This document shows positions 1 to 64,000 of a DNA stretch of 64,000 nucleotides, piece by piece. Below the pieces are notes generated by a model. The model saw nothing but the letters and a program-made list of their open reading frames with translations, did no database searches and was not told the DNA's origin. Both the position numbers and the translations under genes were made by a program. The stretch is from Thermodesulfovibrionia bacterium (GTDB lineage: Bacteria; Nitrospirota; Thermodesulfovibrionia; UBA6902), in the NCBI GenBank assembly GCA_030646035.1, contig JAUSMY010000046.1, positions 73,072-137,071 of the forward strand, in the 5' to 3' direction. Each line of letters opens with the position of its first letter. Position 1 is the first letter of the stretch.

Positions 1-168
1 CCGTTTGAAGCGGTGAACAAGACAAAAAGGCGCAAGATAGCAAATGTCGCGCTTCTTTACCTGAAGAAGCTTAAAGAGACCCCGCCGTGCAGGTTTGACA
101 TTGTCAGCATCTGCTATGAGAATATGAAGCCTGAGATCGAGCTTATCAGGGATGCGTTTGAAGTTTAG
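1..168 (+). CDS. YraN-like (UPF0102) putative endonuclease, C-terminal fragment; the 5' end lies outside the window
   Basis: Frame 1 runs from base 1 to TAG at 166-168 and reads ...[55 protein letters not shown]. The fragment resembles the C-terminus of the YraN family and immediately precedes the tRNAs. Confidence 0.45.
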
Positions 169-215
169 TATCTCCCTTAGAATTTCTTCCTGCGTATATG
201 GTATTATTTCTGTCA

Positions 216-292
216 CGGGGCGTAGCGCAGCCTGGTAGCGCGCACGGTTCGGGACCGTGAGGCCGGAGGTTCGAATCCTCTCGCCCCGACCA
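216..292 (+). tRNA. tRNA-Pro (anticodon CGG)
   Basis: A cloverleaf can be drawn by hand. The acceptor stem is CGGGGCG/CGCCCCG. The D-arm is GCGC...GCGC. The anticodon stem is CACGG/CCGTG with loop TTCGGGA, giving anticodon CGG. The T-arm is GGAGGTTCGAATCCTC with the GTTCGAATC T-loop. A discriminator A and 3' CCA are encoded. Confidence 0.9.
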
Positions 293-313
293 TTAATAGT
301 ATGTTTTATGGCA

Positions 314-390
314 GCCCCCTTAGCTCAGTCGGATAGAGCACAGGTTTCCTAAACCTGGTGTCGCAAGTTCGATTCTTGCAGGGGGCACCA
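314..390 (+). tRNA. tRNA-Arg (anticodon CCT)
   Basis: The acceptor stem is GCCCCCT/AGGGGGC. The D-loop is AGCTCAGTCGGATAGAGC. The anticodon stem is CAGGT/ACCTG with loop TTCCTAA, giving anticodon CCT. The T-arm is GCAAGTTCGATTCTTGC, and CCA is encoded. Confidence 0.9.
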
Positions 391-568
391 TATTTTTTCA
401 GGTTTTAACCATGTCATCTGCCCTTCTTCATACACCTCTCTGCTTGCCAATATTCATAAAAAATGTATTGACAAATTTATCATTTGTTTACATTGTGTCT
501 TATGATATGGCACTATTAACAAGCCCAGATAGAGGCTAATAAATATTTAATCACAATAGGAGGATGTT

Positions 569-823
569 ATGAAAAACATGATACTTTGTTTGTCTTTGCT
601 GTTCGCAGTGGTTGGCTGTGCTACAACTGGAAATGGAGCAAAATGGAGCTGCCGTGCCGAAGGACTTGCGGATTACAGATACAACGGTGCAGGGCGTGCA
701 TATATCCATCTTCAAAGCTATTCAAGTGGACATGATTACAAAGTTATGCTTAATGCACAGGGAACAGAGGCTACAGGTAACACTCAAGATGGAACACCAT
801 TTTCTTGTATTAAGGAAAAATAA
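569..823 (+). CDS. small lipoprotein (84 aa) of unknown function
   Basis: An AGGAGG RBS lies at 559-564. The N-terminus MKNMILCLSLLFAVVGC has a lipobox with Cys, consistent with a signal-peptidase II substrate. Confidence 0.6.
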   Translation: MKNMILCLSLLFAVVGCATTGNGAKWSCRAEGLADYRYNGAGRAYIHLQSYSSGHDYKVMLNAQGTEATGNTQDGTPFSCIKEK

Positions 824-942
824 TACATCAATTAATGGTTTTTATTTGCATTTTAACCATATATAAATCATAACGTTCGCCGGTATGGCAACATTAACAA
901 GCACATAAATCGTAAACATCTTAATTTTTCACAGGAGGCTAA

Positions 943-1140
943 ATGTCTATCAAGAAGAAAGTAGCTAAAGTAGCAAAGGCAGTTGAGAAGAAAACGGCTA
1001 AGGCAGTTAAGGCAACTGAGAAGAAGGTGGCTAAAGTGGCAAAGGTAGTTGAGAAGAAAACAGCTAAGGTAGTGAAGGTAGCTGAGAAGAAAGTAGCGAA
1101 AGCAGTTAAGGTAGTTAAAAAGCAGCTAAAAAGAAAGTAG
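943..1140 (+). CDS. Lys/Ala-rich tandem-repeat basic protein (histone H1/Hc1-like nucleoid protein candidate)
   Basis: The RBS is ggaggctaaATG. The protein is a near-perfect 22-aa (66-nt) repeat, KKVAKVAKAVEKKTAKAVKATE repeated about three times. It is extremely basic with low complexity. Confidence 0.55.
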   Translation: MSIKKKVAKVAKAVEKKTAKAVKATEKKVAKVAKVVEKKTAKVVKVAEKKVAKAVKVVKKQLKRK

Positions 1141-1165
1141 TCTGGGCAGCACATAGGAGGAAGAT

Positions 1166-1369
1166 ATGGGCGTCTGGGAGAATTTAAAGATGGCGAAGAG
1201 GTCTTCTACGGATCGTTTGATCGGCGGCGTGTGCGGAGGATTGGGTGAAGCGACACCAATCCCATCCTGGATGTGGAGAGCCGGGTTTTTATTCTCTATG
1301 CTGGCTTTCGGTGCTGGATTATTGCTGTATGTGGTGTTGTGGATCTGTATGCCCGGGGACAAGAAGTAA
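1166..1369 (+). CDS. pspC: PspC-domain (phage shock protein C-like) small membrane protein
   Basis: An aggagga RBS is present. The RSSTDRLIGGVCGGLGE motif is followed by a single TM helix, which is typical of the PspC domain. Confidence 0.75.
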   Translation: MGVWENLKMAKRSSTDRLIGGVCGGLGEATPIPSWMWRAGFLFSMLAFGAGLLLYVVLWICMPGDKK

Positions 1370-1438
1370 TTTAACTTCTGTCCAAGTAGATAGCCCTTCA
1401 ATGAAAATGTTAAGCTTATCGCAAGGAAATATAATCCA

Positions 1439-1672
1439 ATGTCTTTTGATATCGATAAAATATTTTTTGAGCGGGCTTTTGAATGTCCGCATGATTTCAT
1501 GTGTGAGGATTCCGAAGATCCCTGCCTCTGTGTTATTGATAAACCTCGTTCCGGTTTTCTTCATATTGCCCGAAGAACGCTGGAGGAATGCCCATATATG
1601 AAAACAATGGGTGACGGCCTCATTTGTACCTGTCCTGTAAGAGTTGAAATTTATCGAGTCTATCATAAATAA
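1439..1672 (+). CDS. Cys-rich small protein (77 aa), paralog A
   Basis: It contains seven cysteines in the pattern C-x-HDF-x-C...C-x-C-x-ID...CPY...C-x-CP-x-R-x-E, shared with the neighbouring 1785-2030 ORF. Confidence 0.5.
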   Translation: MSFDIDKIFFERAFECPHDFMCEDSEDPCLCVIDKPRSGFLHIARRTLEECPYMKTMGDGLICTCPVRVEIYRVYHK

Positions 1673-1784
1673 AAGATACTTCTCAGCCTTTTTTATTATC
1701 CAATTATAATTCTCAATACCGCCCCGGCATTTTCTTCTTGTATTTTTTGTAGAAATTTCATACTGTTTACTTATAGGAGCAACA

Positions 1785-2030
1785 ATGCGTTATCCGATAA
1801 GTGAAGAAACAGTCAGGAAAACAAAAAAATGTGACCATGATTTTGCTTGTTTAGACGGTAATTTTGAAAACTGTTCCTGCTCTATAGACCGTTATTTATT
1901 AGGGAACGGCATTTTTCTTAAGGAAAATGAGGCGCTTAAACAGCATTGCCCATACATCCTCTGTTATGGATCTTCTTTCAGCTGTCATTGCCCGACAAGG
2001 ATCGAACTTCTTCAGAAACATAGAGTTTAG
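1785..2030 (+). CDS. Cys-rich small protein (81 aa), paralog B
   Basis: It has its own RBS, aggagcaacaATG, and eight cysteines with spacing collinear to paralog A (CDHDFAC...CSCSID...CPY...CHCPTRIE). A hairpin CCCCTCTtgatAGAGGGG at 2077-2094 follows. Confidence 0.5.
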   Translation: MRYPISEETVRKTKKCDHDFACLDGNFENCSCSIDRYLLGNGIFLKENEALKQHCPYILCYGSSFSCHCPTRIELLQKHRV

Positions 2031-2197
2031 TTCTATAACATAACTTTCTAAGTCCTCTTGATACACACCCCTGCACCCCTCTTGATAGAGGGGAAAAAGA
2101 TAATCAGTCAAAAAAAGAATTAAAACGATGAAGGGCGTATAATAGATAAGCAAAAAAGTTTTCATCAGTAAAAAATACATTCTAAAAGGATGGGTAG

Positions 2198-2593
2198 ATG
2201 AAAAATCAAAGCTATATGGCAAAAAAGGTTCAGATGGATGAAAAGATGAAAGCAGTAGGCCTTGTTTCCAAATGTTTTCCTGATGTTTTGGATATTGTGA
2301 TCCATATGACGTATGACCGGAAGACATCGAGTTCTTTTTCTCTTGAACGCACTCTTAATTTTTCTCAATCCAGTTATGCCTATTTTGATATAAACTGCAT
2401 TATTAAGGATTGTGTTTATGGAAATCTTAACCTGACCCCATTGATCAGTTCTATGGTTAAAGAACATAAAAAGAACGGAACTGGCAGGGAAGTATTCAAG
2501 GTAAGTAAAGATTCATATATCTCAGGCGATGTCGGGATCTCCTATAAGATAAATATCAAGTACAATAATAAAGTTAAGCACTCATCACATTAG
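2198..2593 (+). CDS. hypothetical protein (131 aa)
   Basis: This is a long ORF with a weak RBS and no recognisable motifs. Confidence 0.3.
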   Translation: MKNQSYMAKKVQMDEKMKAVGLVSKCFPDVLDIVIHMTYDRKTSSSFSLERTLNFSQSSYAYFDINCIIKDCVYGNLNLTPLISSMVKEHKKNGTGREVFKVSKDSYISGDVGISYKINIKYNNKVKHSSH

Positions 2594-2679
2594 CTGTTCC
2601 GCAGTGAAATTTACATATTTAGTTTGACGGTTTCATTTAACTTTTTTAAATATTTTCTGGATTAAAAGGAGAGGCGACT

Positions 2680-2859
2680 ATGGCGGTACGCGCGGGCATG
2701 TATGGTGCCAATAAGAGGAGAAAAGAACTGGATCGGAAGAAAAAGCAGGATGAGAAGAGACTGAAACGGAAGAGCAGCGTTAAAGATTCTCCCCAGGAAA
2801 CTGAAGGAGCAGCCGCTATTAATATTGAATCAGAATCCTTAAAGGATCCATTAGATTAA
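2680..2859 (+). CDS. small highly basic hypothetical protein (59 aa), absent from the ORF track
   Basis: The RBS is aaaggagaggcgactATG. The ORF reads MAVRAGMYGANKRRKELDRKKKQDEKRLKRKSSVKDSPQETEGAAAINIESESLKDPLD* and ends right before a strong terminator. Confidence 0.35.
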   Translation: MAVRAGMYGANKRRKELDRKKKQDEKRLKRKSSVKDSPQETEGAAAINIESESLKDPLD

Positions 2860-2870
2860 GAATAAAAAAA

Positions 2871-2902
2871 AGACTCAATGACCGAATGTCATTGAGTCTT
2901 TT
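2871..2902. terminator. bidirectional Rho-independent terminator
   Basis: The hairpin AGACTCAATGAC-cgaat-GTCATTGAGTCT has a perfect 12-bp stem. It is flanked by an A8 run upstream and TTTT downstream. It sits between convergent genes (2680-2859 on the plus strand, ctpA on the minus strand). Confidence 0.7.
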
Positions 2903-2927
2903 GCGGTGTTTAACTTGATGCGTATTG

Positions 2928-4274
2928 CTATGATGCCTTTTTCAAGTCTTTAAATACCTGCCATCCCTTAAGAAGGTCAACCGCACGCTGAAGCTGAATA
3001 TCTTCAGCTTTTTCATCTTTAACAACTGCTTCAGGAGCGTCTTCTTCGGTAATGACTGGATTGTCTGCTGCTTCATCTTTCTTCACTTCTTTGTCTTTAG
3101 TTTTTATTAAATCGTTTTCAAGGTGCCTTGCAAGGTCCTTTTCTCTTACAATAGGGTGGGTACCTGATCCGTTCTCAGACTTTACTGCGATATCAGGCTC
3201 AATACCTGTGGTCTGGATCGACCTGTCCTTGGGTGTGTAATAACGAGCGGTTGTCAGCCTAAGGCCTGAACCGTCACTTAGTTCCATAACAGTCTGCACT
3301 GAACCCTTTCCGAATGTCTTGGTACCCAGGATTACGGCACGTCCCCAGTCTTGCAGAGCGCCTGCAACTATCTCGGAAGCGCTGGCGCTTCCTTCGTTAA
3401 CGAGTACTATCATTGGATAGTCATAAGGTTTATTGCCGTTTTTAGTTTTGTATTCAGTCTTTTCTCCGACCCTTCCCTTAATATAGACGACAAGCTTGTT
3501 TGCCGGGAGGAACTTGCTTGATACATCAACTGCGCTGTTAAGAAGTCCGCCGGGGTTATTTCTCAGGTCAAGAACAAGCCCGGTGATGCCTTTAGTCTTG
3601 GATATTTCCACTAAAGCAGTCTCAAGGTCAGCAGCTGACTGCTCCTGAAACTGCATGAGCCTTACATATCCTATTTCATTATCTATTATTTTATGCTTCA
3701 CGCTCTTTGTCTTTATTATGTCTCTTATGATGGTGAAATCTATCGGTTTATCAAGGCCGGCTCTGACTATTGTAATAGTTACAGAGGTGCCTTTCTCTCC
3801 CCTGAGCTTATTAACTGCTTCCATAAGTGTCAGGTCTTTTGTAGTCTCATTATTTATCTTTATAATAAAGTCGCCTGCCTTGACTCCTGCGACAAAGGCC
3901 GGGGTGTCCTCAATAGGTGCTATAACGGTAAGCATATTGTCTTTCATGCCGATCTGTATGCCGAGCCCTCCGAACTCTCCCTTGGTCTCTATCTGCATCT
4001 CATGATAGGAATCAGGGGTCATGAAGGATGAGTGCGGGTCAAGGGAACTCAGCATTCCTCTTATAGCGCCGTATACCAGTTCCTTGTCATCTACTTCTTC
4101 AACATAATTCTGTTTTACAAGCGACAGCACCTCTACAAAGGTCTTGATCCTTTTATATGCTTCCCCCTCATAAGCGCTCACAGTTTCAACAGCCCCCCAT
4201 TTGCTCAGCACAAGAGGCGTCATCATTAGAAGAAGTATAAGTGCCCACCAGAAATAAGATTTATTTTTCAGCAT
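2928..4274 (-). CDS. ctpA: C-terminal processing peptidase (S41 family, PDZ-containing)
   Basis: The protein is 448 aa with an N-terminal TM or signal sequence, a PDZ region, and the S41 signature ...IVLVNEGSASASEIVAGALQD... Confidence 0.9.
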   Translation of the reverse strand: MLKNKSYFWWALILLLMMTPLVLSKWGAVETVSAYEGEAYKRIKTFVEVLSLVKQNYVEEVDDKELVYGAIRGMLSSLDPHSSFMTPDSYHEMQIETKGEFGGLGIQIGMKDNMLTVIAPIEDTPAFVAGVKAGDFIIKINNETTKDLTLMEAVNKLRGEKGTSVTITIVRAGLDKPIDFTIIRDIIKTKSVKHKIIDNEIGYVRLMQFQEQSAADLETALVEISKTKGITGLVLDLRNNPGGLLNSAVDVSSKFLPANKLVVYIKGRVGEKTEYKTKNGNKPYDYPMIVLVNEGSASASEIVAGALQDWGRAVILGTKTFGKGSVQTVMELSDGSGLRLTTARYYTPKDRSIQTTGIEPDIAVKSENGSGTHPIVREKDLARHLENDLIKTKDKEVKKDEAADNPVITEEDAPEAVVKDEKAEDIQLQRAVDLLKGWQVFKDLKKAS

Positions 4275-4301
4275 TTCCCCTCATAATTACATTAAATGAT
4301 T

Positions 4302-5480
4302 TTATTTTTTTGAAGTCTTATCAATTCGGTTTTTCATCAGCCAATTAACTGGGTCAACAGGCTTTCCTTTATCTCTAATCTCAAAATAAAGAGTGGGAAT
4401 TCCCAGTGACTTTGACATGCCTGCTTTACCAATGACTGAACCCTTTTTTATTATAGCACCTGTTTCATGAAAAATCTCTGACAGCTGCCCGTAGAGAGAG
4501 TGATATCCTCCGCCGTGATCAATAATTACCAGCAGCCCATACCCCTTGAACTTGTCAGCGAATACTATCTTGCCGCCCATTATCGCCTCTACCGGACTCC
4601 CCAGGCTTGTCTTGATCTCCACCCCGTTCTTATAAACAGGGATCTTAAGCTCAGGGTCGATGTATTTGCCAAAAGGAAGAACAATACTGCCGTTTACAGG
4701 CCACGGGAGTCTGCCTTTCATGGAGCTGAAGCCTTTATCTACAGAAGGCTTTGAACTTCCCATTCTTGAAATTCTCTTCATCATTGCTCGCAGCCTCTTT
4801 GATGCCTTTGTCAGCTCCTCAAGCTCTTTTTCGTAATTGCTGCGCCTCTCTTTCACTGATGTGAGCAGGCTGTTTTTTTTGCGTTTCTGCGCCTCTAATT
4901 CTTTCGTCTTTTTACTAAGAATCTTCCTGTCTGACTCAAGGCTGTTCTTAAGGGTCTCAAGCTCCTGTTTGTTAACGTCAAGCTTAACAAGGCCGGCTCT
5001 GATATCTTCGATCAATCTTCGGTCGTACCCGGCAATATATTCCAGATATTTTCTTTTTCTTCCAAAGTCCTGATAGTCTGCCGCAGATACAAAAAACAAT
5101 GCTATTTCATTTTGCCTGAACTTATATATTGTTCTAAGGCGTTCATAAAGATACTCCTTCCTCTTTGCCAGGCCGGCCTGCAGTGAACCGGTGCTTTGAT
5201 TAACAGAATCTATATTGGCTGATTTTTCAGATATCATCTGATTGTATTTACGGATATCATCGGCATTCTTTTTTATTGAGAAGCCTATCGTCTTGAGATT
5301 TGTGGCCAATGACTTTTCTTCCGCTTTGGTCTTTTTAACCTTTTCTTTTCTTTCTTCAATTTTTTTGCTGATATCGGTAAGTTCTTTTTCAGGGGCTGCT
5401 GCATGAAGAAGTGAAAAACAGAAGGCCAACAGTGAGATAGAAACTATAAGAAGGAATGTCTTTGCTTCTCTTATTCCCAT
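4302..5480 (-). CDS. EnvC-like coiled-coil protein with a degenerate LytM/M23 domain (murein hydrolase activator type)
   Basis: The protein has a signal peptide, a long coiled coil and a C-terminal M23 domain (IDHGGGYHSLYG...). The HxH metal site is degenerate (TLYFEIR instead of HLHFEIR), as in the non-catalytic amidase activator EnvC. The gene lies directly downstream of ftsX. Confidence 0.8.
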   Translation of the reverse strand: MGIREAKTFLLIVSISLLAFCFSLLHAAAPEKELTDISKKIEERKEKVKKTKAEEKSLATNLKTIGFSIKKNADDIRKYNQMISEKSANIDSVNQSTGSLQAGLAKRKEYLYERLRTIYKFRQNEIALFFVSAADYQDFGRKRKYLEYIAGYDRRLIEDIRAGLVKLDVNKQELETLKNSLESDRKILSKKTKELEAQKRKKNSLLTSVKERRSNYEKELEELTKASKRLRAMMKRISRMGSSKPSVDKGFSSMKGRLPWPVNGSIVLPFGKYIDPELKIPVYKNGVEIKTSLGSPVEAIMGGKIVFADKFKGYGLLVIIDHGGGYHSLYGQLSEIFHETGAIIKKGSVIGKAGMSKSLGIPTLYFEIRDKGKPVDPVNWLMKNRIDKTSKK

Positions 5481-5483
5481 TTG

Positions 5484-6368
5484 TCAGTATTTAATCTTTT
5501 CGACCGCAATGAAACTGCCTGTAAGGCTTAGCAATGCACCGGCAATGGGGCCAAACAATAACATATCTAAAGGCAGATGGAAGAGGGATGCCCCTATTTC
5601 CGGCAAAAGTTCAATTAATTTTGAGGTAATTAAAGGATAGGAAAACAAGATGACAGATGAGCAGACAGCGCCTCCGAGCGCTCCTATGACAATGCCTTCG
5701 ATCAGAAACGTCAGCCTTATAGACCCTCTTGTTGCGCCAAGCGTCTTCAGGTTATTGACCTCTTCCTCTCTTCTGGAAAAGAGTATCTTTATTGTACTGA
5801 ATGATATAAAGATGACCGCGGTCAATAATGCTGAGCCGATTATCAATGCAAATGCCCTTAATGCCCTGGTGATCCTGATAAAGGATGTGAGCCATTTTTC
5901 TCCTGACTGAACATCATCCACGCCGGGGATTTGAAGTATTGCAGCTGCTTTTCGTTTAACAAAGGCAGGGTTTAACGCCATACGTTTCAGTTTAAGCTCA
6001 AAAGAGGAGGGCAGCGGATTGCTGTCAACAGATTCAAGGAGTGAGTTGTCCGTGCCCAGGGCCTTCTGCAGCTCTGCTAAGGCATCTTCCTTTGATATAT
6101 ACTTTACACTTGATATGTCGCTGTCTTGCCGGAACAATGTTTTGATCGCCTCTTCTTCATCTTTGCCGATGCCTTCATCCATATAGACAATAATGCGGAA
6201 ATCATTAAACCATTTGTTGATAAATGATTCGATGTTGGCTGTTAATATAAGGAATGCGGCGAGTATCAGCATAACCGTGCTTATTGAGAGAGCGGCAAGG
6301 AGGTTTATCCACTTTTCACGCCAGAGATTCTGAAGAGCGGTATCATATGGATTCAGCAGCGTCCTCAT
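5484..6368 (-). CDS. ftsX: cell-division ABC transporter permease FtsX
   Basis: The protein is 294 aa with an N-terminal TM, a periplasmic domain and three C-terminal TMs. It has the FtsX architecture, and no ftsE is adjacent. Confidence 0.8.
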   Translation of the reverse strand: MRTLLNPYDTALQNLWREKWINLLAALSISTVMLILAAFLILTANIESFINKWFNDFRIIVYMDEGIGKDEEEAIKTLFRQDSDISSVKYISKEDALAELQKALGTDNSLLESVDSNPLPSSFELKLKRMALNPAFVKRKAAAILQIPGVDDVQSGEKWLTSFIRITRALRAFALIIGSALLTAVIFISFSTIKILFSRREEEVNNLKTLGATRGSIRLTFLIEGIVIGALGGAVCSSVILFSYPLITSKLIELLPEIGASLFHLPLDMLLFGPIAGALLSLTGSFIAVEKIKY

Positions 6369-6444
6369 ACAGTTATAGTGAATGATATATCAGTGAGTAC
6401 AGCTTCTTTGCCGAAATATTTTGAAACGTTCGAGAAACGGATCA

Positions 6445-7389
6445 TTATCCCAGATACGTCTTTACTGTTTCGACGATCTTTTCAACTGTAAGGCCATGGT
6501 ACGTAAGGAGTTCTGAAGGAAGTCCTGAACATCCGAATGTATCCTGGATACCTATGCGTTTAACTGTTACAGGATGATTTTCCGAAATGAACTCAGCAAC
6601 AGCGCCGCCCAGCCCTCCGATAACAGAATGCTCTTCCGCTGTAACAATTATTTTAGAGCTCTTTGCGGCCTCAAGAAGTACAGCCGCATCAAGAGGTTTG
6701 ATCGTTGACATATTGATGACACCTGCATCTATTCCGTCTTTCCTTAGAATGTCAGCCGCCTTGAGCGCAAGGTCGACCATGATGCCGCAGGCTATAATAT
6801 TTGCATCTTTTCCCATATGAAAGACATATGCCTTGCCGAGAGTGAAGCTGTAATCATCAGGCATCACATACGGCACATTGGACCTGCCGAGCCTTACATA
6901 GACAGGCCCTTTCATGGCTGCTACGGCGTTAATCGCTGAGGTGGTCTCTGCGGCATCCGCAGGAACTACAACGTTCATATTGGGAAGCGCCCTCATAATG
7001 GCAATATCCTCAAGCGCCTGATGTGATGCGCCGTCCTCTCCTACGGTAATGCCTCCATGAGTTGCGACGATCTTTACGTTTGTGCGTGAATAACATAGTG
7101 TAAGCCTTATCTGGTCCCAAGCCCGTCCTGTTGCAAAGACTGCAAATGTTGAAGCAAAGGGAACCTTACCGGTAAGGGAGAGGCCTGCGGCAGTCCCTAT
7201 CATATCCTGCTCGGCTATACCCATGTTAAAGAACCTTTCAGGGAATTCTTTAGCAAACTTGTTTGTTTTTGTAGAACCCGAGAGGTCTGCGTCAAGTGCG
7301 ACTATGTCAGTCCTTTTTCTTCCAAGCTCCAGAAGCGCTTCGCCGTATGCATCTCTCGTTGCCTTAGGTTTTTTTATGGTATCAGACAT
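6445..7389 (-). CDS. transketolase, C-terminal (pyrimidine-binding) subunit of a split transketolase
   Basis: The 314-aa protein matches the transketolase Pyr and C-terminal domains. It overlaps the N-terminal subunit gene by 8 nt. Confidence 0.9.
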   Translation of the reverse strand: MSDTIKKPKATRDAYGEALLELGRKRTDIVALDADLSGSTKTNKFAKEFPERFFNMGIAEQDMIGTAAGLSLTGKVPFASTFAVFATGRAWDQIRLTLCYSRTNVKIVATHGGITVGEDGASHQALEDIAIMRALPNMNVVVPADAAETTSAINAVAAMKGPVYVRLGRSNVPYVMPDDYSFTLGKAYVFHMGKDANIIACGIMVDLALKAADILRKDGIDAGVINMSTIKPLDAAVLLEAAKSSKIIVTAEEHSVIGGLGGAVAEFISENHPVTVKRIGIQDTFGCSGLPSELLTYHGLTVEKIVETVKTYLG

Positions 7390-8230
7390 TGTTTATCTCC
7401 TTAATTGCTTTATCTAATTGCTCAACAGACGGGGTAGTGCCGTGGTACTCGACCTTGCCTTCAAAGAATGACACGCCTTTGCCCTTAACCGTATTGGCGA
7501 TGATCATTGTGGGTTTTCCCCTGGTCTTCTCTGCTTCATTAAGAGCGCCGAGTATCGCTTTTATGTCATGCCCATCGATATTAATGACATGCCAGCCGAA
7601 AGCAGCCCACTTGTCAGTAAGCGGTTCAATCCCCATTACCTTCTCAACAGGACCGTCGATCTGGAGGCCGTTCCTGTCAATGACCGCACACAGATTGTCG
7701 AGGTGATAATGTGCGGATGTCATGGCAGCTTCCCATACCTGGCCTTCCTGTACCTCGCCGTCACCCATAATGCAGTAGATCCTTGCCGGATTTTTATCCA
7801 GCTTCAGTCCCAGCGCCATGCCATTGGAGACAGAAAGCCCCTGGCCGAGAGAACCGGTGGATACCTCAACTCCTGCGAGGCTCTTGCAGCATGGGTGTCC
7901 CTGAAGCGGAGACTCGATCTTCCTCAGGTCATCGAGGATATCTTTTGAAAAGTACCCTGCCTTTGCAAGGACGGCGTACAGCAATGGTGCTGCGTGGCCC
8001 TTGGACATTATGAACCTGTCTCTCTCATTCCATAAAGGATCATGAGGGTTGAATCTCATTTTTGAGAAATATATTGCAACCGCAATATCAGTAGCAGAGA
8101 GTGACCCGCCGGTATGGCCTGAGCCGGCAGATGTGAGCATCTTCAGTATATCGATACGCACCTCTCTGGCGATATTGTCAAGCTTGTTTACATCGGTTAT
8201 CTGTCCGGTTAAGTTCATTAAATCCTCCAA
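7382..8230 (-). CDS. transketolase, N-terminal (TPP-binding) subunit
   Basis: The 282-aa protein carries the GSGHTGGSLS and GDGEVQEG thiamine-diphosphate-binding motifs. Confidence 0.9.
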   Translation of the reverse strand: MEDLMNLTGQITDVNKLDNIAREVRIDILKMLTSAGSGHTGGSLSATDIAVAIYFSKMRFNPHDPLWNERDRFIMSKGHAAPLLYAVLAKAGYFSKDILDDLRKIESPLQGHPCCKSLAGVEVSTGSLGQGLSVSNGMALGLKLDKNPARIYCIMGDGEVQEGQVWEAAMTSAHYHLDNLCAVIDRNGLQIDGPVEKVMGIEPLTDKWAAFGWHVINIDGHDIKAILGALNEAEKTRGKPTMIIANTVKGKGVSFFEGKVEYHGTTPSVEQLDKAIKEINNV

Positions 8231-8499
8231 ATTGTCGGAAATGGTATTTGATAAAATTAAATCAATTTATTCTGAAGGGGTCTAAAAAATACGTGAAATT
8301 ATAATCTTTCAGCACAAACATAAGCAACAGATTAATCGGGTTAATAGAATGGCTGGGGCAGATTCAGCATAACATTGGCTTAACCCGTTAAAAATGTGCT
8401 TGTATTTATTCCATATGAAAATATTTATCAGACAGTGTAAAATATCAATACTAACCAATCAGTTTCTTTGAAAAAACAATAATACAACCGAAAACGATA

Positions 8500-9171
8500 T
8501 TGATGAAAAAAATAGTTATCAGTTTAATTGCTTTTGTTTTTCTTTTGTATGGATGCGCGACTTCACCGGTAAAAGAGATGCCAGTGCCGGAGGGCGGTGC
8601 TGCCAGAAAGTCACCGATACCGCAGGAGGAGCAGGAGACAAAGTCTATTAATGTTTTTCGTGAACTGCTTGATATGTCAGCATCGGCAGATGACAGGGAT
8701 GATGTGCTTCTTGAGATGCAGAAGAAGTATCTTGAGATCATAAATAATTATCCGGATGCGCCGCTTGCTCAGGAAAGTTATTACAGGCTGATCAATATTT
8801 TATTAACTGATTACTACCCGCCTGAATTTGTAAAGGCTGAGTCGCATTATAATGATTTTTTAAAAAGATATCCCAGATCAAAATTTAAATATCTGATTGA
8901 TACAACATTAGGCACGTATTACCTTAAAAGCGGGCAGTGGGAAAAACTTTCAGTGTTGGCCAGAGATGCATTCGATGATTACTCCAAGTCCGGTTCTGCA
9001 GGAAGCCCGACACTCTTATTTATGTATGCAGAATCAAACTACAATCTTAACAATTTAAAAGAAGCTGAAGCCGGGTATAATGCCGTTATCAGGCTGTTTC
9101 CTAATTTCGGTGACGGTATTACCTCTAAAGCAAGGCTGGAAGAAATGAAATCCAGAAAAAATCGGCCATAA
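8500..9171 (+). CDS. lipoprotein, TPR-like helical repeats
   Basis: The N-terminus MMKKIVISLIAFVFLLYGC has a lipobox. The protein is rich in Tyr and Leu in a helical-repeat pattern. The true start may be 8503. Confidence 0.55.
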   Translation: MMKKIVISLIAFVFLLYGCATSPVKEMPVPEGGAARKSPIPQEEQETKSINVFRELLDMSASADDRDDVLLEMQKKYLEIINNYPDAPLAQESYYRLINILLTDYYPPEFVKAESHYNDFLKRYPRSKFKYLIDTTLGTYYLKSGQWEKLSVLARDAFDDYSKSGSAGSPTLLFMYAESNYNLNNLKEAEAGYNAVIRLFPNFGDGITSKARLEEMKSRKNRP

Positions 9172-9309
9172 TTTCAATTTATTGTCATTAGTGTGTGAAA
9201 ACACCCATGTGGGGGCTATTTAAGACTTTTTCTGATATGCTTGTTGAGTTTAACTTGTTGTTTTTATTAGGTTATCCTTTTTGGTATCATTTTTGCTTTA
9301 TTATATTAC

Positions 9310-11682
9310 ATGAAGACCACATATAAACATAAAATACAAAACATTTTTACAATTTCTGCACTAATTTTATTGTCAACCCTTTCTTTTGCCGCTAAAACCC
9401 AAGCAGCGGCCATGCCTGATTATGCCAGGCTGCAGTCGATAAGCAACAAGCTTCAGGCACCTTCAGGTGTAGCTCTTGATGCTTATGATAATTTATATGT
9501 GACTGATTCTAAAAGCAATAAGCTTGTAATCTACAGCAGTGACGGAACATATATTGACACTATTCATGGTTTTAATGAACCCATTAGTGTCGCAGTTGGG
9601 AATGGCATTATTTATGTAGGAGATAGCGGCAGCGGAACAGTGAAGGTTTATGATAAAAACCGTAACTATATAAATAGTATCGGCAATTTCTTAAAGCCTT
9701 CATCTATAGCAGTTGATGCTGCGGGAAAGATTTATGTTGTGGATTCTGAAAGAGATATGGTTTATGTATACAATTCTGATGGCACTTCCAGTTTTTCATT
9801 CGGCGGCTCCGGCAATACTAACGGACTCTTCCACTATCCTACTGCAATGGCTATTAATGCATCAGCCGGTGAGATTATAGTAACTGACCTTCAGGTAATA
9901 TCATCAGCAGCAGGTACCTTTGAAGGTGCAAGGATTCAGGTTTTTGACATGAGTGGGAACCACAAGCGCAGTTTTGGCGATTACGGTATTGGAGCAAGTA
10001 AGCTGTTCAGGCCTTCCGGTGTGGCTGTTGATGAAGAAGGAAGGGTATATGTGACAGATGTATTCCAGAATGTAGTTCAGGTATATAATAATGATGGTAC
10101 TCATCTTGGCGCGCTTTATGACTCTGCTAATCCTATGAGGACGCCTGTTGATATAACGATCAGCAATAGCAATAAAATTTATGTTGCATCATTTTATACT
10201 TACGGTGTAGAGGTTTATAGAATCACAGATGACAAGCCTGCTTACGCAACTGTTGTTCCTCAGTCTCATGATTTTGGTAGTGCATATGTTGGCAGTTCTT
10301 CAACTACCCAGAAATTCACGGTATATAATATAGGTAATGGAGATTTGCAATTAGGGTCTGTTGTGCTTGCCGGTGCAGATGCGGGCGATTTTATTATTCA
10401 GATTGATTCATGTAATGGAAATAATCTTGTTCCTGCAGGTACATGCGATGTAATAGTTGCCATGTCGCCTGTTTCAGTTGCATCGAAGAGTGCTGAAATT
10501 AATATATTCTCCAATGACCCTTCAAGCCCACTTGTGGTTACTCTGAGCGGCAACGGTGTTGCGGCGCCAAATCAGTCTCCTGTAGCTGATGCAGGCGGGC
10601 CTTATAATGTTAATGAGGGAACAACTGCACTGCTTGATGCCTCAGGTTCATCTGATGCTGATGGTTCAATAGGCACATATTCATGGGACCTTGACAACGA
10701 CGGAGTTTATGAAACGATTGGCAACCCTATGGGATTTGATGCAGCTTCGATTGATGGTCCCCTTGGGCCGTTTACAATAGGTCTTAAGGTTACTGATAAT
10801 CTCGGTGCTACAGGCACAGACAGTACCACTATAATGATAAACAATGTTCCTCCTGCGGCAGATGCCGGAGGGCCTTATTCCGGCTTAACAGGTACTGCTG
10901 TTGTTCTTACAGGTTCATCTGCAGATTCCGGCAGTGCTGATGTTCTTGGTTATGCATGGGATCTTAATGGCGATGGTTCATATGAAACATCCGGCAAGGA
11001 TGTGCAGATAACATATAACACTGTCGGTAATTATACAGTTGGGCTTAGGGTTACAGATGATGACGGCGGTGTTGGTATAGATACAGCACATATTACTGTT
11101 ACCGCTGCAGTAGTTGTAGTACCCGGGATTGATATTTCCCTTAATGCCGGATGGAATCTTGTGGGATGGGTAAGCGATATCGGTTATTATAAGGCTGGCT
11201 CGCAGCCTCTGGTCACAGAATATGCTTCAGGTGCAACAATGAATTCCGTGGCAAATATTGATGCTGCAATGACTGACATAGGGTTGTCTTCAGCAGATTA
11301 TCTGCTAATTATCGGGCCTGAAGGAAAGGTTCATATACCGGGATCTCCATTTAATACGCTTAAAAAGCTGCTTCCTGACAGGGCTTACTGGATATATGCA
11401 AATCAGGATATATTAATAACTCTTCCTGGTAATAAGATTTCAAAGGCTGCTACGAGCACACTTGCAGCAGGCTGGGTGCAGGTTGGTTACAGGGGTGATG
11501 AGGGATTGAATCCTGCAGATGCGTTAAGATGTATTGAAGGTAATTACAATATTGTTGTAAGCGGGAAGGGCAAGCTGTTTATTAAGGGATTCCCATATAA
11601 CAATTTAACTTCACTGCACCAGGGGCAGGGTTACTTCATCTATATGACGACAACAGGGACGTTGACGTATGATTGTCCTTAA
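9310..11682 (+). CDS. secreted NHL-repeat beta-propeller protein with PKD domains
   Basis: A signal peptide is present. Six NHL-type blades carry motifs such as LYVTDSKSNKLVIYSSDGT and IYVVDSERDMVYVYNSDGT. Two PKD-like modules follow (VADAGGPYNVNEGTTALLDASGSSDADGSIGTYSWDLDNDGVYE and AADAGGPYSGLTGTAVVLTGSS...). Confidence 0.8.
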   Translation: MKTTYKHKIQNIFTISALILLSTLSFAAKTQAAAMPDYARLQSISNKLQAPSGVALDAYDNLYVTDSKSNKLVIYSSDGTYIDTIHGFNEPISVAVGNGIIYVGDSGSGTVKVYDKNRNYINSIGNFLKPSSIAVDAAGKIYVVDSERDMVYVYNSDGTSSFSFGGSGNTNGLFHYPTAMAINASAGEIIVTDLQVISSAAGTFEGARIQVFDMSGNHKRSFGDYGIGASKLFRPSGVAVDEEGRVYVTDVFQNVVQVYNNDGTHLGALYDSANPMRTPVDITISNSNKIYVASFYTYGVEVYRITDDKPAYATVVPQSHDFGSAYVGSSSTTQKFTVYNIGNGDLQLGSVVLAGADAGDFIIQIDSCNGNNLVPAGTCDVIVAMSPVSVASKSAEINIFSNDPSSPLVVTLSGNGVAAPNQSPVADAGGPYNVNEGTTALLDASGSSDADGSIGTYSWDLDNDGVYETIGNPMGFDAASIDGPLGPFTIGLKVTDNLGATGTDSTTIMINNVPPAADAGGPYSGLTGTAVVLTGSSADSGSADVLGYAWDLNGDGSYETSGKDVQITYNTVGNYTVGLRVTDDDGGVGIDTAHITVTAAVVVVPGIDISLNAGWNLVGWVSDIGYYKAGSQPLVTEYASGATMNSVANIDAAMTDIGLSSADYLLIIGPEGKVHIPGSPFNTLKKLLPDRAYWIYANQDILITLPGNKISKAATSTLAAGWVQVGYRGDEGLNPADALRCIEGNYNIVVSGKGKLFIKGFPYNNLTSLHQGQGYFIYMTTTGTLTYDCP

Positions 11683-11706
11683 AATAAATTGCTAGGAGAT
11701 AATATT

Positions 11707-12171
11707 ATGAAAAAGAGCATGAAAATATCATTATTAATAGCATCAGTATTGCTCTTTATGGCCAGCCCTATTTATGCCGGCAGTTTTGGCAGTCCTGTCT
11801 CTTCTGTTATAAGCATGCATATTGCCGGTTCATTAACAATAAATGGGAATGCGGCAGCTTTTGGTGATGAAGTTGCCATCTTAGACAACAGTGGAAAGGT
11901 TCTGGGGTTGTTTGTTGTGGATGATGAAGGCGCATACGGTGATATGAATATCTCAGGCGATTATTCAGCAAGCTCTGATGATGAAGGTGCCCAAGAAGGT
12001 GAAATTCTTTATATCAGCGTATGGCAGGCATCTACAGATACTCTTTACTCTGGAAGTGGTGTGAGTATCACAGCGCCATCAGTCGGAGATACGATTTACG
12101 CTCCCTATTCTGAATCTGTACTTCATTTTGAGGGAGGCAGTTTTAACCTCCTTAATATTCAAGCCAGATAA
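11707..12171 (+). CDS. small secreted acidic protein of unknown function
   Basis: An aggag RBS lies at about 11692 with ATG at 11707 (MKKSMKISLLIASVLLFMASPIYA signal peptide). The ORF-track start at 11689 would include the RBS. Confidence 0.5.
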   Translation: MKKSMKISLLIASVLLFMASPIYAGSFGSPVSSVISMHIAGSLTINGNAAAFGDEVAILDNSGKVLGLFVVDDEGAYGDMNISGDYSASSDDEGAQEGEILYISVWQASTDTLYSGSGVSITAPSVGDTIYAPYSESVLHFEGGSFNLLNIQAR

Positions 12172-12196
12172 TCTCAGGTAATATGAGGATATAACT

Positions 12197-15100
12197 ATGA
12201 TAAAAAACATCAAAAAAAGGGCAATACTATTACTTGTAATTTGTTTGGCATTAATATCATCTTTTGCATATTCTCTTGACGCTCCGCACTCACCTGCAAA
12301 CCTGCAGGATTGTGCGACTTGTCATGATTTCTCCAGTTCTAATCCTTATCTTATGACTGACTGGACTGGTGGATATACGATGCAAGATGATGATGACACC
12401 CCATTAAATCACCTATGCAGAAGCTGTCATTACGGAGGCGGATCCGCCCCTGCGCATGATACGCATTCCTATCTCGGAGTTGGATATTCATCATCTACCG
12501 CAAGCCCCTATGGAGGCTGGCAGGTTAGATGCTCCACCTGTCATAACCCTCATTACCAAGATCAGGCCAAGGCATACATTAAGACAGGCGATACATACTG
12601 GAAGGTCAAATTGATTGTAGGGACAGTTATTTCATCTGCCACTTCTTCAACCATTCAGGCATCGGTTAATCCTGCTTGGGCTACTAATGCATATGTTGGT
12701 ATGCATGTTATACCTGATGTCAATACAAAGTACCCTGTTTCATATAAAATTACAGCCAATACATCAGATACTTTAACAGTAAAAGGGCCGCTTAACCCTG
12801 CTACAGGATTACCCGGTAAAACATTTGCAATATTTCGTGGAAAGCTTATCAGGAACCAGATAAAGCTTAATGATATTGTCAATCAAGAGGTTTCACAAAC
12901 AGGCAGAATGACTGTCAGGTTCTTTAATGCTTCCGGCACGAAATCATTTGCAGACGGAGATACAACATATGATGGTATATGTGAGGTTTGTCATAATCAG
13001 ACTTCACACTTCAGAAATTCCGGTTCTGCTCCGGATCAAAATCATACTCTTTTAGGCTCAGGCATCCCCGGTCAAAATTGTACCGGTGCTTGTCATGTGT
13101 CAAGTGACGGGTTCCAGCCGTCAGGATGCAGTTCCTGTCATGGCTATCCAGTAGATACAGGCTCATTGATCTCATTGGATAAAACAGGAGCATCTGCTAC
13201 AAGCGATTCTCAGGGCCCTGGCGCGCATATTGCGCATAACACCAAATTTGAATGTACCAACTGTCACACCGGAGGCATGATTGGCGGTGCTTCTCAGGGT
13301 GATGACCTCATTAACATAGGTTTTTATCTTAATAGTAATCTGGGCGGTAATTATGACGGTACTGCATCAAGAACAGTATTTAATTATGTCGGTTCAGCGT
13401 CTACAACGGTTACAACATTAGGGACTTTGCAGTGTTCAAATTTATATTGTCATAGTACGGGGCAGTCTTCAAACGGGGCTTCTCCTATTCCTTCATCTTA
13501 TGCTGCACCGGCATGGAATGGAACCGCAGTCTGCGGCACCTGTCATGCGAAAGCTGAAGGAGAAGGTCTTACCAGCGGATCTCACGGAGCGCATCTTGGA
13601 ACAGCAGGAGTCAACGGCTGTGCTGACTGTCATACCGGAGCGGCAAACGACGCATCTACATATAATTCAGCTAATCACGTAAATAGATTAATAGATGTTG
13701 CAAACACATATGGTGCCGCAGGCGCTCCGGGTAACGGATACGGCACATGTTCAGCAGCAAGCTGTCATTCCAATGTATATACCTCAGGCACAATAGCGAC
13801 ACCGGTATGGGGCAGCACAGACAACGGATGTTCGGCATGTCATACCACAGTGATAGATGCAACAGGCCCGGCAACAGGCGGCCATGCGTTACACGCCGAG
13901 ACAACCTGTACGCTCTGCCATAATGCAGGCACAACTTCAGCAACCATGCCGTCAACTGAACATGCGGATGGAGACATAGACACAAACAATGTCGGTTATT
14001 CAGACAATAAGGCCAAAGGCAGCATATACACAACATGTTCAACAGCAAGCTGCCATGCAAATGTCTACGCATCAGGAACAATACCAACACCGATATGGGG
14101 CAGCACAGGCAACGGATGTTCAGCATGTCATACACCAGCGATAGACCCAACAGGCCCGGCAACAGGCAGCCACAGCGCACACATGTCTGCAACTGTAAAG
14201 GTTAACGGCAGCAGCATCGTCTGCGTCAACTGCCATAACGCAGGCACGACCTCAGCAACCAAGCCGTCAACAGAGCATGCTGACGGAGACATAGACACAT
14301 CAGCCAGCTTAGGCTACACAGACAACAAGGCTAAGGGCAGCGCACCCACAACCTGTTCAACGGCATACTGTCATACAAACGGCCAGGATGCTTCTGGCAC
14401 AACAATTACGCAGAAGGTAACGGCAACATGGGGAACACCAGCCACATGTACAACATGCCATGACTTCAACGGTTCAATGCAGCCCACAACGGCAAATCAT
14501 ACAACACATATAACACGCACAGGAGGCACATGTGTGCAGTGTCATGATGTTTATGGAGATAACACAACAGAGCCTGATCTTAATTCACCTCTTCATATTA
14601 ATAATGTAATCAACGTTGCGCAGGGCGGAGTTGTAACCTTCGGTTATGATGGCAACGGTTCCGGCAATCATGCACCCGGATATGGTTATGGATCATGTTC
14701 AACGGTCTCCTGCCACGGTGGCGGCGCAACAAGAACATGGGGACAGATGGGTGACGCATGTGAAGACTGTCACTCTAACCTTGGCGGGCCTTCAGGCAGC
14801 GACAGGGGTCATGGTTTCCATGTTCAGACAGCATATATTGGAGCAATTACTGCAAGTTCATACGGTGACTATACCGGCAATGACTGGTACGCATATAGCA
14901 ATACAGGCGGAACTCCTGATATGGGTTGCGGATTCTGTCATCCGCAGTCAGACGCTACACATAATAACGGAGTTGTTAACCTGAACTTTGATCCATCAGA
15001 CACAGGGGCTTCTGCCACATTGAAGTTTAAGAATGATGCTTCCTCAACCTATGCTCAAACAGAGCGTACAAGCGTAACCTGCTCGAGCGTGTACTGTCAT

Positions 15101-15772
15101 AGTGACGGTTACGCAAATCCTGGTTATGGATATCAGACATCTCCTGAATGGTTTCTAGGTAACTTTGTCGGTGATAAGTGTGATGACTGTCACGGCAACT
15201 CACCGGCCAGTAATTCACACGACAGCCATGTTGTTGGCATACATTATGAAGGTGTTTACACAGGTTCAACAGGTCTCGCATCTGCCGGATCAGGTAATAC
15301 AAACGCTCACGGAAGTTCATCATACTCAACAACAATAAGCTGCAGCACATGTCACAACAGCACCGTGACACAGACTGCAAATGCCGGAAACAATACTTGT
15401 ACAATATGCCACACTGATACTAATTCACCGGCAACCGGCAACGAGTTCGCTGTTATATACGCTTCCGCCACAACCCATATTAACGGGACGCCGGATATAG
15501 CGTTCAATGCGATCAATGTTAAGTCAAAGGCTCAGCTTAGAGATAACACGCAAATTATTACTGATCTTGATGAGACATGGGTCAGGTCTGGCGCTTATAA
15601 GGTGCCTGGGTCATATGACCTTGCGAATAACGCTCTTAATACTGCCATAATGTTTGACAGGGTAAGCAGCACATGTTCAACAGTCGCCTGTCATAATGGC
15701 AACTCGGTTAAATGGGGCGATACAGGCATAAGCTGTAATAACTGTCACACAGATATCCCAAACTTAAATTAG
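12197..15772 (+). CDS. giant secreted multiheme cytochrome c (about 28 heme motifs), doubled CX4CH...CXXCH (Geobacter-type paired motif) family
   Basis: An N-terminal signal or anchor is present. I count 28 CXXCH-class motifs by eye, including CX3CH (CTGACH) and recurrent CX4CH ... CXXCH pairs, for example CSTASCH followed about 27 aa later by CSACH. Low complexity and a rich Gly/Thr/Ser content suggest an extracellular beta-rich protein. Confidence 0.9.
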   Translation: MIKNIKKRAILLLVICLALISSFAYSLDAPHSPANLQDCATCHDFSSSNPYLMTDWTGGYTMQDDDDTPLNHLCRSCHYGGGSAPAHDTHSYLGVGYSSSTASPYGGWQVRCSTCHNPHYQDQAKAYIKTGDTYWKVKLIVGTVISSATSSTIQASVNPAWATNAYVGMHVIPDVNTKYPVSYKITANTSDTLTVKGPLNPATGLPGKTFAIFRGKLIRNQIKLNDIVNQEVSQTGRMTVRFFNASGTKSFADGDTTYDGICEVCHNQTSHFRNSGSAPDQNHTLLGSGIPGQNCTGACHVSSDGFQPSGCSSCHGYPVDTGSLISLDKTGASATSDSQGPGAHIAHNTKFECTNCHTGGMIGGASQGDDLINIGFYLNSNLGGNYDGTASRTVFNYVGSASTTVTTLGTLQCSNLYCHSTGQSSNGASPIPSSYAAPAWNGTAVCGTCHAKAEGEGLTSGSHGAHLGTAGVNGCADCHTGAANDASTYNSANHVNRLIDVANTYGAAGAPGNGYGTCSAASCHSNVYTSGTIATPVWGSTDNGCSACHTTVIDATGPATGGHALHAETTCTLCHNAGTTSATMPSTEHADGDIDTNNVGYSDNKAKGSIYTTCSTASCHANVYASGTIPTPIWGSTGNGCSACHTPAIDPTGPATGSHSAHMSATVKVNGSSIVCVNCHNAGTTSATKPSTEHADGDIDTSASLGYTDNKAKGSAPTTCSTAYCHTNGQDASGTTITQKVTATWGTPATCTTCHDFNGSMQPTTANHTTHITRTGGTCVQCHDVYGDNTTEPDLNSPLHINNVINVAQGGVVTFGYDGNGSGNHAPGYGYGSCSTVSCHGGGATRTWGQMGDACEDCHSNLGGPSGSDRGHGFHVQTAYIGAITASSYGDYTGNDWYAYSNTGGTPDMGCGFCHPQSDATHNNGVVNLNFDPSDTGASATLKFKNDASSTYAQTERTSVTCSSVYCHSDGYANPGYGYQTSPEWFLGNFVGDKCDDCHGNSPASNSHDSHVVGIHYEGVYTGSTGLASAGSGNTNAHGSSSYSTTISCSTCHNSTVTQTANAGNNTCTICHTDTNSPATGNEFAVIYASATTHINGTPDIAFNAINVKSKAQLRDNTQIITDLDETWVRSGAYKVPGSYDLANNALNTAIMFDRVSSTCSTVACHNGNSVKWGDTGISCNNCHTDIPNLN

Positions 15773-15782
15773 GTGATCTGAG

Positions 15783-18700
15783 ATGATTAAAATAAATAAT
15801 AGATCTAAGGGAAACGGTAAAATGATGAAGACAAAAAGATTCAATAATACAGGGCCGGTGCTATTCATTGTTCTTTCAATGGTTTTGGCTGTTTTCATTA
15901 CCGGTGCGGCTTTTGCTGCAAATCCAGATCTCCCCGTAGGTCCTGAACAGTACGTAAGTAAAGGCGATATAGCAATAACTCAGGGGGGGACAACCGACGA
16001 GAGCACTATCAGGATAAAGGCTTCCGTCTCCGACCCGGATCTTAATAATGTTCAAATCCAGGTTGAGATAATAGATAGTTCAGCCTCATATACTAATACG
16101 CCGAACTGCGCCAGCAGTTTTGTTTTAAATGAAGAGGTCGCAACCGCATCCTGCACCGGCCTTCAAGTGGGAACGTCATATAAATGGCAGGTAAGGGCAA
16201 ATGACGGCACAGGCACAAGTGCCTGGGTTCAGTTTGGAGCTACAAACCCTGATGTTACAATCTCTTCTAACCGTATATTGCATAACAGCGCTAATCTCGG
16301 TAATGCATCATATGGGGCATGGGGTGTTGACGGTGGGAAATATGGTGAGTTTGTCTGCGCGACATGCCATACAAAATCAGGCTCAACAACAAATATAAAG
16401 ATGGTAAAGCAAACCATCACTTCGCCTAATGCCTCGGATACATGGCCGAACGGCAGTATAAATACAGGATCTATAATCTTCACGTCAGCAACTGGTACGT
16501 ACGCTGATACAGGAGACGCAAGCTCTACCGGCGGTTGGACTGGAGTCTGTAATGTTTGTCATGACAATGCAAATCATGATCACTACTCCTATAATTCATC
16601 TGACGGGCATCTCGCGGGGCAGGATTGCAATGAGTGTCACCGTCATTCAGTAGGTTATAAGGTAGCATGTGATACATGTCACGGACAGCCTCCTATTATG
16701 TCAGACACAATCAACACAATGGTAAGTATACCAGGGACAACAGGCTCAGCTATTGCCGGAGCGCATAATTTACACGTAAACACCAAGTCATATATTTGTG
16801 ACACCTGTCACTATAATAATATTTCCTCTGTTGAGCATAATAATGGCGGTTCACGAGATATATCTATTGGATTTTATATTGCAAGCGGCAGTATTCAGGG
16901 TGGAAATTATAATGGCCAGTCAGGCGTAGGATATGACGCTTTAACCACAAGTGCTCCAACTACCGTAACTACACCTGCAACCGGCGCTAAGACATGCACA
17001 GTTTACTGTCATAGTTCTGTTCAGTCTGCTGATGGAAGCTCAACTGAGCCTGCATTTTATGCGGCTCCTGTATGGGACAGTAATGTAGTTTGCGGCGGCT
17101 GTCATAAAACTAATGCTCCATATGAAATGATCGATACAGGCAGTCATGTTCAACATCTAACAATAAGTGGAGTAAATGGTTGCGGAGACTGTCATACAGG
17201 AGCGTCAAATGATGCTTCATCATATGCTTCTTCAACACATGTTAACTTTTTAATTGACGTAGCTAACTCATATTCTGCAGGCGGCGCCCGAGGCAATGGC
17301 TATGGAACATGCGCTGAAGCGGCCTGTCATAATGATGGCACAACTAATTCTCTAAGTTCTCCTACATGGGGAAACATTACACCGATGTGTTCACAATGTC
17401 ATGGCGCTGCACCGGCAACAGGCAGCCATACGGCTCACCTTACTACAACAGTTAATGGCAGCAGTATAGTCTGCGGAAATTGTCATAAAGATGCGGTACA
17501 GTCAGTGTCACCGCCTTCGTCCCCCGACCATCTTGACGGTAATGTTGACGTAAAGGATGTAGTTGACGGTGACCTTGGCTATCCGGCCAATGTAGCAAAG
17601 CATACTTCGGGTTCTGGATATTCAGCATGTACAAACGCAAGTTGCCATGTAAGCGCATACGGTACCGGTATGATAACCACGGAAATATGGGGAACGACCT
17701 CCACTTGTGGAACCTGTCATACAATAGATGTCAATGGCGCGCCTGCTACCGGAAGTCATGATAAACATCTCGCATCCAGCGCATTATGCGGTAACTGCCA
17801 TAATGGCTCTGTAAAGGATACAAGCGGCGGTACAGCGCATATTGACGGCAACATTGATGTAACAAATAACTATGCATCAAATGTCGCAAAACATGCTGCA
17901 GGCTCAGGATATTCATCATGCTCTTCTATATACTGCCACAGCAATGTACAGGCTCCGGGTGGAGCTTCAGGCGCTACAATATTCGCAACGCCTACATGGG
18001 GCTCAGGCGCTTTGTCCTGTTCAAGCTGTCATACAGATATGTCCACAACGGAAGACCTTACTCTCGGCACACATAAGAGGCATACAAATACACCGGGTGT
18101 CGCGCAATTTGCATGTTCTATGTGCCATGGGATCGGATACTCGTCAGCTACTGTAACTTATCCGCCTCATGTTAATAACAATATTGACCTGTCATTCACA
18201 GGCCAGGCCTCAGGGACATACTACTCTCAGGTAGGATCAAATCCTCCGGGCAATGGTTACGGCACCTGTTCAACAAGTAATTGCCATGGCCGCGGGACTA
18301 AGAACTGGGGTTTTTCCACAGAATCTCCGACATGTGAGAAGTGCCATGGTTCAGCAGATACAGCATCAGCAACCTTAGCATTCAAGGATACTGCCGGCAG
18401 CACAGGAAGTGTATATGCCGGCACACACGTATCGCATATTGTAGGTATACATAACTATTCAATACCTATTACATGTGATAAGTGTCATATTACGCCGACA
18501 AACCCGTCTGATGCTGGTCACAATGATACGGCAGTGCCTGCCGAACTCACTTTTGCCAGCATGGCAACGCATAATAGATTGGTTGGAACAGTATATACAT
18601 CTGCAATGGCGCCGACATACTCTGGAAGTCCGACAAGGCAGTGTTCAAATACTTATTGTCATGCAGGAGTTCGTGCAACTAATGATGGCGGTGACGACCT

Positions 18701-20219
18701 CGGGCCTGATGGATCTGGGCCGAGTCCTGTATGGGGAGACCCTGCTTATCTTGGCGGCTCAGGTTGCGGTAAATGTCATGGAAATCCTCCTGCATATCCG
18801 CATGAGAATTATTCAGCAAACTGTACTGCTTGCCATACACATGTGGCAGGTAATAACATTGGATTTACTGATAAGACCAAGCATTTGAACGGCTCTCTGG
18901 AATGGGATGTTGACGCGTGTATAGATTGTCATTCCTTTGAGAGCAGCAGGCCGCTGATCGGCGCGCATGTATTGCACACTGATCCGGATTATATGCTTTC
19001 CACTTTCCAATTCTCCGGAACTGCTACAGGCGGAACTACAACTACACTCGAAGACACTTCGCAGAGTTGGGTTGTTAATATTTTGGTTGGAAAGTATGTC
19101 AGACTAAATAGCGGTTCAAATATCTATGACCAGGCTAAAATCACTGCAAATACAGCTACAACAATAACAATTGCTGCGGCATTGCCTTTCAGTATCGCAA
19201 ATGGCAACACTTATGAAGTACGCGCTGCCAAGCTGTTGACTGCTGGAGATTATGGTGATCCGTCATGGATATATAGCATATCGTACAAGAATGGCTTCCC
19301 GAAATATGCCTGCGGCACATGTCATCCTATGGATGATCCTACAATACGTAATAACGGCATAGTTGAGCTTGACCTGGATCCGTCACATGCAGCAGCAGGG
19401 ACAGTTAAAACGAAGAACGCTCCGATTGGCCCGTACCCGCCGATGAGCAGCACTGGCGAGTGGTTCCAGCGGACTACTGGAGTGAGTGTTATATGTAATG
19501 GTATATATTGCCACAGCAATGGATATGTGACTTCAGGTACTTATGCTTTTAAGGAGACTCCTGACTGGTACGATGTCACAATTACTGCAAGCGGTACAGT
19601 TACTTCTGAGCCATGGAGTTCTGTTGACAGGTGTGCTCAGTGCCACGGCAACTCTCCTAACACCGGAGGGACCGAGGGCTCGACAGCTCACGCAAAGCAT
19701 GTTGTGGGCGTACATTACAAGGATCTATACTCCGGCACTACCGGTGAGATGAGCGCAACCGGCTCGTCAGGCGCGGCACACGGAGATCCATTGTCCTCAA
19801 CAACAATTAACTGTAATATATGCCATAGCAATACGGTTTCAGACGGGTTTAATGACAAGAACACGATTTGTTCAACCTGTCATACTGCTTCTCCAGAGGG
19901 TACTATGTACGTTAAGCTGGATAATCAATCGCACATTAACGGAACAGTTAACGTATCATTTGCAAGCGCCACTACTATAAAGTCAAGGGCGCAGGTACGC
20001 GACTACATTACGACAGTTACCGAGATCAATAACAACTGGACCAGGACTAACGGGTACAAGGCGTCTAATTCATATGATACTACTGAAGCCAGTAAGAGTA
20101 CTCCGAATTACAGTGCGGGCACATGTCTGACAACTGCCTGCCATAATGGCACCCCGATGGAATGGGAGCAGGCCGGTCCGCTCTCCTGTAATGCATGCCA
20201 TAAGGGGCTGGCACAGTAG
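15783..20219 (+). CDS. giant secreted multiheme cytochrome c (about 31 heme motifs)
   Basis: An aggtga RBS is present. I count 31 heme motifs (CATCH, CNVCH, CTVYCH, CAEAACH and others). It shares an N-terminal NRILHNS...GG(K/R)YGEF.C.TCH module with ORF 20283 and a C-terminal C(S/L)T.ACHNG...C.N/ACH module with ORF 12197. Confidence 0.9.
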   Translation: MIKINNRSKGNGKMMKTKRFNNTGPVLFIVLSMVLAVFITGAAFAANPDLPVGPEQYVSKGDIAITQGGTTDESTIRIKASVSDPDLNNVQIQVEIIDSSASYTNTPNCASSFVLNEEVATASCTGLQVGTSYKWQVRANDGTGTSAWVQFGATNPDVTISSNRILHNSANLGNASYGAWGVDGGKYGEFVCATCHTKSGSTTNIKMVKQTITSPNASDTWPNGSINTGSIIFTSATGTYADTGDASSTGGWTGVCNVCHDNANHDHYSYNSSDGHLAGQDCNECHRHSVGYKVACDTCHGQPPIMSDTINTMVSIPGTTGSAIAGAHNLHVNTKSYICDTCHYNNISSVEHNNGGSRDISIGFYIASGSIQGGNYNGQSGVGYDALTTSAPTTVTTPATGAKTCTVYCHSSVQSADGSSTEPAFYAAPVWDSNVVCGGCHKTNAPYEMIDTGSHVQHLTISGVNGCGDCHTGASNDASSYASSTHVNFLIDVANSYSAGGARGNGYGTCAEAACHNDGTTNSLSSPTWGNITPMCSQCHGAAPATGSHTAHLTTTVNGSSIVCGNCHKDAVQSVSPPSSPDHLDGNVDVKDVVDGDLGYPANVAKHTSGSGYSACTNASCHVSAYGTGMITTEIWGTTSTCGTCHTIDVNGAPATGSHDKHLASSALCGNCHNGSVKDTSGGTAHIDGNIDVTNNYASNVAKHAAGSGYSSCSSIYCHSNVQAPGGASGATIFATPTWGSGALSCSSCHTDMSTTEDLTLGTHKRHTNTPGVAQFACSMCHGIGYSSATVTYPPHVNNNIDLSFTGQASGTYYSQVGSNPPGNGYGTCSTSNCHGRGTKNWGFSTESPTCEKCHGSADTASATLAFKDTAGSTGSVYAGTHVSHIVGIHNYSIPITCDKCHITPTNPSDAGHNDTAVPAELTFASMATHNRLVGTVYTSAMAPTYSGSPTRQCSNTYCHAGVRATNDGGDDLGPDGSGPSPVWGDPAYLGGSGCGKCHGNPPAYPHENYSANCTACHTHVAGNNIGFTDKTKHLNGSLEWDVDACIDCHSFESSRPLIGAHVLHTDPDYMLSTFQFSGTATGGTTTTLEDTSQSWVVNILVGKYVRLNSGSNIYDQAKITANTATTITIAAALPFSIANGNTYEVRAAKLLTAGDYGDPSWIYSISYKNGFPKYACGTCHPMDDPTIRNNGIVELDLDPSHAAAGTVKTKNAPIGPYPPMSSTGEWFQRTTGVSVICNGIYCHSNGYVTSGTYAFKETPDWYDVTITASGTVTSEPWSSVDRCAQCHGNSPNTGGTEGSTAHAKHVVGVHYKDLYSGTTGEMSATGSSGAAHGDPLSSTTINCNICHSNTVSDGFNDKNTICSTCHTASPEGTMYVKLDNQSHINGTVNVSFASATTIKSRAQVRDYITTVTEINNNWTRTNGYKASNSYDTTEASKSTPNYSAGTCLTTACHNGTPMEWEQAGPLSCNACHKGLAQ

Positions 20220-20282
20220 GTTTATGACGAATATGCGAATGATAATAATTGAAAATAGAATACAAAGTGAGGAGAGATCAGT

Positions 20283-23200
20283 ATGGGAAGGATAATATCA
20301 AATAAGGTCAGTAGCATGAACTGGATGGCAAAGATCAGTCTCGTGCTGGTCTTCACTATGTTTTTCAGCATTCAAGGTTGGTATAGTCCAAAAATCGTTC
20401 AGGCTGCTATATCGAAACCGTCTAACTGGGCATCACAGTATGCCGCTGTCGCATATCCTGCCGGCACAATAAATGCCGCTTACACGGTAGCCGCTGGCAC
20501 TAACCGCCTGCTGGTTGTGGCTATATCATCCACACAAACCGCGGTCGGCACTGCGCAGACAGTGAGCAGCATCACTTATGGCGGACAGCCTCTTACATTA
20601 GCGGCCGGTGACGGGTCTTCTACTGTTACCTGGAACCATACATATCTCTATTACCTGAATGAGGCCGGTATACAGGCCGCTTCAGGCACAGCTCTTAATG
20701 TCACCATCTCAGGCGGCACATCTTACTATAACTGGGTTTATGCAGCGGTTTATGCAGGCGTGGATCAGACAGGCACACCTTATACTGATGCCAAAAATTT
20801 TAATAGCGTTGCAGCCTCAACAGCTGTAGGCCCTTTTAGTCCGACCCTGACAATAAATGTAAATGACCAGGCGATAGAGATCGTTAACCTTGCCAGAAGT
20901 ACTGCAAACGTAACTGCCCGCACAATTACCACATGGGCTACAGGCTGGACTACTGCAGGAGTTGCTCCTGCGAGTATTGTTACGAGTGGTCCAACAGCAA
21001 CAATGTATATTAGAGACAGAAATCTGCTGACTACCGCTAATGACGGCTCCCAGCATACAGAGAGCAATGCTGCCGCATTCGATTCAATGACAGCAATGAG
21101 CATTCAAGTTGCCCCTGTCGATTCCACACCTCCGAATGTCAGCACTGTGAATGTGGATCCGACATATACTAATGGCCCCACATCATACACAACGAGCGCA
21201 CCTGTTATCACGGCAATACTTACGGATGCTGAATCAACAGTGACAGGGTGTGAATATACAACGAACGGCTCAACATGGGTTACGGGTGTACTTACAGGCT
21301 CAAGCTCACCATGGACCTGCACCGGAAGCCCGACTGGTCTTACCGGTTCTCTTACACTTAATATACGCGGGACATCTTCAGCACCTGGCTATGGCACCGG
21401 CGTATCACAGGCAAGGACAGTGGATGTTGCTGTTCCAATAACAACTGATAGTTTGGTGTCATTTAATTGGGTTTCAACAGAAGATACTGTAACACTATAC
21501 CCGGTTGATGGCGGTTCTGGCGTTACTGCGGCAACAGGCATATATGGATGTTTCGGCACAGGCTGTACACCGGTTGTTCTTGGCGGGAACACTATGACGT
21601 CTGCCTGCGGAGCCGGCAATGAATGTTGGCTTGATGTTAGGTATTATTCCAAGGACAATCTCAATTGGACTGAGTCTACTGTGACATCCGCTTTTCAGGT
21701 ATTGGTTGACAGAGCGGCTCCTGCTGGACTTGCCGCTTCAAGCCCTGCTGATGAGGCATTAGATCTGCCGACCAGCACTACAGTCGATTCTACAACAGCA
21801 ACAGATAACGGAAGCGGTTCTATTGAATATTATTTTGAAGTTGATACAGATCCGGGCTTTTCCGCTCCTCAGACAGGCGGGTGGCAGGCAGGCACAAGCT
21901 ATGCGCCAACTCTTGCAAGCGGCCCGACATATTTCTGGCGCGTAAAGGCACGGGATGTCATTGGAAATGCAACCGCATGGACAACGCCAAGAAGTTTTTC
22001 AACTCTGGCGTCTTGTACGCGCAATGACCCGACTTTAACACTGGAAACTGACACAGGAGCTGTTCAAGGGTTTATCACTACTAACGGCGGCACAAAAGAT
22101 TACATATTAACGGTTATTAATAATGATAACGGTGGATGCGGAGATACAACTTTTGATTTCACTGTAACAGATACTGATGGTGGCAATAACTTTGATGCTC
22201 CCATATTGAGTTCTTTAATTGCTACTCTTGCGCCGGGGGCGCAGACTATCAGGACAGTTACTGTTACAGCTACTGCCGGCAAGACAACAGGGCAGAGCCT
22301 GACGTATGTAAACTATGACGGTATTGATCCAAATCATCTGAATGTTGTTAATTCCAATAATGTTACGACATTCATAAATGTTGTAGATTGCAATGCAAAT
22401 GTGCCATATCTTATCATTGGGCCTGACTCAGGTAATGTGGCAATCGGTGGAGACATTCAATATACTGTTACAGTGCAGAATACTGACACCGGGTCAGGGT
22501 GTTCAGCAGTAATATATAATATAAATATAGACAGTGAAACAAATTCAGCTAACTTTATTCTCCCTTCAACACTAAGTCTTCCGAGCAAGACTCTCTCTCC
22601 GGGACAGAAAGGCAGTGTTACAATTACAGTAACCTCAAAGATTGGAGCTGTACTTGATGAGATCAATATCACTACGATAGGTGTGACAGCTACCGGTCAT
22701 ACATCTCCTGCTGACGCAACTGCAACAACAACAGTGGGTAACCGTATCCTGCATAACTCAATAAATACAGGCTCAACCAAGTGGTCATCATCCGGCGGAT
22801 GGGGTGTTCCGGGCGGCAGATACGGTGAGTTTGACTGCACGACATGCCATACTACATCTGACGCGACTAACATAAAGAAGATCAGCAGTTCCATTACAAC
22901 GCCTAATCCGGCATCAGGAACATTGCCCGGTGACGGTCAGTCTATTGTTTTTACTACAATCAGCGCAGTCTCAGGAACATCCGGAGTGTTAGGTGATGAT
23001 TCAGATGCTACGAGAACGAGTTCAAACAGGATCTGTGAGGTGTGCCATACATATGATGTCTCTGGAGTGAATGGTGTTGTAGTTCATGCGTATGATCAGG
23101 TGACCTATGTTTCAGAATCTGTAACCAATAATCATCAGAACGCAAATGCAACTGACTGCATAGCCTGTCACAAGCATAAAGTCGGATTTATGCCTCCTGA

Positions 23201-25934
23201 CTGCGGAAGCTGTCATGGTAATCCTCCGGGAGCAGGTACTCCCGCGGGTTCGCTTGCCAGCAGTCCAAATACAACAGGTTCTGTGACTGTTGGAGCGCAT
23301 AATACTCATTACACCACACTTGGATATGGATGTTATACTTGCCATACCGGCTCTGTAATGCCTCATGAGAGTACTGCTTTGCCGGGACAGGGAGATATTA
23401 ATATCGGATTTAGCGCTTTTGGCTCAACATCTGGAACATACAGCGGCCAGACAGGTGTAAGCTATAATGATGTTGCAGGTACCGGAGGCCTTAACTGCTC
23501 AGCCTTATATTGTCACGGAGCAACACTTGACGGCACTTCAACCACTGCTCAGTGGAATGGGACGGTCGCATGCGGTAATTGCCATAAGGCAACAGCAGCT
23601 AATACGCCTACACTTGGCAACCATGCACGTCATGCGGGCAGCACTCAGGTGAATATAGCCTGTTCAGATTGTCACGGAGCTAACGGCGCAGGCGGTGGCG
23701 GACATGTTGGCGGAACAGTACAATGGGGTTTGAATACTTCAAGCGCGCTATTTGGAACGAGCGCACAATACAACTCAGCAGCATCCGGTACTAAGAACAA
23801 CTTGGCTCCGAGTTCATCGTATCAGACATGTACGACACTTTATTGCCACAGTAATGCACAGGGCGCAAGCGGGGTCGGAGTTCCTTCATCATATAAGTCG
23901 CCATTATGGGGCGCAGGAACGCTTGGCTGTGCAGGCTGTCATGTTGATATGACAAGCGCATCTGGCACCGCAAGCCATATTAAACATGCAAATTCATATG
24001 GTATGACATGTTCGAATTGCCACACCGGCTATACAGCAAGCACAACAAACGCTTCTGTACATGCAAACAACACTATAAATGTCACATTAGCTTCTGGCAC
24101 CTATTCCGGAGGCACCACACCGGGTGACCATGCTTCGGGCGGCGGATATGGAAGCTGTTCTACCAATAACTGTCACAGCGACGGCAAGGCAACACCATCT
24201 ACTTATACGAATCCCGCATGGGGCGGCACAGCAGCCTGCGGCACATGTCATGGAGTCGCAGCGGCTACACCGCCTGCGTCTACGCCGCATACCAAGCATG
24301 TCGGCACAGCGGCGAATTACAAGTACGCCTGCTACAAGTGTCATACTAATGTAGCTGTAACAGCGGATTCAACAACATCAGCTACTCTTAACGGCACCTA
24401 TACAACAACACATGTGAACGGCACAAGGAATGTTGACTTTGACGCTTCTTCAGTAGGCGGCTCATGGGCAAGCACTCAGTGCTCCAATACCTATTGTCAC
24501 AGCGCTGGCACAACATTCACAGTTGCTTCAGCAACACATTCGGCAATATCATGGAGCGGTACCAAGGATTGCGCTGGTTGTCATACAGGCGGCATATCAA
24601 CAGGACCGAGCTATACAAACAATTCACCTAAGACCAATACGCACGCACAGCATGTGACCACTTCTGGCTATGTCTGCGTTGACTGCCATAGCGGCACGGT
24701 CACCGGCTCTAACACTATCTCTGATACTTCAAAGCATCTTAACAAGGCTTATGATGTTTCAGGCGCAAGTGTGACTACATATTCATATGTATCTGACGGC
24801 GGCACATGTACGACAAAATGCCATGGGACAAAGACTGTGAAGTGGGGTACACAGACAACTGACGCTACATGTGTGAAGTGTCATGGTGTTGTCGGCACGA
24901 CATCAGTCCAGTATGCTTCGATGACAGCTACAGCAGCGCCCGGCTTTAACGGCACAGGGCTTGACACTAATGGCGAAGCCTCTGATACTGACAGTCAGGT
25001 AGGAGCGCATAATTCGCATCTTAACTCAGTAAGCAATTACAGTAGTGATATAGCCTGTAATGAGTGCCATGCGGTTCCTGCATCAGTCAATGCATCAGGG
25101 CATATAGACTCAACTCTTCCTGCTGAATTGACCTTTGGCACACTTGCCTCAACTAACGTGGGTTCAACCACAGCTCCGAACTATGCAAGTCCGAGCTGTA
25201 CAAATACATATTGCCATTATGGTAAATCATGGGGCGGCTATAGTCCTACTACTGCCAATGCAGCAGTCTCATGGATAAATACAGCTTATCTCAGCGGCAC
25301 GCCAAGCCTTGCCGGTGACTGTAATAAGTGTCATGCGTCACCTCCATCGAGCCATGCCGGCGGTATGGTGATAGCTGATTGTATCGGCTGTCATACACAT
25401 TTGAATAATGACGGAACCTTCCTGGATCCTTCTCTGCATATCAATGGTTTAGTTGACGCTGCCGGCGGCGGATGCGGCGGATGCCATGATTATGATAATG
25501 CCGGATCAAACTATGCCGGCGGTGTCTGGACAGGCGGCACCTGGGGCAAACTTCCCCATAGGGACGACCCGACAAATGAAGGATGGGGCGCGCACGCAGA
25601 GCATATAAATCATATTAAGACAAGGCTTGCTATCACATATGTTCTTTCAACATCAAACCAGACCTTTGGTACAGGCGAGCCTGCCAATGTTTGCGGAACC
25701 TGTCATACTAACACGGGCGGCAACCATTCAACAGGCGGCAGCACAGTACGTTCTATTAACTTTGGCGACGGAACATATAAATACGGCGGAGCTTCAGGCA
25801 CCAGCATCGCCTTGATGAGCTCAACCAACCCGACTTATAACGGTGTGAGCGCGACGTCTTCATTGGTGAATCCGAAGACCTGCTCGAACATTAGTTGTCA
25901 TTACAGCACAACCCCGGTATGGGAAGCATTTTAG
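20283..25934 (+). CDS. giant multiheme cytochrome c (about 26 heme motifs) with an ~800-aa non-heme N-terminal beta-rich region
   Basis: A gaggag RBS is present. The N-terminal anchor is MNWMAKISLVLVFTMFFSIQGW. Roughly 800 aa of Thr/Ser/Gly-rich Ig- or fibronectin-like sequence precede the first heme motif. I then count 26 motifs including CX3CH (CTTKCH) and CX4CH. Confidence 0.9.
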   Translation: MGRIISNKVSSMNWMAKISLVLVFTMFFSIQGWYSPKIVQAAISKPSNWASQYAAVAYPAGTINAAYTVAAGTNRLLVVAISSTQTAVGTAQTVSSITYGGQPLTLAAGDGSSTVTWNHTYLYYLNEAGIQAASGTALNVTISGGTSYYNWVYAAVYAGVDQTGTPYTDAKNFNSVAASTAVGPFSPTLTINVNDQAIEIVNLARSTANVTARTITTWATGWTTAGVAPASIVTSGPTATMYIRDRNLLTTANDGSQHTESNAAAFDSMTAMSIQVAPVDSTPPNVSTVNVDPTYTNGPTSYTTSAPVITAILTDAESTVTGCEYTTNGSTWVTGVLTGSSSPWTCTGSPTGLTGSLTLNIRGTSSAPGYGTGVSQARTVDVAVPITTDSLVSFNWVSTEDTVTLYPVDGGSGVTAATGIYGCFGTGCTPVVLGGNTMTSACGAGNECWLDVRYYSKDNLNWTESTVTSAFQVLVDRAAPAGLAASSPADEALDLPTSTTVDSTTATDNGSGSIEYYFEVDTDPGFSAPQTGGWQAGTSYAPTLASGPTYFWRVKARDVIGNATAWTTPRSFSTLASCTRNDPTLTLETDTGAVQGFITTNGGTKDYILTVINNDNGGCGDTTFDFTVTDTDGGNNFDAPILSSLIATLAPGAQTIRTVTVTATAGKTTGQSLTYVNYDGIDPNHLNVVNSNNVTTFINVVDCNANVPYLIIGPDSGNVAIGGDIQYTVTVQNTDTGSGCSAVIYNINIDSETNSANFILPSTLSLPSKTLSPGQKGSVTITVTSKIGAVLDEINITTIGVTATGHTSPADATATTTVGNRILHNSINTGSTKWSSSGGWGVPGGRYGEFDCTTCHTTSDATNIKKISSSITTPNPASGTLPGDGQSIVFTTISAVSGTSGVLGDDSDATRTSSNRICEVCHTYDVSGVNGVVVHAYDQVTYVSESVTNNHQNANATDCIACHKHKVGFMPPDCGSCHGNPPGAGTPAGSLASSPNTTGSVTVGAHNTHYTTLGYGCYTCHTGSVMPHESTALPGQGDINIGFSAFGSTSGTYSGQTGVSYNDVAGTGGLNCSALYCHGATLDGTSTTAQWNGTVACGNCHKATAANTPTLGNHARHAGSTQVNIACSDCHGANGAGGGGHVGGTVQWGLNTSSALFGTSAQYNSAASGTKNNLAPSSSYQTCTTLYCHSNAQGASGVGVPSSYKSPLWGAGTLGCAGCHVDMTSASGTASHIKHANSYGMTCSNCHTGYTASTTNASVHANNTINVTLASGTYSGGTTPGDHASGGGYGSCSTNNCHSDGKATPSTYTNPAWGGTAACGTCHGVAAATPPASTPHTKHVGTAANYKYACYKCHTNVAVTADSTTSATLNGTYTTTHVNGTRNVDFDASSVGGSWASTQCSNTYCHSAGTTFTVASATHSAISWSGTKDCAGCHTGGISTGPSYTNNSPKTNTHAQHVTTSGYVCVDCHSGTVTGSNTISDTSKHLNKAYDVSGASVTTYSYVSDGGTCTTKCHGTKTVKWGTQTTDATCVKCHGVVGTTSVQYASMTATAAPGFNGTGLDTNGEASDTDSQVGAHNSHLNSVSNYSSDIACNECHAVPASVNASGHIDSTLPAELTFGTLASTNVGSTTAPNYASPSCTNTYCHYGKSWGGYSPTTANAAVSWINTAYLSGTPSLAGDCNKCHASPPSSHAGGMVIADCIGCHTHLNNDGTFLDPSLHINGLVDAAGGGCGGCHDYDNAGSNYAGGVWTGGTWGKLPHRDDPTNEGWGAHAEHINHIKTRLAITYVLSTSNQTFGTGEPANVCGTCHTNTGGNHSTGGSTVRSINFGDGTYKYGGASGTSIALMSSTNPTYNGVSATSSLVNPKTCSNISCHYSTTPVWEAF

Positions 25935-25949
25935 AGTGAGGGGTAGAAT

Positions 25950-28900
25950 ATGAAAATTATAAAAGTGAGGGAGATCAACATGAGAGGGACAAAAGATAAA
26001 AAGACCGGAGGCATGAACTTGAGGAAGCCCAAGATCAGTCTCGTGCTGATCTTCACTATAATATTAAGTATCTTTATGCTTCAGGGCTGGATCGGCTTGA
26101 AATCTGCAGATGCGATGCCGCTGGTAAAGAAGGGCACTATTGTAAAGAACACGGCCACCGGCGCGCAGGCTGTCACCGGAGTGGGGTTCCAGCCCAAGGC
26201 TGTGGTGTTCTGGTGGACGAGGCAGAACACATTTAACGCGAACAACGCCGGCATTTCCACAGGTTACGGCTATGCCGCTGCCTTGCCGACAATCACTCAG
26301 GGATCAGTTGCCGCAGCGGCAAGGGATAATCTGGCGACAACTGACAACAATTTCATGGAGTCAATCACATACTCTATCGTTATACTTAATCCCGGCGCTA
26401 CGGGCACGCCGATGGTTGCCAGGGCCTCGGTCACTGCATTCGGAGCTGACGGCTTCACCCTTAACTGGCAAACCAACGAGGCGCAGGCCAACCAGATACA
26501 CTATATGGCTATCGGAGGCGCGGATATAACGGATGCCAGGGTTGGCACCTTTGCCGGACCTGCTGTAGCAGGCTCAGCAGCGGTCACAGGGGTTGGCTTT
26601 CAACCGGACGCGGTGTTGTTTGTTGCGGGCAATAGGACCGGAGTTACATGGGACACAATTGTCGCTGAGGGCGCGCAGACGATAGGCTTCATGTCGTCTG
26701 CCACATCACAAGCGTCAATAGGCTGGTCTGCCAGAGATGCTCAGACCGCGCTATCAAACGCTCATGCATGGTCCGGGGCGCAGGCCATTACAGGGCTCAG
26801 GCGTAACGCCCTTGACCAACAGGCAGCCTTCACCTCCATGGACGCTGACGGATTCACCTTAAACTTCACACAAACAGGCGGTGCTTCTAATTATATTTAT
26901 TTGGCCCTCAAGGGCGGACTTTTTAAAATGGGCACGTTCAATAAAAACACAGCGGCAGGCGCGCAGAGCGTCACCGGCTTAGGATTCCAGCCCAGCGGCC
27001 TGATGCTTTTAAGCGAGAGCGACAACGTGGCAGCGGCCACGGCCCGCGCCAGTGCCAACCCGGCCTCAAACCTCTCCATCGGCGCCACAGACGGCACAAC
27101 ATCCGGTTCGACATGGATGCACTATCGGTCAATCGCCACAACAGACACCAACACATTTACATATAACACGAATATTATGAAGATGGGCATAAATACTAAC
27201 GCCACTGTAACTAACTACGGCGAGGCCACGTTTACGTCCTTCAACACAGACGGATTTACGATAAACTGGACCACCTCAGACGCCACGGCCCGTAACTTAA
27301 TCTATTGGGCCATCGGCGGGGTACTAGGTGATTCAGTGAATGTCGCAGATGGTACTGACCCAGCGAATGCTAACGCAGGCCGCGGCAGTACAAATAATAT
27401 AGCTGACAGCTTTACGATGGTCGCAGTCAATACCCTGGATGGCCTGGCAGATGTAACCGGTGTTACTTCAAGCTTTACAAACAGTGCAAACATCTCGGGC
27501 GTCAGGCTATATAAAGATAACGGGGTTGCAGGGACATATGAGCCCGGGACTGATACGCTGCTTTCGACCGGAACACCCGGTGCATCAGTAAGCTTTACGG
27601 GCTTTACTGAAAACCTTACAACAACAGCGGCAAACTACCTGATTTTAGTTGATATCGCAGGCGGCGCTACTTTGGCGCAGACAATTGATACCTCTGTAAC
27701 CGCTGTTACGGTTACGTCTCCTGATGTGCAGGGCACTATATCAGACGCATCCAATCCAACAAGGCTTACCATTATTGATCTGCCGCATGAAGATGCAGGT
27801 ACGGCATCAAATACAGCAATAGCTGCAAGTCCTCAGCTTGAAGGCGGAACAGGCATTCTGATGCAGCGTTTTCAGGTTTCGAGCGCAACCAGCAGCGCAG
27901 GCGCGCAGGACAATCAGCTTGAGCTTAACTCTCTCGGCATTGACGACCTCGGCACTGCAACCGGAGCCAGGACCGCAAAGGCGTATATTGATACAACAAG
28001 CTCTGCAACGCTTCCCGGAACAGCGGTGCTCATCGGGACTCTCTCTTCATGGACAGGCGCTCCCACAACGATAACCCTGAATCAGGGAACCGCAGGTGAC
28101 AGAACAGTAACTAACGCAACTCCGAGGTACATATATATTGTCTATGATCTGCCGGCAGGCGCGACCCAGACCGTTCAGTCAAGTATCACATCTGTAGGCG
28201 CTGTCAGCCCTGATGCCGGACAGACAGGCCTTACATTGAACTCAAATGCGATCACACTAAGCGCTGACCCGTCAACTATTACATCATGCGCCGGCTGTCA
28301 TGGCTATGGAGCCACACTTACAGATGGCACAGCGCGTAATGTTCCGGATGGCAAGTTCCCCGGTTCTCATAATAAACATGTAAATACTTATGGCAAGGCA
28401 TGTTCAGTATGCCATGCTGTGCCAGCAACTGAAACAGGCGCGAATTATACACACCGTAACAACACCATTGAGATGTCTGGCTCTATTAACGGAACATCCG
28501 GGGCTGTATATGTTAAAGGCACAAGCTGGACACAGACAACCATACCTGCTGCTTATACGGGATGTACCAACACTTATTGCCATAGCAGCGGAGTAGGTGT
28601 TCTCTCCGGCACAATTCCGTCCAACACATCGATAACATGGGGAACAACCGCTACATGCGGCAGTTGTCATGGCACGGCCTTAGATGATGGCAGGCCTAAT
28701 TACACAAACAATAGCCCTAAACGTAATACGCACGGTGATGGCGCAAGCTATGGCGTTACACACAAAGCTACTGCATGTACAACGTGCCATACAGGTGTAT
28801 CAGGGACTGCAGGTTCATATACAGTTGATCCTGCAACACATAACAACGGGGTATATAACCTGTCTGGGACATTTGGATATACGCAGGCTACAGGCACATG

Positions 28901-30245
28901 CTCAACACCCGGCTGCCACGGTTCATCAACCTGGGGCACCTCACTCGGCTGCGTTGACTGCCATGCCTCGGCACAGGGAACTCGTAGTATTATCACCGGC
29001 GCTTCTGGTGAATTCGGTTTGGCATGGGGACATAAGAAATCCGCACGTGGAACTGTGACCGATGCTGATTGTATCGTCTGTCATCTTGAAGGTGCGTATA
29101 CTTCCGGCGTAGGTTCAGCAGTCGCGAAGACAGCCTATCATTCCGGAGCTCCTAATGGCAACATAGACCTGCGTGATCCTGACGGGGCTGGTGAGACTGC
29201 GATCACAAATAATAGCGGCGGTGCATTTACCTTCACTAAGTACTCGATATCATATGCTGCCGGCTCCCGTACGACGACCTTGGGTAACACAATTCCTGAA
29301 GTTATCACGGTTAAGTTCTGTATGAAATGTCATGACAGTAATGGCGCTACCAATACAACCGCACGATCGAACAACGGCGGTACCGGTACTGCTACACAGC
29401 CGTTTGGCGGCATAAGCACCGGATATTCCGTAATTAACGGCGCTGCAGCCGTTAATGGGCTCATCGATGTAAGCACCCAGTTTGCCGCAGCCAACTCTTC
29501 ACGGCATCCTGTAGGCGCTCCGAACTCGAGGAGGTATCCATATTCAACACGGCTCGCTTCTCCATATAATAATATTGGAACAACAAGGGATGCTAATACA
29601 CAAGTTGGCAATACCGCAACGCCACGTGTCGCGGCAAACAGCGTTGTTCTCGTCTGTGATGATTGCCATACCGTAACTACTGCCGCAGGCTCGTTGCCGA
29701 GCTTAACGAATCGTACTATTACGGCACACGGTACTGCTCAAACAGATAACGTGCGTGGTACATTTATGGTTGCGACTCCTGTGTTGTGTCTGTCATGTCA
29801 TGGTGGGACTACTACTCCAAATACAACAACTGCACAGATCGATACCACCAACGGAGATCACAATCCCGGCTCAGCCTATGCGGTCGGCACGACCAGAGTC
29901 AATAGTTTTATAAGTAATTGCGGATACTGCCACTTTAGCGCTTTAACAACACCGGTCAGACCTATCAAGGCTCAGGATATTCACGGCTTCAATGGGATGC
30001 AGACAACAGGCGCAGCATGGGCATGGGGTACTATATCTGGTATGCGGCCGGTTGCATTTATGCGTAACGTAGCTAATTTTGCAACTGCATCACCTCGTCC
30101 TTATAGTGCGACACTTGCAGGCCCGGGCCAGTTTACCCTTGCCGGAGGTCAATCCTCTTGTGCCGGAACAGGCGATCTTACTAATGGCTCTTGTTCTGGT
30201 CAGACAGGTAAGCATACCCCATACTCACCGGGTGGTTCATACTGA
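25950..30245 (+). CDS. giant cytochrome c (about 12 heme motifs) with an N-terminal region of 3-4 internal ~110-aa repeats
   Basis: A gagggg RBS is present. The anchor KISLVLIFTIILSIFMLQGW is homologous to that of ORF 20283. Internal repeats are built around VTG(V/L)GFQP and GFT(L/I)N(W/F)(Q/T)T. The C-terminal half carries 12 heme motifs including CX4CH (CTNTYCH, CSTPGCH). Confidence 0.85.
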   Translation: MKIIKVREINMRGTKDKKTGGMNLRKPKISLVLIFTIILSIFMLQGWIGLKSADAMPLVKKGTIVKNTATGAQAVTGVGFQPKAVVFWWTRQNTFNANNAGISTGYGYAAALPTITQGSVAAAARDNLATTDNNFMESITYSIVILNPGATGTPMVARASVTAFGADGFTLNWQTNEAQANQIHYMAIGGADITDARVGTFAGPAVAGSAAVTGVGFQPDAVLFVAGNRTGVTWDTIVAEGAQTIGFMSSATSQASIGWSARDAQTALSNAHAWSGAQAITGLRRNALDQQAAFTSMDADGFTLNFTQTGGASNYIYLALKGGLFKMGTFNKNTAAGAQSVTGLGFQPSGLMLLSESDNVAAATARASANPASNLSIGATDGTTSGSTWMHYRSIATTDTNTFTYNTNIMKMGINTNATVTNYGEATFTSFNTDGFTINWTTSDATARNLIYWAIGGVLGDSVNVADGTDPANANAGRGSTNNIADSFTMVAVNTLDGLADVTGVTSSFTNSANISGVRLYKDNGVAGTYEPGTDTLLSTGTPGASVSFTGFTENLTTTAANYLILVDIAGGATLAQTIDTSVTAVTVTSPDVQGTISDASNPTRLTIIDLPHEDAGTASNTAIAASPQLEGGTGILMQRFQVSSATSSAGAQDNQLELNSLGIDDLGTATGARTAKAYIDTTSSATLPGTAVLIGTLSSWTGAPTTITLNQGTAGDRTVTNATPRYIYIVYDLPAGATQTVQSSITSVGAVSPDAGQTGLTLNSNAITLSADPSTITSCAGCHGYGATLTDGTARNVPDGKFPGSHNKHVNTYGKACSVCHAVPATETGANYTHRNNTIEMSGSINGTSGAVYVKGTSWTQTTIPAAYTGCTNTYCHSSGVGVLSGTIPSNTSITWGTTATCGSCHGTALDDGRPNYTNNSPKRNTHGDGASYGVTHKATACTTCHTGVSGTAGSYTVDPATHNNGVYNLSGTFGYTQATGTCSTPGCHGSSTWGTSLGCVDCHASAQGTRSIITGASGEFGLAWGHKKSARGTVTDADCIVCHLEGAYTSGVGSAVAKTAYHSGAPNGNIDLRDPDGAGETAITNNSGGAFTFTKYSISYAAGSRTTTLGNTIPEVITVKFCMKCHDSNGATNTTARSNNGGTGTATQPFGGISTGYSVINGAAAVNGLIDVSTQFAAANSSRHPVGAPNSRRYPYSTRLASPYNNIGTTRDANTQVGNTATPRVAANSVVLVCDDCHTVTTAAGSLPSLTNRTITAHGTAQTDNVRGTFMVATPVLCLSCHGGTTTPNTTTAQIDTTNGDHNPGSAYAVGTTRVNSFISNCGYCHFSALTTPVRPIKAQDIHGFNGMQTTGAAWAWGTISGMRPVAFMRNVANFATASPRPYSATLAGPGQFTLAGGQSSCAGTGDLTNGSCSGQTGKHTPYSPGGSY

Positions 30246-30275
30246 TCATATTACTGATGTAGTTTTGTAAGTTGT

Positions 30276-30310
30276 AAAAGCCCCACCTCAATGCAGGTGG
30301 GGCTTTTTTT
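30276..30310 (+). terminator. Rho-independent terminator closing the cytochrome operon
   Basis: The hairpin AAAGCCCCACCT-caatgc-AGGTGGGGCTTTTTTT has a GC-rich 9-10-bp stem followed by T7. Confidence 0.8.
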
Positions 30311-30350
30311 CTGGTAATGAAACGTATAATAGAAGAAGTTGTTTTGTCGT

Positions 30351-30451
30351 CATACCCGTGCTTAAGACACCTACTGTTGGCGAAGGCGGGTATCCAGAAG
30401 TCTTTGTTTTTCAAAGAAACTGGATTCCCGATAAAGGAACTCGGGAATGAC
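30351..30451. repeat. gene-less miniature copy of the palindromic-end element that flanks the GIY-YIG gene
   Basis: It consists of gtcatacccg...cgggtatccag, a 22-bp palindromic spacer, and ctggattcccg...cgggaatgac. The architecture and end motifs (gtcatWcc.../...ggaatgac) match the two ends of the 31899-32256 element. Confidence 0.5.
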
Positions 30452-30501
30452 AAACTAAGACATTTGCAAGAGTCTCAAATAATATTTCGAGAGGTTATTG
30501 T

Positions 30502-31875
30502 ATGGGTTACATGAGGCTGATATTTACATTTATTATTGCTGTTACGGTATTGTTTGTTTCAGGCTGTAATACTTCCACACAGCCGCCCGAAAAATCGCGC
30601 AAGCCCATTGATACGACAGTATCAAGAAAGCTGTCGGTTGTTTCAGCAGCATTTTTATCCCCGGAAATGGAGCAGGCGCGCCAAGAGACGCATAATTCTA
30701 CGATCGAATTTACAAAGGACGGTTCAGGAGTTGTTTATATTGAACCTGTTAAGGATAAATTCCGTGTAGTTCATAACGGCAAAACCGGCAATCCGTATCT
30801 TGCCATTAGTGAGTTGAGCATCAGCAGTGACGGAAAGCGGGTTGCTTACGTTGCACGCATTTCTGATAGTACCTACAAGATGGTTATTGATAGTAAGGAG
30901 GGACTTCCATTTGGTGCAAATGACAACCACTGGTTTACTCCTGACGGTAAGCATCATCTGTCAACTGTTACTGAAGGCGATAACAGATATATTGTCATTG
31001 ACAATAAGGTCAACCATGATTATCGAATGGAGCAAGGTCTTGTCATAAGCCCTGATTCCAGCGCCCTTGCTTTTTCCATCAAGTCTCCTGATGGCAACAG
31101 TAAACAACTTATCATCACAGATATTGAATTAAAGAATAAGAAGGTATTCGATTCCTGCGGAGAGTATATCGTTCCTAATGATGACACCTCACTGCTTGCG
31201 GTTGTTTGTTCCGAAGGTGGTAAAGGCAGCGTTAAGGTAATAGATTTTTTGAATCGCACCGTTATTTCTGACAGCAAATATGATGGGACTATAACTCATT
31301 TGAGGTTTTCCCCGGATAATCGTTCGTGGGCATATACCTATTTCAAAAGCGAAAAACAGAGATACATTGTCTGCAATGGCAGGGAAGAACAGATCCCGGT
31401 GGGAGATGAATTTTTATCAGAGCCGTTAGTATTGTCTGATCCGGAATCTGTCGGCGTCATTATCGGCGATGTTTTTGAGGCACGCCTCCATCGCGCATTT
31501 CAGAAGCAGAATAAAGATGGAAAAGGTTACGGCTACACATCAGATTTTGTCAGCAGCAAAGACAGGCGTCATTATGCGTTTATTGCGGTTAATCATAATG
31601 AAGAGCGGCAGTATATTGTTGTGGATGGGAATGAAGGCATAAAGTTTGACAAGATAGTTTCACCGGTCTTCAGCCCTGATGGTAAATTTCTTGTGTATCG
31701 CGCGAGACAATCGGGAAAGCGGTTTATTGTCATATCTGACCTGAACGGGAAAATTATACGCCAGCATCGGTATTACGACATGGTTTTTCAACCGATTTTT
31801 GTTGATGACGGAAAATCTGTAGCCTATATTGTCCTTGATGGCAATGAGTTCTGGTGGAAAGTTGAAAAGTTGTAG
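30502..31875 (+). CDS. lipoprotein with WD40/PD40-like beta-propeller repeats
   Basis: The lipobox is LFVSGC. Repeated F(S/T)PDG(K/R)...(Y/F) blades are present (FSPDNRSWAYTY, FSPDGKFLVYRAR). Confidence 0.6.
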   Translation: MGYMRLIFTFIIAVTVLFVSGCNTSTQPPEKSRKPIDTTVSRKLSVVSAAFLSPEMEQARQETHNSTIEFTKDGSGVVYIEPVKDKFRVVHNGKTGNPYLAISELSISSDGKRVAYVARISDSTYKMVIDSKEGLPFGANDNHWFTPDGKHHLSTVTEGDNRYIVIDNKVNHDYRMEQGLVISPDSSALAFSIKSPDGNSKQLIITDIELKNKKVFDSCGEYIVPNDDTSLLAVVCSEGGKGSVKVIDFLNRTVISDSKYDGTITHLRFSPDNRSWAYTYFKSEKQRYIVCNGREEQIPVGDEFLSEPLVLSDPESVGVIIGDVFEARLHRAFQKQNKDGKGYGYTSDFVSSKDRRHYAFIAVNHNEERQYIVVDGNEGIKFDKIVSPVFSPDGKFLVYRARQSGKRFIVISDLNGKIIRQHRYYDMVFQPIFVDDGKSVAYIVLDGNEFWWKVEKL

Positions 31876-31898
31876 GCTGGTTACCTAATGTAGTTTTG

Positions 31899-32256
31899 TC
31901 ATTCCTGCGGTCTTTTGAGCAGGAATCCAGAATATTATATGAAGGATTTCTATGTATATATTCTTTCCAATAAGAGAAATGGCACATTGTATACAGGTAT
32001 AACTTCTGACCTTATTAAACGAGTTTATGAGCATAAGAATAATCTTGTTGATGGATTTACCAAAAAACATAATATTCACCGATTAATATGGTATGAAAAC
32101 CATAAATCACCAGAAGCAGCTATCACCAGAGAAAAGCAGATAAAGAAATGGAAAAGGATCTGGAAATTGGAACTTATTGAAAAAGAGAATCCTGAATGGA
32201 ATGATTTATATGAAAACATTTTATTATAACTGGATTCCTGCTTTCGCAGGAATGAC
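31899..32256. mobile_element. putative GIY-YIG mini-element bounded by inverted palindromic ends
   Basis: The left end is gtcattcctgcgg...gcaggaatccag (31899-31930). The right end is ctggattcctgc...gcaggaatgac (32230-32256). The right end is the reverse complement of the left, and each end is itself a hairpin. The only cargo is the GIY-YIG gene. Confidence 0.45.
31939..32229 (+). CDS. GIY-YIG nuclease superfamily protein (YhbQ/UPF0213-like, 96 aa)
   Basis: The protein begins MKDFYVYILSNKRNGTLYTGITSDLIKRVYEHK, a canonical GIY...YTG GIY-YIG core. The ORF-track start at 31915 falls inside the upstream hairpin, so ATG 31939 is preferred. Confidence 0.8.
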   Translation: MKDFYVYILSNKRNGTLYTGITSDLIKRVYEHKNNLVDGFTKKHNIHRLIWYENHKSPEAAITREKQIKKWKRIWKLELIEKENPEWNDLYENILL

Positions 32257-32259
32257 GGC

Positions 32260-33342
32260 ATGACCATACTAAACAATATATATAAATTCCTCTCATCCTA
32301 TAAGCTGGCTATGGCGCTTCTGGTCATTATTCTTGCCTGCTGCCTGTCAGGGGTTACGATATGGCGCGGCGCTGAAGCATGGATGCTGATATTTAATTCG
32401 CTCTGGTTTAACGGACTTCTGTTTCTGCTGGTTATCAATGTAGCCTGCTGCTTTTTTGGCAGGATCTGGGGACGGCGGGTGACGGTCATTTCCTTCGGGA
32501 TGATCCTGTTTCACTTAAGCTTTGTCTGTATGTTCCTTGCTATTGTCTACAATACCCTGTTCTGTTTTCGTGGGGACATCAGGTTAACTGAAGGCGAATC
32601 AATCCCCAGCGGTGACTTGCAAAGTTATGATAGTGTCGAAAAAGGGCTTTTTTTCAATTTTTCGCAACTCCGTGGAGAAACATCTCTTATTAAAATGCAC
32701 GCTGATTATAAAGTTTCGGGAAACGATAAACGCGCTGCCTATGAAATATCAGTTGGAGAAGAGAACAACAAAAAGCAGGGAATTATTTACATAACTCATA
32801 AATTGACCCATCGAGGTTTCGATTATTTTAACGATAAAGAAGGATATTCTTTACTAATAATGCTCTCTGACAAAAGGGGGCAGGATCTGTATGGAGCGCA
32901 TGTCCCACTGCAGAGCATAGTGTTAGGGAAAGACATGTTTGAGTATTCTACCGGCTTCAAAGTTGAAGGTAAGGTCAAGAAGGATGTTATCCCGTTTCCT
33001 GCTCCTCCGGAAACGATCTTTGCCTTGAAGACCGAGTATATTCCATCGAAGGTCAAAGAGCGTGCAGGGGATGTTCACTACCTTCTATATCCACTTAATG
33101 AAGTAGGCCTTCCTAATCTTGACAAGCCGTTAGCAGAAGGCATGGCAGCTATCGGCGAATCATTTGCTGCCGGAGAGTATTTTCTGACAGTCAAAGAGGT
33201 GCGTTACTGGGTTGGTATGAAGGTAAGCTATGAACCGGGCAAGCCGATCGTGCTGACATCCCTCTGGGTTGCTTTGGCAGGGATGATAATTACGACTGTC
33301 GGCAGGATGGTGCGGAGAAAAGGCCCGGTCACTTCCCGTTGA
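32260..33342 (+). CDS. ccsB: cytochrome c biogenesis system II protein CcsB/ResB-like
   Basis: The N-terminus KFLSSYKLAMALLVIILACCLSGVTIW...LWFNGLLFLLVINVACC matches the ResB N-terminal TM pair. The large periplasmic domain, C-terminal TM and pairing with ccsA at 37513 support the call. Confidence 0.65.
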   Translation: MTILNNIYKFLSSYKLAMALLVIILACCLSGVTIWRGAEAWMLIFNSLWFNGLLFLLVINVACCFFGRIWGRRVTVISFGMILFHLSFVCMFLAIVYNTLFCFRGDIRLTEGESIPSGDLQSYDSVEKGLFFNFSQLRGETSLIKMHADYKVSGNDKRAAYEISVGEENNKKQGIIYITHKLTHRGFDYFNDKEGYSLLIMLSDKRGQDLYGAHVPLQSIVLGKDMFEYSTGFKVEGKVKKDVIPFPAPPETIFALKTEYIPSKVKERAGDVHYLLYPLNEVGLPNLDKPLAEGMAAIGESFAAGEYFLTVKEVRYWVGMKVSYEPGKPIVLTSLWVALAGMIITTVGRMVRRKGPVTSR

Positions 33343-33898
33343 TGATCAACACGAGATCCGTTGACAGCTGCCCGGACTTTATGAAGCCGTCTATCCTGGA
33401 ATCTTCTTTTTGAGTCCACACTCCCGGCTCAATAACCACCAGTGCCTTCTCCTGCCCGGGGATATATTTTGAGAGAGGCATGACGTGTACGCGTCCTCCC
33501 TCATGTAAAAAAATATATCCGGTATCAGTAGCAATAAGCGGTACAATTAACTCTTGCCTTGCCATTATCTCTAATACAACTTCAGACCAAAATATATCTG
33601 GAACGATATGGTAGGCTGTTCTCACGATGCCATGACGCATGGCTCTGTCAAGGTAGTCCGTTTCCGGAATAGCAATGCCTGAAAATTGCCTGTTCAGGTG
33701 ACGGGTAAAGAGAACCGCTACTCTGCCATGAACACCGGATGAGTGCCAAATACTGTCAATATCCTCTGCTGATTTGACCGCAACCGTCTTGTCAGGAATG
33801 ATAAATGACCTTTTAGCTGGCCCATATGTAAAAGTCCATACAAGCACGCAGAAGAAGAACAGCATAATTGCCGTTATGCTCAAGTTTCGAAAAGGCAT
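33329..33898 (-). CDS. membrane-anchored hypothetical protein (189 aa)
   Basis: There is an N-terminal TM (ITAIMLFFFCVLVWTF). The gene is translationally coupled to the upstream GT39 gene and has no recognisable motif. Confidence 0.45.
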   Translation of the reverse strand: MPFRNLSITAIMLFFFCVLVWTFTYGPAKRSFIIPDKTVAVKSAEDIDSIWHSSGVHGRVAVLFTRHLNRQFSGIAIPETDYLDRAMRHGIVRTAYHIVPDIFWSEVVLEIMARQELIVPLIATDTGYIFLHEGGRVHVMPLSKYIPGQEKALVVIEPGVWTQKEDSRIDGFIKSGQLSTDLVLIINGK

Positions 33899-35160
33899 CA
33901 GAAGTTACCCATATATCTGACCATGGAAAGTATGGGACGAAAGGGGACAAGGGGAACGAGCCGCGCCGAAACAAGGGGGAACATGTATACTCCCCAGATG
34001 AGTGTGGCTGAGAGGAAACATGTGTAGACCACGATTTCTTTTTTCATCTTTATGGCGCATAGTGTCACTGCCCGGGCAAGTGCAAGATAGGCAAAGGGAA
34101 GCAAAGCTATAGAAGAATAACTGAACATAGGACGCTGCGCCACGAGTACCAGCAGATAGCAACTACCAAACAGCAATGGCGTAAGCAGTTCCCGTGACAA
34201 ATGTTTTTTCCACGCATAGACGGATGCGGCGAATAATGACGGCAGGACGAGCAAGCGAAACGGTGGATTATTGGATTGCAGCAGAAAGACCCCTTCCTCA
34301 TTGTTCAGCAGCCTCTGGTGCCCCCAAAACATCGGCTTGATGAACCATTCCCACGGTTTACCTCCGGCCTCCAGAAAGGCATTGTTGACAAAAGTGCTCA
34401 TACGCTGCAATCCCCAGACTGCATCCATCTTCATCTGAATGAATTCAAAAAACGTATAGCCACGGCCAAACCACTGGGAGTAGGACAGGAGGTAGACGGC
34501 AAAAGGCAATAACAGGAGCGAAACTGTAAAATCTGTAATGACCGGGCGGGTCAGTTCTCCACGTTGGCGAATTCTATACAATGCGTACATCACCACCAGC
34601 GGGATCGCAAAGACAAAATAGGCCTTAAGAGCCATAGTCAGTCCCATGGCGATACCTGCCAGCGGCAGGACTGGCCGTTTGTTTTCAGTATATTCAAGCA
34701 GTAGATACAGATAGAGCAAAAAGAAAAAAGTAACCGGTATTTCCATGAACGTAGTGCGGGAAAGATAGATATGGTACGGATCAAACGCAAGCAGTGCGGT
34801 GGAGATGAGTGGAACTGCGCTGCCGGGATATAGCAGGCTCCCAATCAGAAAGATCAAGGCAACAGAGGCTGTCCCGAAGAATATATTGCTGCTCCGCCAA
34901 CCGACAGGGTTATCGCCAAAAATTAGAATGGTGCCATACATGATCAGGCCGCTCAACTGGGGGTGCTGCCAGTTCCAGTTGTCGGTTGTGCCATATGTGC
35001 CCAGGCTTATCGCATTCGGCACGTGGATGGCCTCATCTTCGATATATTCGTTCAGTTCAAAAGCCCCCCACAATCTTAAAACAGCAGCCAGGATCAGGAT
35101 CAGCAGGGCAAGTTTCCAACTGTTTACAAATAGTGAATCGTTCGAGAGTGCTTTATTCAT
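33898..35160 (-). CDS. GT-C fold glycosyltransferase, family 39/83-like (PMT/ArnT-type, polyprenol-phosphate-sugar dependent)
   Basis: The protein is 420 aa with about 10 TMs. The first periplasmic loop carries the DE motif (NEYIEDEAIHVPNA) characteristic of PMT/ArnT enzymes. It overlaps the GT2 gene by 4 nt. Confidence 0.65.
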   Translation of the reverse strand: MNKALSNDSLFVNSWKLALLILILAAVLRLWGAFELNEYIEDEAIHVPNAISLGTYGTTDNWNWQHPQLSGLIMYGTILIFGDNPVGWRSSNIFFGTASVALIFLIGSLLYPGSAVPLISTALLAFDPYHIYLSRTTFMEIPVTFFFLLYLYLLLEYTENKRPVLPLAGIAMGLTMALKAYFVFAIPLVVMYALYRIRQRGELTRPVITDFTVSLLLLPFAVYLLSYSQWFGRGYTFFEFIQMKMDAVWGLQRMSTFVNNAFLEAGGKPWEWFIKPMFWGHQRLLNNEEGVFLLQSNNPPFRLLVLPSLFAASVYAWKKHLSRELLTPLLFGSCYLLVLVAQRPMFSYSSIALLPFAYLALARAVTLCAIKMKKEIVVYTCFLSATLIWGVYMFPLVSARLVPLVPFRPILSMVRYMGNF

Positions 35161-35897
35161 TGTTCAGATGCAGTGCCGCTGTTTTTTACATCCGGCTTTA
35201 TGATGTGTTTTAAAATATTTATTACATACCGTAACCATACTCTGGTTACGCGCACTTTAGTCTCTCCTCCCTTACGGCGGTATTCGTGGCTGGCGACATT
35301 GATGACACGGTAGCCTCTTGCCAGCGCCTTCATCGTCATCTCCTGCTCTATGGTGGTGCTGTCCTCTCTCATATTGAGGGCTTGCCCTATATCACGAACC
35401 ACCGCGCGAAAGCCGTTCTGGGTATCACTCAAACGCGATTTCCATCGATAATTGATGGCAAGGTTAATGATCATGCTGCCGGTCAGGCGGATAAATTCTT
35501 TGGCATCTGAAAATAGTTCGTCGCTGCCGCCGGTCATGCGACAACCGATGACGATGTCTGCCTGACCGTTACGTATCGGTTCAATTAATTTTGGTATGTC
35601 GGATGCCTCGTGGGACCCGTCTGCATCGATAAAGACCACGATCGGATGGGAGGCAACCTGAAGACCTTGGCGTAGAGCCGCGCCTTTTCCTCTGCCATTA
35701 TCACAGATAACGGTTACTCCCATATCCTCAGCGATCTGTCTTGTCTGGTCGATGGAGTTGCCGTCTATTACCAATAGTTCATCGGCGTAGTTCCTGACGT
35801 CGTTCAGCACCTGTCTGATAGTAGCCTCTTCATTCAGGGCAGGCACAATGACAGTGACCTTCCACGCGCTACGGTTGCTTATAGTTGTTACATCCAT
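35157..35897 (-). CDS. GT2 glycosyltransferase (polyprenol-phosphate sugar synthase, DPM1/ArnC-like)
   Basis: The sequence VIVPALNEEATIRQVL...LLVIDGNSIDQT...VFIDADGSH carries the GT-A DxD-type signature. Confidence 0.85.
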   Translation of the reverse strand: MDVTTISNRSAWKVTVIVPALNEEATIRQVLNDVRNYADELLVIDGNSIDQTRQIAEDMGVTVICDNGRGKGAALRQGLQVASHPIVVFIDADGSHEASDIPKLIEPIRNGQADIVIGCRMTGGSDELFSDAKEFIRLTGSMIINLAINYRWKSRLSDTQNGFRAVVRDIGQALNMREDSTTIEQEMTMKALARGYRVINVASHEYRRKGGETKVRVTRVWLRYVINILKHIIKPDVKNSGTASEQ

Positions 35898-37378
35898 CGT
35901 ATGAATCCATAAAGTTTTGAGATCAGCGCCCAGATGTCGGAAGGGCGTTTAATATGGTTCTTCAGAGTGTTAATAATTCTTTTCGGGGTGAAATACCAGC
36001 GCAGCATGAGTCTGCGGCGGAGTTTCATGATCTCCCTGGCAGTCAGCTGCGGATAGTCAAGAACAGAGCTGTTGTGTTCCCATTGACTCCAATCTGCTGC
36101 GGATAGCCAACTGTTTTGTACGGCATCATTATAAAGCTGCGTCCCGGGATACGGCATTGCACAATAGTATTGCACAAAGTCGAGATTAAGGGAATTAATG
36201 AATTTAGAGGTAGTTGCAATTGTCGCATATGTGTCAGCAGGAAAGCCGATTATGACATGTCCTGTTACTTGCAATCCCGCTTTTTTTGCCAGGGTGACAG
36301 CGTGGCTGATCTGTTCAAGAGATGTCTGTTTGTTGATCTGGTTGAGAATGTTTTGATCGCCTGATTCTATCCCGAAGGCGATGTTCCAGCAGCCTGCATC
36401 TTTTATAGCCTTTAGTGTTTCGGCATCAACGGCATCAACCCGGCTATTGCAGACCCATTTGATTTGCAAGCCCGATCTGATGATAGCCTGACAGAGCTCC
36501 CTGACAAAATTCTTGTCAAGGATGAATTCCTCAGCCCAGAACATGAAGTTCGTGATCCCGAATCGTGTTACATTGTTATGCAGTTCCTGCATGATGCGAC
36601 CTGCACTGTGCCGGCGGGGAGTGCGGCCGTAGTAAACGTAGGCATTACAGAAGATACAGCGGTAGGGGCAACCCCGGTTTGTGTTGACGAGCAGGAACTT
36701 ATCGTTATTCAGGGGGAGACGGTAGTTTTCAGTATTGATGAAAGACCAATCTGGAACCGGCAGGTCGTCAAGATCCTTAATCGGTTCACGAGGTGCCGTT
36801 ACCACCAGCTGCTCTTTATCGTCAAGAAAGGCTATACCTGGTGTGCTGTGAAGTTTGTCTCCGCCAGCAAGTGCTTCAACAAGGTCACGGGCGGCGAATT
36901 CAGGTTCTCCGATGATGCAGTAGTCCACGCCGTTTTCTGCTTGCAGAATTTCTTTATATTGGCATGAGGGATGGATGCCGAAGAGAACAGTAGCTATGGA
37001 GTTAGGGCTCTCTTCTTTTATGCATGCCGCGGCATATATATCGTCCTCAATTGTGGGGGTGGACGTGTTAATAAAGACAATGTGCGGATCAAATGAACGG
37101 ACATTTGTCAGCATGGTGTGAACCGTGTCTGATGTCGCCGGGCAGTCCATAACATTGACTGTGTGTCCCCGTTCTCGCAGCAAGGTCGCTATGGTGACCA
37201 TGGTGACAGGCGCCATGATATAGCCCCAGGCACCTTTGCGCTGCATGCAACGCCCTTCCTTTACCATGACTATATTGTCTCGCCTAGGCGGGTTGAGTAT
37301 CAGGCAGTTCATGAGTACTGAAAATTGTTTTGCATACTTGACATTATCATAATCATGATGTTTGGCACAACCCGCCAT
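35888..37378 (-). CDS. cobalamin-binding (class B) radical SAM protein #1
   Basis: It has an N-terminal B12-binding domain (LILNPP...) and the CxxxCxxC motif NRGCPYRCIFC. The true start is probably the internal ATG at 37312 (MNCLILNPP). Confidence 0.85.
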   Translation of the reverse strand: MAGCAKHHDYDNVKYAKQFSVLMNCLILNPPRRDNIVMVKEGRCMQRKGAWGYIMAPVTMVTIATLLRERGHTVNVMDCPATSDTVHTMLTNVRSFDPHIVFINTSTPTIEDDIYAAACIKEESPNSIATVLFGIHPSCQYKEILQAENGVDYCIIGEPEFAARDLVEALAGGDKLHSTPGIAFLDDKEQLVVTAPREPIKDLDDLPVPDWSFINTENYRLPLNNDKFLLVNTNRGCPYRCIFCNAYVYYGRTPRRHSAGRIMQELHNNVTRFGITNFMFWAEEFILDKNFVRELCQAIIRSGLQIKWVCNSRVDAVDAETLKAIKDAGCWNIAFGIESGDQNILNQINKQTSLEQISHAVTLAKKAGLQVTGHVIIGFPADTYATIATTSKFINSLNLDFVQYYCAMPYPGTQLYNDAVQNSWLSAADWSQWEHNSSVLDYPQLTAREIMKLRRRLMLRWYFTPKRIINTLKNHIKRPSDIWALISKLYGFIRWM

Positions 37379-37512
37379 TTGAGCTGCCGGTATGCCTGAT
37401 AGGCTTGTGTCAAAATTGCCAGTGAACGCTTCAGCCTGTCTTGGAATTGTCTTAGTGTGCTTATTTGTGGTTTAATAAGAAATTAAATAAGTTATCTTTT
37501 TGAGGTGATCAA

Positions 37513-38337
37513 ATGAAGCTCGAATACATGTATTTTTGGATCGCTGTGGGACTCTACGGCGTTAGCGCATGCAGTTATATCTTCGGTCTTATTGCAAAGC
37601 AGGAGAAACTCTTCACATTCGGCCTGTATAGCGCCCTTGCCGGGTTTGTCCCTCATCTTGTTTCCATCGGACGCCGTTGGATGGAGACAGGGGTTGAACC
37701 GTTTATTACGATATCCGAGTCGATCACCTTCGGAATCTTCGTGGCGGTGCTTATCTTCCTGATATTTCAATTCACTACAAAAAAAATACGGCCTCTCGGC
37801 GTGCTTATCATGCCGGTAGCATTTGTCCTCATGGGATGGGCAGGGACACTTATCAAAGACGCGGCAACAAATCTTGTGCCTGCGCTTCAGAGTTGGTGGA
37901 TCTGGGTACATATAATAGGCGCGGCAACAGGCTTCGGTTCAGTTCTGGCAGCAGCGGGCTTGGGCTTGATGTATCTGCTCAAAGATAAATATTCCGGCGG
38001 CATATATGAACAACTGCCGGAGACTCAGATAATTGAAAATCTTAGTTACAGGTTTGTTGCCGGAGGTTTTATCATGTATGGTCTCATGATAGTATCCGGC
38101 GCCTTCTGGTCGAATACGGTGAAGGGCAGTTACTGGAACTGGGACCCGGTTGAGGTCTGGTCTCTTATCTCCTGGCTTACGTACGGGATATATCTCCATT
38201 TGCGGGCGACCTTCGGCTGGCGCGGCAGGAAGCTGGCGTGGTATGCGCTTATCGCGCTGGCAGCGATGATCATCAGTTACTGGGGAATTCCATTCACTGT
38301 GGAGACGTTTCATGCAGGGTTCCGTATTGAACACTAA
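37513..38337 (+). CDS. ccsA: cytochrome c-type biogenesis protein CcsA/ResC (heme export and ligation)
   Basis: The protein is 274 aa and polytopic. It carries the WWD-type motif GSYWNWDPVEVWSLISW and flanking His residues. Confidence 0.85.
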   Translation: MKLEYMYFWIAVGLYGVSACSYIFGLIAKQEKLFTFGLYSALAGFVPHLVSIGRRWMETGVEPFITISESITFGIFVAVLIFLIFQFTTKKIRPLGVLIMPVAFVLMGWAGTLIKDAATNLVPALQSWWIWVHIIGAATGFGSVLAAAGLGLMYLLKDKYSGGIYEQLPETQIIENLSYRFVAGGFIMYGLMIVSGAFWSNTVKGSYWNWDPVEVWSLISWLTYGIYLHLRATFGWRGRKLAWYALIALAAMIISYWGIPFTVETFHAGFRIEH

Positions 38338-38356
38338 AAAACAGACATAACTGATA

Positions 38357-38449
38357 ACCCCTCTGTATCTCCCCTTGTAAAGGGGCGAATTGTAAATCCC
38401 CTCTTTACCAAGGGGCCAACAGTAGGTGCTTTAAGCAGGGTAGGGGAGG
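38357..38449 (+). repeat. 93-bp structured intergenic repeat, copy 1
   Basis: cccctctgtatctccccttgtaaaggggcgaattgtaaatcccctctttaccaaggggccaacagtaggtgctttaagcagggtaggggagg. It has about 97% identity to copy 2 and contains the hairpin CCCCTT-GTAA-AGGGG and mutually exclusive alternative stems. Confidence 0.75.
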
Positions 38450-38502
38450 TTAATAATAATGTTAATGATATTAAATGAAAAGCTGATGGCTAATAGCTGC
38501 TA

Positions 38503-39849
38503 ATGAAATTAGCGATTATCTTCCCTCCGTTGCCTTTCGGCTGGACGCCTGTGGCGCCTCCGATACTTGAATATCTGGCAGCGCTTACACGTAGAGCTGA
38601 TCCGAGTATTGAGATCGAGCTGATCAGCGCCAGCGCCACTCCTGATGCCTTTGACAAGCTTGAGTGTGACCTCGCAGCCATCAGCATCCTGACTCCTACG
38701 GCAGTGCCGGGTTATCGAATCGCTGAGAAGCTTCGGGCGCGTGGAATTAAAGTTGTCTTCGGCAATATGCACGCTTCTGCCATGCCTGAGGAGGCCAAGC
38801 ATCATGGAGATGCGGTGGTGATAGGCGAGGCAGAATCTGTCTGGCCTGAGGTGCTGCGTGATTTCCGCGCCGGTAAGATGAAGCCGTTTTACCGTGGTGA
38901 ACAGATCTCTCTTGATGACCTGCCCACACCTCTTTACGGGCTTTTGCAAGGTAGCCGCAAACATCAATTCAGGATAGTGAATACATCCCGGGGCTGTCCG
39001 TACAACTGCACCTTTTGCTCGGTCAAACCCTTCTACGGCTCAAAGATACGTTTCCGTCCCATTGAACATGTGGTGCGCGATGTGGCTGCTATTCCTGAGA
39101 AGATGTATATAAACGGTGACGAGAACATCTGGTGGGCAGGCAAGGAGCAGAGGGCGATAGACCTCTTCACAGCGCTCAAGGGAAGCGGCAAGAAGTGGAT
39201 GGGCTTCGGCAGTCTCCGCCCTGTGCAGTCGCCTGCGGGGAAGCGAATGCTGAACGCGGCCCGTGAGAGTGGCATGCTATCTCTGTGGGTCGGTTGGGAT
39301 TCCATCTCAGACGAAGGGTTGAAGGGATATGCAGCCGACGGCAAGATCGGTGTTGACCGCGAGGCAGCGCTGCGCACTCTCAGGGATCATGGAATTGATG
39401 TGTCGCTGTTTTACATGCTTGGGTCGCGTGAGGATTCTCTTGATGATTTCAAGCGTTCCATAGAGGTTGCAGACCGGCTCGGAGTAAGCATGCATCCGTC
39501 ATTGGTTGTGCCTTATCCCGGGACAAAACTTCGTGAGCAGTATGAACCTTATCTTTATAAGGAGCTTGGCTGGGAATATTATACCGGCGCATACGCGCTT
39601 TTCGAGCATCCTGACCCCGCTATGACGCCTGAGGTGCGTGAGCAAAAGTTCTATGAAAGCGCGCTTGAAATTTTGAGCCTGCCGAGGGTGTTGCGCCATA
39701 TGTTCAAGGTTCCATTGGCCGGCTTTCCTCATGCCCACATCCTTTCACTCATGTCCCAAATACCTGTACGGCATGGCATGAAGATTGCGTATAATAAATG
39801 GAAAGATTCAAAAGAATCTGTAAATAAAAAGAGATTTAGTTACAGATAG
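38503..39849 (+). CDS. cobalamin-binding (class B) radical SAM protein #2
   Basis: The N-terminus MKLAIIFPPLP is a B12-domain start. The CxxxCxxC motif is TSRGCPYNCTFC. Confidence 0.85.
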   Translation: MKLAIIFPPLPFGWTPVAPPILEYLAALTRRADPSIEIELISASATPDAFDKLECDLAAISILTPTAVPGYRIAEKLRARGIKVVFGNMHASAMPEEAKHHGDAVVIGEAESVWPEVLRDFRAGKMKPFYRGEQISLDDLPTPLYGLLQGSRKHQFRIVNTSRGCPYNCTFCSVKPFYGSKIRFRPIEHVVRDVAAIPEKMYINGDENIWWAGKEQRAIDLFTALKGSGKKWMGFGSLRPVQSPAGKRMLNAARESGMLSLWVGWDSISDEGLKGYAADGKIGVDREAALRTLRDHGIDVSLFYMLGSREDSLDDFKRSIEVADRLGVSMHPSLVVPYPGTKLREQYEPYLYKELGWEYYTGAYALFEHPDPAMTPEVREQKFYESALEILSLPRVLRHMFKVPLAGFPHAHILSLMSQIPVRHGMKIAYNKWKDSKESVNKKRFSYR

Positions 39850-39949
39850 TAGGAATTGGCTTACAATTATGTAACAATTTTGTTGTTATGTATGACAGGT
39901 TTGTGTTCTAACTGAATTTATTGCCTTGGGAATTAAAGGAGAACCTATT

Positions 39950-41446
39950 ATGACCAATAAAGATATGGAGAATGAACGTCATCGCCTGACAGAAGATGTC
40001 CTCAGATTTATAGAAGCCGGGGTTGATGCCGATATTCCGGATTTTAATGATTACTGCATGAGGATGTTCGCCATGCACTATGAGAGCAATAAAATATTCC
40101 GTGAGTTCTGCGACGTGAAGAAGGTCAAGCCTGGCGACATCAGCCGATGGGAAGATGTTCCCATGGTCTATAACGATATGTTCAAGACGCATCTTGTTGC
40201 CTCATTTCCTCTGGAGCAGTCTGTTATGTCCTGTCTTACAGGAGGGACAACAAGCCTTACCCAGCGTGGACGCATCTTCCGGGATGAGGATGGCAAGCGC
40301 CTCGTATTTGCGGCAAACAAGATGATGACCGGTTCTTATCTGTTTCCTGATTTCGAAGATGGGAAGCGCTGCCGTATCCTTATCCTTGCACCGAGCCCGG
40401 AGCTTGCTCCGTCAATGGGAATGGCGATAGGCATGGACCAGACGCGCAGAGCTTTCGGAACGCCTGACAGTATGTTTTTGTTAGGCAAGTCAGGGATACA
40501 TATCAATGAACTTTTAAAGGCCCTGCGGGAGTCTGAAGCGAGCGGAGTGCCGGTTGCGCTGATAGGAGCGACATCTGCATATGTGTACTTTTTTCAGGCA
40601 TGCCGCAGAAAGAAGATGAAGTTCTGCCTGCCGCCCGGAAGCCGCATATGCGACGGGGGAGGATACCGCGGCAGATTCGGGCCTGTTAGCCGTGAGGATT
40701 ATTACGGGATGGTGCAGGAGATACTTAACATACCGGAATCCCATTGTGTAAATGTTTTAGGTGAAGCTGAGACTGCGACCAACCTTTTTGACGATGCTTT
40801 GCGCCGCCACATAAAGGGACTTCCGCCGCGCAAGCGCACGAGGCCTGTGCCGCCATGGGCGCGTGTCCGGGCAATGAGTATTGACGACCTCAGCCCTCTG
40901 CCGGATGGTGAGGTCGGCCTCTTTGCGCATTGGGATCTTGCAAATGTTCCTACTGTTCTGGCAGTGATCACTGATAACCTCGGCTATACGACAGATGACG
41001 GCCGCGGCTGCGAGATGGTGGGCCGCGCGAAGATCGAGGGAGGTAAGGTATCTCCGCTGCCTGATGAGGAGGCCGCAAGCCCGATGGGAGATTCGGCCAT
41101 CTTCCGTATGCTTGAGAAGTATGTGCATTTCACGATCGACCTTAAGATGCAGATGGCAAAGGACCCTAAGGTTGAACCGAGCGTGCGTGAGGAGATAGAG
41201 GCGAGGCCCGGTTCTGTCGCGTCATGCCCGCAGGTTGTTGACGAGATACTTGTAGCGCAGGCTGATGCCGAGGCAGCCGAACTCAGGGACAGATCTCTGG
41301 GCGCATTTAAGGATCAGACCGAGCGTCCTCTGGACTGGTATGCTGATGAGGAGAAGAAGCAGGTGCTTGCAGACCATCCTGCCGGTCTAAAGTCTGAGAA
41401 GCATGAGAAAGACGCTTCGAAGAATAAGGCAAAGAATAAAGAATAA
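39950..41446 (+). CDS. LuxE-like acyl-protein synthetase / adenylate-forming enzyme with a Lys/Glu-rich tail
   Basis: An aaggag RBS lies 7 nt before ATG 39950. The motifs WEDVPMVYNDMFK, CLTGGTTS and DGGGYRG parallel the LuxE motifs IPVFPTSVFK, SSGTxG and GGGWK. Confidence 0.55.
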   Translation: MTNKDMENERHRLTEDVLRFIEAGVDADIPDFNDYCMRMFAMHYESNKIFREFCDVKKVKPGDISRWEDVPMVYNDMFKTHLVASFPLEQSVMSCLTGGTTSLTQRGRIFRDEDGKRLVFAANKMMTGSYLFPDFEDGKRCRILILAPSPELAPSMGMAIGMDQTRRAFGTPDSMFLLGKSGIHINELLKALRESEASGVPVALIGATSAYVYFFQACRRKKMKFCLPPGSRICDGGGYRGRFGPVSREDYYGMVQEILNIPESHCVNVLGEAETATNLFDDALRRHIKGLPPRKRTRPVPPWARVRAMSIDDLSPLPDGEVGLFAHWDLANVPTVLAVITDNLGYTTDDGRGCEMVGRAKIEGGKVSPLPDEEAASPMGDSAIFRMLEKYVHFTIDLKMQMAKDPKVEPSVREEIEARPGSVASCPQVVDEILVAQADAEAAELRDRSLGAFKDQTERPLDWYADEEKKQVLADHPAGLKSEKHEKDASKNKAKNKE

Positions 41447-41456
41447 AGAAAAGACA

Positions 41457-41549
41457 CCCCTCTGTATCTCCCCTTGTAAAGGGGCGAATTGTAAATCCCC
41501 TCTTATCCAAGGGGCCAACAGTAGGTGCTTTAAGCAGGGCAGGGGAGGT
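41457..41549 (+). repeat. 93-bp structured intergenic repeat, copy 2
   Basis: It has the same sequence as copy 1 apart from three substitutions (cttatcc for ctttacc, gggcagg for gggtagg). It lies 32 nt upstream of ORF 41581. Confidence 0.75.
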
Positions 41550-41580
41550 TTAGGATAATGTATTTGGTCTTTATTGAACT

Positions 41581-41922
41581 ATGAAAAAAACATTGACCAT
41601 AATTATCGGTTTTGTGCATGACTTTGCTGCCGGCTGCTGGGCAGCGACTGTTCTTGCGATATATTGGCTAAGCAGTCATTCCTTTCCGGTTGAAGTCAGC
41701 GGCATAATGTTTGAACTGAAAAAGCAGCTCTTCTGGGCAGGGATAGCATGTGTTGTTATAGTTTTTGCCACAGGCACGGGCAGATCTTTTACCTATGTTG
41801 ATAATGTCTACGGCAAGGATGCGGAAAAGGCAAGAAGAAGGCTGCTGATCATAAAACACGTTATCCTTATTGTTGTTTTTGGCTCCGGTATTTTCTGGCA
41901 GTACACGATGGTTTTTTGGTAG
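41581..41922 (+). CDS. small 3-TM membrane protein, hypothetical
   Basis: The protein is 113 aa with three hydrophobic helices. It is followed by rSAM #3. Confidence 0.45.
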   Translation: MKKTLTIIIGFVHDFAAGCWAATVLAIYWLSSHSFPVEVSGIMFELKKQLFWAGIACVVIVFATGTGRSFTYVDNVYGKDAEKARRRLLIIKHVILIVVFGSGIFWQYTMVFW

Positions 41923-42007
41923 AGCACTCCTATCTTCCTAAAACATTATCAAACCACCGGTCATTTACTTGCTCAATGGTATCTGAATTGCTTAAAATAG
42001 TGACACT

Positions 42008-43468
42008 ATGAAAAAGATAAGAAAAGTTATGCTTATTACTCCGCCTTACCACTCCGGAGTTGTTGAATCCGCAGGTGTCTGGCTGAATGTTGGTTTTGTC
42101 TATATTGCAGGGAGCCTCAGGGTTGCGGGATATGACCCGATTTATTATGATGCCATGAGCCACTGGCATGGATATGATGAGATCGGGAAGAGGATTAGAG
42201 AAGAGAAACCTGATGTTATTGGGACAACCGCTTTTACCGCAGAGATCGTTGAGGCGCTAAACCTCCTGAAGTTTTCCAAAGAGATAGACCCTAATATTAT
42301 TACTGTGATCGGCAATGTTCACCCTACGTTCTGCTACGATGAGATATTCAAAGACCACCACTCATGCGTTGATTATATTGTGCGTGGTGAGGGTGAAGAG
42401 ACGATGGTGGAGCTTCTGGATGCGCTTAATTCCAATGGCGACCTGTCAAAGGTAAGGGGCGTAGTATACATGGATAAGGGGAAGGTCGTGGTCAATGATT
42501 CAAGGCCGTACATACATGACCTTGACAGCCTGCCCATGGCATGGGACCTGGTCGATTGGCCGATTTATAAATACAAGGCCATGGAGAATTCCATAATGGC
42601 TATTGTCAGCTCTTCAAGGGGATGCAACCAGCAGTGCAGCTTCTGCTCGCAGCAGCTCTTCTGGCAGAGAAACTGGAGGGGCCGAAGCGCTGAGAACTTT
42701 GTAGCCGAACTTGAGCACCTGAGAGACACCTATGGCGTAAATGTCGTGATGCTTGCTGATGAGACTCCCACGCTTTCAAGAACAAGGTGGGAGAAGATAC
42801 TGGATCTTCTCATTGAGAGGAAGGTAGGCGTGAAGCTGCTTCTTGAGACGCGCGTTGATGACATAATCAGGGACGAAGATATCATGTGGAAATACCGGGA
42901 TGCCCTTGTAGACCATATTTATCTCGGAGTGGAATCGACCTCACAGGAGGCGCTTGATAAGTTTAAAAAGAATATTAAAGTAGAGGAATCAAAGCGCGCG
43001 CTTGACCTTATAAACTCGTATGATATTGTCACAGAGACATCTTTTGTGCTCGGTATGCCTGGTGATACTGTTGAGAGTATAAGGGAGACGGTTGAGCTTG
43101 CCAAGTTCTATAATCCTGACCTTGCGTTCTTCCTTGCAATAGCCCCATGGCCTTATTCAGAGATATATCCTGAGCTTAAGGACTTTGTGGTGACAAACGA
43201 CTACAGTAAATATAATCTTGTTGAGCCTGTGGTAAAACCGAAGAATATGACCATCGATGAATTGAGGGATGAACTTGGAAGGGCGTCAAGGGTGTATTAC
43301 ATGCACAAGCTTGAGACCCTTGACTCGATGACCGAGAAGAAACGTGAGTTCATGATAAAGGTCATTCATATCATCTCTACAAGCTCTTACCTTGCGGAGA
43401 CGATGAAGGGCACATCAATGCCTGAGGATATAAAGAAACTGCTTGCGAAACTGCACCATAAAACTTAA
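42008..43468 (+). CDS. cobalamin-binding (class B) radical SAM protein #3
   Basis: The N-terminus MKKIRKVMLITPPYHSG is a B12-domain start. The CxxxCxxC motif is SSRGCNQQCSFC. Confidence 0.85.
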   Translation: MKKIRKVMLITPPYHSGVVESAGVWLNVGFVYIAGSLRVAGYDPIYYDAMSHWHGYDEIGKRIREEKPDVIGTTAFTAEIVEALNLLKFSKEIDPNIITVIGNVHPTFCYDEIFKDHHSCVDYIVRGEGEETMVELLDALNSNGDLSKVRGVVYMDKGKVVVNDSRPYIHDLDSLPMAWDLVDWPIYKYKAMENSIMAIVSSSRGCNQQCSFCSQQLFWQRNWRGRSAENFVAELEHLRDTYGVNVVMLADETPTLSRTRWEKILDLLIERKVGVKLLLETRVDDIIRDEDIMWKYRDALVDHIYLGVESTSQEALDKFKKNIKVEESKRALDLINSYDIVTETSFVLGMPGDTVESIRETVELAKFYNPDLAFFLAIAPWPYSEIYPELKDFVVTNDYSKYNLVEPVVKPKNMTIDELRDELGRASRVYYMHKLETLDSMTEKKREFMIKVIHIISTSSYLAETMKGTSMPEDIKKLLAKLHHKT

Positions 43469-43559
43469 TTCTCCCCTTGTAATTTTTCATAGATGATATA
43501 TGATGTAAATAATCAAGTTGAGTATTAATTCAGATATAAAATAAAAAGGGGGAAACGCA

Positions 43560-44099
43560 ATGAGAAAGAGATCAGGGAATCAGGGTTTTACATTGATCGA
43601 GGTAATTGTTGTTGCCGGCATAATAGCCATACTTGCAGGTGTATTGGTGCCGATGATCCTGAAGGAGATTGATGAAACAAGGATAACAAGGGCAAGTGCT
43701 GATATAAGGTCCATATCAAACGCCATACTGATATTTAAAAAAGATACAGCACAGTGGCCTGTGATGGACGGGACATGCAGCCCTAATCTGACCTTGTTAA
43801 CCGGCGGCGGCAACGCTCCTGACGGTATTGGGGCCAACGGCTGGGACAACACTGCGTCCGCAATGATCGACAGTCACCTTATGTATGATGATGACGGCTG
43901 CTATAATAACTGGAATGGTTCATATCTGCCTGTTACAAGTGCTGATCCCTGGGGGAAGCAATATGTAATTAATACCGGTAATTTTGGAGTATCCGGTTCA
44001 CCTGTGTGGATAATGTCAGCAGGGCCGAATGGAACACTTGACTCAAATGCAAACTCAACTTCCAGCGGCGGGGATGATATTGGCTTAAGGATTAAATAA
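43560..44099 (+). CDS. type IV pilin / pseudopilin (prepilin-type N-terminal methylation domain)
   Basis: The N-terminus MRKRSGNQGFTLIEVIVVAGIIAILAG has the GFTLIE prepilin-peptidase site followed by a hydrophobic helix. Confidence 0.8.
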   Translation: MRKRSGNQGFTLIEVIVVAGIIAILAGVLVPMILKEIDETRITRASADIRSISNAILIFKKDTAQWPVMDGTCSPNLTLLTGGGNAPDGIGANGWDNTASAMIDSHLMYDDDGCYNNWNGSYLPVTSADPWGKQYVINTGNFGVSGSPVWIMSAGPNGTLDSNANSTSSGGDDIGLRIK

Positions 44100-44120
44100 A
44101 TACACTGTCTTGTTATATAA

Positions 44121-44156
44121 AAAAGGAGGGGTGGATGAACCGCCCCTCCTTTTTTA
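44121..44156. terminator. bidirectional Rho-independent terminator
   Basis: The hairpin AAAAAGGAGGGGTGG-atgaa-CCGCCCCTCCTTTTTT lies between the convergent pilin gene (plus strand) and secretin gene (minus strand). Confidence 0.75.
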
Positions 44157-44163
44157 TTCAGAT

Positions 44164-45792
44164 CTATATCTCTGAGTTAACTCTTCTCAGTTCAGGTATT
44201 GCCTCGAAATCTCTTCCTGCTCTCTTCAGTCTTTCCTCGTGTTCTTTTCTTATCTCCTCGATAGACTTATTATTCAGGATATACGGTGTCAGGAATATGA
44301 CAAGCTCTGACTTTTTCTTATCGTGGATTACCTGCTGGAACAATTTGCCGAATAATGGAAGATCTCCAAGGAAAGGCACCTTTCTGATATTTTCAATTAT
44401 CTTATCAGTGATAAGCCCTGCTATTACTATGGTCTGGCCGTTGCTCACACTGACCATTGTATCCAGCTCTCTTGTATTTATGACTGGTTTTGAGTTGTCC
44501 TCAAGCGGGGAGATGGATTCCCCGATCTTTTCAGAAATACTGGGATGGACTTGCATTGTGATTATCCCGCTGTCATTGATCTGCGGTGTAACATCCAGAA
44601 ATAGCCCTACTTCATCAATCTGGGGATTCGTGTATTGAGTCAGGATTTTCCCATCAGCATTGTATGTGGTGGTGGTTATCCATGAGACTTCATTTGTAGT
44701 GAGCTTCATTACTGCTCTCTGATTATTCATTGTGGAGACTTTCGGACTCGAAAGCACATTGACCTGGCCCTGTTCCTGCATCGCATTAAGAAGGGCGGTT
44801 ATCTTTTTGTTTGATAGTTTAATGCTGAAAACATTGGTATCAGGGGCAATAAGCTGAGAGAATGAGAAAAGCTCGCCGGTTACTTCTGTTCCGCTGTCCG
44901 TGGTGATTGCTCCATTGCCAGTGCCTGTGAGGAGATTCCAGTCTATGCCGAATTTGTACCCGTCATCAAGAGAGACCTCAACTATGTGTGCCTGGATCAT
45001 AACCTGTTTGCTCACAGACATTTCGACATCGTTAAGAAAATCTTCTATCCTCTCCATGTTGTCTGAATAATCTGTGATATGTACAACTCCTGCAAGTTCG
45101 TTGATAACGAGTTTTTTGCCATCCTTGCCGGATTTTGCATCGCCGTCAAATATGATCATCTCAAGGCCTGCCTTCATCTCTTTCCAGAAATCAGACGTAC
45201 CGGAGGTGGTTATGTTAACGTTCCCCTGTCCGGATGACGACGACCCGGTTCCGGAAGTTGAACTGGAGACAGTAGTGCTTCCGCTGCTTGTCCCTGATGA
45301 TGAACCGCTGCTCGTTGACATCGACGCATTGATGCTGCTTGAAGATGCCCTTTTCCCGGTAATATAGTCGATCTTAAATGACCTTGTCTCAAGCACAGGG
45401 CTGGTTACCCTGATAAATCCCTTGTCCATCCTGAATGTGTAGCCAAGCTGTCTTGTGATCGCATAAAGCGCGCTGTTCAGGTCAAGGTCAGAGAAATCAA
45501 TGGAGAGATTTCCTGTCACATCCCTGTCTGCGATTATATTAATGCCGCTGTCTTTTGAAAGGAGCAGCAGCAGGTCCCTGACATTTGCATCCCTTACGCT
45601 TAAAGAGAATAGTCTTTCCTTGGCGGATGCCGGGATCTCTTCAGGCACGGCAACAGGAGTCTCAGTCACAGGTATAGCGATTTGAGGCGGCTCCTTTAAA
45701 ATCATCGTCTCTGAGACGCCTGCGATCTGATGGCTTGCACAGCCGTAGCTCAAAAGAACTGTCAAAAATATTATCGAGCAGAATTTCCTCAT
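44164..45792 (-). CDS. pilQ: type IV pilus / T2SS secretin (PilQ/GspD family)
   Basis: It has an N-terminal STN-like domain and a Ser/Thr/Gly-rich linker. The C-terminal secretin domain carries VVIGGL...VPFLGDLPLFGKLF...ELVIFLTPYIL. Confidence 0.9.
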   Translation of the reverse strand: MRKFCSIIFLTVLLSYGCASHQIAGVSETMILKEPPQIAIPVTETPVAVPEEIPASAKERLFSLSVRDANVRDLLLLLSKDSGINIIADRDVTGNLSIDFSDLDLNSALYAITRQLGYTFRMDKGFIRVTSPVLETRSFKIDYITGKRASSSSINASMSTSSGSSSGTSSGSTTVSSSTSGTGSSSSGQGNVNITTSGTSDFWKEMKAGLEMIIFDGDAKSGKDGKKLVINELAGVVHITDYSDNMERIEDFLNDVEMSVSKQVMIQAHIVEVSLDDGYKFGIDWNLLTGTGNGAITTDSGTEVTGELFSFSQLIAPDTNVFSIKLSNKKITALLNAMQEQGQVNVLSSPKVSTMNNQRAVMKLTTNEVSWITTTTYNADGKILTQYTNPQIDEVGLFLDVTPQINDSGIITMQVHPSISEKIGESISPLEDNSKPVINTRELDTMVSVSNGQTIVIAGLITDKIIENIRKVPFLGDLPLFGKLFQQVIHDKKKSELVIFLTPYILNNKSIEEIRKEHEERLKRAGRDFEAIPELRRVNSEI

Positions 45793-46229
45793 TTTGTTGT
45801 CTCCTTGATATCGCTTTGATTAGATAAATATATTTCTTTAATAATTCCATTGGTAGAGAGAACAACACTCTCTTTTTTTATATCCCTTATCACGCTGCTG
45901 CCTATGGCATCATTTACGCTGTAAACCCTTCCGTTTATCAGCGCATGGCTTTTACCGTTTCTTCTGATTATGCCGATAACCGTGATCTCGCTTTTGCCCT
46001 CAGTCTTTTCTATAGAGAAAGGGTCTTTCCACGGGCTGGTGTCTTTGCTGATGACAGCTCTCTCCGGAATAACGCTTTTATCATATAGTGATGTTGATGG
46101 CAATTGAGAGACGGCTTTTTTTACCTCTGTCTGAGCGGCATTCTTAGAAGAGAAAAATTTGATGTTATATGCCGCCACCAGGAAGAGAAACGCAAATATG
46201 GCAAAAATAAAATACTTATTTGAGAGCAT
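45789..46229 (-). CDS. PilP-like pilus assembly protein (candidate)
   Basis: The protein is 146 aa and membrane-anchored. It sits in the conserved pilMNOPQ order and overlaps the secretin gene start by 4 nt. Confidence 0.4.
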   Translation of the reverse strand: MLSNKYFIFAIFAFLFLVAAYNIKFFSSKNAAQTEVKKAVSQLPSTSLYDKSVIPERAVISKDTSPWKDPFSIEKTEGKSEITVIGIIRRNGKSHALINGRVYSVNDAIGSSVIRDIKKESVVLSTNGIIKEIYLSNQSDIKETTK

Positions 46230-46767
46230 TGGTCTCCTCTGCTGAATAAATATTTACAACCATCTCTACGGCAAGCGATGTCATCCGGTTTTGAACTTTA
46301 AGGCTTTCAATCTTTACAAGCCTCTTGAGGTCCTGAAGTTCCCTTATGAATTCGGCAGTGTTTCTGTAGTCAGAGTTAAAATTGATCTTTACGGAATCGC
46401 GGTATATTATTTTGGGCATTACACCTGAGGAGGGGAGTGCCTTCAATATCTTTCCTGTATCAAGGCTGATAAATGCCCTGTCCTTGTAATTGAATTCAAT
46501 ATCATCAATAGCATATCTGCTTGAGATCATGTATGCGCTTTCAATGAATTCCGCTGTGCTGCCCGGCCTGGGGAAGAGGTCATTTAGGAAATTAAGGTCT
46601 TCCTGTCCTGCCGAAGCTGTAATTTCATTGCTTACATTCATTTGTGCAATGCCGGCATTCAGCGTTCTGATAGTGCTTAATTTTGACTTCATAAAGAACG
46701 CAAACAGGATCCCTGAAACAACTATTAAGGCGATGACTGTGATAAAGGCGGGGCTGAGTTTTTTCAA
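46216..46767 (-). CDS. PilO-like pilus assembly protein (candidate)
   Basis: The protein is 183 aa with a single N-terminal TM and a coiled-coil/periplasmic domain. Gene order supports the call. Confidence 0.45.
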   Translation of the reverse strand: MKKLSPAFITVIALIVVSGILFAFFMKSKLSTIRTLNAGIAQMNVSNEITASAGQEDLNFLNDLFPRPGSTAEFIESAYMISSRYAIDDIEFNYKDRAFISLDTGKILKALPSSGVMPKIIYRDSVKINFNSDYRNTAEFIRELQDLKRLVKIESLKVQNRMTSLAVEMVVNIYSAEETNALK

Positions 46768-48209
46768 TTCACCACCTCATAGCTTGACCTTACCGATATA
46801 ATACTTTCTTTATCTGAAGTGCTTGACGTGGCTATTGCAGGGATGGATATGCTCTTGAGCCTTTCTGAACTTTCAAGAGCTGAAAGGAATTTTGTGAGGA
46901 GAGCTTTATTATAGCTTTCGCTGCTGTTATTTATGGCTGCATCGACAGTTAATATCGCGGTATCTTTTTCTATCCGCATATCTATTTTTTCAAGCCGTAC
47001 GCCAGCAGGGGTTAGGTTGGCTATATCGCTGAAGACTCCGTACAGGCTTGGACTGGCAGAAATCATATTGAAGAGAGTGTTTTTGCCGGCCCGGTATATA
47101 TCGTTATCGTTTCCGGCATGTGCGGCAGTTGTGCTTATAGTAACTTCTTTGTTTTTTATATATGTCCTGAGGTCGTTTTCTGTTTTGTTGATTGATAGAT
47201 AAGCTGTAATAAGTATGGCTAAATAAACAGCTGCACAGGCTGCGATGATACCGCCGAAAATAAGGTTTTTCTTCTTCTGCAGAAGAGAGGGCGGTATGAA
47301 ATTGGCTATCTCCCTGTATGAGGCAAGGTTTGAAATCCCTGACAGTGCGCTGAAGGCGCCCCTGTTATTGTAAGTGTTATCAAGATCGCTGAGCAGGCTT
47401 GTTGTTATGCCGAATCCGCTTGCTATGGCATCAGTGATACCCGTCAATCCGGAGCCTATTCCGCAGACCCAGAGAGTGGAAAGCCCTTCGGCTCCTGAGC
47501 CTTTTATGTATGACGTGATTGAATTAAAAAGAACATCCACTATTTTGTAGATCTTTATCTTTGAAGCCTGCTCTTCTTTGCTCTCATCACCGGCATCGGA
47601 TTCGGTAAAGTCAATTAGCAGGGGAAGTTTCTCGTAATCAATAAGGTTTCCGTTGTTTATGATGAGGATCTCAATATATCCGGCGCCAATATCTATTATT
47701 GCTTCGTTGCCGCTTGTTTCCGGCCGCAGCCTTTTAAATAACTGGATGTTGCCTTCAAGGCTGCTGGTAATTATATCAGGGTTGAGCCCGCATTCCTTAA
47801 GAAGCGAGAGGTAGTTGCTTAAGTCCTTGTTCTGCACGTATTCCAGTAAAATATTTTGTGTGCCTGATGACCTGCTCTTTTTACGCTCTGCTATCTCTCT
47901 GAACCCGAAGGTGAATTCCTCTTTGGGTAATTCCCTGACTATCATGCGCCTCAGGATCATTGATATGTCATCAGCTCCGGCGCGCGGGATCTGCTGTATG
48001 GAATGGTTGACCGTATCCTGCGGAAGGATTATGTTTATCCTGCCGTGTTTTCCTGAAGCCCCGCTTATCTCTGCTGAAAGCGTATCTTTTGCAGAGGGCA
48101 GGTCAGTTATGGCGAAATGACTGATAAGGTTTGCGCTGACGACTTTATCGTCTTTTATCTTTAAAACCCTGAGTGAATTATCTCTGAAATCTATATTTAG
48201 TGAGTTCAT
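46764..48209 (-). CDS. PilM-PilN fusion-like protein (actin-like ATPase domain, TM, periplasmic domain)
   Basis: The protein is 481 aa. The N-terminal ~320 aa are cytoplasmic (IDIGAGYIEILII). A TM (LIFGGIIAACAAVYLAILITAYL) and a periplasmic tail follow. Confidence 0.55.
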   Translation of the reverse strand: MNSLNIDFRDNSLRVLKIKDDKVVSANLISHFAITDLPSAKDTLSAEISGASGKHGRINIILPQDTVNHSIQQIPRAGADDISMILRRMIVRELPKEEFTFGFREIAERKKSRSSGTQNILLEYVQNKDLSNYLSLLKECGLNPDIITSSLEGNIQLFKRLRPETSGNEAIIDIGAGYIEILIINNGNLIDYEKLPLLIDFTESDAGDESKEEQASKIKIYKIVDVLFNSITSYIKGSGAEGLSTLWVCGIGSGLTGITDAIASGFGITTSLLSDLDNTYNNRGAFSALSGISNLASYREIANFIPPSLLQKKKNLIFGGIIAACAAVYLAILITAYLSINKTENDLRTYIKNKEVTISTTAAHAGNDNDIYRAGKNTLFNMISASPSLYGVFSDIANLTPAGVRLEKIDMRIEKDTAILTVDAAINNSSESYNKALLTKFLSALESSERLKSISIPAIATSSTSDKESIISVRSSYEVVN

Positions 48210-48216
48210 AGAAAAT

Positions 48217-49077
48217 TTATTCTACAGATACCGACAGGTTATCAATATGTATGGATGACAGCCTGTCACTGATAGTTATATATGCTGACGGCCCGGCAGT
48301 TGCGGGAGCCAGAAGATTGCCTGAACTGTTTCTGTCAATATCAGCCCATACCCTTGCGATACCGATGGGGAGATTCTGTGCAAGGGCCGAACTCAGGCCG
48401 AAAATATAATTATTCTGGGGGTTGCCCACATTGCCGGTAATTGTGACAGGCGTGATAAATGTCTGGTCTGCGTCAACTCCCTCGCCGTTTTTATATGCGA
48501 TGTGAAGAGTAAGGTTCGCATTAAAAGTGGTTGCAGGAGAAGTTATGTACCTGACGATAGCATTGCATGAGACAGCTGATACAGGCATGGCCTCGTTGGC
48601 ATCAATGTTTATCTGTATATCTTCCGCTGTATCTATTCCACCTGCGGCGTTGTCAGAGCCGAGGCTAATTATTGTTGCTGATTCTCTTCTACTGAAGGCG
48701 TCGGTCGTGTAGCTGTATGTCAGGTCATAACCCCAGGAGTCCTTCTTGAATGACTGGGTGCTTACGCCTCCGCCCAAGTATGGGCCGAATGTCCCGTTTT
48801 CATTTGCATAGCTTATCAGGGCGTCAAGATCCGGCGGCAGTTGTCCGAGGTCGCCAGTGAATCCGAAGGAGTTTCTTGTGCCGTTGCTCATCAGTGACGG
48901 GTTGCCTATCATAGCCTCTTTAATATAAGTAAGTTTCTTCTCTGTTGCTTCGATCTCCTGCCCCTCCCATACCCTGAAAACTATCGGAACCATGATCCCG
49001 ACCAGCAGGGAGATGATCGCCATTACCACGATAACCTCAACAAGGGTGAATCCCTTTTCACGCTCCGCCATTCTCAT
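48217..49077 (-). CDS. large pseudopilin (prepilin-type N-terminal domain protein)
   Basis: The N-terminus MRMAEREKGFTLVEVIVVMAIISLLVG is a prepilin site. The protein is 286 aa. Confidence 0.75.
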   Translation of the reverse strand: MRMAEREKGFTLVEVIVVMAIISLLVGIMVPIVFRVWEGQEIEATEKKLTYIKEAMIGNPSLMSNGTRNSFGFTGDLGQLPPDLDALISYANENGTFGPYLGGGVSTQSFKKDSWGYDLTYSYTTDAFSRRESATIISLGSDNAAGGIDTAEDIQINIDANEAMPVSAVSCNAIVRYITSPATTFNANLTLHIAYKNGEGVDADQTFITPVTITGNVGNPQNNYIFGLSSALAQNLPIGIARVWADIDRNSSGNLLAPATAGPSAYITISDRLSSIHIDNLSVSVE

Positions 49078-50270
49078 CTGCGTATGCTGCCCACCACCTT
49101 ATAGAGAGGCAGGAAGAATGAGGAAATGGTCAAGAGGACTACTATCCCGAGTAAGAAGATCATTACAGGTTCAATTATAACAAATATCTTTTTAACGGTT
49201 TCAGGCACATCCCTGTCATAGATATCGCTGATGTTGAGTATTGAGGAGTCGAGGGTTCCGGTCTTTTCTCCTATCTCAATGATGTTCACTATTAATGGCG
49301 GGAAGTCGCCTGTCTTGCTGAAAGATGTACTGAGAAGTTCTCCGCCGAGCACCGCATTGTTGATATTCTCGAATGTGTCAGCGATGGATGTGTTCTTTAC
49401 AACGCTCGTAGATATTTCGAGAGTCTTGTCCATGCTCATACCTGATTTAAAGAGAGTAGAAAATGTCCTGAAATACCTGGAGTGGTCAAACTTTTTTAAC
49501 AGCGGGCCTATGATAGGAACTTTCAGGATGAATCTGTCAATAAGCCTTCTGCCGGAATAGGATCTGTAAGATAAATTCAGTGCAACCGGAATAGCTATAA
49601 CAGCAAGCAGTATCAATGGCCAGTAATCCCTGGCGATCTCAACAGTTGATATCAAAACTCGTGTTACAAGTGGAAGCTCTGCATTCATTGTGGTAAGGAC
49701 AGCCACAAGTTTAGGCAGGACAAATATAAAGAGTATGCCCATCAGGCTGAAGACAGCTATCATCACTATCAATGGGTATACAAATGCCATTCCTATCTCT
49801 TTTTTTAAATTGATCTTCCATTTTAGATATGCCATTGCATCATCAAGCACCTGATCCATATTGCCGGATACCTCTCCTGCCCTTATGAGGCTTACATAAA
49901 TGTCAGGGAACAGGTCAGGGTGTTCAAGCATTGAGCCGTAAATGGATTTGCCTGATTCTATCTTATCATGGAGGATAGCCGCAGCCCTTGAGACGTTGCT
50001 GTTTGAAGATTGCATGCCTATGCTGTTTAAGCCGTCAAGCAGTGACATTCCTGAAGTGAATATCAGTTTCAAAAAATAAGTGAGGCTGAGCAGGTCGCTT
50101 TCATTAAGCTTTAAACGTGTTTTAAATTCAAAGGACTTTTTAGAAGCATTTATGAGTGTTAACCCCCTTGAGCCAAGCCTCTCTTCAAGCTCGTTCTCAT
50201 TAGATGCGTCTATCTGGTCATTGATAATTTGTGACTCCTTATTTATTGCCCTGTAACTGTAGGTAGCCAT
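49074..50270 (-). CDS. type II secretion / type IV pilus platform protein (GspF/PilC family)
   Basis: The protein is 398 aa and shows the duplicated GspF domain topology. Confidence 0.9.
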   Translation of the reverse strand: MATYSYRAINKESQIINDQIDASNENELEERLGSRGLTLINASKKSFEFKTRLKLNESDLLSLTYFLKLIFTSGMSLLDGLNSIGMQSSNSNVSRAAAILHDKIESGKSIYGSMLEHPDLFPDIYVSLIRAGEVSGNMDQVLDDAMAYLKWKINLKKEIGMAFVYPLIVMIAVFSLMGILFIFVLPKLVAVLTTMNAELPLVTRVLISTVEIARDYWPLILLAVIAIPVALNLSYRSYSGRRLIDRFILKVPIIGPLLKKFDHSRYFRTFSTLFKSGMSMDKTLEISTSVVKNTSIADTFENINNAVLGGELLSTSFSKTGDFPPLIVNIIEIGEKTGTLDSSILNISDIYDRDVPETVKKIFVIIEPVMIFLLGIVVLLTISSFFLPLYKVVGSIRR

Positions 50271-51733
50271 CAGGATGCAGTCCTTGTAGTGCTGAGCACT
50301 TCTTCCAATGAGGTCTTGCCGGAGATGACCTTATTTATGCCGACATCAAACATTGTGCGCATTCCGCTCTTCTTTGCTGCTGCTGCGATAGTGTCGGAAC
50401 TTGCCTTATTTATAACAAGCTCTTTTATGGCTTGATTCATCTTCATGATCTCGTATATAACGGTCCTGCCGCGGTAGCCGCTGTCATTGCATTTCTCACA
50501 TCCCTTAGCCCTGTAGAAGACAGCTCCATCAGGGATCTTGATATCAGAACCTTCAATGAAATTAGTTGGAGGAGAATAGGCCTCTTTGCAGTGATCGCAT
50601 AACAGCCTTATCAGCCTCTGTGAGATGACCGTATCTACAGTTGAAGCAAGAAGGAATGGTTCAATCCCCATGTCTATGAGCCTGGGCAGGCTTGACGCTG
50701 CGTCGTTAGTATGAAGGGTAGAGAAGACCAGATGTCCTGTGAGAGAAGACCTTATCGCAAGTTCTGCTGTTTCAAAATCCCTCATCTCTCCTATGAGTAT
50801 TACATCAGGATCCTGCCTTAATATCGAACGTAAACCGGATGCAAAGGTAAGGCCTGCTTTTACGTTTATTTGCGATTGCCTTATGAGCGGCAGGTGATAC
50901 TCGATAGGGTCTTCAATAGTAAAAATATTTTTATAGACGCTGTTGATTATTGATAAAGCGGAATAGAGCGTTGTTGTCTTGCCTGAACCTGTAGGCCCGC
51001 TCATGAGTATCATCCCATACGGCATGCTCAATGAATGATTCAGCGTCGCAATATCCGCTTTCTCAAAGCCCAGATTTTCAAGTCCTAATATAAGCTGAGA
51101 CTTGTTGAGCAGCCTCATAACGATGTTTTCCCCATCGACGATCGGGAAGGTCGATATTCTTACATCAAATTTCATGTTTTGTCTTGAGATCATCGTGCCC
51201 CCATCCTGAGGCACCCTGTTTTCCGCTATGTTCATTGAACCCATTATCTTTACCCTTGAAACGATCGCAGACAATAAACTTTTCGGCAGGTACATCGCAT
51301 GGCGAAGCCGCCCATCGATCCTGAACCTGACCCTTGTGCCCCTGGTATCAGGCCCTATATGGATATCTGTTGCGCCCATATCAATGGCAGAGAAGATAAT
51401 GTTTTCAACAAGCCTTACAATAGGCACCAGAGATACATCAACCTTGGTTCCGGCGGTCCGGTCTTCTGAACGGAGCGCTGTTGTGCTTTTCCTTACTATA
51501 TCTTCTATATCATCAGGGATATCTATCTCTTCTTTCTGCTCGGCAGTATCGCCGGTATGCGACATGGATAGTACTTTAAGAAGGTCTTGCTGGCTTATAA
51601 AGCCTTTACTGAAGAGGATAGCGCCTATAAGCTCCCCGGTTTTTTTCTGCTCGTCAAGCGCAATTTTCAGCTGCTCTTCTGAGATGAGGCCGGTCTCTAT
51701 CAGGCGTTCGCCTATCTTTTTGTAAAACGGCAT
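50270..51733 (-). CDS. type II/IV secretion ATPase (GspE/PilB family)
   Basis: It has an N-terminal GSPII_E domain and Walker A SGPTGSGKTT. The C-terminus carries a tetracysteine CDHC...CEKC zinc motif. Confidence 0.95.
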   Translation of the reverse strand: MPFYKKIGERLIETGLISEEQLKIALDEQKKTGELIGAILFSKGFISQQDLLKVLSMSHTGDTAEQKEEIDIPDDIEDIVRKSTTALRSEDRTAGTKVDVSLVPIVRLVENIIFSAIDMGATDIHIGPDTRGTRVRFRIDGRLRHAMYLPKSLLSAIVSRVKIMGSMNIAENRVPQDGGTMISRQNMKFDVRISTFPIVDGENIVMRLLNKSQLILGLENLGFEKADIATLNHSLSMPYGMILMSGPTGSGKTTTLYSALSIINSVYKNIFTIEDPIEYHLPLIRQSQINVKAGLTFASGLRSILRQDPDVILIGEMRDFETAELAIRSSLTGHLVFSTLHTNDAASSLPRLIDMGIEPFLLASTVDTVISQRLIRLLCDHCKEAYSPPTNFIEGSDIKIPDGAVFYRAKGCEKCNDSGYRGRTVIYEIMKMNQAIKELVINKASSDTIAAAAKKSGMRTMFDVGINKVISGKTSLEEVLSTTRTAS

Positions 51734-51867
51734 AATTGGTTAACCTGCCTTTGTATAGTAATAAGATACTATTACATTATAACCAATTATTTCTAAGATG
51801 CAATAGAAATTTGGAAGCTGATTTTTGAAAAAACCGGTAATCGATATATTGATGAGTGTCAGCTTTG

Positions 51868-52989
51868 TCAGTTCTTTTTGAGCCGTTTACTGTCTGTCAT
51901 TGTTACTATGATATAAAATGCGACCAGGAAAGTTATTGTGACGGCAAGCGCGCCTGTCCATCCTAACAGGTCAGGCAGGAAAATATTACTGCCGGTGATC
52001 TTTATTCTTGAAGACATGAAAGGCATCCACAAACCAACCGCAAGCATTGCGCCTAATATTGCAAAGAAATGTTTGATATGTCCCTCGGCTGACCGCCGGA
52101 GAATTCCGACTACTCACCCGTCTGACAGCACCATGCCGAATCCGAATATCATGCCGCCTATTATGCTGTGCAGCCCGGCAGGCATTACGAATGTTGAGGC
52201 CGGTTTTAATGAAGAAGCTTTGATAATGCTGAAACCGATAACGCCTATGATAAGGCTTATTATCACTCCGCGCATCATTTCATAATTCCGTGAAATGAAC
52301 AAGTCCCGGAACGCTGATGAAAAACCAAAGGAGGCGCGCTGAAATACCAATCCAAATGCCATACCGAAGATCAATATGCCTGCGAGGCTGCCTTTGCCGT
52401 TTACAGAGTAGGCCACGATAATTATAGAAATTAAAATGATGACAAGAAATCCTATTAAAGGTGTTCGTGATAAAGATTTGTTATTGCTGACACAAGATGC
52501 CGGGCTTCCTTGCTTCTTTGATAACAGGAGTTTACCACCGAGATATCCGCCTGCGATCAAACCAACCATCATGTAGAACCCGCTTAATGACAGAGCCATG
52601 ATCGATGAAAAAAAACCACCGACAATACAGGAGCCTGCGATCAGGCTGCCGATTCCCATCAGCACACCGCCTGTGAAACTTTTAGAACATTCACCTGCAC
52701 CGGATTTCGTAATTTTAAATTCTCTTGAAAGCAGGGCGCCGACCAATGCGCCTAAAAACAAGCCGACCGTTATAAGGTTCTTAATATCATATTGCGCCGG
52801 TTCCAGAGGACCCCATGGTGATTCAATATTTATACCTGCAAGCTTGTAAGTCCAAATTCCCCATGTCCCCATTGCGGGATACACAGCTCCCAGCGGCATT
52901 AAATATATAAAGAAGGCGATGTTGAGCAATCCCAACAGCACACCGCCAACCCACTTGGGCCATTGTTTCGTAAATAATTTATTATACAT
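51868..52989 (-). CDS. YeeE/YedE-family (sulfur/selenium transport) membrane protein with an in-frame TGA at 52114-52116, a putative selenocysteine codon (373 aa if read through)
   Basis: The first half carries the family motif AGSCIVGG. The 291-aa ORF stops at TGA exactly where the second repeat's equivalent motif would be (SDG-U-VVGIL). The reading frame then continues uninterrupted for 81 more TM-like residues with no RBS or start codon. A hairpin CUCCGGC-GGUCA-GCCGAGG begins about 12 nt downstream of the UGA. Confidence 0.55.
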
Positions 52990-53039
52990 ATGTATTCAGA
53001 GCCTCCTTTGTTTTATTTCTATTGTTTCTACCATAAAAG

Positions 53040-53303
53040 TTATGGACTCTTATTAGTATCTTTCAGGATCTCCGCCTTTAATTCATCGTATGTAACAGTG
53101 CCGTTCTGCACGATGAAACGATCGTTGAGCATAACAGAAGGGCATGGCGGCGGATCTTTTTCCATCCAATATTCATTGGATGACTTTTTAATCACAACAA
53201 CATCTACGCCGAACTCTTGATTTGCCTTCCAGGCAACCTGAGTGTTCTGCTGTCAACGAGTACCCATCGGTTCGTTTACATATAGCTTAATGGTGTTTTT
53301 CAT
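53040..53303 (-). CDS. small thioredoxin-fold (ArsC/Spx- or glutaredoxin-like) protein with an in-frame TGA at 53253-53255, a putative selenoprotein (87 aa)
   Basis: A strong GGAGGA RBS is present. The protein reads MKNTIKLYVNEPMGTR-[TGA]-QQNTQVAWKANQEFGVDVVVIKK...PPPCPSVMLNDRFIVQNGTVTYDELKAEILK. The TGA sits in the loop after beta-strand 1, where redox-active Cys/Sec residues of this fold are found. A hairpin begins about 12 nt after the UGA. Confidence 0.4.
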
Positions 53304-53330
53304 TTTCATTTCCTCCTTTAAATTGTGTAA

Positions 53331-54590
53331 CTAAAATTCATATCTCATTTGCCAGTAAATATTATCGTTCTTATCCAACTGCCCGAACTGATTCCATTCT
53401 TCTCCGCCTCCGAAGATATTTGCTCCAACCGCCGCCCATATGGAATCGGAGAAGTTGTACTTAACCTCAGGGTTTAAGAGGTAATCGCTGTCAGTCGGGC
53501 TGTAGAAAGAGAAGAGGGAGAGCCTTAGGGTTTGATGTATCAAAAATTGTGTCAGCCTCACAGAGGCAAGATCATGCAGCTTATTCTCGTGCGGAAATCC
53601 GGCAGGGAGGTACTTCTCGTACTCCGGATATTTGTGCATATATTCGCCGTAATATTGAAGACCGATGGTAAAGTCTTCCCACATCTGTCTCTGGAAGCCG
53701 ACAAGGAATTTCGTTTGTGAATTTGGCATCATCGGGTCTGTGCCGTCACTATCCTGTCTTGAATCGTAATATCCCGCCTCAAGGCTCAGGACACCATCCA
53801 ATGCTCTCCCCTGTAAGCTTGCTCCATAAACAGATAGTTCAGGGTAAAAGAACTCGATCTTTGTCGGAGCAGTCATGCTGTCCGGAAGCATGGAAGGCTG
53901 TCTGGAAAACCCGCGATAAAAATACAGAGACGCATCAAAACCTGAAACATCACGATATATCCTGAATGCAACTTCAGTATTTTCAAGAGTTGCGGTTGGC
54001 TCTTTCTCCACACGATTTGCAATAGACGGCATCGGGTCGAACATGTGGAATCTCTTCTGCTCAGGGAAATTGTTCGGTTCAAAAAATGGAACGATAACCA
54101 ATTCCGCAGAGGCAAAGGATGGATACACGCCGATCTTTATACCATCGACACCTTTTTTTAAATACTCCATTGGCCTGCCTGAGAAGAACGCCTCATAGTC
54201 TTTTGGAAATACATCGTTTATAAAAATCAAATCTCCAAGCCCCCACGTGATGACCTGTCTGCCAAGCCTCATATCCCACATGGAAGAAGTGTAATCAACA
54301 TATCCTTCCCTTAACTCTATTTCGGCTTCTTCATCAACATGGTCATAAAAGGCGTCTGTCTTCAGAAAGAGATGGAATGCTTCTTTATTCGCATCAAGTT
54401 TGATCTGCAATCTTTCCTCAGCCCATTTGAAGTCCTTGCCGTCAGGATTTGATGAGTTGGTGTCTACAGAATAGTTTCCCTGTAAGAAGCCATGCAGTGA
54501 AATATCATCTGCTGTTGCAAACGATGATGATAGCGCAAAGAAAAAGCACGATACGAAACAACCGATAAAAAATCTGTTTTTATTTTTCAT
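53331..54590 (-). CDS. putative outer-membrane beta-barrel protein
   Basis: A signal peptide follows MKNKNRFFIGCFVSCFFFALSSSFA. Alternating amphipathic strands are present, and the C-terminus is ...YWQMRYEF with a terminal Phe, the OMP signature. The start is placed at 54590 to avoid overlap with the methyltransferase gene. Confidence 0.5.
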   Translation of the reverse strand: MKNKNRFFIGCFVSCFFFALSSSFATADDISLHGFLQGNYSVDTNSSNPDGKDFKWAEERLQIKLDANKEAFHLFLKTDAFYDHVDEEAEIELREGYVDYTSSMWDMRLGRQVITWGLGDLIFINDVFPKDYEAFFSGRPMEYLKKGVDGIKIGVYPSFASAELVIVPFFEPNNFPEQKRFHMFDPMPSIANRVEKEPTATLENTEVAFRIYRDVSGFDASLYFYRGFSRQPSMLPDSMTAPTKIEFFYPELSVYGASLQGRALDGVLSLEAGYYDSRQDSDGTDPMMPNSQTKFLVGFQRQMWEDFTIGLQYYGEYMHKYPEYEKYLPAGFPHENKLHDLASVRLTQFLIHQTLRLSLFSFYSPTDSDYLLNPEVKYNFSDSIWAAVGANIFGGGEEWNQFGQLDKNDNIYWQMRYEF

Positions 54591-54597
54591 TTTGCGC

Positions 54598-55260
54598 CTA
54601 TACTGATTTGTCTGCCCGGATACAAACAAAACCCGCATCTTTTACCAATCTGTTATTTGCAACTTCTTTCCCAGGCTTAACTGATGGAGGCTGACATAAT
54701 GTTGACGAATACGAATCAACTCTCAAGCCTGCCTTCTCTATCATCTCTTTAACTTCATTGACGCTATAAAACTTTGCATACTTGTATATAGAGTGTCCTT
54801 CTGCTTTTTTTCTCGCATACAGCTGACCCCATAAACTTTCCTTGTTTATTATCCCGGCGATAAGCCCTCCGTTTTTCTTCAAAACCCTTTTTGCCTCAGA
54901 GATCACCTTCTCAGGATTTTCCACAAAGCAGAGCGTAAACAGTATAAATACGCCTCCAAAAGATTCATCTTTAAAAGGCAGTTTATCTCCTGAAGCTGTC
55001 TCGGCCTTTATCCCGCGCATCTCCGCTATCTTTAAAACTTCTTTAGAAGGATCAATGCCGTACTCAATACCCAATGCTTCTGCAAATCGTCCCGTTCCTA
55101 CTCCGATTTCGAGGAAGGGATGTTCAAGTCCTTTCATCAAAAGCCTTGCTGACGCGGCCTCCAGTTCAAAAAGCACTTTGCCTTCCGCACTATCAAACCA
55201 CTTATCGTAATCCCCGGCATGCTTGTCAAAGGCTTCAACATCAGAACTCATTCCACCCAC
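54598..55260 (-). CDS. class I SAM-dependent methyltransferase
   Basis: Motif I is LEIGVGTGRFAEAL. The protein is 220 aa. Confidence 0.8.
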   Translation of the reverse strand: MGGMSSDVEAFDKHAGDYDKWFDSAEGKVLFELEAASARLLMKGLEHPFLEIGVGTGRFAEALGIEYGIDPSKEVLKIAEMRGIKAETASGDKLPFKDESFGGVFILFTLCFVENPEKVISEAKRVLKKNGGLIAGIINKESLWGQLYARKKAEGHSIYKYAKFYSVNEVKEMIEKAGLRVDSYSSTLCQPPSVKPGKEVANNRLVKDAGFVCIRADKSV

Positions 55261-56036
55261 TTCTTCGGCGGCTGCTTTAAGAATCGTTCGCTGAACAGGC
55301 TGTCTTCTATCCCGATGTTGTAATCCGTTTTCGTATAGGTAACCTCTGTCCTGTGTCCGCTTGCCAGGTTTTTCATCGCTCTCTTTGTGATTGTCGGAAT
55401 ACCTTTAACATCTTGTATTTCATCAGCGCTGAAGACTCTGTAGAGTTCGCCTTTTTTGTCATAATACTCTTCTTTCAGCGGCAGGAAACTGACCTTGTCA
55501 ATCCATGAGAGTTTGTAACTGTAATCAACATCCTGAGCCTTTGGAGAGCTTTTTATAACATAGCACTCTTTTGTATCAAGTCTTTCCTCTTTTGCAATAG
55601 CATGGTTATCATCTTCCACATCCCGTCCCGAAACATCTTCATATGTAAAATCAGAGCCGACAAAGCTTGAGCTTTTGTCCTGCGCGGCAATCCGTCGAAC
55701 CATGTTGATCGCAGGCACAAAGAGCCACCTGTCATCGTCTTTAGCAGGGAATTTGTAAACCATGAACGTCATGTCTTTCACGTCAGCAGGCTGATAGAAG
55801 TACATGAAATATTTCTGCTCTCCGCCAGACGCGCCGTAATTCTTTCTCAGCATTGTAAGTTCCCTGACTCTCTCCTGTCCGCTTTTGCTGATAAGCTTCA
55901 TCATGACCCTTGCCTTGAAATCCTTGCCTTGATAGAAGAAAGCTTCCTGAGATTTTTTAACAGCTTCCTCCGCAGTCAGGGCAAAGACATTTAACGGCAT
56001 TAACAGTACAACCAATAACATCAGATATCGCTTCAT
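55248..56036 (-). CDS. LolA-like periplasmic lipoprotein-carrier-fold protein (outer membrane lipoprotein-sorting-like)
   Basis: A gggagag RBS and the signal peptide MKRYLMLLVVLLMPLNVFA are present. The gene is immediately downstream of the RND exporter gene, a common pairing. Confidence 0.55.
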   Translation of the reverse strand: MKRYLMLLVVLLMPLNVFALTAEEAVKKSQEAFFYQGKDFKARVMMKLISKSGQERVRELTMLRKNYGASGGEQKYFMYFYQPADVKDMTFMVYKFPAKDDDRWLFVPAINMVRRIAAQDKSSSFVGSDFTYEDVSGRDVEDDNHAIAKEERLDTKECYVIKSSPKAQDVDYSYKLSWIDKVSFLPLKEEYYDKKGELYRVFSADEIQDVKGIPTITKRAMKNLASGHRTEVTYTKTDYNIGIEDSLFSERFLKQPPKKWVE

Positions 56037-56037
56037 T

Positions 56038-58353
56038 TTAACTCTCCCTTTTGAAAAGCCAGCCTTGCAGTAAAACAATAAGAGCTGGCAGATAAATTAT
56101 TGTCATTATCGCGCTGAGCAGCATCATGCTGACAATGAAAGCGCCCACAGTTATATACGGGGTTAACGGCGCGAATATCATTACGGCAAAGGATGCTGCA
56201 AAGAGTATTGCGTTGCGCATTATCCCTTTCCCGGGACGCGCTGCTGTCCAGAGCAATGCGTCAGAAAGAGTTTCGCTCCCCTTCGTTTCGGTCATGCGTT
56301 GCCTGAGCCTGCTCACAAAATGGATAGCAAAGTCCACCGCCATGCCGAGAGAGAGGCAGGAAAGAACAGAGATCGGCATATCAAAGTCCTTGCCGATAAA
56401 GCCGACAACTCCATAGATAAACAGTATTGTGAAGAGAAGCGGGGTATATCCGACAATAGCCCATTTGACGGATCGGAAGTCAAAGGCAAGGATGGCAAAT
56501 ACGGCTATCAATGCAATAATAAAGCCCGTTACCATGTCCCATAACACCTCATCATTCCAGACAAGGTTGAAGTAGGCGATACCCGACGGCTTCAATTCCA
56601 TAGCAACAGGATGGGCAGTCTTGTACTCATCCATCGCCTTTATCACCTCCCTCATTGCCTGCGCGTCCCATGTCTTCAACTGCACCCAGATGTTCGCTTT
56701 TCTGAACGGGTAGTCCACAACATTGTCCAGATCAGCGGGCTTTGCAGACATTGAGAAGAGGAAGATATACTGCCCGATCATCTCCTTTGTCTCAGGGACA
56801 ACATCATATTTAGGGTCATTGTCATGAAGGACAAGGTTAATCCGCTTCACGTAGTCAACAACCGAAGTTGTCTTGCCGACAACAGAGAGTTTTTCAAGGT
56901 GCTGCTGAAGCCCCTCGATATAGCGCATCGCCTCAGGGGTTTTTATGAAATCATCTTCTTCTGCAGTCGCGACGACATATGCCATTGAGGTGCCGCCGAG
57001 AGAACTGTTTATGACCGTATCGGCTATACGAACATCGCTGTCCTTCTTGAACCATTCCACCAGATTATTATTGACATTCATTTTTGTTACCCCGACAATT
57101 GCTATCGCACAAAGCACAAGGCCGGCGATGACCGTAGCCTTTGGACTATGCGTGCCTATTGAGGCAAGCTTCTGTAATAAACTCGAAGTCCTGCTTGAGC
57201 CGATGTCTTCCGCATGAGCGATCTTTTCTATCTGCTCATCTTTCACAAAGGTGAACATGGCCGGGATAAAGCTGAAACTCAAGATCCGCAGGACGATAGT
57301 GCCGAATGCCACAACACCGCCAAAGACCTGTACCGGGATAATATTCATAAAAAGAAGCACGCCGAAACCGACGGCTGTTGCCAATGCGGTGTTGCGGACA
57401 GGGCGGCTCACAGCTCGCATTGTCTCGATTATTGCGGCCTTTTTGTCTTTCTTCTCCCTGTAGCGGAAGTAGAACTCGTTGAATATATGCATGCTGTCTG
57501 TTGCGATAGCCATAAGAAAGACAGGCGCCATTGAACTCATGATATGAATAGGGTAGCCAAGGCCAATAAGAAGTCCCATGCTCCAGACGATGCTGACCAT
57601 GGCGTCCATCATCAGCGTAATGGAGAGGAAAAGGTCTCTGAACATGAGATACCTGACAAGAAGCATGACCATTCCTGCAATCGGGGCAAAGATCGCCATG
57701 AGCTTGAACATCTCAGCTCCGAAAGTATCCCGTGCTACAGGATCGCCTGCTACGTAATATTTTTCATCGCCTGTTTCTTTCTTCAATATCTTTTTTATCT
57801 CATCGGCGATCTCTTTTCCGTTTGATCCTTTTTCAAGAGGGACATATATGGCGGTAGTCTTTCCATCCTTTGAGATAATTTTGTCAATGAATAGCGGGTT
57901 TTCAAACAGCATCTTCCTGAGTGACTCTATCTCCGCCTCACTTTTTGGAACTTCTGTCATGAGAGGAGCGACCCGCAGCGTGCCTGCTTCGGCAGTTACA
58001 TTGGTAATAGTCGGAAAGCTGTTTACATCTCTGGCAGCAACGCCCTTAAGTTTTAATATTTCATCTGTGATCCTCTGGACCTTTCCGAGGGTATCTTTGT
58101 TGAGAACGCCTTTTTCATTCACAATCCCGACCACGATCATGTCTTCATAAAGGCTGAAGGTCTTTTCTACTTCGTCATTCCACATCCTGACATCTGATGT
58201 CTCAGGGAGCATGCTTTTGGGGTTCGTGTCAGTCTTGATCTTCGTAAACTGGGTCGCAAACGCAAGTGTGATGATAATCGTAAGCAGTACGATTAGTTTT
58301 GGATGTTCAACAGAAAATTCAACAAGGGAAAACTTACGCATGCATACCTCCAC
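56038..58353 (-). CDS. RND-superfamily exporter (MMPL/SSD-type, 12 TM, two large periplasmic loops)
   Basis: The protein is 771 aa with two 6-TM bundles in the classical RND/MMPL arrangement. Confidence 0.85.
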   Translation of the reverse strand: MEVCMRKFSLVEFSVEHPKLIVLLTIIITLAFATQFTKIKTDTNPKSMLPETSDVRMWNDEVEKTFSLYEDMIVVGIVNEKGVLNKDTLGKVQRITDEILKLKGVAARDVNSFPTITNVTAEAGTLRVAPLMTEVPKSEAEIESLRKMLFENPLFIDKIISKDGKTTAIYVPLEKGSNGKEIADEIKKILKKETGDEKYYVAGDPVARDTFGAEMFKLMAIFAPIAGMVMLLVRYLMFRDLFLSITLMMDAMVSIVWSMGLLIGLGYPIHIMSSMAPVFLMAIATDSMHIFNEFYFRYREKKDKKAAIIETMRAVSRPVRNTALATAVGFGVLLFMNIIPVQVFGGVVAFGTIVLRILSFSFIPAMFTFVKDEQIEKIAHAEDIGSSRTSSLLQKLASIGTHSPKATVIAGLVLCAIAIVGVTKMNVNNNLVEWFKKDSDVRIADTVINSSLGGTSMAYVVATAEEDDFIKTPEAMRYIEGLQQHLEKLSVVGKTTSVVDYVKRINLVLHDNDPKYDVVPETKEMIGQYIFLFSMSAKPADLDNVVDYPFRKANIWVQLKTWDAQAMREVIKAMDEYKTAHPVAMELKPSGIAYFNLVWNDEVLWDMVTGFIIALIAVFAILAFDFRSVKWAIVGYTPLLFTILFIYGVVGFIGKDFDMPISVLSCLSLGMAVDFAIHFVSRLRQRMTETKGSETLSDALLWTAARPGKGIMRNAILFAASFAVMIFAPLTPYITVGAFIVSMMLLSAIMTIIYLPALIVLLQGWLFKRES

Positions 58354-58392
58354 CTATTTACGCAGGAATGATAATATTCGCAAGCTGCTTAC

Positions 58393-58815
58393 TTAAAACG
58401 TCAGATTCATATCCGCCTTGATAACAACATCTTTATAATATGTGGCCGGGTCAGCTACCTCTACACCATCAACAAAATCCTGCTTGGTCATGCCAAAGAG
58501 CGGGACGTTCAAGGGACATGCAAGCAGCTTCGCTCCCTCTTTGTAGAGCATGAAAAGCAGATCTTCAACCGACGGGAGGTTCATTTCATCCATCCTCGCC
58601 ATAACAGCATCGCCTTCTTCTTTAGGTTGGTCCGGCAGGCAGACAAGTGTGTTTACCTTGTCCTTATGAAGGGCGTTGACCCCGCGCGACCCGAAGAACA
58701 TTGTGACATTAGAACCCTCTTTCAGGAGGCTGTACGCGGTCATGAGGGCATTGTAAACCTGGCACAGTTCATCGTGGAAACACATAATCGAAACGTTTTT
58801 GATAACCTTTTCCAT
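58393..58815 (-). CDS. DsrE/DsrF-like family protein
   Basis: VSIMCFHDELCQVYNALMTAYSLLKEGSNVTMFFGSRGVNAL resembles the DsrE-fold N-terminal motif. Confidence 0.65.
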   Translation of the reverse strand: MEKVIKNVSIMCFHDELCQVYNALMTAYSLLKEGSNVTMFFGSRGVNALHKDKVNTLVCLPDQPKEEGDAVMARMDEMNLPSVEDLLFMLYKEGAKLLACPLNVPLFGMTKQDFVDGVEVADPATYYKDVVIKADMNLTF

Positions 58816-58851
58816 TTTATCCCTCCTTAATTTTTTAAAGCCAACTGTTAT

Positions 58852-59592
58852 TTATTTTCCCGTCAATATCTGGTACCACATTCTTAGACCTGTTATTGCG
58901 ATAATAACGGCAATTGCCAGGCGGAGGTATTTGGTATTTACTTTCTTACTCATCTTCCCGCCGAATTGCGCCCCCGGTATTGTGCCGATGACAAGCGCTA
59001 TCGCATATGGCCATAGTATCTGTCCGGTAGTCATCTTGCCTATGGTTCCCATGAGTGCGCCCAGAAAGACGATTCCAAGCGTACTGCCTATTACAATGCG
59101 TGTCGGAATGTTAAGCAGATATATCATTGCCGGGATGTAGATGAAAGCTCCCGGCGCACCGACCATGCCGCCGAAAGTGCCTATCAAAAGGCTTAAGAAT
59201 ATCGCAAGCGGTTTGTTATATTGAAGGTCATCAGGTGAGATATCCTCTCCCTGCTCACGCTTTGGAATGAACATTGTCACTGCAGCTATAACAGCCATTG
59301 TAGCAAAGATAGCTAACAGGAAAGAGCTTTTGGAAGTTTTTGAGAAGAGAGAACCTGCAAGATTACCTATGGCATTGCATACTCCCATGTAGAGAAGGAG
59401 AGACTTGCTCACAAAACGGTTTTTATTATGAACGATAACAGCTGTCAGGGATGCTGACAGCACCTGCACCATACTGATGGCGGCAACCTGCTTCATGTCA
59501 AACTGCCCGACACCGACCAGGCCGAGCAGTCCGGATAAGAAACCTCCGCCAAGACCGAGTATTACGAGTGTGATCAATAATTGTATTTCCAT
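58852..59592 (-). CDS. TauE/SafE (TSUP, DUF81) sulfite/organosulfur exporter family membrane protein
   Basis: The protein is 246 aa with a 4+4 TM repeat and Gly-rich helices. Confidence 0.85.
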   Translation of the reverse strand: MEIQLLITLVILGLGGGFLSGLLGLVGVGQFDMKQVAAISMVQVLSASLTAVIVHNKNRFVSKSLLLYMGVCNAIGNLAGSLFSKTSKSSFLLAIFATMAVIAAVTMFIPKREQGEDISPDDLQYNKPLAIFLSLLIGTFGGMVGAPGAFIYIPAMIYLLNIPTRIVIGSTLGIVFLGALMGTIGKMTTGQILWPYAIALVIGTIPGAQFGGKMSKKVNTKYLRLAIAVIIAITGLRMWYQILTGK

Positions 59593-59636
59593 AGTTTTTT
59601 TATCTCTCCTATAGAGTTAATTTGTATATAGATATC

Positions 59637-60882
59637 TCAACGCCGTATTTTTTTGTAATCACCGTACATGGTCTTTTCAAGAAGCATGGCCATTGGTTTT
59701 TTTAAAAACGATTCTGACAGCCAGTGTTTTTCAAATATGACCTTTCCTAAATGCCACAATGGAGAAGGCTTGCGCATTTTTACCTGTGGATTCGGAGTAG
59801 CGTAGAAATTCCCGGAGCCGAACCCGGCTGTACCATCTCCGATCTCTATGAAACAGCCTCCTTCTCCCGTATATTCCGCTTTTTCTCCGATCCCCAAAAT
59901 CTCATTTGCAATATTTTCAGCCACAACTTTTGCTTCAAAATGGGCAAAAACCCCTGCCTTGGGAAGCATCAGAGGCATACCCGGCTTCCACTCTGGGTAT
60001 CTTGACCTTGGCTACATCTCCTATGGCGTAGACATTTTCAAATTGAGTTTTTAATGTATCTTTATCCGCTGGTATCCAGTCATCAGTCAATCCTGATTCT
60101 CTGATGACCTTGGGGGATTTGTGAGGAGGAACTACCAATAATAGATCATAGTTTGCCTTCCCTTTGTCAAAAGTTATTTCCTTTTGTTCTGCATCTATTG
60201 AGGCAACCTTGTGCTCAAAATTGTATTCTATTCCCGCTTCTCCAAGCATCTCTTTTATCATATTTCCCACAGCAGGCCCGGCAACCGGCATTGGCAGTGG
60301 TTCGGGAGCAAATATTTTCACATTAACATTATTTTCAAGGCCTCTCTTTCTAAAGATATCTTTCAGCAGGAAGGCGGTTTCATAGGGTGCAGCCGGACAT
60401 TTGTAAGGCATGGAAGAAACAAGGACTACTATGTTCCCGCCGGAGAAGTTCTTTATACTGTCTCTCGCTTTCAGTATCCCGTCTAATGTGTAAATATTGC
60501 AGGCATCTTTTTTTAAGGCGTCTTCAAGGCCTGGCACTGCATCGGGAAATAATGAAGCGCCGAGAGAGATCACAAGGTAATCATAGGCGATCTCTTTCTT
60601 TTCGGTTTTGACTGTTTTGTTTTGAGTATCGATCTTTACGATATCTTCATTTATAAGATCAATGCCGCTCTCGATCAGTCTTGAGATGTCTTTTTTGATT
60701 TCTTCCGGTTGTCTGTCTCCGCACATTACCCAGAGAAAGGAAGAGGCAGATATATGCTCTTTGCTTTTATCTACTATTATTATCTTGTGTTCATTTCCTA
60801 ATTTCTTCCTGAGATCATTAGCCGTAGTCAATCCGCCAACTCCTCCGCCTAAGACTACGATCGTTTTTCCATCGCTTCCCAT
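59637..60882 (-). pseudogene. sqr: sulfide:quinone oxidoreductase-like FAD-dependent pyridine-nucleotide-disulfide oxidoreductase, interrupted by a single frameshift near 59960-59985
   Basis: The N-terminal ORF (60882..59935) carries VVLGGGVGGLT FAD binding and ...AIGDVAKVKIP. The C-terminal ORF (59978..59637) begins ...LPKAGVFAHFEAKVVAENIA...GEGGCFIEIGDG, the conserved SQR C-terminal region, in the +1 frame. Together they give a full-length enzyme of about 415 aa. Confidence 0.7.
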
Positions 60883-60924
60883 CTTTCCTCCTTTAATTTA
60901 TAAATGCATTATTGATCAGGATTA

Positions 60925-61272
60925 TTATCTCTTTCTTTTCCCGGGGTAGGTACCTTTTTTTGACACAGGGCAGCATTTGGGCCCGGGTAGATCCTCGGAA
61001 TATTCCTTATTTAATATATGAATGATATCCAATGCTAATGGACTCTTCAGGAAGTAGCATCTTAATCTGCCGTCAATAAAAAAATCGATGATCCCGGCGC
61101 TCCTGAGCTTTGACAGGTGCTGAGATATATTTGGCTGACTCACATTGTCAAGAAAGTCTTCGAAATCGCTTACGCACTTAACACCATTGGAGAGTTCGGT
61201 CAGGATTTTTATTCTGACAGGATGGGTAATGGCCTTGAGTATCTCAATACGCAACAATATATCTTTTGTCAT
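60925..61272 (-). CDS. ArsR/SmtB-family transcriptional regulator (SqrR/BigR-like sulfide-responsive repressor candidate)
   Basis: The wHTH is HPVRIKILTELSNG...SQPNISQHLSKLRSAGII. Cys residues lie in the DNA-binding domain and the C-terminal tail. The gene heads the sqr-tauE-dsrE gene string. Confidence 0.8.
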   Translation of the reverse strand: MTKDILLRIEILKAITHPVRIKILTELSNGVKCVSDFEDFLDNVSQPNISQHLSKLRSAGIIDFFIDGRLRCYFLKSPLALDIIHILNKEYSEDLPGPKCCPVSKKGTYPGKRKR

Positions 61273-61275
61273 ATT

Positions 61276-61293
61276 CAAATATTACGATATTTG
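61276..61293. promoter_or_regulatory. palindromic putative operator at the ArsR-family gene start
   Basis: CAAATAT-tacg-ATATTTG is a perfect 7-bp inverted repeat at the 5' end of the regulator gene, lying in the divergent promoter region shared with mlaE. Confidence 0.4.
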
Positions 61294-61494
61294 CATATGA
61301 TTGTCAACTATATAATTTTTCGGGTGGCAAATCGGTGAAGAGGCTTTGATTACGAACGAATACTCCTGATCTATTTGCGATTTAATAATGCTTGATATTA
61401 TGTGTTGAATGCTTTATTCTTGTGTTCCATATAGAATATGAGAATATTTATTTTGTATAATAATTCAGTTTATTAATACAGCAAGGAGAATTCT

Positions 61495-62280
61495 TTGAAC
61501 TTTTTTGAGAAAATCGGTGACATGGTAATCTATTACCTTGATCAAGCAGGGATGATGGTCATATTTCTCTTTCAATCCCTTTATGCCTGCATCAAGCCGC
61601 CTTACAAAATAGCTCCTGTAGTAAAGCAGATATATGTTATCGGCGCTCTTTCCGTCTTTGTAGTTATTTTCACAGGACTTTTTTCCGGGATGGTGCTCGG
61701 TCTTCAGGGATTCAACACACTGAAAAAGTTCGGAGCTGAGGGGCTTTTGGGCTCAGCTGTTGCGCTCAGTCTGATAAGGGAACTGGGCCCTGTCTTAACC
61801 GCGCTTATGGTTACCGGACGGGCTGGCTCTGCTATCTGTGCTGAGATCGGCATAATGAGGAACTCCGAGCAGATAGACGCTCTTGAGTGTATGGCTATCG
61901 ATCCGTATAAATTCATAATATCTCCCAAGTTCATTGCAGGGATAATCTCCTTGCCGCTTTTGACAGCCATGTTTGATATTGTAGGGATATTCGGAGGATA
62001 CCTTGTAGGCGTCAAGCTCCTGGGCACGAATCAGGGGGCATTCTTTAATACGATGCTCACTGATGTGAAGTTTGACGATATTTATATGGGACTCGTGAAG
62101 TCTCTATCCTTCGGCCTCATTATTGTTTGGATCTCTTCTGCAATGGGTTACTTTGTTCATATGACAAGAGGAGGGGGCTTTGGAGCAGAGGGTGTAAGCA
62201 GGGTCACTACAAATGCTGTCGTCCTCTCGTCAGTCTCTGTTCTGGTCTTTGATTATTTCCTGACTTCCATGCTGATCTGA
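61495..62280 (+). CDS. mlaE: phospholipid ABC transporter permease MlaE
   Basis: The protein is 261 aa and matches the MlaE/Ttg2B topology and conserved segments. Confidence 0.9.
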   Translation: MNFFEKIGDMVIYYLDQAGMMVIFLFQSLYACIKPPYKIAPVVKQIYVIGALSVFVVIFTGLFSGMVLGLQGFNTLKKFGAEGLLGSAVALSLIRELGPVLTALMVTGRAGSAICAEIGIMRNSEQIDALECMAIDPYKFIISPKFIAGIISLPLLTAMFDIVGIFGGYLVGVKLLGTNQGAFFNTMLTDVKFDDIYMGLVKSLSFGLIIVWISSAMGYFVHMTRGGGFGAEGVSRVTTNAVVLSSVSVLVFDYFLTSMLI

Positions 62281-63059
62281 TGATTGATAACAATTATATA
62301 ATACAACTGGTAGATGTTGAGAAATCTTTTGGTACTCAAAAGATACTCAAGGGCCTTAACCTCTCTGTAGTTGAGGGCAGGACTTCTGTTATCGTGGGCG
62401 GAAGCGGCCAAGGTAAGAGCCTAACCATAAAGCACATCCTCGGCCTGATGAAGCCTACAAGCGGCAACGTTTTTGTATATGGCAAGGATATTAACAAGAT
62501 AAGCAAAAAAGAGCTTAAGGATATAAGGTCTGAATTCGGCGTTCTCTTTCAGAACTCGGCACTTTTTGATTCAATGACGATATTTGATAACGTCGCCCTT
62601 CCTCTGAGAGAGCGAACAAAGATGTCAGAGGCTGAGATAAAAGATACTGTTAATGAATATCTGGAACTCATGGAGGTCAGGGGAGCGCATGAAAAGTTTC
62701 CTGCACAGGTCAGCGGGGGAATGAAGAAGAGGGTAGGGCTTGCGAGGGCGCTTGTTCTTAAACCCAAGATTATGTTCTTTGACGAGCCTACCACAGGCCT
62801 TGATGTGGCGATGAGCAATGAGATATACCGTATCTTTTTCCGCACACAGGCAAAGCTCGGGTATACAGCCATTATCGTCAGCCATGATGTGCCGAAGATA
62901 TTCAAACTGGCTGACTATGTCCTTCTCTTCCACGATGGTATTGTTGAAGAGAACCTTACTCCTGAGGAATTTCAGCTTTCAGACAAGCCTGTTATAAGAC
63001 AATTTGTCGAGACAACAATGGGAAGATTATATTCAAGTGAAATGGAGGATATTCAATGA
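62280..63059 (+). CDS. mlaF: phospholipid ABC transporter ATP-binding protein MlaF
   Basis: Walker A GGSGQGKS, the ABC signature SGGMKKRVGLARAL and Walker B are present. Confidence 0.9.
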   Translation: MIDNNYIIQLVDVEKSFGTQKILKGLNLSVVEGRTSVIVGGSGQGKSLTIKHILGLMKPTSGNVFVYGKDINKISKKELKDIRSEFGVLFQNSALFDSMTIFDNVALPLRERTKMSEAEIKDTVNEYLELMEVRGAHEKFPAQVSGGMKKRVGLARALVLKPKIMFFDEPTTGLDVAMSNEIYRIFFRTQAKLGYTAIIVSHDVPKIFKLADYVLLFHDGIVEENLTPEEFQLSDKPVIRQFVETTMGRLYSSEMEDIQ

Positions 63060-63502
63060 AGAAAATAAGCATAGAGACAATTGTAGGAATATTTCTGGTG
63101 TTGGGATTGGTCGCACTTGCTTACATGTCAGTGACGCTGGGCGGGGTAAGCCTTTTCGGCACAGACCAGTATAAGGTCAGTGCCCAGTTTGGAAACATCT
63201 CCGGCCTTACCAAGGACGCCACTGTAGAGATTGCCGGCGTCATTGTGGGGAAGGTAGCAAGTGTCAGTCTTAATGGTGATGACTATCAGGCAAAAGTGGA
63301 GATGCTTATAAACCCTAATGTGAAACTTCAGGAAGACACGATCGCGTCTATCAGAACGCAGGGGATAATAGGCGACAAGTATGTAAAACTTTCACCGGGC
63401 GCTTCTGAAGATCTTATAAAGGACGGCGGAGAGATAGTTGAGACGGAATCATCGCTTGTGCTTGAAGAGCTTGTAAGTAAATACATGTTTGATAAAAAGT
63501 AA
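63056..63502 (+). CDS. mlaD: MCE-domain protein MlaD
   Basis: The protein is 148 aa with an N-terminal TM and an MCE domain. Confidence 0.85.
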   Translation: MKKISIETIVGIFLVLGLVALAYMSVTLGGVSLFGTDQYKVSAQFGNISGLTKDATVEIAGVIVGKVASVSLNGDDYQAKVEMLINPNVKLQEDTIASIRTQGIIGDKYVKLSPGASEDLIKDGGEIVETESSLVLEELVSKYMFDKK

Positions 63503-63527
63503 ATTCTAATTATATTGAGGTGTGAGT

Positions 63528-64000
63528 ATGAAACTGGTCAGGTTGATTTTAATAAGTACTGTTTTTGTTTTTTCGCTTCAGATGTTTTCTTATTCGTTCG
63601 CAGGTGATTCTCCCAAGGCATCTTTGCAGACGACAATAGACGCTATTCTAGCTCTCTTGAGGGATAAATCACTTTCAACTTCTGACAAGAAGGAAGTCAG
63701 GCGTGAAAAGATAAGGGCTTTGCTGAATGAGCGCTTTGATTTTGCCGAGATGGGCAAACGCTCTCTTGCCAATCACTGGAAGGAACGCACGCCTGCTGAG
63801 CAGAATGAGTTTGTTTCTATATTTTCAGATCTCTTGGAGGCATCTTATATCGGCAAGATAGAGGGATATACAAATGAGAAGGTGACCTATGACAGTGAGA
63901 AGATAAAAAGCGAAGGCAAATATGGAGAGGTTGAGACATCCATAGTCACAGAAAAAGTTGATATCCCTATTTATTATAAGCTGATAAATAAAGACGGCAA
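63528..64000 (+). CDS. mlaC: MlaC/Ttg2D-family periplasmic phospholipid-binding protein; the 3' end lies outside the window
   Basis: It has a signal peptide and the Ttg2D-like sequence ...KEVRREKIRALLNERFDFAEMGKRSLANHWKERTPAEQNEFVSIFSDLLEASYIGKIE.... Confidence 0.75.
   Translation, partial: MKLVRLILISTVFVFSLQMFSYSFAGDSPKASLQTTIDAILALLRDKSLSTSDKKEVRREKIRALLNERFDFAEMGKRSLANHWKERTPAEQNEFVSIFSDLLEASYIGKIEGYTNEKVTYDSEKIKSEGKYGEVETSIVTEKVDIPIYYKLINKDG

What the first reader, a model, noticed from the sequence alone, without database searches (positions are those of the whole stretch)
35888..43468. Cluster of three cobalamin-dependent radical SAM enzymes with a LuxE-like acyl-adenylating enzyme and a small membrane protein
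Three class-B rSAMs sit within 7.5 kb, each with an N-terminal B12-binding domain plus CxxxCxxC. One is on the minus strand in the GT island and two are on the plus strand. Between the two plus-strand rSAM genes is a LuxE-family acyl-protein synthetase-like gene (motifs DVPMVYNDMFK / LTGGTTS / DGGGYRG) with a Lys/Glu-rich tail, followed by a 3-TM protein. Class-B rSAMs do C-methylation or C-C chemistry on unactivated carbons, and LuxE-type enzymes activate fatty acyl groups. The combination next to polyprenol-linked glycosyltransferases suggests tailoring of a membrane lipid or lipid-anchored glycan, for example methyl-branched or cross-linked lipids, by a pathway with no obvious characterised homolog set.
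Basis: inference. Interest (0 to 1): 0.55.

Follow-up and report, generated by a model that had tools for sequence, protein, structure and literature searches.

The report
Cytochrome-maturation accessory cassette, not lipid tailoring
The flagged genes are real, but four of them are an undescribed cassette that sits beside a dedicated heme-attachment machine and giant multi-heme cytochromes in at least six bacterial phyla, which points to an unknown step in building electron-conducting proteins.

Summary
There are three B12-binding radical SAM genes, a LuxE-family gene and a 3-TM gene at the stated coordinates. The grouping and the interpretation need revision.

It also missed a short ResB (32260-33342) and four giant multiheme cytochromes (12197-30245) upstream.

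In 79 genome loci the conserved unit is ResB/CcsB, rSAM_B, LuxE-like, TM113 and rSAM_C. The LuxE-like protein is about 80-93% identical across Nitrospirota, Geobacterales and Anaeromyxobacter. The minus-strand rSAM_A is not part of this unit. It heads a variable glycosyltransferase operon.

In an actinobacterial MAG, LuxE-like, TM113, ResB and CcsB are translationally coupled with no rSAM nearby. In Thermincola and Phosphitispora, rSAM_C and LuxE-like are one fused protein placed after a 58-73-heme cytochrome, ResB and CcsB.

rSAM_C is the sister clade of BchE, a tetrapyrrole cyclase. LuxE-like keeps the LuxE acyl-acceptor cysteine motif, which is repeated 5-7 times or more in the fusions.

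My best reading is an accessory module of a dedicated System II cytochrome c maturation pathway that tethers a carboxylate, most likely heme, as a thioester for radical SAM tailoring or hand-off. The substrate is inferred, not shown. I found no literature on it.

The parts
12197..30245 (+). Four consecutive giant multiheme c-type cytochromes (1191, 1478, 1883 and 1431 aa). These are the probable clients of the cassette.
   Evidence: Pfam Cytochrome_C7, Cytochrom_c3_2, GSu_C4xC__C2xCH and MtrC/MtrF domains. Heme motifs: 72 CXXCH, 22 CX4CH and 3 CX3CH. Relatives of the fourth cytochrome (31-59% identity) precede PD40-ResB-CcsB in many related loci.
30502..31875 (+). PD40-type beta-propeller lipoprotein.
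   Evidence: PF07676 hit. A signal peptide ending in a cysteine is visible. An ortholog lies within 10 kb of LuxE-like in 17 of 47 fully flanked loci.
32260..33342 (+). Short ResB-like protein (360 aa), the heme-handling partner of CcsB.
   Evidence: PF05140 at 45.4 bits. It is 48-70% identical to cassette ResB in other phyla. The transmembrane His in 'ILFHLSF' is conserved in at least 85% of sequences. Cassette ResB is about 360 aa against 437-453 aa for the second ResB copy in Geotalea and Thermincola.
33329..33898 (-). 189-aa membrane protein with no family match, the last gene of the glycosyltransferase operon.
   Evidence: No Pfam or NCBIfam hit. It overlaps the upstream gene by 1 nt. A weak homolog (25%) occurs with GT2 and PMT genes between ResB and CcsB in Geomonas locus L042.
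33898..35160 (-). GT-C fold glycosyltransferase (PMT/Agl23-like).
   Evidence: PF02366 at 44.2 bits and PF13231 at 38.8 bits. Homologs of 34-35% identity sit between ResB and CcsB in L038, L039, L042 and L063. TPR-bearing integral-membrane proteins of about 560 aa, which I read as GT-C/TMTC-like without running them against Pfam, are interleaved in the cassette in L006 and L007.
35157..35897 (-). GT2 glycosyltransferase of the polyprenyl-phosphate sugar synthase type.
   Evidence: PF00535 at 100.8 bits. Best NCBIfam hits are AglJ (155 bits) and dolichyl-phosphate hexose transferase, all below cut-off.
35888..37378 (-). rSAM_A: a B12-binding radical SAM enzyme that heads the glycosyltransferase operon. 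It is not part of the conserved core.
   Evidence: Pfam hits. Best NCBIfam hits are HpnJ at 237.8 bits (cut-off 577.6) and BchE at 210.6 bits. An ortholog is found only in L009 (79%); elsewhere only 22-31% paralog-level hits to rSAM_C appear. It falls outside the BchE/rSAM_C clade in the NJ tree.
37513..38337 (+). CcsB/ResC-type cytochrome c assembly protein (heme channel and lyase subunit). It is the first gene of the plus-strand run.
   Evidence: PF01578 at 115.7 bits; TIGR03144 at 174.7 bits, just under the 187.6 cut-off. It is 64-91% identical to cassette CcsB in other phyla but only 33% identical to the second CcsB of Geotalea. The WWD motif (YWNWDPVEVW) and three His residues are conserved across 56 sequences.
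38503..39849 (+). rSAM_B: a B12-binding radical SAM enzyme of no named family, and a highly conserved core member.
   Evidence: Pfam hits. Best NCBIfam hit is TIGR04013 at 74 bits (cut-off 251). It is 73-88% identical across Nitrospirota, Geobacterales and Anaeromyxobacter. It lies within 10 kb of LuxE-like in 34 of 47 loci.
39950..41446 (+). LuxE-family acyl-protein-synthetase-like enzyme. It has a roughly 65-residue insertion before the acyl-acceptor Cys motif (C426, 'SCPQVVDEIL') and a basic tail. It is the hub of the cassette.
   Evidence: PF04443 at 65.1 bits. 7XC6_E at E = 8e-15, with R240 aligned to the catalytic K238 of LuxE. It is 77-93% identical across the three Gram-negative phyla. 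The Cys motif was found in 66 of 68 family members and in the Firmicutes fusions. The LuxE tail motif TRxxKGCxLS carries the acyl-acceptor Cys364 (PMC9157457).
41581..41922 (+). TM113: a 3-TM membrane protein with two invariant histidines (F-x-H-D in TM1, K-H in TM3).
   Evidence: Alignments. An HMM finds it next to LuxE-like in 39 of 47 loci, including Actinomycetota and Betaproteobacteria. The only Pfam similarity is a sub-threshold CopD hit of 20.7 bits (cut-off 32.1).
42008..43468 (+). rSAM_C: a BchE-like B12-binding radical SAM enzyme.
   Evidence: TIGR02026 (BchE) at 401.6 bits (cut-off 481), next best 153 bits. Orthologs score 383-405 bits. It is 37% identical to a protein annotated as BchE and 44% identical to the N-terminal half of the Thermincola fusion. 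It forms the sister clade of the BchE-annotated sequences in the NJ tree.
43560..44099 (+). T2SS-G-type pseudopilin that recurs inside or next to the cassette. It is followed by a convergent T2SS-like cluster (44164-51733).
   Evidence: PF07963 and PF08334. Orthologs occur in 12 related loci, some between LuxE-like and rSAM_C. Secretin, PilO-like, T2SSF and T2SSE genes follow.

Best explanation
The plus-strand genes CcsB, rSAM_B, LuxE-like, TM113 and rSAM_C, together with the short ResB upstream, form an accessory cassette of a dedicated System II cytochrome c maturation pathway. That pathway serves the giant multiheme cytochromes encoded next door.

Proposed mechanism:
1. The cytoplasmic LuxE-like enzyme adenylates a carboxylate and moves it as a thioester onto the cysteine of its own flexible C-terminal motif. 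This is LuxE chemistry.
2. The tethered substrate is presented to the BchE-like rSAM_C, which is fused to the LuxE-like enzyme in Firmicutes, and to rSAM_B for radical, cobalamin-dependent tailoring.
3. The product is passed through the two-histidine membrane protein TM113 to ResB/CcsB, which export it and attach it to the cytochromes.
4. The most likely carboxylate is a heme propionate. The module would then be a covalent heme-loading and heme-tailoring line.

Shown: the gene content, the cross-phylum synteny, the gene fusion, the conserved catalytic and tail-Cys motifs, and the BchE-sister position of rSAM_C.

Inferred: that the genes act on one substrate, that the substrate is heme, and what the rSAMs do to it.

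The minus-strand rSAM_A, GT2, GT-C and 189-aa genes form a separate, variable glycosylation operon. It probably decorates the same exported proteins through a lipid-linked, rSAM-modified sugar.
For: 1. Synteny. Of 47 related loci with at least 6 kb on both sides of LuxE-like, 40 carry cassette-type CcsB, 39 TM113, 36 rSAM_C and 34 rSAM_B within 10 kb. Examples are Geotalea uraniireducens and Anaeromyxobacter oryzae.
2. Minimal operon. In actinobacterial MAG locus L071, LuxE-like, TM113, ResB and CcsB have overlapping stop and start codons. They sit between relA and hisS/aspS, with no rSAM or glycosyltransferase nearby. L079 has the order ResB, CcsB, TM113, LuxE-like.
3. Gene fusion. Thermincola and Phosphitispora encode rSAM_C and LuxE-like as one 975-1005-aa protein, placed directly after a 58- or 73-heme cytochrome, a short ResB and CcsB. 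In Thermincola a second ResB/CcsB pair and hemA/hemC/hemD follow.
4. Distant LuxE-like genes (48-56% identity) in Actinomycetota, Aromatoleum and Novimethylophilus still sit beside multiheme cytochromes, ResB or NHL propellers.
5. rSAM_C is far closer to BchE, a tetrapyrrole propionate-ester cyclase, than to any other curated B12-rSAM family: about 400 bits against about 150.
6. LuxE-like keeps the GGG(Y/W)(R/K) and GR catalytic positions and the tail Cys motif. The motif is repeated 5-7 times or more in the fusions, like tandem carrier domains.
7. Cassette CcsB keeps the WWD motif and the heme-ligand histidines. TM113 has two invariant transmembrane histidines.
8. The nearest non-cassette LuxE relatives (about 374 aa) pair with LuxC instead. 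The tail Cys normally hands its acyl group to a partner enzyme, and in this clade the partner has changed.
Against: - There is no biochemical evidence of any kind. The substrate is inferred only from neighbours and from the BchE relationship.
- Known LuxE substrates are fatty acids, and the nearest relatives pair with LuxC reductases. A fatty acyl substrate is therefore the family default.
- Published cytochrome-nanowire structures that I recall show ordinary heme c (my own knowledge, not checked here).
- rSAM_B has no informative relatives.
- The actinobacterial minimal operon lacks rSAMs, so tailoring cannot be the universal role of LuxE-like.
- TM113 shows no detectable similarity to known heme-binding families.
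- The AlphaFold model of LuxE-like was unusable (pLDDT 46).
- Glycosyltransferases and pseudopilins also recur in these islands. Co-location may reflect a shared client rather than a shared substrate.
- The locus set came from peptide-pattern scans and is biased towards close relatives.
Confidence: 0.45

Rival explanations
1. The LuxE-like enzyme activates a fatty acid. The B12-rSAMs methylate or cross-link the thioester-bound acyl chain. The product becomes a specialised membrane lipid, a lipid anchor or a lipid-linked glycan for the cell envelope around the cytochromes.
For: - LuxE's characterised substrate is myristate (PMC9157457).
- The closest short relatives pair with LuxC fatty-acyl reductases.
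- All three rSAMs show weak similarity to the 'lipid biosynthesis B12/rSAM' family TIGR04072 (62-103 bits).
- GT2, GT-C/PMT, lipoprotein and propeller-lipoprotein genes recur in the islands.
Against: - The TIGR04072 scores are far below its cut-off of 360 and below the scores for other families.
- Glycosyltransferases are absent from the Firmicutes and actinobacterial loci, where LuxE-like is still fused to rSAM_C or translationally coupled to ResB/CcsB.
- No acyl carrier, acyltransferase, reductase or lipid-synthesis gene is conserved in the cassette.
- The model gives no reason for the tight coupling to a heme lyase.
Confidence: 0.2
2. The module is a pure heme chaperone or loader. LuxE-like and TM113 use ATP to capture cytoplasmic heme and feed it, chemically unchanged, into the dedicated ResB/CcsB channel at the high rate needed for polypeptides with 40-75 hemes. 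The covalent intermediate would be functionally analogous to CcmE in System I. The rSAMs would be lineage-specific extras with another role.
For: - The minimal operon LuxE-like, TM113, ResB, CcsB has no rSAM.
- The common feature of the neighbouring clients is a very high heme count rather than an unusual motif: 58 and 73 CXXCH with only one CX4CH each in Thermincola and Phosphitispora.
- How heme reaches System II from the cytoplasm is an open question (PMC10470608 abstract).
Against: - The rSAM_C::LuxE fusion and the 73-88% conservation of rSAM_B argue that the rSAMs act on the tethered group.
- There is no precedent for adenylation of heme.
Confidence: 0.15
3. The chemistry is peptide-directed. 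Either the repeated Cys-containing tail motifs are themselves the rSAM substrate, giving a peptide-derived cofactor or RiPP-like product, or the rSAMs modify the apocytochromes before export.
For: - The fusions carry 5-7 or more tandem copies of a 14-15-residue Cys motif, which resembles a multi-core precursor peptide.
- B12-rSAMs include peptide C-methyltransferases. rSAM_C scores 112 bits on TIGR03975 and 137 bits on ApyD.
Against: - By position and sequence the motif is homologous to the LuxE acyl-acceptor tail and to the terminal RGCS motif of the LuxC-paired relatives. That favours a carrier role.
- Most family members have a single copy.
- No protease, exporter or leader-recognition protein is conserved.
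- rSAM_C scores roughly three times higher on BchE than on any peptide-modifying family.
Confidence: 0.1
4. There is no shared function. The genes are unrelated passengers that travel together on a horizontally transferred extracellular-electron-transfer island.
For: - LuxE-like is 80-93% identical across phyla while the flanking cytochromes are only 31-59% identical. This shows horizontal transfer of the block.
- Islands of this kind collect many maturation and secretion genes.
Against: - The gene fusion.
- Translational coupling in L071.
- Persistence of the LuxE-like, TM113 and CcsB association at 48-56% identity in lineages where every other island gene differs.
Confidence: 0.05

Closest known systems
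[quoted passage not shown]
   Same: - Same fold family: Pfam hit above the gathering score, and E = 8e-15 to 7XC6_E.
- The P-loop-like TGGTTS and GGG(Y/W)(R/K) motifs are present.
- It has the GR motif and a flexible C-terminal Cys motif. In LuxE that cysteine receives the acyl group from acyl-AMP.
   Different: - Only about 22% identical, and 59 bits against the 550-bit NCBIfam equivalog cut-off.
- It has no LuxC partner.
- About 65 residues are inserted before the Cys motif, and the motif is tandemly repeated in the Firmicutes fusions.
- Arg replaces the catalytic Lys238.
- Its partners are B12-rSAMs, a membrane protein and ResB/CcsB.
- It is extremely conserved across phyla.
BchE, the anaerobic Mg-protoporphyrin IX monomethyl ester oxidative cyclase (TIGR02026)
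   Same: - rSAM_C has the same B12-binding plus radical SAM architecture.
- It aligns over model positions 1-448 of 497 at 402 bits.
- It is 37% identical to proteins annotated as BchE and forms their sister clade.
- BchE acts on an esterified tetrapyrrole propionate. The proposed substrate here, a thioesterified heme propionate, would parallel that.
   Different: - The score is below the equivalog cut-off of 481 bits.
- The protein is shorter (486 aa against about 550-590 aa).
- It occurs in non-phototrophs with no bacteriochlorophyll genes nearby.
- It is partnered with, or fused to, a LuxE-like enzyme instead of following the BchM methyltransferase.
Dedicated System II (CcsBA / ResBC) cytochrome c heme-lyase paralogs, such as the motif-specific CcsA isoenzymes of Wolinella succinogenes (my own knowledge)
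   Same: A second ResB/CcsB pair is encoded beside its presumed client cytochromes. It is distinct from another pair in the same genome (33% identity to the second Geotalea CcsB). The WWD motif and heme-ligand histidines are conserved.
   Different: - Specialisation does not track an unusual heme-binding motif: CX4CH is abundant in this window but nearly absent in Thermincola and Phosphitispora.
- The pair comes with cytoplasmic ATP- and SAM-dependent enzymes and a small two-histidine membrane protein. No described System II has these.
CcmE, the covalent heme chaperone of System I
   Same: The similarity is functional only. Heme would be held covalently on a carrier before delivery to the lyase, with ATP spent upstream.
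   Different: There is no sequence or fold relationship. CcmE is periplasmic and binds a heme vinyl through histidine. Here the carrier would be cytoplasmic and bind a propionate through a cysteine thioester. This is entirely hypothetical.
HpnJ with HpnI/HpnK (hopanoid sugar tailoring), as the closest analogue of the rSAM_A plus glycosyltransferase operon
   Same: A B12-rSAM is encoded with a GT2 glycosyltransferase. HpnJ is the top curated hit of rSAM_A (238 bits) and acts on a lipid-linked sugar (my own knowledge).
   Different: - The score is far below the 578-bit cut-off.
- None of the window genes I annotated matches a hopanoid family; about a third of the larger ORFs were not scanned.
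- The partners are a polyprenyl-phosphate-sugar-type GT2 and a GT-C/PMT-like transferase. That suggests protein or glycan glycosylation in the periplasm.

Membership tests
LuxE acyl-protein synthetase (PF04443 / NF052244) | Profile match above the curated threshold | tested here: inconclusive
   Pfam PF04443 scores 65.1 bits against a gathering score of 24.9, which is met. The NCBIfam equivalog NF052244 scores 59.2 bits against 550, which is not met. The protein belongs to the superfamily but is not an equivalog.
LuxE acyl-protein synthetase (PF04443 / NF052244) | Catalytic Lys238/Arg355 pair | tested here: inconclusive
   In the phmmer alignment to 7XC6_E, K238 aligns with R240, which is invariant in the clade. 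The alignment ends before R355. An invariant 'GR(359)AK' follows at the expected position. Residue roles are taken from PMC9157457.
LuxE acyl-protein synthetase (PF04443 / NF052244) | Conserved cysteine in a flexible C-terminal motif that accepts the acyl group | tested here: met
   C426 lies in 'SCPQVVDEIL'. The motif C-x-x-[VILMA]-x-[DE]-E-[ILMV]-[ILMV] was found in 66 of 68 clade members. A related motif sits at the extreme C-terminus of the roughly 374-aa relatives ('RGCSIxxDELL'). It is repeated 5-7 times or more in the fusions.
LuxE acyl-protein synthetase (PF04443 / NF052244) | Works with an adjacent LuxC acyl-protein reductase | tested here: not met
   No PF05893 gene occurs in the window or in loci L003, L005, L085 or L086. 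The nearest short relatives do have LuxC immediately downstream.
BchE anaerobic cyclase (TIGR02026) | Score at or above the equivalog cut-off (481.35 bits) | tested here: not met
   rSAM_C scores 401.6 bits. Orthologs from Geotalea, Anaeromyxobacter and Novimethylophilus score 404.6, 383.0 and 398.7 bits.
BchE anaerobic cyclase (TIGR02026) | Placement inside the clade of sequences annotated as BchE | tested here: not met
   The NJ tree puts rSAM_C, the fusions and the SRPBCC-fused relatives in a clade sister to the BchE-annotated sequences. No bootstrap was run.
BchE anaerobic cyclase (TIGR02026) | Occurs with (bacterio)chlorophyll biosynthesis genes | tested here: not met
   None of the window genes or related-locus genes I annotated matches a Bch/Chl family. 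Whole genomes were not examined, and about a third of the larger window ORFs were not scanned.
Class B (cobalamin-binding) radical SAM enzymes | N-terminal B12-binding domain plus a radical SAM core with CX3CX2C | tested here: met
   PF02310 and PF04055 exceed their gathering scores in all three proteins. CX3CX2C is visible in each translation. Actual cobalamin binding cannot be tested here.
HpnJ (TIGR03471) | Score at or above the equivalog cut-off (577.6 bits) | tested here: not met
   rSAM_A scores 237.8 bits, rSAM_C 121.7 bits and rSAM_B 44.7 bits.
System II cytochrome c biogenesis (ResB + CcsB/ResC) | CcsB with a WWD heme-handling motif flanked by conserved histidines, and ResB with a transmembrane histidine | tested here: met
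   PF01578 scores 115.7 bits and PF05140 45.4 bits. TIGR03144 scores 174.7 bits against 187.6, just below cut-off. 'YWNWDPVEVW', WVH, YLH and the C-terminal FH are conserved in 56 sequences, and the ResB 'FH' in at least 85% of 22 sequences.
CopD copper-resistance protein (PF05425), tested for TM113 | Profile match above the gathering score (32.1 bits) | tested here: not met
   Four of seven orthologs from five phyla score 0-26 bits, all below 32.1, and the other three show no hit. No other family appears at E up to 5.

The most novel reading that the evidence does not exclude
The cassette makes a chemically modified heme. The LuxE-like enzyme thioesterifies a heme propionate onto its tail cysteine. 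This thioester plays the role that the BchM methyl ester plays for BchE. The BchE-like rSAM_C, with rSAM_B, then performs radical chemistry on the tethered tetrapyrrole, for example closing an isocyclic ring or C-methylating it. The dedicated ResB/CcsB pair attaches the tailored heme to the giant extracellular cytochromes. These cytochromes would then carry a previously unknown c-type heme variant made by a new branch of tetrapyrrole biosynthesis.
Probability: 0.2. Interest if true: 0.95.

Novelty: new variant of a known kind. Interest (0 to 1): 0.78.

Why it matters
Giant multiheme cytochromes carry extracellular electron transfer in metal reducers, electrode biofilms and subsurface communities. 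How a cell loads dozens of hemes onto one exported polypeptide, and how cytoplasmic heme reaches the System II lyase, are both unsolved.

This cassette is a concrete candidate for that step, and it can be tested genetically. It is present in cultured strains: Geotalea uraniireducens Rf4, Anaeromyxobacter oryzae, Geomonas species and Thermincola potens and ferriacetica.

If the substrate is heme, this would be the first ATP- and radical-SAM-dependent accessory pathway of cytochrome c maturation. It might also reveal a new heme modification. If the substrate is something else, the cassette still defines a widespread, highly conserved and unannotated function tied to electron-conduit biogenesis.

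It also bears on annotation. rSAM_C-type proteins, and even LuxE-only proteins, are often labelled 'anaerobic Mg-protoporphyrin IX monomethyl ester cyclase' in non-phototrophs.

Tried and rejected
- **Dedicated lyase for CX4CH motifs.** Attractive for this window, which has 22 CX4CH. Rejected as a general explanation because the client cytochromes in Thermincola and Phosphitispora have 58 and 73 CXXCH and only one CX4CH each.
- **TM113 as a HemJ or CopD relative.** Only sub-threshold CopD hits appeared. No HemJ/UPF0093 hit appeared at E up to 5.
- **AlphaFold2 model of LuxE-like.** Built from a 24-sequence alignment of 79-92% identity. Mean pLDDT was 46, so it was unusable and no fold search was run.
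- **Riboswitch search.** Rfam found only two tRNAs in the window and no cobalamin or SAM riboswitch.
- **Promoter and terminator scan of 31800-44300.** No convincing terminator lies between the plus-strand genes. Hit counts are only modestly above the shuffled controls (30 against 19.6, and 16 against 10.0), so this is uninformative. An operon is inferred only from the shared strand and gaps of 85-165 bp.
- **Context of the closest non-cassette rSAM_C relatives** (BchE-like fused to an SRPBCC domain, about 645 aa). Neighbours are a LysR regulator and TusA. This gives no clue to the substrate.
- **Literature.** Nine full-text searches combined LuxE or acyl-protein synthetase, radical SAM or B12, CcsB/ResB/CcsBA, multiheme, Geobacter and Thermincola. 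None found a paper describing the association. One preprint (10.1101/2025.10.22.684050) notes resB/ccsB and GT2/4/39 glycosylation clusters beside OmcE loci.
- **Treating the three rSAMs as one pathway.** Rejected. rSAM_A lacks orthologs in the related loci and falls outside the rSAM_C/BchE clade.

Full report
**What is in the interval**

- rSAM_A (35888-37378, minus strand), rSAM_B (38503-39849) and rSAM_C (42008-43468) each have a B12-binding domain and a radical SAM domain above Pfam's gathering scores. Each also has a CX3CX2C motif.
- The gene between the two plus-strand rSAMs (39950-41446) matches Pfam LuxE at 65 bits (cut-off 24.9). It matches the solved LuxE chain 7XC6_E at E = 8e-15. 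A database record has exactly the 498-aa product that starts at the ATG.
- The 113-aa gene (41581-41922) has three hydrophobic segments.
- No protein reaches the curated cut-off of any named NCBIfam family. rSAM_A scores 238 bits on HpnJ (cut-off 578). rSAM_C scores 402 bits on BchE (cut-off 481). rSAM_B scores at most 74 bits on anything.

- A CcsB/ResC-type cytochrome c assembly gene lies inside the interval at 37513-38337 (PF01578, 116 bits). It is the first gene of the plus-strand run.
- A short ResB (32260-33342) lies just upstream, on the far side of the minus-strand genes.
- Further upstream are four consecutive giant multiheme cytochromes (12197-30245). Together they carry 72 CXXCH, 22 CX4CH and 3 CX3CH motifs. 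A PD40 propeller lipoprotein follows them.
- Downstream are a pseudopilin and a T2SS-like cluster.

The best LuxE-like matches (92-94%) are from Nitrospirota MAGs, so the window is probably from that phylum.

**Which genes belong together**

The LuxE-like protein has hundreds of homologs at 79-94% identity. They come from Nitrospirota, from Geobacterales (Geotalea, Geomonas, Citrifermentans, Geobacter argillaceus) and from Anaeromyxobacter.

I fetched 79 genome loci and compared them with the window proteins by tblastn and family HMMs. Among 47 loci with at least 6 kb on both sides of LuxE-like, the counts within 10 kb were:

| Gene | Loci (of 47) |
|---|---|
| Cassette-type CcsB | 40 |
| TM113 | 39 |
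| rSAM_C | 36 |
| rSAM_B | 34 |
| ResB | 19 |
| PD40 | 17 |

Identities to the window differ sharply by gene:

| Gene | Identity to window (%) |
|---|---|
| LuxE-like | 77-93 |
| rSAM_B | 73-88 |
| CcsB | 64-91 |
| rSAM_C | 53-85 |
| ResB | 48-70 |
| TM113 | 31-81 |
| Fourth cytochrome | 31-59 |

rSAM_A has an ortholog in only one locus (L009, 79%).
- It heads its own operon, with gene overlaps of 10, 4 and 1 nt. The operon contains a GT2 of the polyprenyl-phosphate-sugar-synthase type, a GT-C/PMT-like transferase and a 189-aa membrane protein.
- A similar GT2, 189-aa and PMT insert, without the rSAM, sits between ResB and CcsB in Geomonas (L042, with partial versions in L038, L039 and L063).
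- Other Nitrospirota loci carry different glycosyltransferase and rSAM sets at this position.

The 'three rSAM cluster' is therefore two things. One is a variable glycosylation operon that includes rSAM_A. The other is a conserved core: ResB/CcsB, rSAM_B, LuxE-like, TM113 and rSAM_C.

**Evidence that the core is functionally tied to System II cytochrome c maturation**

1. *A minimal coupled operon.* In actinobacterial MAG locus L071, LuxE-like (54% identical to the window protein), a TM113 homolog, ResB and CcsB have overlapping stop and start codons. They sit between relA and hisS/aspS. No rSAM, glycosyltransferase or cytochrome is nearby. L079, from a cathode-associated Coriobacteriaceae strain, has the order ResB, CcsB, TM113, LuxE-like.
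2. *A gene fusion.* A search of 1.8 billion cluster representatives found B12-rSAM::LuxE fusion proteins in Thermincola potens, Thermincola ferriacetica, Phosphitispora fastidiosa and other Firmicutes.
   - The N-terminal half is 44% identical to window rSAM_C. The C-terminal half is 40% identical to window LuxE-like.
   - In T. ferriacetica the gene order is: a 2108-aa cytochrome with 58 CXXCH, a short ResB (359 aa), CcsB, the fusion, an NHL propeller and a further cytochrome. A second, longer ResB/CcsB pair and hemA/hemC/hemD follow.
   - P. fastidiosa has the same order behind a cytochrome with 73 CXXCH.
3. *Distant members keep the association.* LuxE-like genes of 48-56% identity in other Actinomycetota, Aromatoleum and Novimethylophilus still sit next to large multiheme cytochromes, ResB, NHL propellers and, in the two betaproteobacteria, rSAM_C.
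4. *The cassette ResB/CcsB looks like a working specialised paralog.*
   - It is 74% identical between the window and Geotalea, but only 33% identical to the second Geotalea CcsB.
   - It keeps the WWD motif and the heme-ligand histidines.
   - Cassette ResB is about 360 aa, against 437-453 aa for the second copies.

**What the individual proteins suggest**

*rSAM_C.* Its orthologs score 383-405 bits on the BchE model, and the next family scores about 150 bits. It is 37% identical to a protein annotated as BchE. In a neighbour-joining tree it groups with the fusions and with SRPBCC-fused relatives, as the sister clade of the BchE-annotated sequences. rSAM_A falls outside this group and rSAM_B is far away. 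The tree has no bootstrap. BchE acts on the esterified propionate of a tetrapyrrole.

*LuxE-like.* It keeps the TGGTTS and GGG(Y)(R) motifs. R240 aligns with the catalytic K238 of LuxE. According to PMC9157457, LuxE transfers the acyl group from acyl-AMP to Cys364 in a flexible tail motif, TRxxKGCxLS.
- The window protein has an invariant Cys426 in 'SCPQVVDEIL', after an insertion of about 65 residues.
- A related motif forms the extreme C-terminus of the nearest relatives of about 374 aa ('RGCSIxxDELL').
- The motif is repeated five to seven times or more in tandem in the fusions ('HSHPCSTVADEML' repeats).
- Those short relatives are each followed directly by LuxC.

Across this superfamily the tail cysteine is therefore a carrier that delivers a thioester to a partner enzyme. 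In the cytochrome-associated clade the partner has changed from LuxC to a BchE-like rSAM.

*TM113.* It has two histidines, in 'FxHD' and 'KH', that are invariant in all phyla. It has no significant family match.

**Best explanation**

Every enzyme in the core is cytoplasmic. To my knowledge, the only small molecule that ResB/CcsB carries out of the cytoplasm is heme.

The most economical reading has four steps:
1. LuxE-like activates a heme propionate and tethers it to its tail cysteine.
2. rSAM_C and rSAM_B tailor the tethered tetrapyrrole.
3. TM113 and ResB/CcsB take it across the membrane.
4. ResB/CcsB attach it to the giant cytochromes.

The gene associations, the fusion and the motifs are shown. 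The shared substrate, its identity as heme and the rSAM chemistry are inferred. I give the whole chain a confidence of 0.45. The weaker claim that the core is an accessory of dedicated cytochrome c maturation is much firmer, roughly 0.85 in my judgement.

**Rival explanations**

It does not explain the coupling to a heme lyase in loci that have no glycosyltransferases.
- *Heme loader without tailoring, 0.15.* It fits the rSAM-free minimal operon and the very high heme counts of the clients. It does not fit the fusion.
- *Peptide-directed chemistry on the repeated tails or on the apocytochromes, 0.1.*
- *Mere co-transfer of unrelated genes, 0.05.*

The idea of a lyase specialised for CX4CH motifs was rejected. 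The Firmicutes client cytochromes have almost none.

**Novelty**

NCBIfam has no dedicated model for any of the four core proteins. Source annotations are generic or wrong: 'LuxE/PaaK family acyltransferase', 'hypothetical protein', and 'anaerobic magnesium-protoporphyrin IX monomethyl ester cyclase' even for LuxE-only proteins. Nine full-text searches found no description of the association.

The parts belong to known families, and the host pathway, System II, is known. I therefore rate the finding as a new variant of a known kind. I give a 0.2 chance that it is a truly new branch of heme chemistry.

**Limits**

- The related loci were found by peptide-pattern scans and word-indexed searches, which favour close relatives. 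Absence in other genomes was not tested.
- The tree has no support values.
- The structure prediction failed.
- Operon structure in the window is inferred from the shared strand and short gaps only.

Noticed in passing
window 12197-30245: Four back-to-back giant multiheme cytochromes (1191-1883 aa). About 23% of their heme motifs are CX4CH (22 of 97). The fourth is 1431 aa but has only 12 heme motifs.
   Followed up: partly
window 9310-12171: A 790-aa NHL-repeat and PKD-domain protein and a 160-aa secreted protein with no family match lie directly upstream of the cytochromes. NHL propellers also accompany the cassette in Thermincola, Phosphitispora, Novimethylophilus and Anaeromyxobacter.
   Followed up: partly
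window 43560-51733: A pseudopilin directly follows rSAM_C, and a convergent T2SS-like cluster follows it (secretin, PilO-like, a second pseudopilin, T2SSF, T2SSE). Orthologs of the pseudopilin occur in 12 related loci, sometimes between LuxE-like and rSAM_C. It may belong to the cassette in Nitrospirota.
   Followed up: partly
P0129 residues ~895-970; P0271, P0275-P0283 C-termini: The Firmicutes rSAM_C::LuxE fusions end in 5-7 or more near-perfect tandem repeats of a 14-15-residue His/Cys motif (for example HSHPCSTVADEMLRA). Copy number differs between close strains: 5 full-motif matches in T. ferriacetica and 7 in T. potens.
   Followed up: partly
L003 7837-8319 and 22 other loci: A lipoprotein of about 170 aa with no family match lies between CcsB and rSAM_B in 23 related loci. 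The window has no counterpart.
   Followed up: no
L010, L014, L018, L023, L034, L035, L043, L051, L059; L033, L040, L044, L045, L047, L056, L061, L084: Some loci carry a second rSAM_B paralog (HMM score about 700 against about 860). Several Geobacteraceae loci carry a second cassette-type CcsB next to TM113.
   Followed up: no
L029, L041, L055, L056, L061, L084 (downstream of rSAM_C): By eye, from the sequences, these look like NikR-, CbiQ- and CbiO-type genes (a nickel/cobalt ECF transporter with its regulator) next to the B12-dependent rSAM_C in Geobacter-type loci. This may relate to cobalt supply.
   Followed up: no
P0285-P0339; loci L087, L088: A large group of proteins of about 645 aa consists of a BchE-like rSAM fused to an SRPBCC/polyketide-cyclase domain. 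It occurs in Nitrospirota and others and is the nearest non-cassette relative of rSAM_C. Members are often annotated as BchE. Their neighbours are a LysR regulator and TusA, and their function is unknown.
   Followed up: partly
L089 2288-11757: A Desulfobacterota locus has this gene order: B12-rSAM, homocitrate-synthase-like, aconitase large and small subunits, FAD oxidoreductase, LuxE, LuxC, U32 peptidase. This looks like a 2-oxoacid elongation pathway feeding a LuxE/LuxC carboxylate reductase in a non-luminous anaerobe.
   Followed up: no
L030 10613-11191: This Nitrospirota locus has a duplicated or degenerate TM113 in one reading frame. Its first copy lacks the canonical FxHD motif (GHGHN instead).
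   Followed up: no
window 216-390: tRNA-Pro(CGG) and tRNA-Arg(CCT) lie at the window start. They are the only Rfam matches in 64 kb. tRNA genes are common integration points, and the LuxE core looks horizontally transferred, but I did not look for island boundaries.
   Followed up: no
window 52114-58353: A sulfur-transport (PF04143) protein, a DUF1302-like outer-membrane protein and an MMPL/RND-type transporter lie downstream of the T2SS cluster. I saw no link to the finding.
   Followed up: no

Follow-up and report, generated by a model that had tools for sequence, protein, structure and literature searches.

A YedE-like membrane transporter with a predicted pore selenocysteine, encoded in a probable sulfur-trafficking operon of a Nitrospirota-type bacterium

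Selenocysteine (Sec) forms of the YeeE/YedE thiosulfate transporter family (PF04143, motif GUxSG) are already among the catalogued selenoproteins, with WP_012471001.1 as an example (PMC9312934, PMC13188914). Here we describe a related gene from a 64 kb stretch of DNA, referred to as the window. The catalogued protein and the window gene share the Pfam family and a single Sec placed after Gly in the G-C/U-x-x-G pore motif, and both are membrane selenoproteins predicted by bioinformatics only. Compared by motif only, the two differ, as the window gene carries GUVVG and only one related locus (L016, GUVSG) fits the catalogued pattern. A search with a Geobacteraceae YeeE (P0114), seeking WP_012471001.1, returned only full-length Cys proteins, and neither Zhang & Gladyshev 2008 nor Peng 2016 names the YedE family in its main text. 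A first-pass annotation had called the window protein an unusual membrane selenoprotein, which overstated its novelty. Because Sec forms of the family are already catalogued (PMC9312934, PMC13188914), the gene adds a further, mis-annotated member to a kind of protein that is already known; judged from its sequence, it is a real selenoprotein but does not found a new selenoprotein class.

The top structural matches are the structures of the YeeE/TsuA thiosulfate transporter of Spirochaeta thermophila (6leo, 6lep, 8k1r), which belong to the same fold family. Like the window protein, S. thermophila YeeE has two homologous halves with a pore cysteine at a helix break in each; it pairs with YeeD/TsuB, a small cytoplasmic TusA-like acceptor. 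The window protein differs in sharing only ~16% identity, in having its halves in the opposite order, in carrying Sec for Cys91 and in scoring far under the TsuA cutoffs, while Cys22 of YeeE is Gly in its subclade. A second comparison is the YedE/FdhT-YedF pair, which provides the best full-length, collinear curated match, and YedF is also what the partner encoded in related loci most resembles. The window nevertheless departs from this pair, with scores below the trusted cutoffs, sulfur-gene neighbours instead of selD, and no YedF-like gene.

The YTD cluster (YedE-like, TusA and type II DsrEFH) is found in sulfur-disproportionating or -oxidising Desulfobacterota and Nitrospirota; for the cluster together with a type III sulfide:quinone reductase (SQR), a role in importing sulfur derived from polysulfide has been proposed (PMC13293266). 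The same gene set is present in the Sec-type loci related to ours, but the active-site Cys codons of YedE, TusA and DsrE are UGA in these Nitrospirota loci. Of this set the window has the YedE member alone, and TsoC takes the position of TusA. Selenocysteine is not mentioned in the YTD literature examined, and the 2026 selenoprotein catalogue lists no selenoprotein of the TusA type; a Sec-TusA family and an 'all-selenium relay' may therefore be undescribed. Finally, Tso reportedly denotes a 'three selenoprotein operon' system (Haft & Tolstoy 2025), with which the window shares a TsoC equivalog, an ArsR regulator weakly like TsoR and the logic of a multi-selenoprotein operon.

The transporter and its pore residues

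The YedE-like transporter gene occupies positions 51868..52989 of the reverse strand and comprises 373 codons including one Sec codon, from ATG 52989, preceded by the ribosome-binding site (RBS) AAGGAGG, to a true stop at TGA 51870-51868. Membership of the Sulf_transp family (PF04143) is clear from a two-part profile match of 148.1 bits, where 27 would suffice, and from two halves that each carry a conserved pore Cys or Sec within a YeeE-like fold. Assignment to a narrower class is not supported by the curated profiles. The top NCBIfam match is YedE/FdhT (NF033796), which aligns end to end (5-371 of 373) with 143.2 bits but lies under the cutoff of 350, and TIGR04112 gives 52 against 200. The TsuA/YeeE profiles NF041049 (80.9 against 645) and NF052577 (88.1 against 400) also remain under their cutoffs.

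The in-frame UGA (52114..52116, reverse strand) is codon 292, within the motif SDG-U-VVG. As the first-pass annotation had proposed, alignment within the family, including 8k1r and 6leo, places it at a conserved pore cysteine. The residue number that had been given, near 293, did not hold at residue level: the UGA corresponds to Cys91 of S. thermophila YeeE, and the equivalent of Cys293 is Cys121 (codon 52627..52629, reverse strand). This second pore cysteine lies in the first-repeat motif AGS-C-IVGG, correctly recognised before and now placed at residues 118-125, and is invariant across 37 aligned homologues. The halves of the transporter are swapped relative to YeeE, with the Cys91-type motif in the C-terminal half. 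Both Cys91 and Cys293 are reported to be indispensable in S. thermophila YeeE (PMC11582611), and the 6lep entry of the PDB bears the title 'inactive mutant C91A'. The predicted Sec sits at this pore position, where exchange of Cys for Ala abolishes activity in the one relative with a known structure. We also considered the AlphaFold (AF2) model of a 51%-identical Cys sibling, P0002 (pLDDT 89.8), in which both Cys positions fall at helix breaks. Its best PDB matches are the YeeE structures, with probability 1.0 and a collinear TM-score of 0.4-0.5, a low value that we attribute to the swapped halves.

A probable sulfur-trafficking operon and a second selenoprotein gene

We place the transporter gene in a sulfur-trafficking operon under ArsR control, in a bacterium of Nitrospirota type. 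The run of genes, all on the reverse strand, opens with an ArsR/SmtB-family regulator (60925..61278), 65-68% identical to regulators beside Sec-YedE in related loci. It is followed by a type III SQR gene (59640..60882), which matches NF049943 with 226 bits over the first 292 profile positions and carries a frameshift near 59994; in tblastn it aligns in two pieces with the L004 orthologue, which is uninterrupted. Six context genes (53331..59592) then lead to tsoC: a TauE permease (58852-59592), a DsrE2-like protein (58393-58815), an MMPL/HAE3 RND protein (56038-58353), a LolA-like protein (55248-56078), a methyltransferase (54598-55260) and a DUF1302-like protein (53331-54638). The DsrE2, MMPL, LolA-like and DUF1302-like genes are 69-93% identical to genes beside Sec-YedE in six loci (L007, L008, L010-L013). 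No TusA-like, YedF-like, DsrE(U) or DsrEFH gene was found in the window, which by itself does not constitute a YTD cluster; with TusA and DsrEFH absent and the SQR frameshifted, the operon may be partly decayed. A promoter and terminator scan of 51600-53450 gave background levels.

Between this run and the transporter, 50 nt upstream of the latter, is tsoC (53040..53303, reverse strand), a small gene for a thioredoxin-like selenoprotein (NEPxGxxU) that did not feature in the first-pass finding. It scores 50.3 bits against a cutoff of 45 for NF045708 (seleno_TsoC), which makes it a TsoC member; its start is likely ATG 53303, 8 nt past the RBS AAAGGAGG, and it is probably co-transcribed with the transporter gene. 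Its in-frame UGA (53253..53255, reverse strand; motif NEPMGTR-U) is kept as TGA at the identical codon in L085-L089, which represent three further lineages, and a small hairpin (CAGG-UUG-CCUG, 53240-53230) begins 12 nt 3' of it. A homologue search found no Cys form of TsoC, and tblastn of TsoC against 84 YedE loci returned nothing. One database protein (P0121) has Trp at this position, and a TGG-to-TGA mutation was considered and rejected; since the DNA carries TGA, the Trp is an artefact of code-4 translation. No match to TsoA, TsoB, TsoX or TsoY was seen among the window ORFs scanned, and a window-wide list of in-frame TGA junctions was mostly noise, with no candidate substantiated besides yedE and tsoC.

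In the related loci, TGA-interrupted genes encode the TusA/YedF-like partner, DsrE, and GrdB/PrdB-like and AhpD-like proteins, the last three with motifs typical of established selenoprotein families (DsrE UxxC, GrdB/PrdB UxxC, AhpD CxxU). The Sec-TusA form occurs in L001, L004, L007, L008, L010, L013 and L015. Syntenic yedE-like, tusA and type II dsrEFH genes are present in L001, L004 and L093, and the Sec-type loci carry the YTD gene set plus a type III SQR and an ArsR regulator, a neighbourhood that fits the YTD cluster with its SQR. The Cys-YedE of P0002 is paired with a Cys-TusA.

On this basis the transporter would act as a conduit in which Sec replaces the central pore cysteine equivalent to Cys91, at the break of a discontinuous helix and facing Cys121. 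The selenol would serve as the central relay residue, taking a reactive chalcogen anion through the cytoplasmic membrane and delivering it to a carrier in the cytoplasm. Sulfane sulfur/polysulfide or thiosulfate would be the most likely anion and selenium species less likely. The carrier in the window would probably be the adjoining selenoprotein TsoC, and in related loci a TusA/YedF-like protein that contains Sec, with DsrE(Sec)FH acting after it. Selenium incorporation, substrate, transport direction and partner are what we infer here, the substrate being proposed purely from gene context and analogy. The natural Cys/Sec pair of transporters would allow a test of whether anions pass by transient covalent or hydrogen-bonded chalcogen contact.

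We tentatively extend this to the lineage, with somewhat less than even confidence: in these Nitrospirota the whole YTD sulfur relay towards the cytoplasm (YedE-like channel, TusA/YedF-like carrier and DsrE of DsrEFH) may have switched its active-site Cys to Sec. Sec-YedE always occurs with Sec-TusA and the lone Cys-YedE sibling with Cys-TusA, and the window would be a variant with TsoC as the carrier. The Sec partners (TsoC; TusA/YedF-like protein and DsrE) suggest that some anaerobic Nitrospirota run a sulfur/selenium hand-off on selenols, and such a chain would bear on the role of YTD in sulfur disproportionation or oxidation.

The alternative that survives best, though we regard it as unlikely, keeps the Sec decoding and changes the job: an importer like YedE/YedF (FdhT) that is specific for selenium and feeds selenophosphate synthesis, in place of a sulfur transporter. 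YedE/FdhT is indeed the best curated full-length match for both the transporter and P0002, and the partner protein of related loci scores highest against YedF, but these scores are far under the cutoffs, the transporter reaching 143 where 350 is required and the partner 40 where 79 is. Comparative genomics has tied YedE to selenium, and selenium starvation induces it in M. maripaludis, in which, however, a yedE mutant has no clear selenium phenotype (PMC5322559; PMC11097638). A Cys-type homologue adjoins selA in L091/L092, whereas another Cys homologue is grouped with SoxYZ and FCSD. The neighbours of the Sec-type genes handle sulfur (type III SQR, DsrE/F/H, TauE and a BigR-like ArsR regulator), and the matching YTD cluster has in-vitro evidence of sulfur transfer (PMC13293266), both of which favour sulfur relay over selenium import.

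Decoding of the UGA and the downstream hairpin

Re-reading of the sequence bore out the architecture described in the first pass: 291 codons run from ATG 52989 to TGA 52116-52114, and 81 sense codons (VVGILRRSAEGHIKHFFAILGAML...) continue in the same frame to TGA 51870-51868, giving 373 residues in total. Neither a start codon nor an RBS follows the UGA directly; the first in-frame standard start is ATG 52047, 23 codons on, and no GTG or TTG lies in frame before it. The 81-codon open frame exceeds chance, as the window has 34 open stretches that span 200 codons or more, with a median of 6 open codons past their stops, and only 2.7% of all stop-to-stop stretches in the window reach 81 codons.

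We compared the codon across 79 homologous genome loci, in which the Sec-type set amounts to 15 distinct genes from independent MAGs and metagenomes. TGA is present at codon 292 in every one of the 17 loci, from Nitrospirota/Thermodesulfovibrionia MAGs, that reach 43% identity or more, whereas TGC or TGT occupies the aligned codon in all 61 remoter homologues examined, and P0002 has TGT. The motif GUVVG of the window is replaced in relatives by GUA[AV]G, GUMAG or GUVSG. The frame past the UGA evolves as coding sequence, with divergence of 0.54-0.56 at third positions against 0.21-0.30 at positions 1 and 2, a pattern identical to that upstream. Mean pairwise protein identity is 76% over codons +1 to +12, and the 22 codons from the UGA to ATG 52047 form the best-conserved protein segment of the gene. 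An intact conserved frame on both sides of a shared UGA, in the 15 Sec-type genes, combined with Cys at the aligned position of homologues, is the pattern expected of a selenoprotein.

These data bear on whether the UGA is a real stop, yielding a truncated protein of 291 residues, perhaps with a 59-residue piece from ATG 52047, in the manner of the split PmpA/PmpB. Gene callers do split all Sec-type homologues (~300 aa plus 64-70 aa), and half-size members of the family exist (PMC11582611). The strong conservation and coding-type substitutions between the UGA and the ATG, and the lack of a start codon or RBS past the UGA, stand against it. Moreover, the break would cut the pore motif GxC/UxxG and not the inter-repeat junction, and the Cys homologues are single polypeptides, not the split two-gene arrangement that the first-pass annotation had named as a possible refutation. 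We consider termination here very unlikely. Read instead as a Sec codon, the UGA reveals a clade that is systematically mis-annotated in public (GenBank) MAGs as a ~300-residue fragment and a small orphan ORF, which is easily fixed: each of the ~36 nearest database homologues is called truncated exactly at this UGA, and the full-length homologues show GGC there.

A SECIS-like hairpin (52082..52101, reverse strand; CUC-C-GGC, loop GGUCA, GCC-GA-GGG) starts 12 nt 3' of the UGA, and the sequence confirms the stem-loop CUCCGGC-GGUCA-GCCGAGG (52101-52083) with a GGUC loop that had been reported there. The loop is present in 15/15 Sec-type genes and 0/61 Cys-type genes. Of 345 sliding windows scored for synonymous diversity, the nine with the smallest values all begin 3-11 codons past the UGA, and within the hairpin the codons GCC (15/15), GGA (15/15) and CGG (13/15) are held while the loop Ser codon is free to vary. 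The Cys sibling P0002 keeps the residues ILWRSAEG but encodes them with UUA, CGU and GCU codons, and the hairpin is lost (-5.4 kcal/mol against -7.2 to -11.9). The loop occupies positions 23-26, compared with 22-25 in the E. coli fdhF SECIS, and the apical loops are near-identical; in L001 and L015 the stem is shifted and these loci carry GCAGGUCUGC, the same as the fdhF SECIS loop. A hairpin shortly 3' of the UGA with a G/U apical loop is what defines a bacterial SECIS.

Classical covariation is thin, with a single pair within a highly conserved stretch: one compensatory change (C-G to U-A), in two lineages, appears in the RNAalifold register only. The hand-drawn registers contain no both-sided changes, and their shuffle controls were uninformative because the columns scarcely vary. 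The minimum free energy of the whole 52-nt segment past the codon failed to tell Sec genes apart from Cys genes, the Cys genomes being richer in GC, and the synonymous-site and motif tests were used instead. An Rfam scan of the whole window at gathering thresholds, with permissive scans round both UGAs, matched no SECIS family; the Sec-specific loop, the synonymous constraint and the likeness to fdhF still uphold the earlier proposal of a bacterial SECIS just 3' of the UGA. The Rfam matches comprised two tRNAs and noise (sR7, CRISPR-DR7).

The Sec/Cys split, the coding-type pattern, the suppressed synonymous variation over the hairpin and the loss of the hairpin in the Cys sibling together point to a Sec-decoded UGA with a downstream SECIS. 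On sequence grounds the codon is almost certainly read as selenocysteine, and we consider it highly probable that the product is a single 373-residue YedE-like channel or transporter whose UGA is decoded through the SECIS 12 nt downstream.

Two other readings of the UGA were weighed. Insertion of a standard amino acid, by near-cognate Cys or Trp or a lineage-wide reassignment of UGA, would accord with the Trp that one database pipeline placed at the tsoC TGA and with the fact that the Sec machinery is not directly observed: neither the 64 kb window nor the flanks of the Sec-type loci contained tRNA-Sec, selA, selB or selD, and a tRNA-Sec search gave zero hits in the window and 14 Sec-type loci. 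The neighbouring tsoC and the four other selenoprotein families of related loci lend indirect support to a Sec machinery. That Trp is the code-4 artefact described above, however, and a genome-wide reassignment of UGA does not apply, since TGA closes 13 further long ORFs of the window; it also terminates the transporter gene itself. The position pairs specifically with Cys, simple readthrough would have no need of a constrained fdhF-like hairpin at the canonical distance, and the TGA-interrupted genes of related loci fall into recognised selenoprotein families and carry the usual motifs of these, all of which makes a standard amino acid most improbable. A nonsense mutation in a pseudogene, or a base-call or assembly error of TGC or TGT, is hardly credible and is effectively refuted by conservation: the frameshifted SQR does indicate some decay or error in this stretch, but 15 distinct sequences, drawn from MAGs and metagenomes of independent origin, all have TGA at this very codon, purifying selection acts on both sides of it, and a database protein 93% identical to the transporter stops at the same residue.

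The UGA codon and its conservation

The gene for the YedE-like transporter lies on the minus strand, where the annotated ORF runs from an ATG at 52989, preceded by AAGGAGG, through 291 codons to a TGA at 52116-52114, beyond which 81 further sense codons can be read in frame up to a TGA at 51870-51868. The coding stretch also has an AGS-C-IVGG motif (residues 118-125) and, at 52101-52083, 12 nt 3' of the UGA, a hairpin, CUCCGGC/GGUCA/GCCGAGG. The ORF, its continuation, the motif and the hairpin agree with the first-pass annotation. The earliest in-frame standard start 3' of the UGA is the ATG at 52047, 23 codons downstream. Past the stops of 34 long ORFs in the window, the frame stays open for a median of 6 codons, and at least 81 codons are reached by 2.7% of all stop-to-stop stretches in the window. 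Thirteen other long ORFs end in TGA, indicating that the standard code applies here.

The ~36 nearest database proteins (43-93% identity) extend over precisely 78% of the query, finishing with ...FGFGMxxxxG, at the point where full-length relatives have GGC. One genome per species was scanned for homologues, giving 79 distinct loci. Every locus of at least 43% identity (n = 17) carries TGA at the UGA codon (Sec-type), with an in-frame continuation, VVGILRRSAEGHIKHWF..., and all are from Nitrospirota or Thermodesulfovibrionia-type MAGs, whereas the more distant homologues that were examined, 61 in number and chiefly from Desulfobacterota, uniformly have TGC or TGT (Cys-type). Past the UGA, divergence at third positions is 0.54-0.56 versus 0.21-0.30 at positions 1 and 2 (0.58 versus 0.29 ahead of it), indicating that the downstream frame is under protein-level selection. 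The homologue ends, the TGA versus TGC/TGT split and the codon-position divergence together exclude a split into two genes, a pseudogene and a sequencing error. Residue 292 is very probably selenocysteine (Sec), and the gene a real selenoprotein gene.

The YeeE/YedE selenoprotein family has been catalogued among several predicted Sec-containing transporters (PMC9312934, PMC13188914), and by that listing the transporter is a selenoprotein of an already catalogued kind; in public MAG records it is mis-annotated as truncated. Also listed are the protein TsoC; type III SQR, as a selenoprotein subtype; and the DsrE-like, GrdB and AhpD-like families. TusA, SirA and PF01206 are absent from the 2026 selenoprotein catalogue.

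A SECIS-like hairpin

The proposal of a SECIS-like stem-loop presenting GGUC is supported by comparison across loci. The pattern CUY-N-GGC / GGUCN / GCC-GAR-G recurs at a constant distance from the UGA in all 15 distinct Sec-type sequences, and 15/15 Sec genes, versus 0/61 Cys genes, have GGUC where the loop lies. In the codon alignment, the nine windows of lowest synonymous diversity, out of 345 eight-codon windows, all begin at +3 to +11 (codons after the UGA). Ala +9 is GCC and Gly +11 is GGA in 15/15 sequences, Arg +7 is CGG in 13/15, and the loop Ser uses all four UCN codons. RNAalifold pairs positions 16-18 with 33-35 and 20-22 with 28-30 around a GGUCN loop. At pair 18:33, 12 sequences have C-G, 2 have U-A and 1 has C·A. 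Two loci, L001 and L015, have Gly-Arg (GGC AGG) in place of Trp/Arg-Arg, with GGUC still enclosed by a six-pair stem (UCGGCA/UGCCGA) in a shifted register. P0002, a Cys-type sibling with 51% identity, spells the same residues (ILWRSAEG) with UUA UGG CGU UCU GCU, a codon choice that abolishes the loop motif and leaves the local structure less stable (-5.4 kcal/mol, versus -7.2 to -11.9 in Sec genes). Read directly, E. coli fdhF has UGA-N18-GGUC within GCAGGUCUGC, a 10-mer identical to that of L001 and L015, and its GGUC lies one nucleotide nearer the UGA than in the window. No Rfam SECIS model matched, shuffle controls on hand-drawn hairpin registers were uninformative, and bulk folding energy did not separate Sec from Cys genes.

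Family, fold and pore residues

A search with the 373-residue product, Cys standing in for U, gives 148 bits for Pfam Sulf_transp (PF04143). Among curated models, YedE/FdhT (NF033796) is the best full-length match, collinear over residues 5-371 and scoring 143 bits, under the cutoff of 350; the product falls much further under the cutoffs of the TsuA/YeeE models. The sole PDB sequence matches are S. thermophila YeeE (6leo, 6lep, 8k1r, 8j4c). The first-pass annotation had equated the UGA with a cysteine near residue 293, but this is the wrong one of two: counted along the printed alignment, the UGA aligns with Cys91 and Cys121 with Cys293, so the two homologous halves are in reverse order relative to YeeE. 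Cys91 and Cys293 are described as indispensable (PMC11582611), and the 6lep entry is described as an inactive C91A mutant. An AlphaFold model of P0002 (pLDDT 89.8, pTM 0.87) places both cysteines at helix breaks; Foldseek ranks YeeE structures top with probability 1.0, with a collinear TM-score of only 0.4-0.5.

Gly222 aligns to YeeE position 22, an Ala in the crystallised construct. In the subclade to which the window's transporter belongs (xDG-U-VVG), this third conserved YeeE cysteine (Cys22) is matched by Gly, and an Asp stands two residues ahead of Sec; the Cys22-type cysteine is kept in the sister subclade (xGG-U-AxG) and in Cys-type relatives.

Neighbouring genes and proposed function

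Lying 50 nt upstream of the transporter, a second minus-strand gene (53303-53040) is likewise interrupted by an in-frame TGA, at 53255-53253. It scores 50.3 bits (cutoff 45) against the equivalog model 'NEPxGxxU motif selenoprotein TsoC', with the motif NEPMGTR-U, a conserved DPPPCPS and a hint of a thioredoxin-like fold, and judged by its sequence is a selenoprotein gene, tsoC. The TGA is found at the same site in L085-L089, from three other lineages, and the homologue search found no Cys form. A Trp at this site in database protein P0121 (L088 329-583) is a code-4 translation artefact of a TGA, its gene caller having evidently applied genetic code 4 to a short contig; such calling can hide or mimic selenoprotein sites. 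SelA, SelB and SelD were not among the 35 window ORFs scanned with Pfam or NCBIfam, and the only tRNAs in the window are tRNA-Pro and tRNA-Arg. That the source genome has Sec machinery is supported indirectly, by tsoC and by the other TGA-interrupted genes of related loci described below.

The same-strand run comprises, in order, an ArsR-type regulator, type III SQR, TauE, DsrE2-like protein, MMPL/HAE3 RND, LolA-like protein, methyltransferase, DUF1302-like protein, TsoC (U) and YedE (U). The SQR gene (59640-60882, minus) lies in two frames with a break near 59994, where a Gly codon of the L004 orthologue is cut to a single base, an apparent 2-nt deletion, so that the gene is either truly a pseudogene or misassembled; its C-terminal part has Cys (GEGGCFIE) and no Sec. 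The DsrE2-like, MMPL, LolA-like and DUF1302-like module (53331-58815, minus) co-occurs with Sec-YedE in several Nitrospirota loci, with 69-93% amino-acid identity to neighbours in L007, L008 and L010-L013, and may serve trans-envelope handling of hydrophobic sulfur or selenium species. The window's transketolase genes are 71-80% identical to counterparts in L093 and L015. These identities and those of the module mark the source as a Nitrospirota relative.

Other Sec-type loci run ArsR, DsrE(U), DsrF, DsrH, SQR, YedE(U) and further include TusA(U), TauE or GrdB-like(U), a gene set corresponding to the YTD cluster (YedE-like, TusA, type II DsrEFH). [quoted passage not shown] The papers on the YTD cluster that were consulted make no mention of selenocysteine. 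In related loci, genes for DsrE (KVDL-U-GGC), GrdB/PrdB-like (TPT-U-VIC, two genes) and AhpD-like proteins (NNCFY-U-MESH) are interrupted by TGA and all broken into fragments by gene callers (L093 423-800, 5754-7015; L001 8937-9300, 13661-14420; L002 11257-11811). A TusA/YedF-like protein beside Sec-YedE has TGA at its active-site Cys, as DIRNTM-U-PYPKYV or RNGT-U-IPPG (L001 11220-11450; L004 3-212; L007 11206-11436; L008 3274-3504; L015 8977-9198; L010 3635-3868; L013 7859-8089). Beside P0002, the only Cys-YedE within the clade, TusA is the Cys form (NMM-C-PYPKYV, L094), so that Cys-YedE pairs with Cys-TusA and Sec-YedE with Sec-TusA. In related loci, largely outside the window, the whole YedE-TusA-DsrE relay appears to have switched from Cys to Sec.

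Given the neighbourhood, the likeness to YTD clusters and the TusA pairing, we take the transporter to be a putative chalcogen-anion channel in which Sec would serve as the relay residue at the centre. Its substrate is more likely to be sulfane sulfur/polysulfide or thiosulfate, and TsoC is the presumed partner in the window. The main functional rival is a selenium species, suggested by analogy with YedE/YedF. Neighbours of Cys-type relatives differ by lineage, being OsmC with divergent selA (L091 7001-10107; L092 1653-4759) or SoxY, SoxZ and FCSD flavoprotein (L090 4673-8197), which suggests that some members of the family may act in selenium pathways and others in sulfur pathways.

Elsewhere in the window are four consecutive very large plus-strand ORFs (12197-30245; 1191, 1478, 1883 and 1431 aa) and, among cytochrome c assembly genes, three B12-binding radical SAM genes with a LuxE-like acyl-protein synthetase (35888-43468).

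Follow-up and report, generated by a model that had tools for sequence, protein, structure and literature searches.

A predicted TsoC-family selenoprotein gene next to a UGA-containing YeeE gene in a Thermodesulfovibrionia bacterium

The TsoC family, with a motif written GxxU, is listed in the 2026 review PMC13188914 among the selenoprotein families introduced by Haft & Tolstoy (2025) and is known from sequence alone. The YeeE/YedE selenoprotein family is already listed in the same review. TsoC and the other Tso families are defined here by the NCBIfam model names together with the table of that review. In the YeeE–YeeD system of S. thermophila (PDB entry 8K1R) a small cytoplasmic reactive-chalcogen protein of the YedF/YeeD type, with a TusA/SirA fold and a CPxP motif, is encoded by a gene that adjoins YeeE/YedE. 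MtH895 (PF13192, TIGR00412, PDB entry 1ILO) has a minimal thioredoxin topology with a CxxC motif. Persulfide- or sulfite-responsive operons of the BigR/SqrR/cst type combine an ArsR-family repressor with SQR, TauE and sulfurtransferases. The locus analysed here lies in a stretch of 64 kb (64,000 nucleotides, referred to as the window) and adds to the TsoC family a member in an unusual context.

An 87-codon ORF was read from the sequence on the minus strand of the window (53303–53040), with its ATG at 53303–53301 and its TAA at 53042–53040. The translation runs as MKNTIKLYVNEPMGTR up to the TGA at codon 17 and as QQNTQVAWKANQEFGVDVVVIKKSSNEYWMEKDPPPCPSVMLNDRFIVQNGTVTYDELKAEILKDTNKSP from there to the terminal stop. 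The GGAGGA ribosome-binding site, the ATG, the in-frame TGA and the frame open to the TAA at 53040 had been pointed out in a first-pass annotation made from the letters alone, and both coordinates and translation match exactly. A second in-frame ATG (53309–53307) is located two codons upstream; as it is only 1 nt from the ribosome-binding site, ATG 53303 was taken as the sensible start. The features of the gene are as follows.

53040..53303, minus strand: predicted CDS of a TsoC-family selenoprotein, 87 residues, with U17 (sequence, NF045708 match, orthologs)
53311..53316, minus strand: Shine–Dalgarno sequence GGAGGA, 7 nt 5' of ATG 53303 (read directly in the sequence)
53253..53255, minus strand: UGA codon 17, predicted to be read as selenocysteine (column with TGA in 53 loci and Cys, TGC/TGT, in 12)
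53222..53236, minus strand: SECIS-type apical hairpin UUGCC-UGGAA-GGCAA, starting 16 nt past the UGA (conserved pairing, covariation)
53142..53144, minus strand: Cys54 codon, in PPPCPSV before the presumed cis-Pro; candidate partner of Sec17 (invariant in the alignment, AF2 secondary structure)

A word-indexed protein search with U replaced by C in the query returned nine relatives of 63–86 residues. Cys stands at the UGA column in seven of them (N[DE]PxGxxC), another begins directly behind that column and the last (P0001) shows 'W', for which the underlying DNA is TGA. Scanning the GTDB with one genome per species gave 21 loci, nearly all of them in Nitrospirota/Thermodesulfovibrionales MAGs; 19 are full-length, with TGA at the column in 17 and Cys in two. 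The metagenome scan gave 50 loci, of which 41 are full-length (34 with TGA, seven with Cys). When the window and other contigs were pooled with these, the same column held TGA in 53 and Cys in 12 of 65 related loci, mostly from Nitrospirota/Thermodesulfovibrionales. All full-length loci without TGA carry Cys, a conservation of the column far beyond chance, and the relatives are 46–70% identical in protein sequence to the window protein on both sides of the UGA codon. The peptide patterns used in the GTDB and metagenome scans contain PPPCPSV, so that the invariance of PPPCPSV and the neighbourhood counts given below describe the PPPCPSV clade only. In an unbiased HMM search over 1.84 billion representatives no more than 40 clusters passed E <= 0.001, and the TsoC-like family is therefore rare; many of these entries begin just past the UGA and some vary in the second motif.

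In the standard ORF listing of the window the gene appears only as a 51-codon fragment with a GTG start, it is missing altogether from the public annotation of a Logan contig that overlaps the window, and many of its database relatives are annotated only from just past the UGA. ORF callers stop at the TGA, and public calls that skip or truncate the gene would suit a pseudogene, or a 16-codon leader followed by a 51-codon GTG-start ORF with the TGA as a plain stop. Against this stand the TGA at one column in 53 loci from many MAGs and metagenomes, the Cys forms, which are continuous ORFs, and the conserved SECIS-type hairpin described below; moreover, both halves belong to one thioredoxin fold, of which beta-1 and NEPxG precede the TGA. 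The 53-locus column, the continuous Cys forms and the hairpin effectively refute the pseudogene or two-ORF reading, to which we attach almost no weight. The first-pass annotation had proposed the gene as a candidate selenoprotein and alignment with Cys homologs as the check. In such an alignment the UGA falls on a conserved Cys column and the ORF downstream of it is conserved in relatives; with 53 TGA loci against 12 Cys loci at that column, the conserved hairpin and the match to the TsoC model, sequence comparison marks the gene at 53303–53040 as a genuine selenoprotein gene.

Selenocysteine would be inserted at UGA codon 17 in the usual bacterial way, by SelB with Sec-tRNA(Sec), under the direction of a small SECIS hairpin within the CDS, starting 16 nt past the UGA. 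For the SECIS analysis, the 48 nt from the UGA were aligned across the Sec-type loci (45 distinct sequences). A 5-bp stem (columns 20–24/30–34) was paired in 96.9% of cells and was also seen in an 18-sequence version of the Sec-form alignment. Stem pair 21/33 is CG in 29 sequences, UA in seven, AU in six and UG in two, that is, with compensatory changes. The observed pairing or covariation score of the stem was reached in 0 of 500 shuffles, and slid registers of the alignment all fell to 23–49% paired. Loop position 26 is an invariant G in the Sec forms and is followed by G or U, a likeness to G23–U24 in the SECIS loop of E. coli fdhF. Four or five of the five stem pairs are retained in every Sec form; the 12 Cys forms have one to four left (median two), the hairpin having decayed in most, although this Sec/Cys contrast is not fully independent of phylogeny because the Cys forms in part make up a clade of their own. 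Single-sequence folding of the window region was indistinguishable from shuffles (z = -0.9), so that the SECIS is revealed by the comparative analysis only. No Rfam family was matched in the 64-kb window besides two tRNAs. A different hairpin, UCAGG-UUG-CCUGG, had been noted from the letters; it is present in the window, but only 38% of its cells are paired, no better than controls, and UCAGG/CCUGG was rejected as the SECIS in favour of the conserved UUGCC-UGGAA-GGCAA.

Neither selA, selB, selC or selD nor a tRNA-Sec was found within the 64-kb window, so for the source organism Sec decoding is something that we infer. Indirect evidence of the machinery comes from a second UGA gene (YeeE) in the window and from several Sec-type genes on contigs of related Nitrospirota. 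Other recodings of the UGA would be to Cys, inserted by a tRNA(Cys) that resembles tRNA-Sec, or to Trp or Gly under an alternative code. A tRNA-Sec-like gene with a GCA (Cys) anticodon does lie 7 kb from the TsoC-like gene in one related locus (L020), and the database entry P0001 shows W at the codon. A GCA anticodon, however, reads UGC/UGU and not UGA, and the W of P0001 is a gene-caller artefact over a TGA in the DNA. TGA is, in addition, the ordinary stop of many window genes, for example that of the LolA-like protein, and the hairpin has bacterial SECIS features which are lost in most forms with a Cys codon. We regard recoding to an amino acid other than Sec as very improbable.

The Sec-containing translation matches NCBIfam model NF045708 ('NEPxGxxU motif selenoprotein TsoC', equivalog) with 50.4 bits against a cutoff of 45 (E 1.7e-13); the match spans profile positions 2–84 of 87 and the margin over the cutoff is small. 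The motif NEPMGTRU (residues 10–17) fits NEPxGxxU exactly, with Sec as its last residue, and the motif of the relatives is N[ED]PxGxx[U/C]. The window protein is a member of the TsoC family, which was already named in 2025, and not a new family. It resembles TsoC in motif, in its length of 87, in a score over the cutoff, in Sec at GxxU and in the ArsR-type regulator in its cluster; it differs in that its clade has PPPCPSV and with it a second, invariant Cys. Six PPPCPSV-clade relatives score 33–44 bits on NF045708, below the cutoff of 45, and paralogs in the same Nitrospirota operons (L010, L016), in which F-P replaces C-P, score 54–78 bits. On these scores the window protein appears as a borderline-passing member of a PPPCPSV sister clade, with the second Cys acquired or retained.

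Co-encoding with other Tso selenoproteins and TsoR was not found in the window. The window ArsR scores 29 bits on the TsoR model (cutoff 115), no TsoA (LULAxC), TsoB (rhodanese/DsbD-like), TsoX or TsoY is present in the window, the neighbours there otherwise match no Tso model, and the LULAxC and HSGNPxU motifs were found neither in the window nor in loci L001–L024. In L020 the gene order is ArsR, TsoC-like (U), TsoY (U) and rhodanese (U at the catalytic position). The TsoY of this locus matches NF047643 with 468 bits, is SLAC1/TehA-like by Pfam and carries the motif UALV. A clade relative that adjoins a selenoprotein TsoY and a Sec-rhodanese is a further likeness to TsoC, and it means that the PPPCPSV clade does occur in true Tso context.

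The AF2 model of the Cys homolog P0002, which is 63% identical to the window protein, has a pLDDT of 87.9 and consists of beta(5–10), alpha(16–32), beta(35–40), alpha(44–47), beta(57–60), beta(63–67) and alpha(73–82). By this model, the window protein is predicted to be a minimal thioredoxin fold (beta-alpha-beta-alpha-beta-beta-alpha). A Foldseek search of the PDB with the P0002 model returned thioredoxins, including MtH895 (1ILO) with a TM of 0.66 over 77 residues. The likeness to MtH895 lies in size and minimal thioredoxin topology, with weak HMM similarity over residues 15–77; the difference lies in CxxC there and GxxU together with a Cys before the presumed cis-Pro here. Compared with Thioredoxin_3/MTH895, the window protein has the fold (about 75–85 residues), GTRU in place of CxxC, and scores below the cutoffs of both models: Thioredoxin_3 (PF13192) 13.4 bits versus 24.8 and TIGR00412 14.9 versus 62. 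A sequence-profile search of solved structures gave only spurious matches to designed repeat proteins. The first-pass annotation had assigned the protein an ArsC/Spx/glutaredoxin-like arrangement with the UGA at the active-site Cys. What survives is a beta-alpha-beta start, of thioredoxin type, and the alignment of the UGA with a conserved Cys; Sec would stand at the second Cys position of CxxC (GxxU) and not in an ArsC-type NPRC loop. ArsC and Spx gave no HMM match at E <= 1 and were not among the top 50 Foldseek PDB matches; with GxxU in place of NPRC, an ArsC/Spx identity is not supported.

In the P0002 model helix 1 (16–32) has the Cys equivalent to Sec17 as its third residue, in the first turn. 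Sec17 would occupy the position of the second Cys of CxxC, with Gly at the first position, giving GxxU. Cys54, within the conserved PPPCPSV, is invariant in the protein alignment and is predicted to lie just before strand 3, in the region of the cis-Pro loop, which in thioredoxin folds lies against the active site. As this loop would face the active site, a selenenylsulfide between Sec17 and Cys54 is conceivable, as is a chalcogen or metalloid atom bound by the two, and in the PPPCPSV clade Cys54 would be the resolving or co-ligating residue. Core TsoC paralogs are without Cys54, which rules out a Sec–Cys couple as a mechanism common to the whole family.

The genes around the TsoC gene are the following.

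51868..52989, minus strand: YeeE/YedE-family membrane protein with in-frame UGA, 50 nt 3' of TsoC (Sulf_transp, NF033796)
53331..54638, minus strand: outer-membrane protein (OMP) with weak DUF1302 similarity, ending 27 nt upstream of TsoC
54598–55260, minus strand: SAM methyltransferase
55248–56078, minus strand: LolA-like protein
56038–58353, minus strand: MMPL/HAE3 RND exporter
58393–58815, minus strand: DsrE2-like sulfur carrier
58852–59592, minus strand: TauE/SafE-family anion permease
59637–60882, minus strand: SQR-like flavoprotein, split by a 1-nt frameshift
60925–61272, minus strand: ArsR/SmtB-type regulator at the head of the cluster

No promoter-like or terminator-like sites were found on the minus strand in the gaps of 27 and 50 nt around TsoC. 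Gaps this short and free of a minus-strand terminator support co-transcription in the window: the OMP gene and TsoC are probably on one transcript, and TsoC is probably co-transcribed with Sec-YeeE.

Among about 76 loci of the PPPCPSV clade, ArsR is encoded directly upstream of TsoC in about 55, and directly downstream are TauE in about 37 and a Sec-containing DsrE followed by DsrF- and DsrH-like proteins in about 15. DsrE2-like proteins and TauE are the usual immediate neighbours of TsoC in the relatives. Farther downstream follow SQR-like, DsrE2 and methyltransferase genes and the same RND/LolA-like/OMP set as in the window; the methyltransferase, LolA-like and RND genes are near TsoC in many relatives. 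A GrdB-like selenoprotein, adjacent to TsoC in relative L014, is absent from the window. The window TsoC lies instead at the end of the cluster, probably on one transcript with Sec-YeeE, and would have left the usual site that follows the regulator.

The YeeE frame runs through TGA 52116–52114 (residue 292, SDGUVVG) and continues for 81 codons more. The protein matches Pfam Sulf_transp (5.6e-43) and is colinear with YedE/FdhT NF033796 (143 bits, cutoff 350); in alignment with S. thermophila YeeE, its U292 falls opposite the conserved Cys of LAGGC. With U292 on a conserved Cys, and U17 of TsoC likewise aligned with Cys, the premise of the first-pass annotation, two adjacent genes each with a UGA at a conserved Cys, holds. 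The YedE–YedF-like pair that it drew from this premise is not conserved: YeeE adjoins TsoC in none of about 76 other loci (21 GTDB, 50 metagenome and five from other contigs), all within the PPPCPSV clade as retrieved here. The wider notion of a small Sec redox protein together with a membrane chalcogen-anion transporter does fit the neighbourhoods. The nearest YeeE-like match among those loci is weak and 4.6 kb away (L004), and the TsoC–YeeE adjacency is unique to this genome among the loci examined. The window pair recalls YeeE–YeeD in that TsoC, likewise a small, predicted cytoplasmic protein with a reactive chalcogen residue, is encoded 50 nt upstream of YeeE. YedF/YeeD proteins are distinguished by a TusA-like fold, a CPxP Cys and conserved adjacency; the window protein has a thioredoxin fold and no CPxP, and its adjacency to YeeE is not conserved.

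The explanation that we favour, and think probable, is a SECIS-decoded TsoC-family selenoprotein of thioredoxin fold that partners permeases in chalcogen redox chemistry or relay. That its Sec would handle sulfur or selenium in this way is suggested by the gene neighbourhoods (TauE, TsoY, YeeE and DsrE types). Either sulfane sulfur or selenium, or else reducing equivalents, would pass between the small cytoplasmic Sec protein on one side and a chalcogen-anion permease and DsrE-type carriers on the other; the part of the permease would fall to TauE in most relatives, to the selenoprotein TsoY in one of them and, in the window, to the Sec-YeeE/YedE-like protein, and an ArsR/BigR-like repressor would control the whole set. 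Two fusions seem to support a link to sulfur/selenium transfer and metal binding: P0049 joins a signal peptide, a TsoC-like domain and two rhodanese domains, and P0020 joins a TsoC-like domain to an MbdU-like/DUF5714 domain. The cluster resembles BigR/SqrR/cst operons in its ArsR-family repressor, SQR-like protein, TauE and DsrE/rhodanese carriers; it differs from them in having several selenoproteins and an added methyltransferase and RND/LolA-like/OMP exporter, and no persulfide dioxygenase was seen in the cluster.

The main rival to a sulfur relay is a metal(loid) role, in which the protein would serve, through its Sec, as metallochaperone or reductase of As, Sb, Hg, Te or Se species, being induced through ArsR/SmtB and feeding the methyltransferase and the RND pump. 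The window regulator passes the ArsR/SmtB metalloregulator model (60.5 bits, cutoff 55) and has a C-terminal CC motif, the methyltransferase (with weak ArsM-type matches) and the RND/LolA-like/OMP exporter recur in the cluster, and some TsoC-like members have Cys-rich tails (GCKSVGGCCSL; CGSQQCCGH), to which the one MbdU-like fusion and the weak HMM similarity to the 'MTH895/ArsE' thioredoxin-like family may be added. TsoY, moreover, is related to SLAC1/TehA, and TehA is linked to tellurite resistance. The regulator, the methyltransferase, the RND exporter and the Cys-rich tails would suit sulfur handling and metal(loid) handling alike. The commonest neighbours, however, are sulfur families (TauE, DsrE/DsrE2, Sec-DsrEFH, SQR-like and rhodanese), the regulator, once the generic model is set aside, best matches the sulfite sensor BigR (40.7 bits, below cutoff), and no ArsB/Acr3/ArsC/MerA-type gene was found in the clusters examined. 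We consider the metal(loid) role rather unlikely.

The preferred sulfur/selenium relay can be taken further. The PPPCPSV clade could be a distinct Sec–Cys chalcogen carrier of Nitrospirota that takes the place of TusA/YedF/YeeD, serves interchangeable permeases and feeds Sec-DsrE/DsrE2; we put this forward as tentative. The permeases served would be TauE, Sec-TsoY and, here, Sec-YeeE, with sulfur or selenium accepted at the cytoplasmic face. If true, sulfur would be trafficked along a pathway with a selenol at each successive active site. More broadly, an ArsR-type regulator, an anion permease and DsrE carriers, with several selenoproteins among them, point to a possible selenium-dependent sulfur or chalcogen-oxyanion module in anaerobic Nitrospirota. 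The Sec-YeeE neighbour makes a natural pair for asking whether small Sec proteins service membrane transporters. What is known of the genetic code or of Sec decoding is unchanged by the finding, and what it adds is modest, namely a PPPCPSV sister clade, the Sec-YeeE context of this genome and the regulator–permease linkage rule.

Reading of the raw sequence recovered a true selenoprotein gene, to judge by the comparisons above, that public gene calls skip or truncate. A search of the 64-kb window for further UGA-containing genes gave none beyond the TsoC gene and YeeE.

The YeeE/YedE-family gene lies directly downstream of the TsoC-family selenoprotein gene of the window, and an SQR-like gene belongs to the same cluster.

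51868-52989, (-) strand: YeeE/YedE-family membrane protein, in-frame UGA at 52116-52114 (context SDGUVVG)
59637-60882, (-) strand: SQR-like flavoprotein, split by a 1-nt frameshift with its junction near 59985-59995

In public gene calls the YeeE gene is represented as two pieces (291 aa and 59 aa). In an alignment with S. thermophila YeeE, U292 of the window YeeE falls on the conserved Cys (LAGGC), and the match to the YedE/FdhT model NF033796 was colinear at 143 bits, under the cutoff of 350. The SQR-like gene was matched by NF049943 (type III SQR, selenoprotein subtype) with 226 + 35 bits, under the cutoff of 525; unlike that family, it has Ala at the position of the HxxU Sec. Its frameshift junction reads …VKIP, then EWKPGMPLMLPKAGVFAH…, and the same split is present in an overlapping Logan assembly contig. 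This split may reflect an error in sequencing, decay into a pseudogene or programmed frameshifting.

Multi-selenoprotein operons were found at three related loci (L010, L016 and L041), the first of which is listed here with the other loci carrying TsoC-like genes.

L010, 8001-10376, (+) strand: multi-selenoprotein operon
L020, 7995-9932, (+) strand: ArsR gene, then three consecutive selenoprotein genes, TsoC-like (U), TsoY and rhodanese
L020, 15122-15216, (+) strand: tRNA of 95 nt
L014, 813-1568, (+) strand: DsrE-like secreted protein and GrdB/PrdB-like ORF, downstream of TsoC
L028, 1-330, (+) strand: TusA-like protein C-terminus and DsrE2-like gene remnant, truncated, upstream of the P0001 gene

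The operon order in L010, L016 and L041 is ArsR, TsoC-like (U, PPPCPSV), TauE, a second TsoC paralog, DsrE, DsrF-like, DsrH-like and SQR-like. The second paralog carries U without the second Cys, and DsrE has U at its active site (VFLUGGC). In the Nitrospira MAG locus L020, TsoY is SLAC1/TehA-like (motif MWAIVUALVG) and the rhodanese has U within KIVVIUIFNNRS. Separated from this operon by 7 kb, the tRNA gene matched the Rfam tRNA-Sec model with 44.4 bits (gathering score 47) and has the anticodon GCA (Cys); it is similar to the tRNA-Sec-like tRNA(Cys) species of the literature.

L014 is the locus of the closest GTDB relative of the window TsoC. Its GrdB/PrdB-like ORF contains an in-frame TGA (FLTPTU); a homolog of this gene was absent from the window. 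L028 is the contig encoding P0001, an 80%-identical relative.

Natural fusions were observed in two related proteins, P0049 (signal peptide, TsoC-like domain, two rhodanese domains) and P0020 (TsoC-like domain with an MbdU-like/DUF5714 Cys-rich domain). In the family members P0035 and P0048 the C-terminus is a Cys-rich tail.

Elsewhere in the window, several B12-binding radical SAM genes and a LuxE-like gene are clustered within 35888-43468 and appear to have no relation to the TsoC finding.

35888-37378, 38503-39849 and 42008-43468: B12-binding radical SAM genes
39926-41446: LuxE-like acyl-protein synthetase

A series of very large ORFs (790, 160, 1191, 1478, 1883 and 1431 aa) occupies 9310-30245 on the (+) strand. 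A domain scan of the first, the 790-aa ORF, gave NHL and PKD repeats, and the encoded protein is probably of surface or adhesin type.
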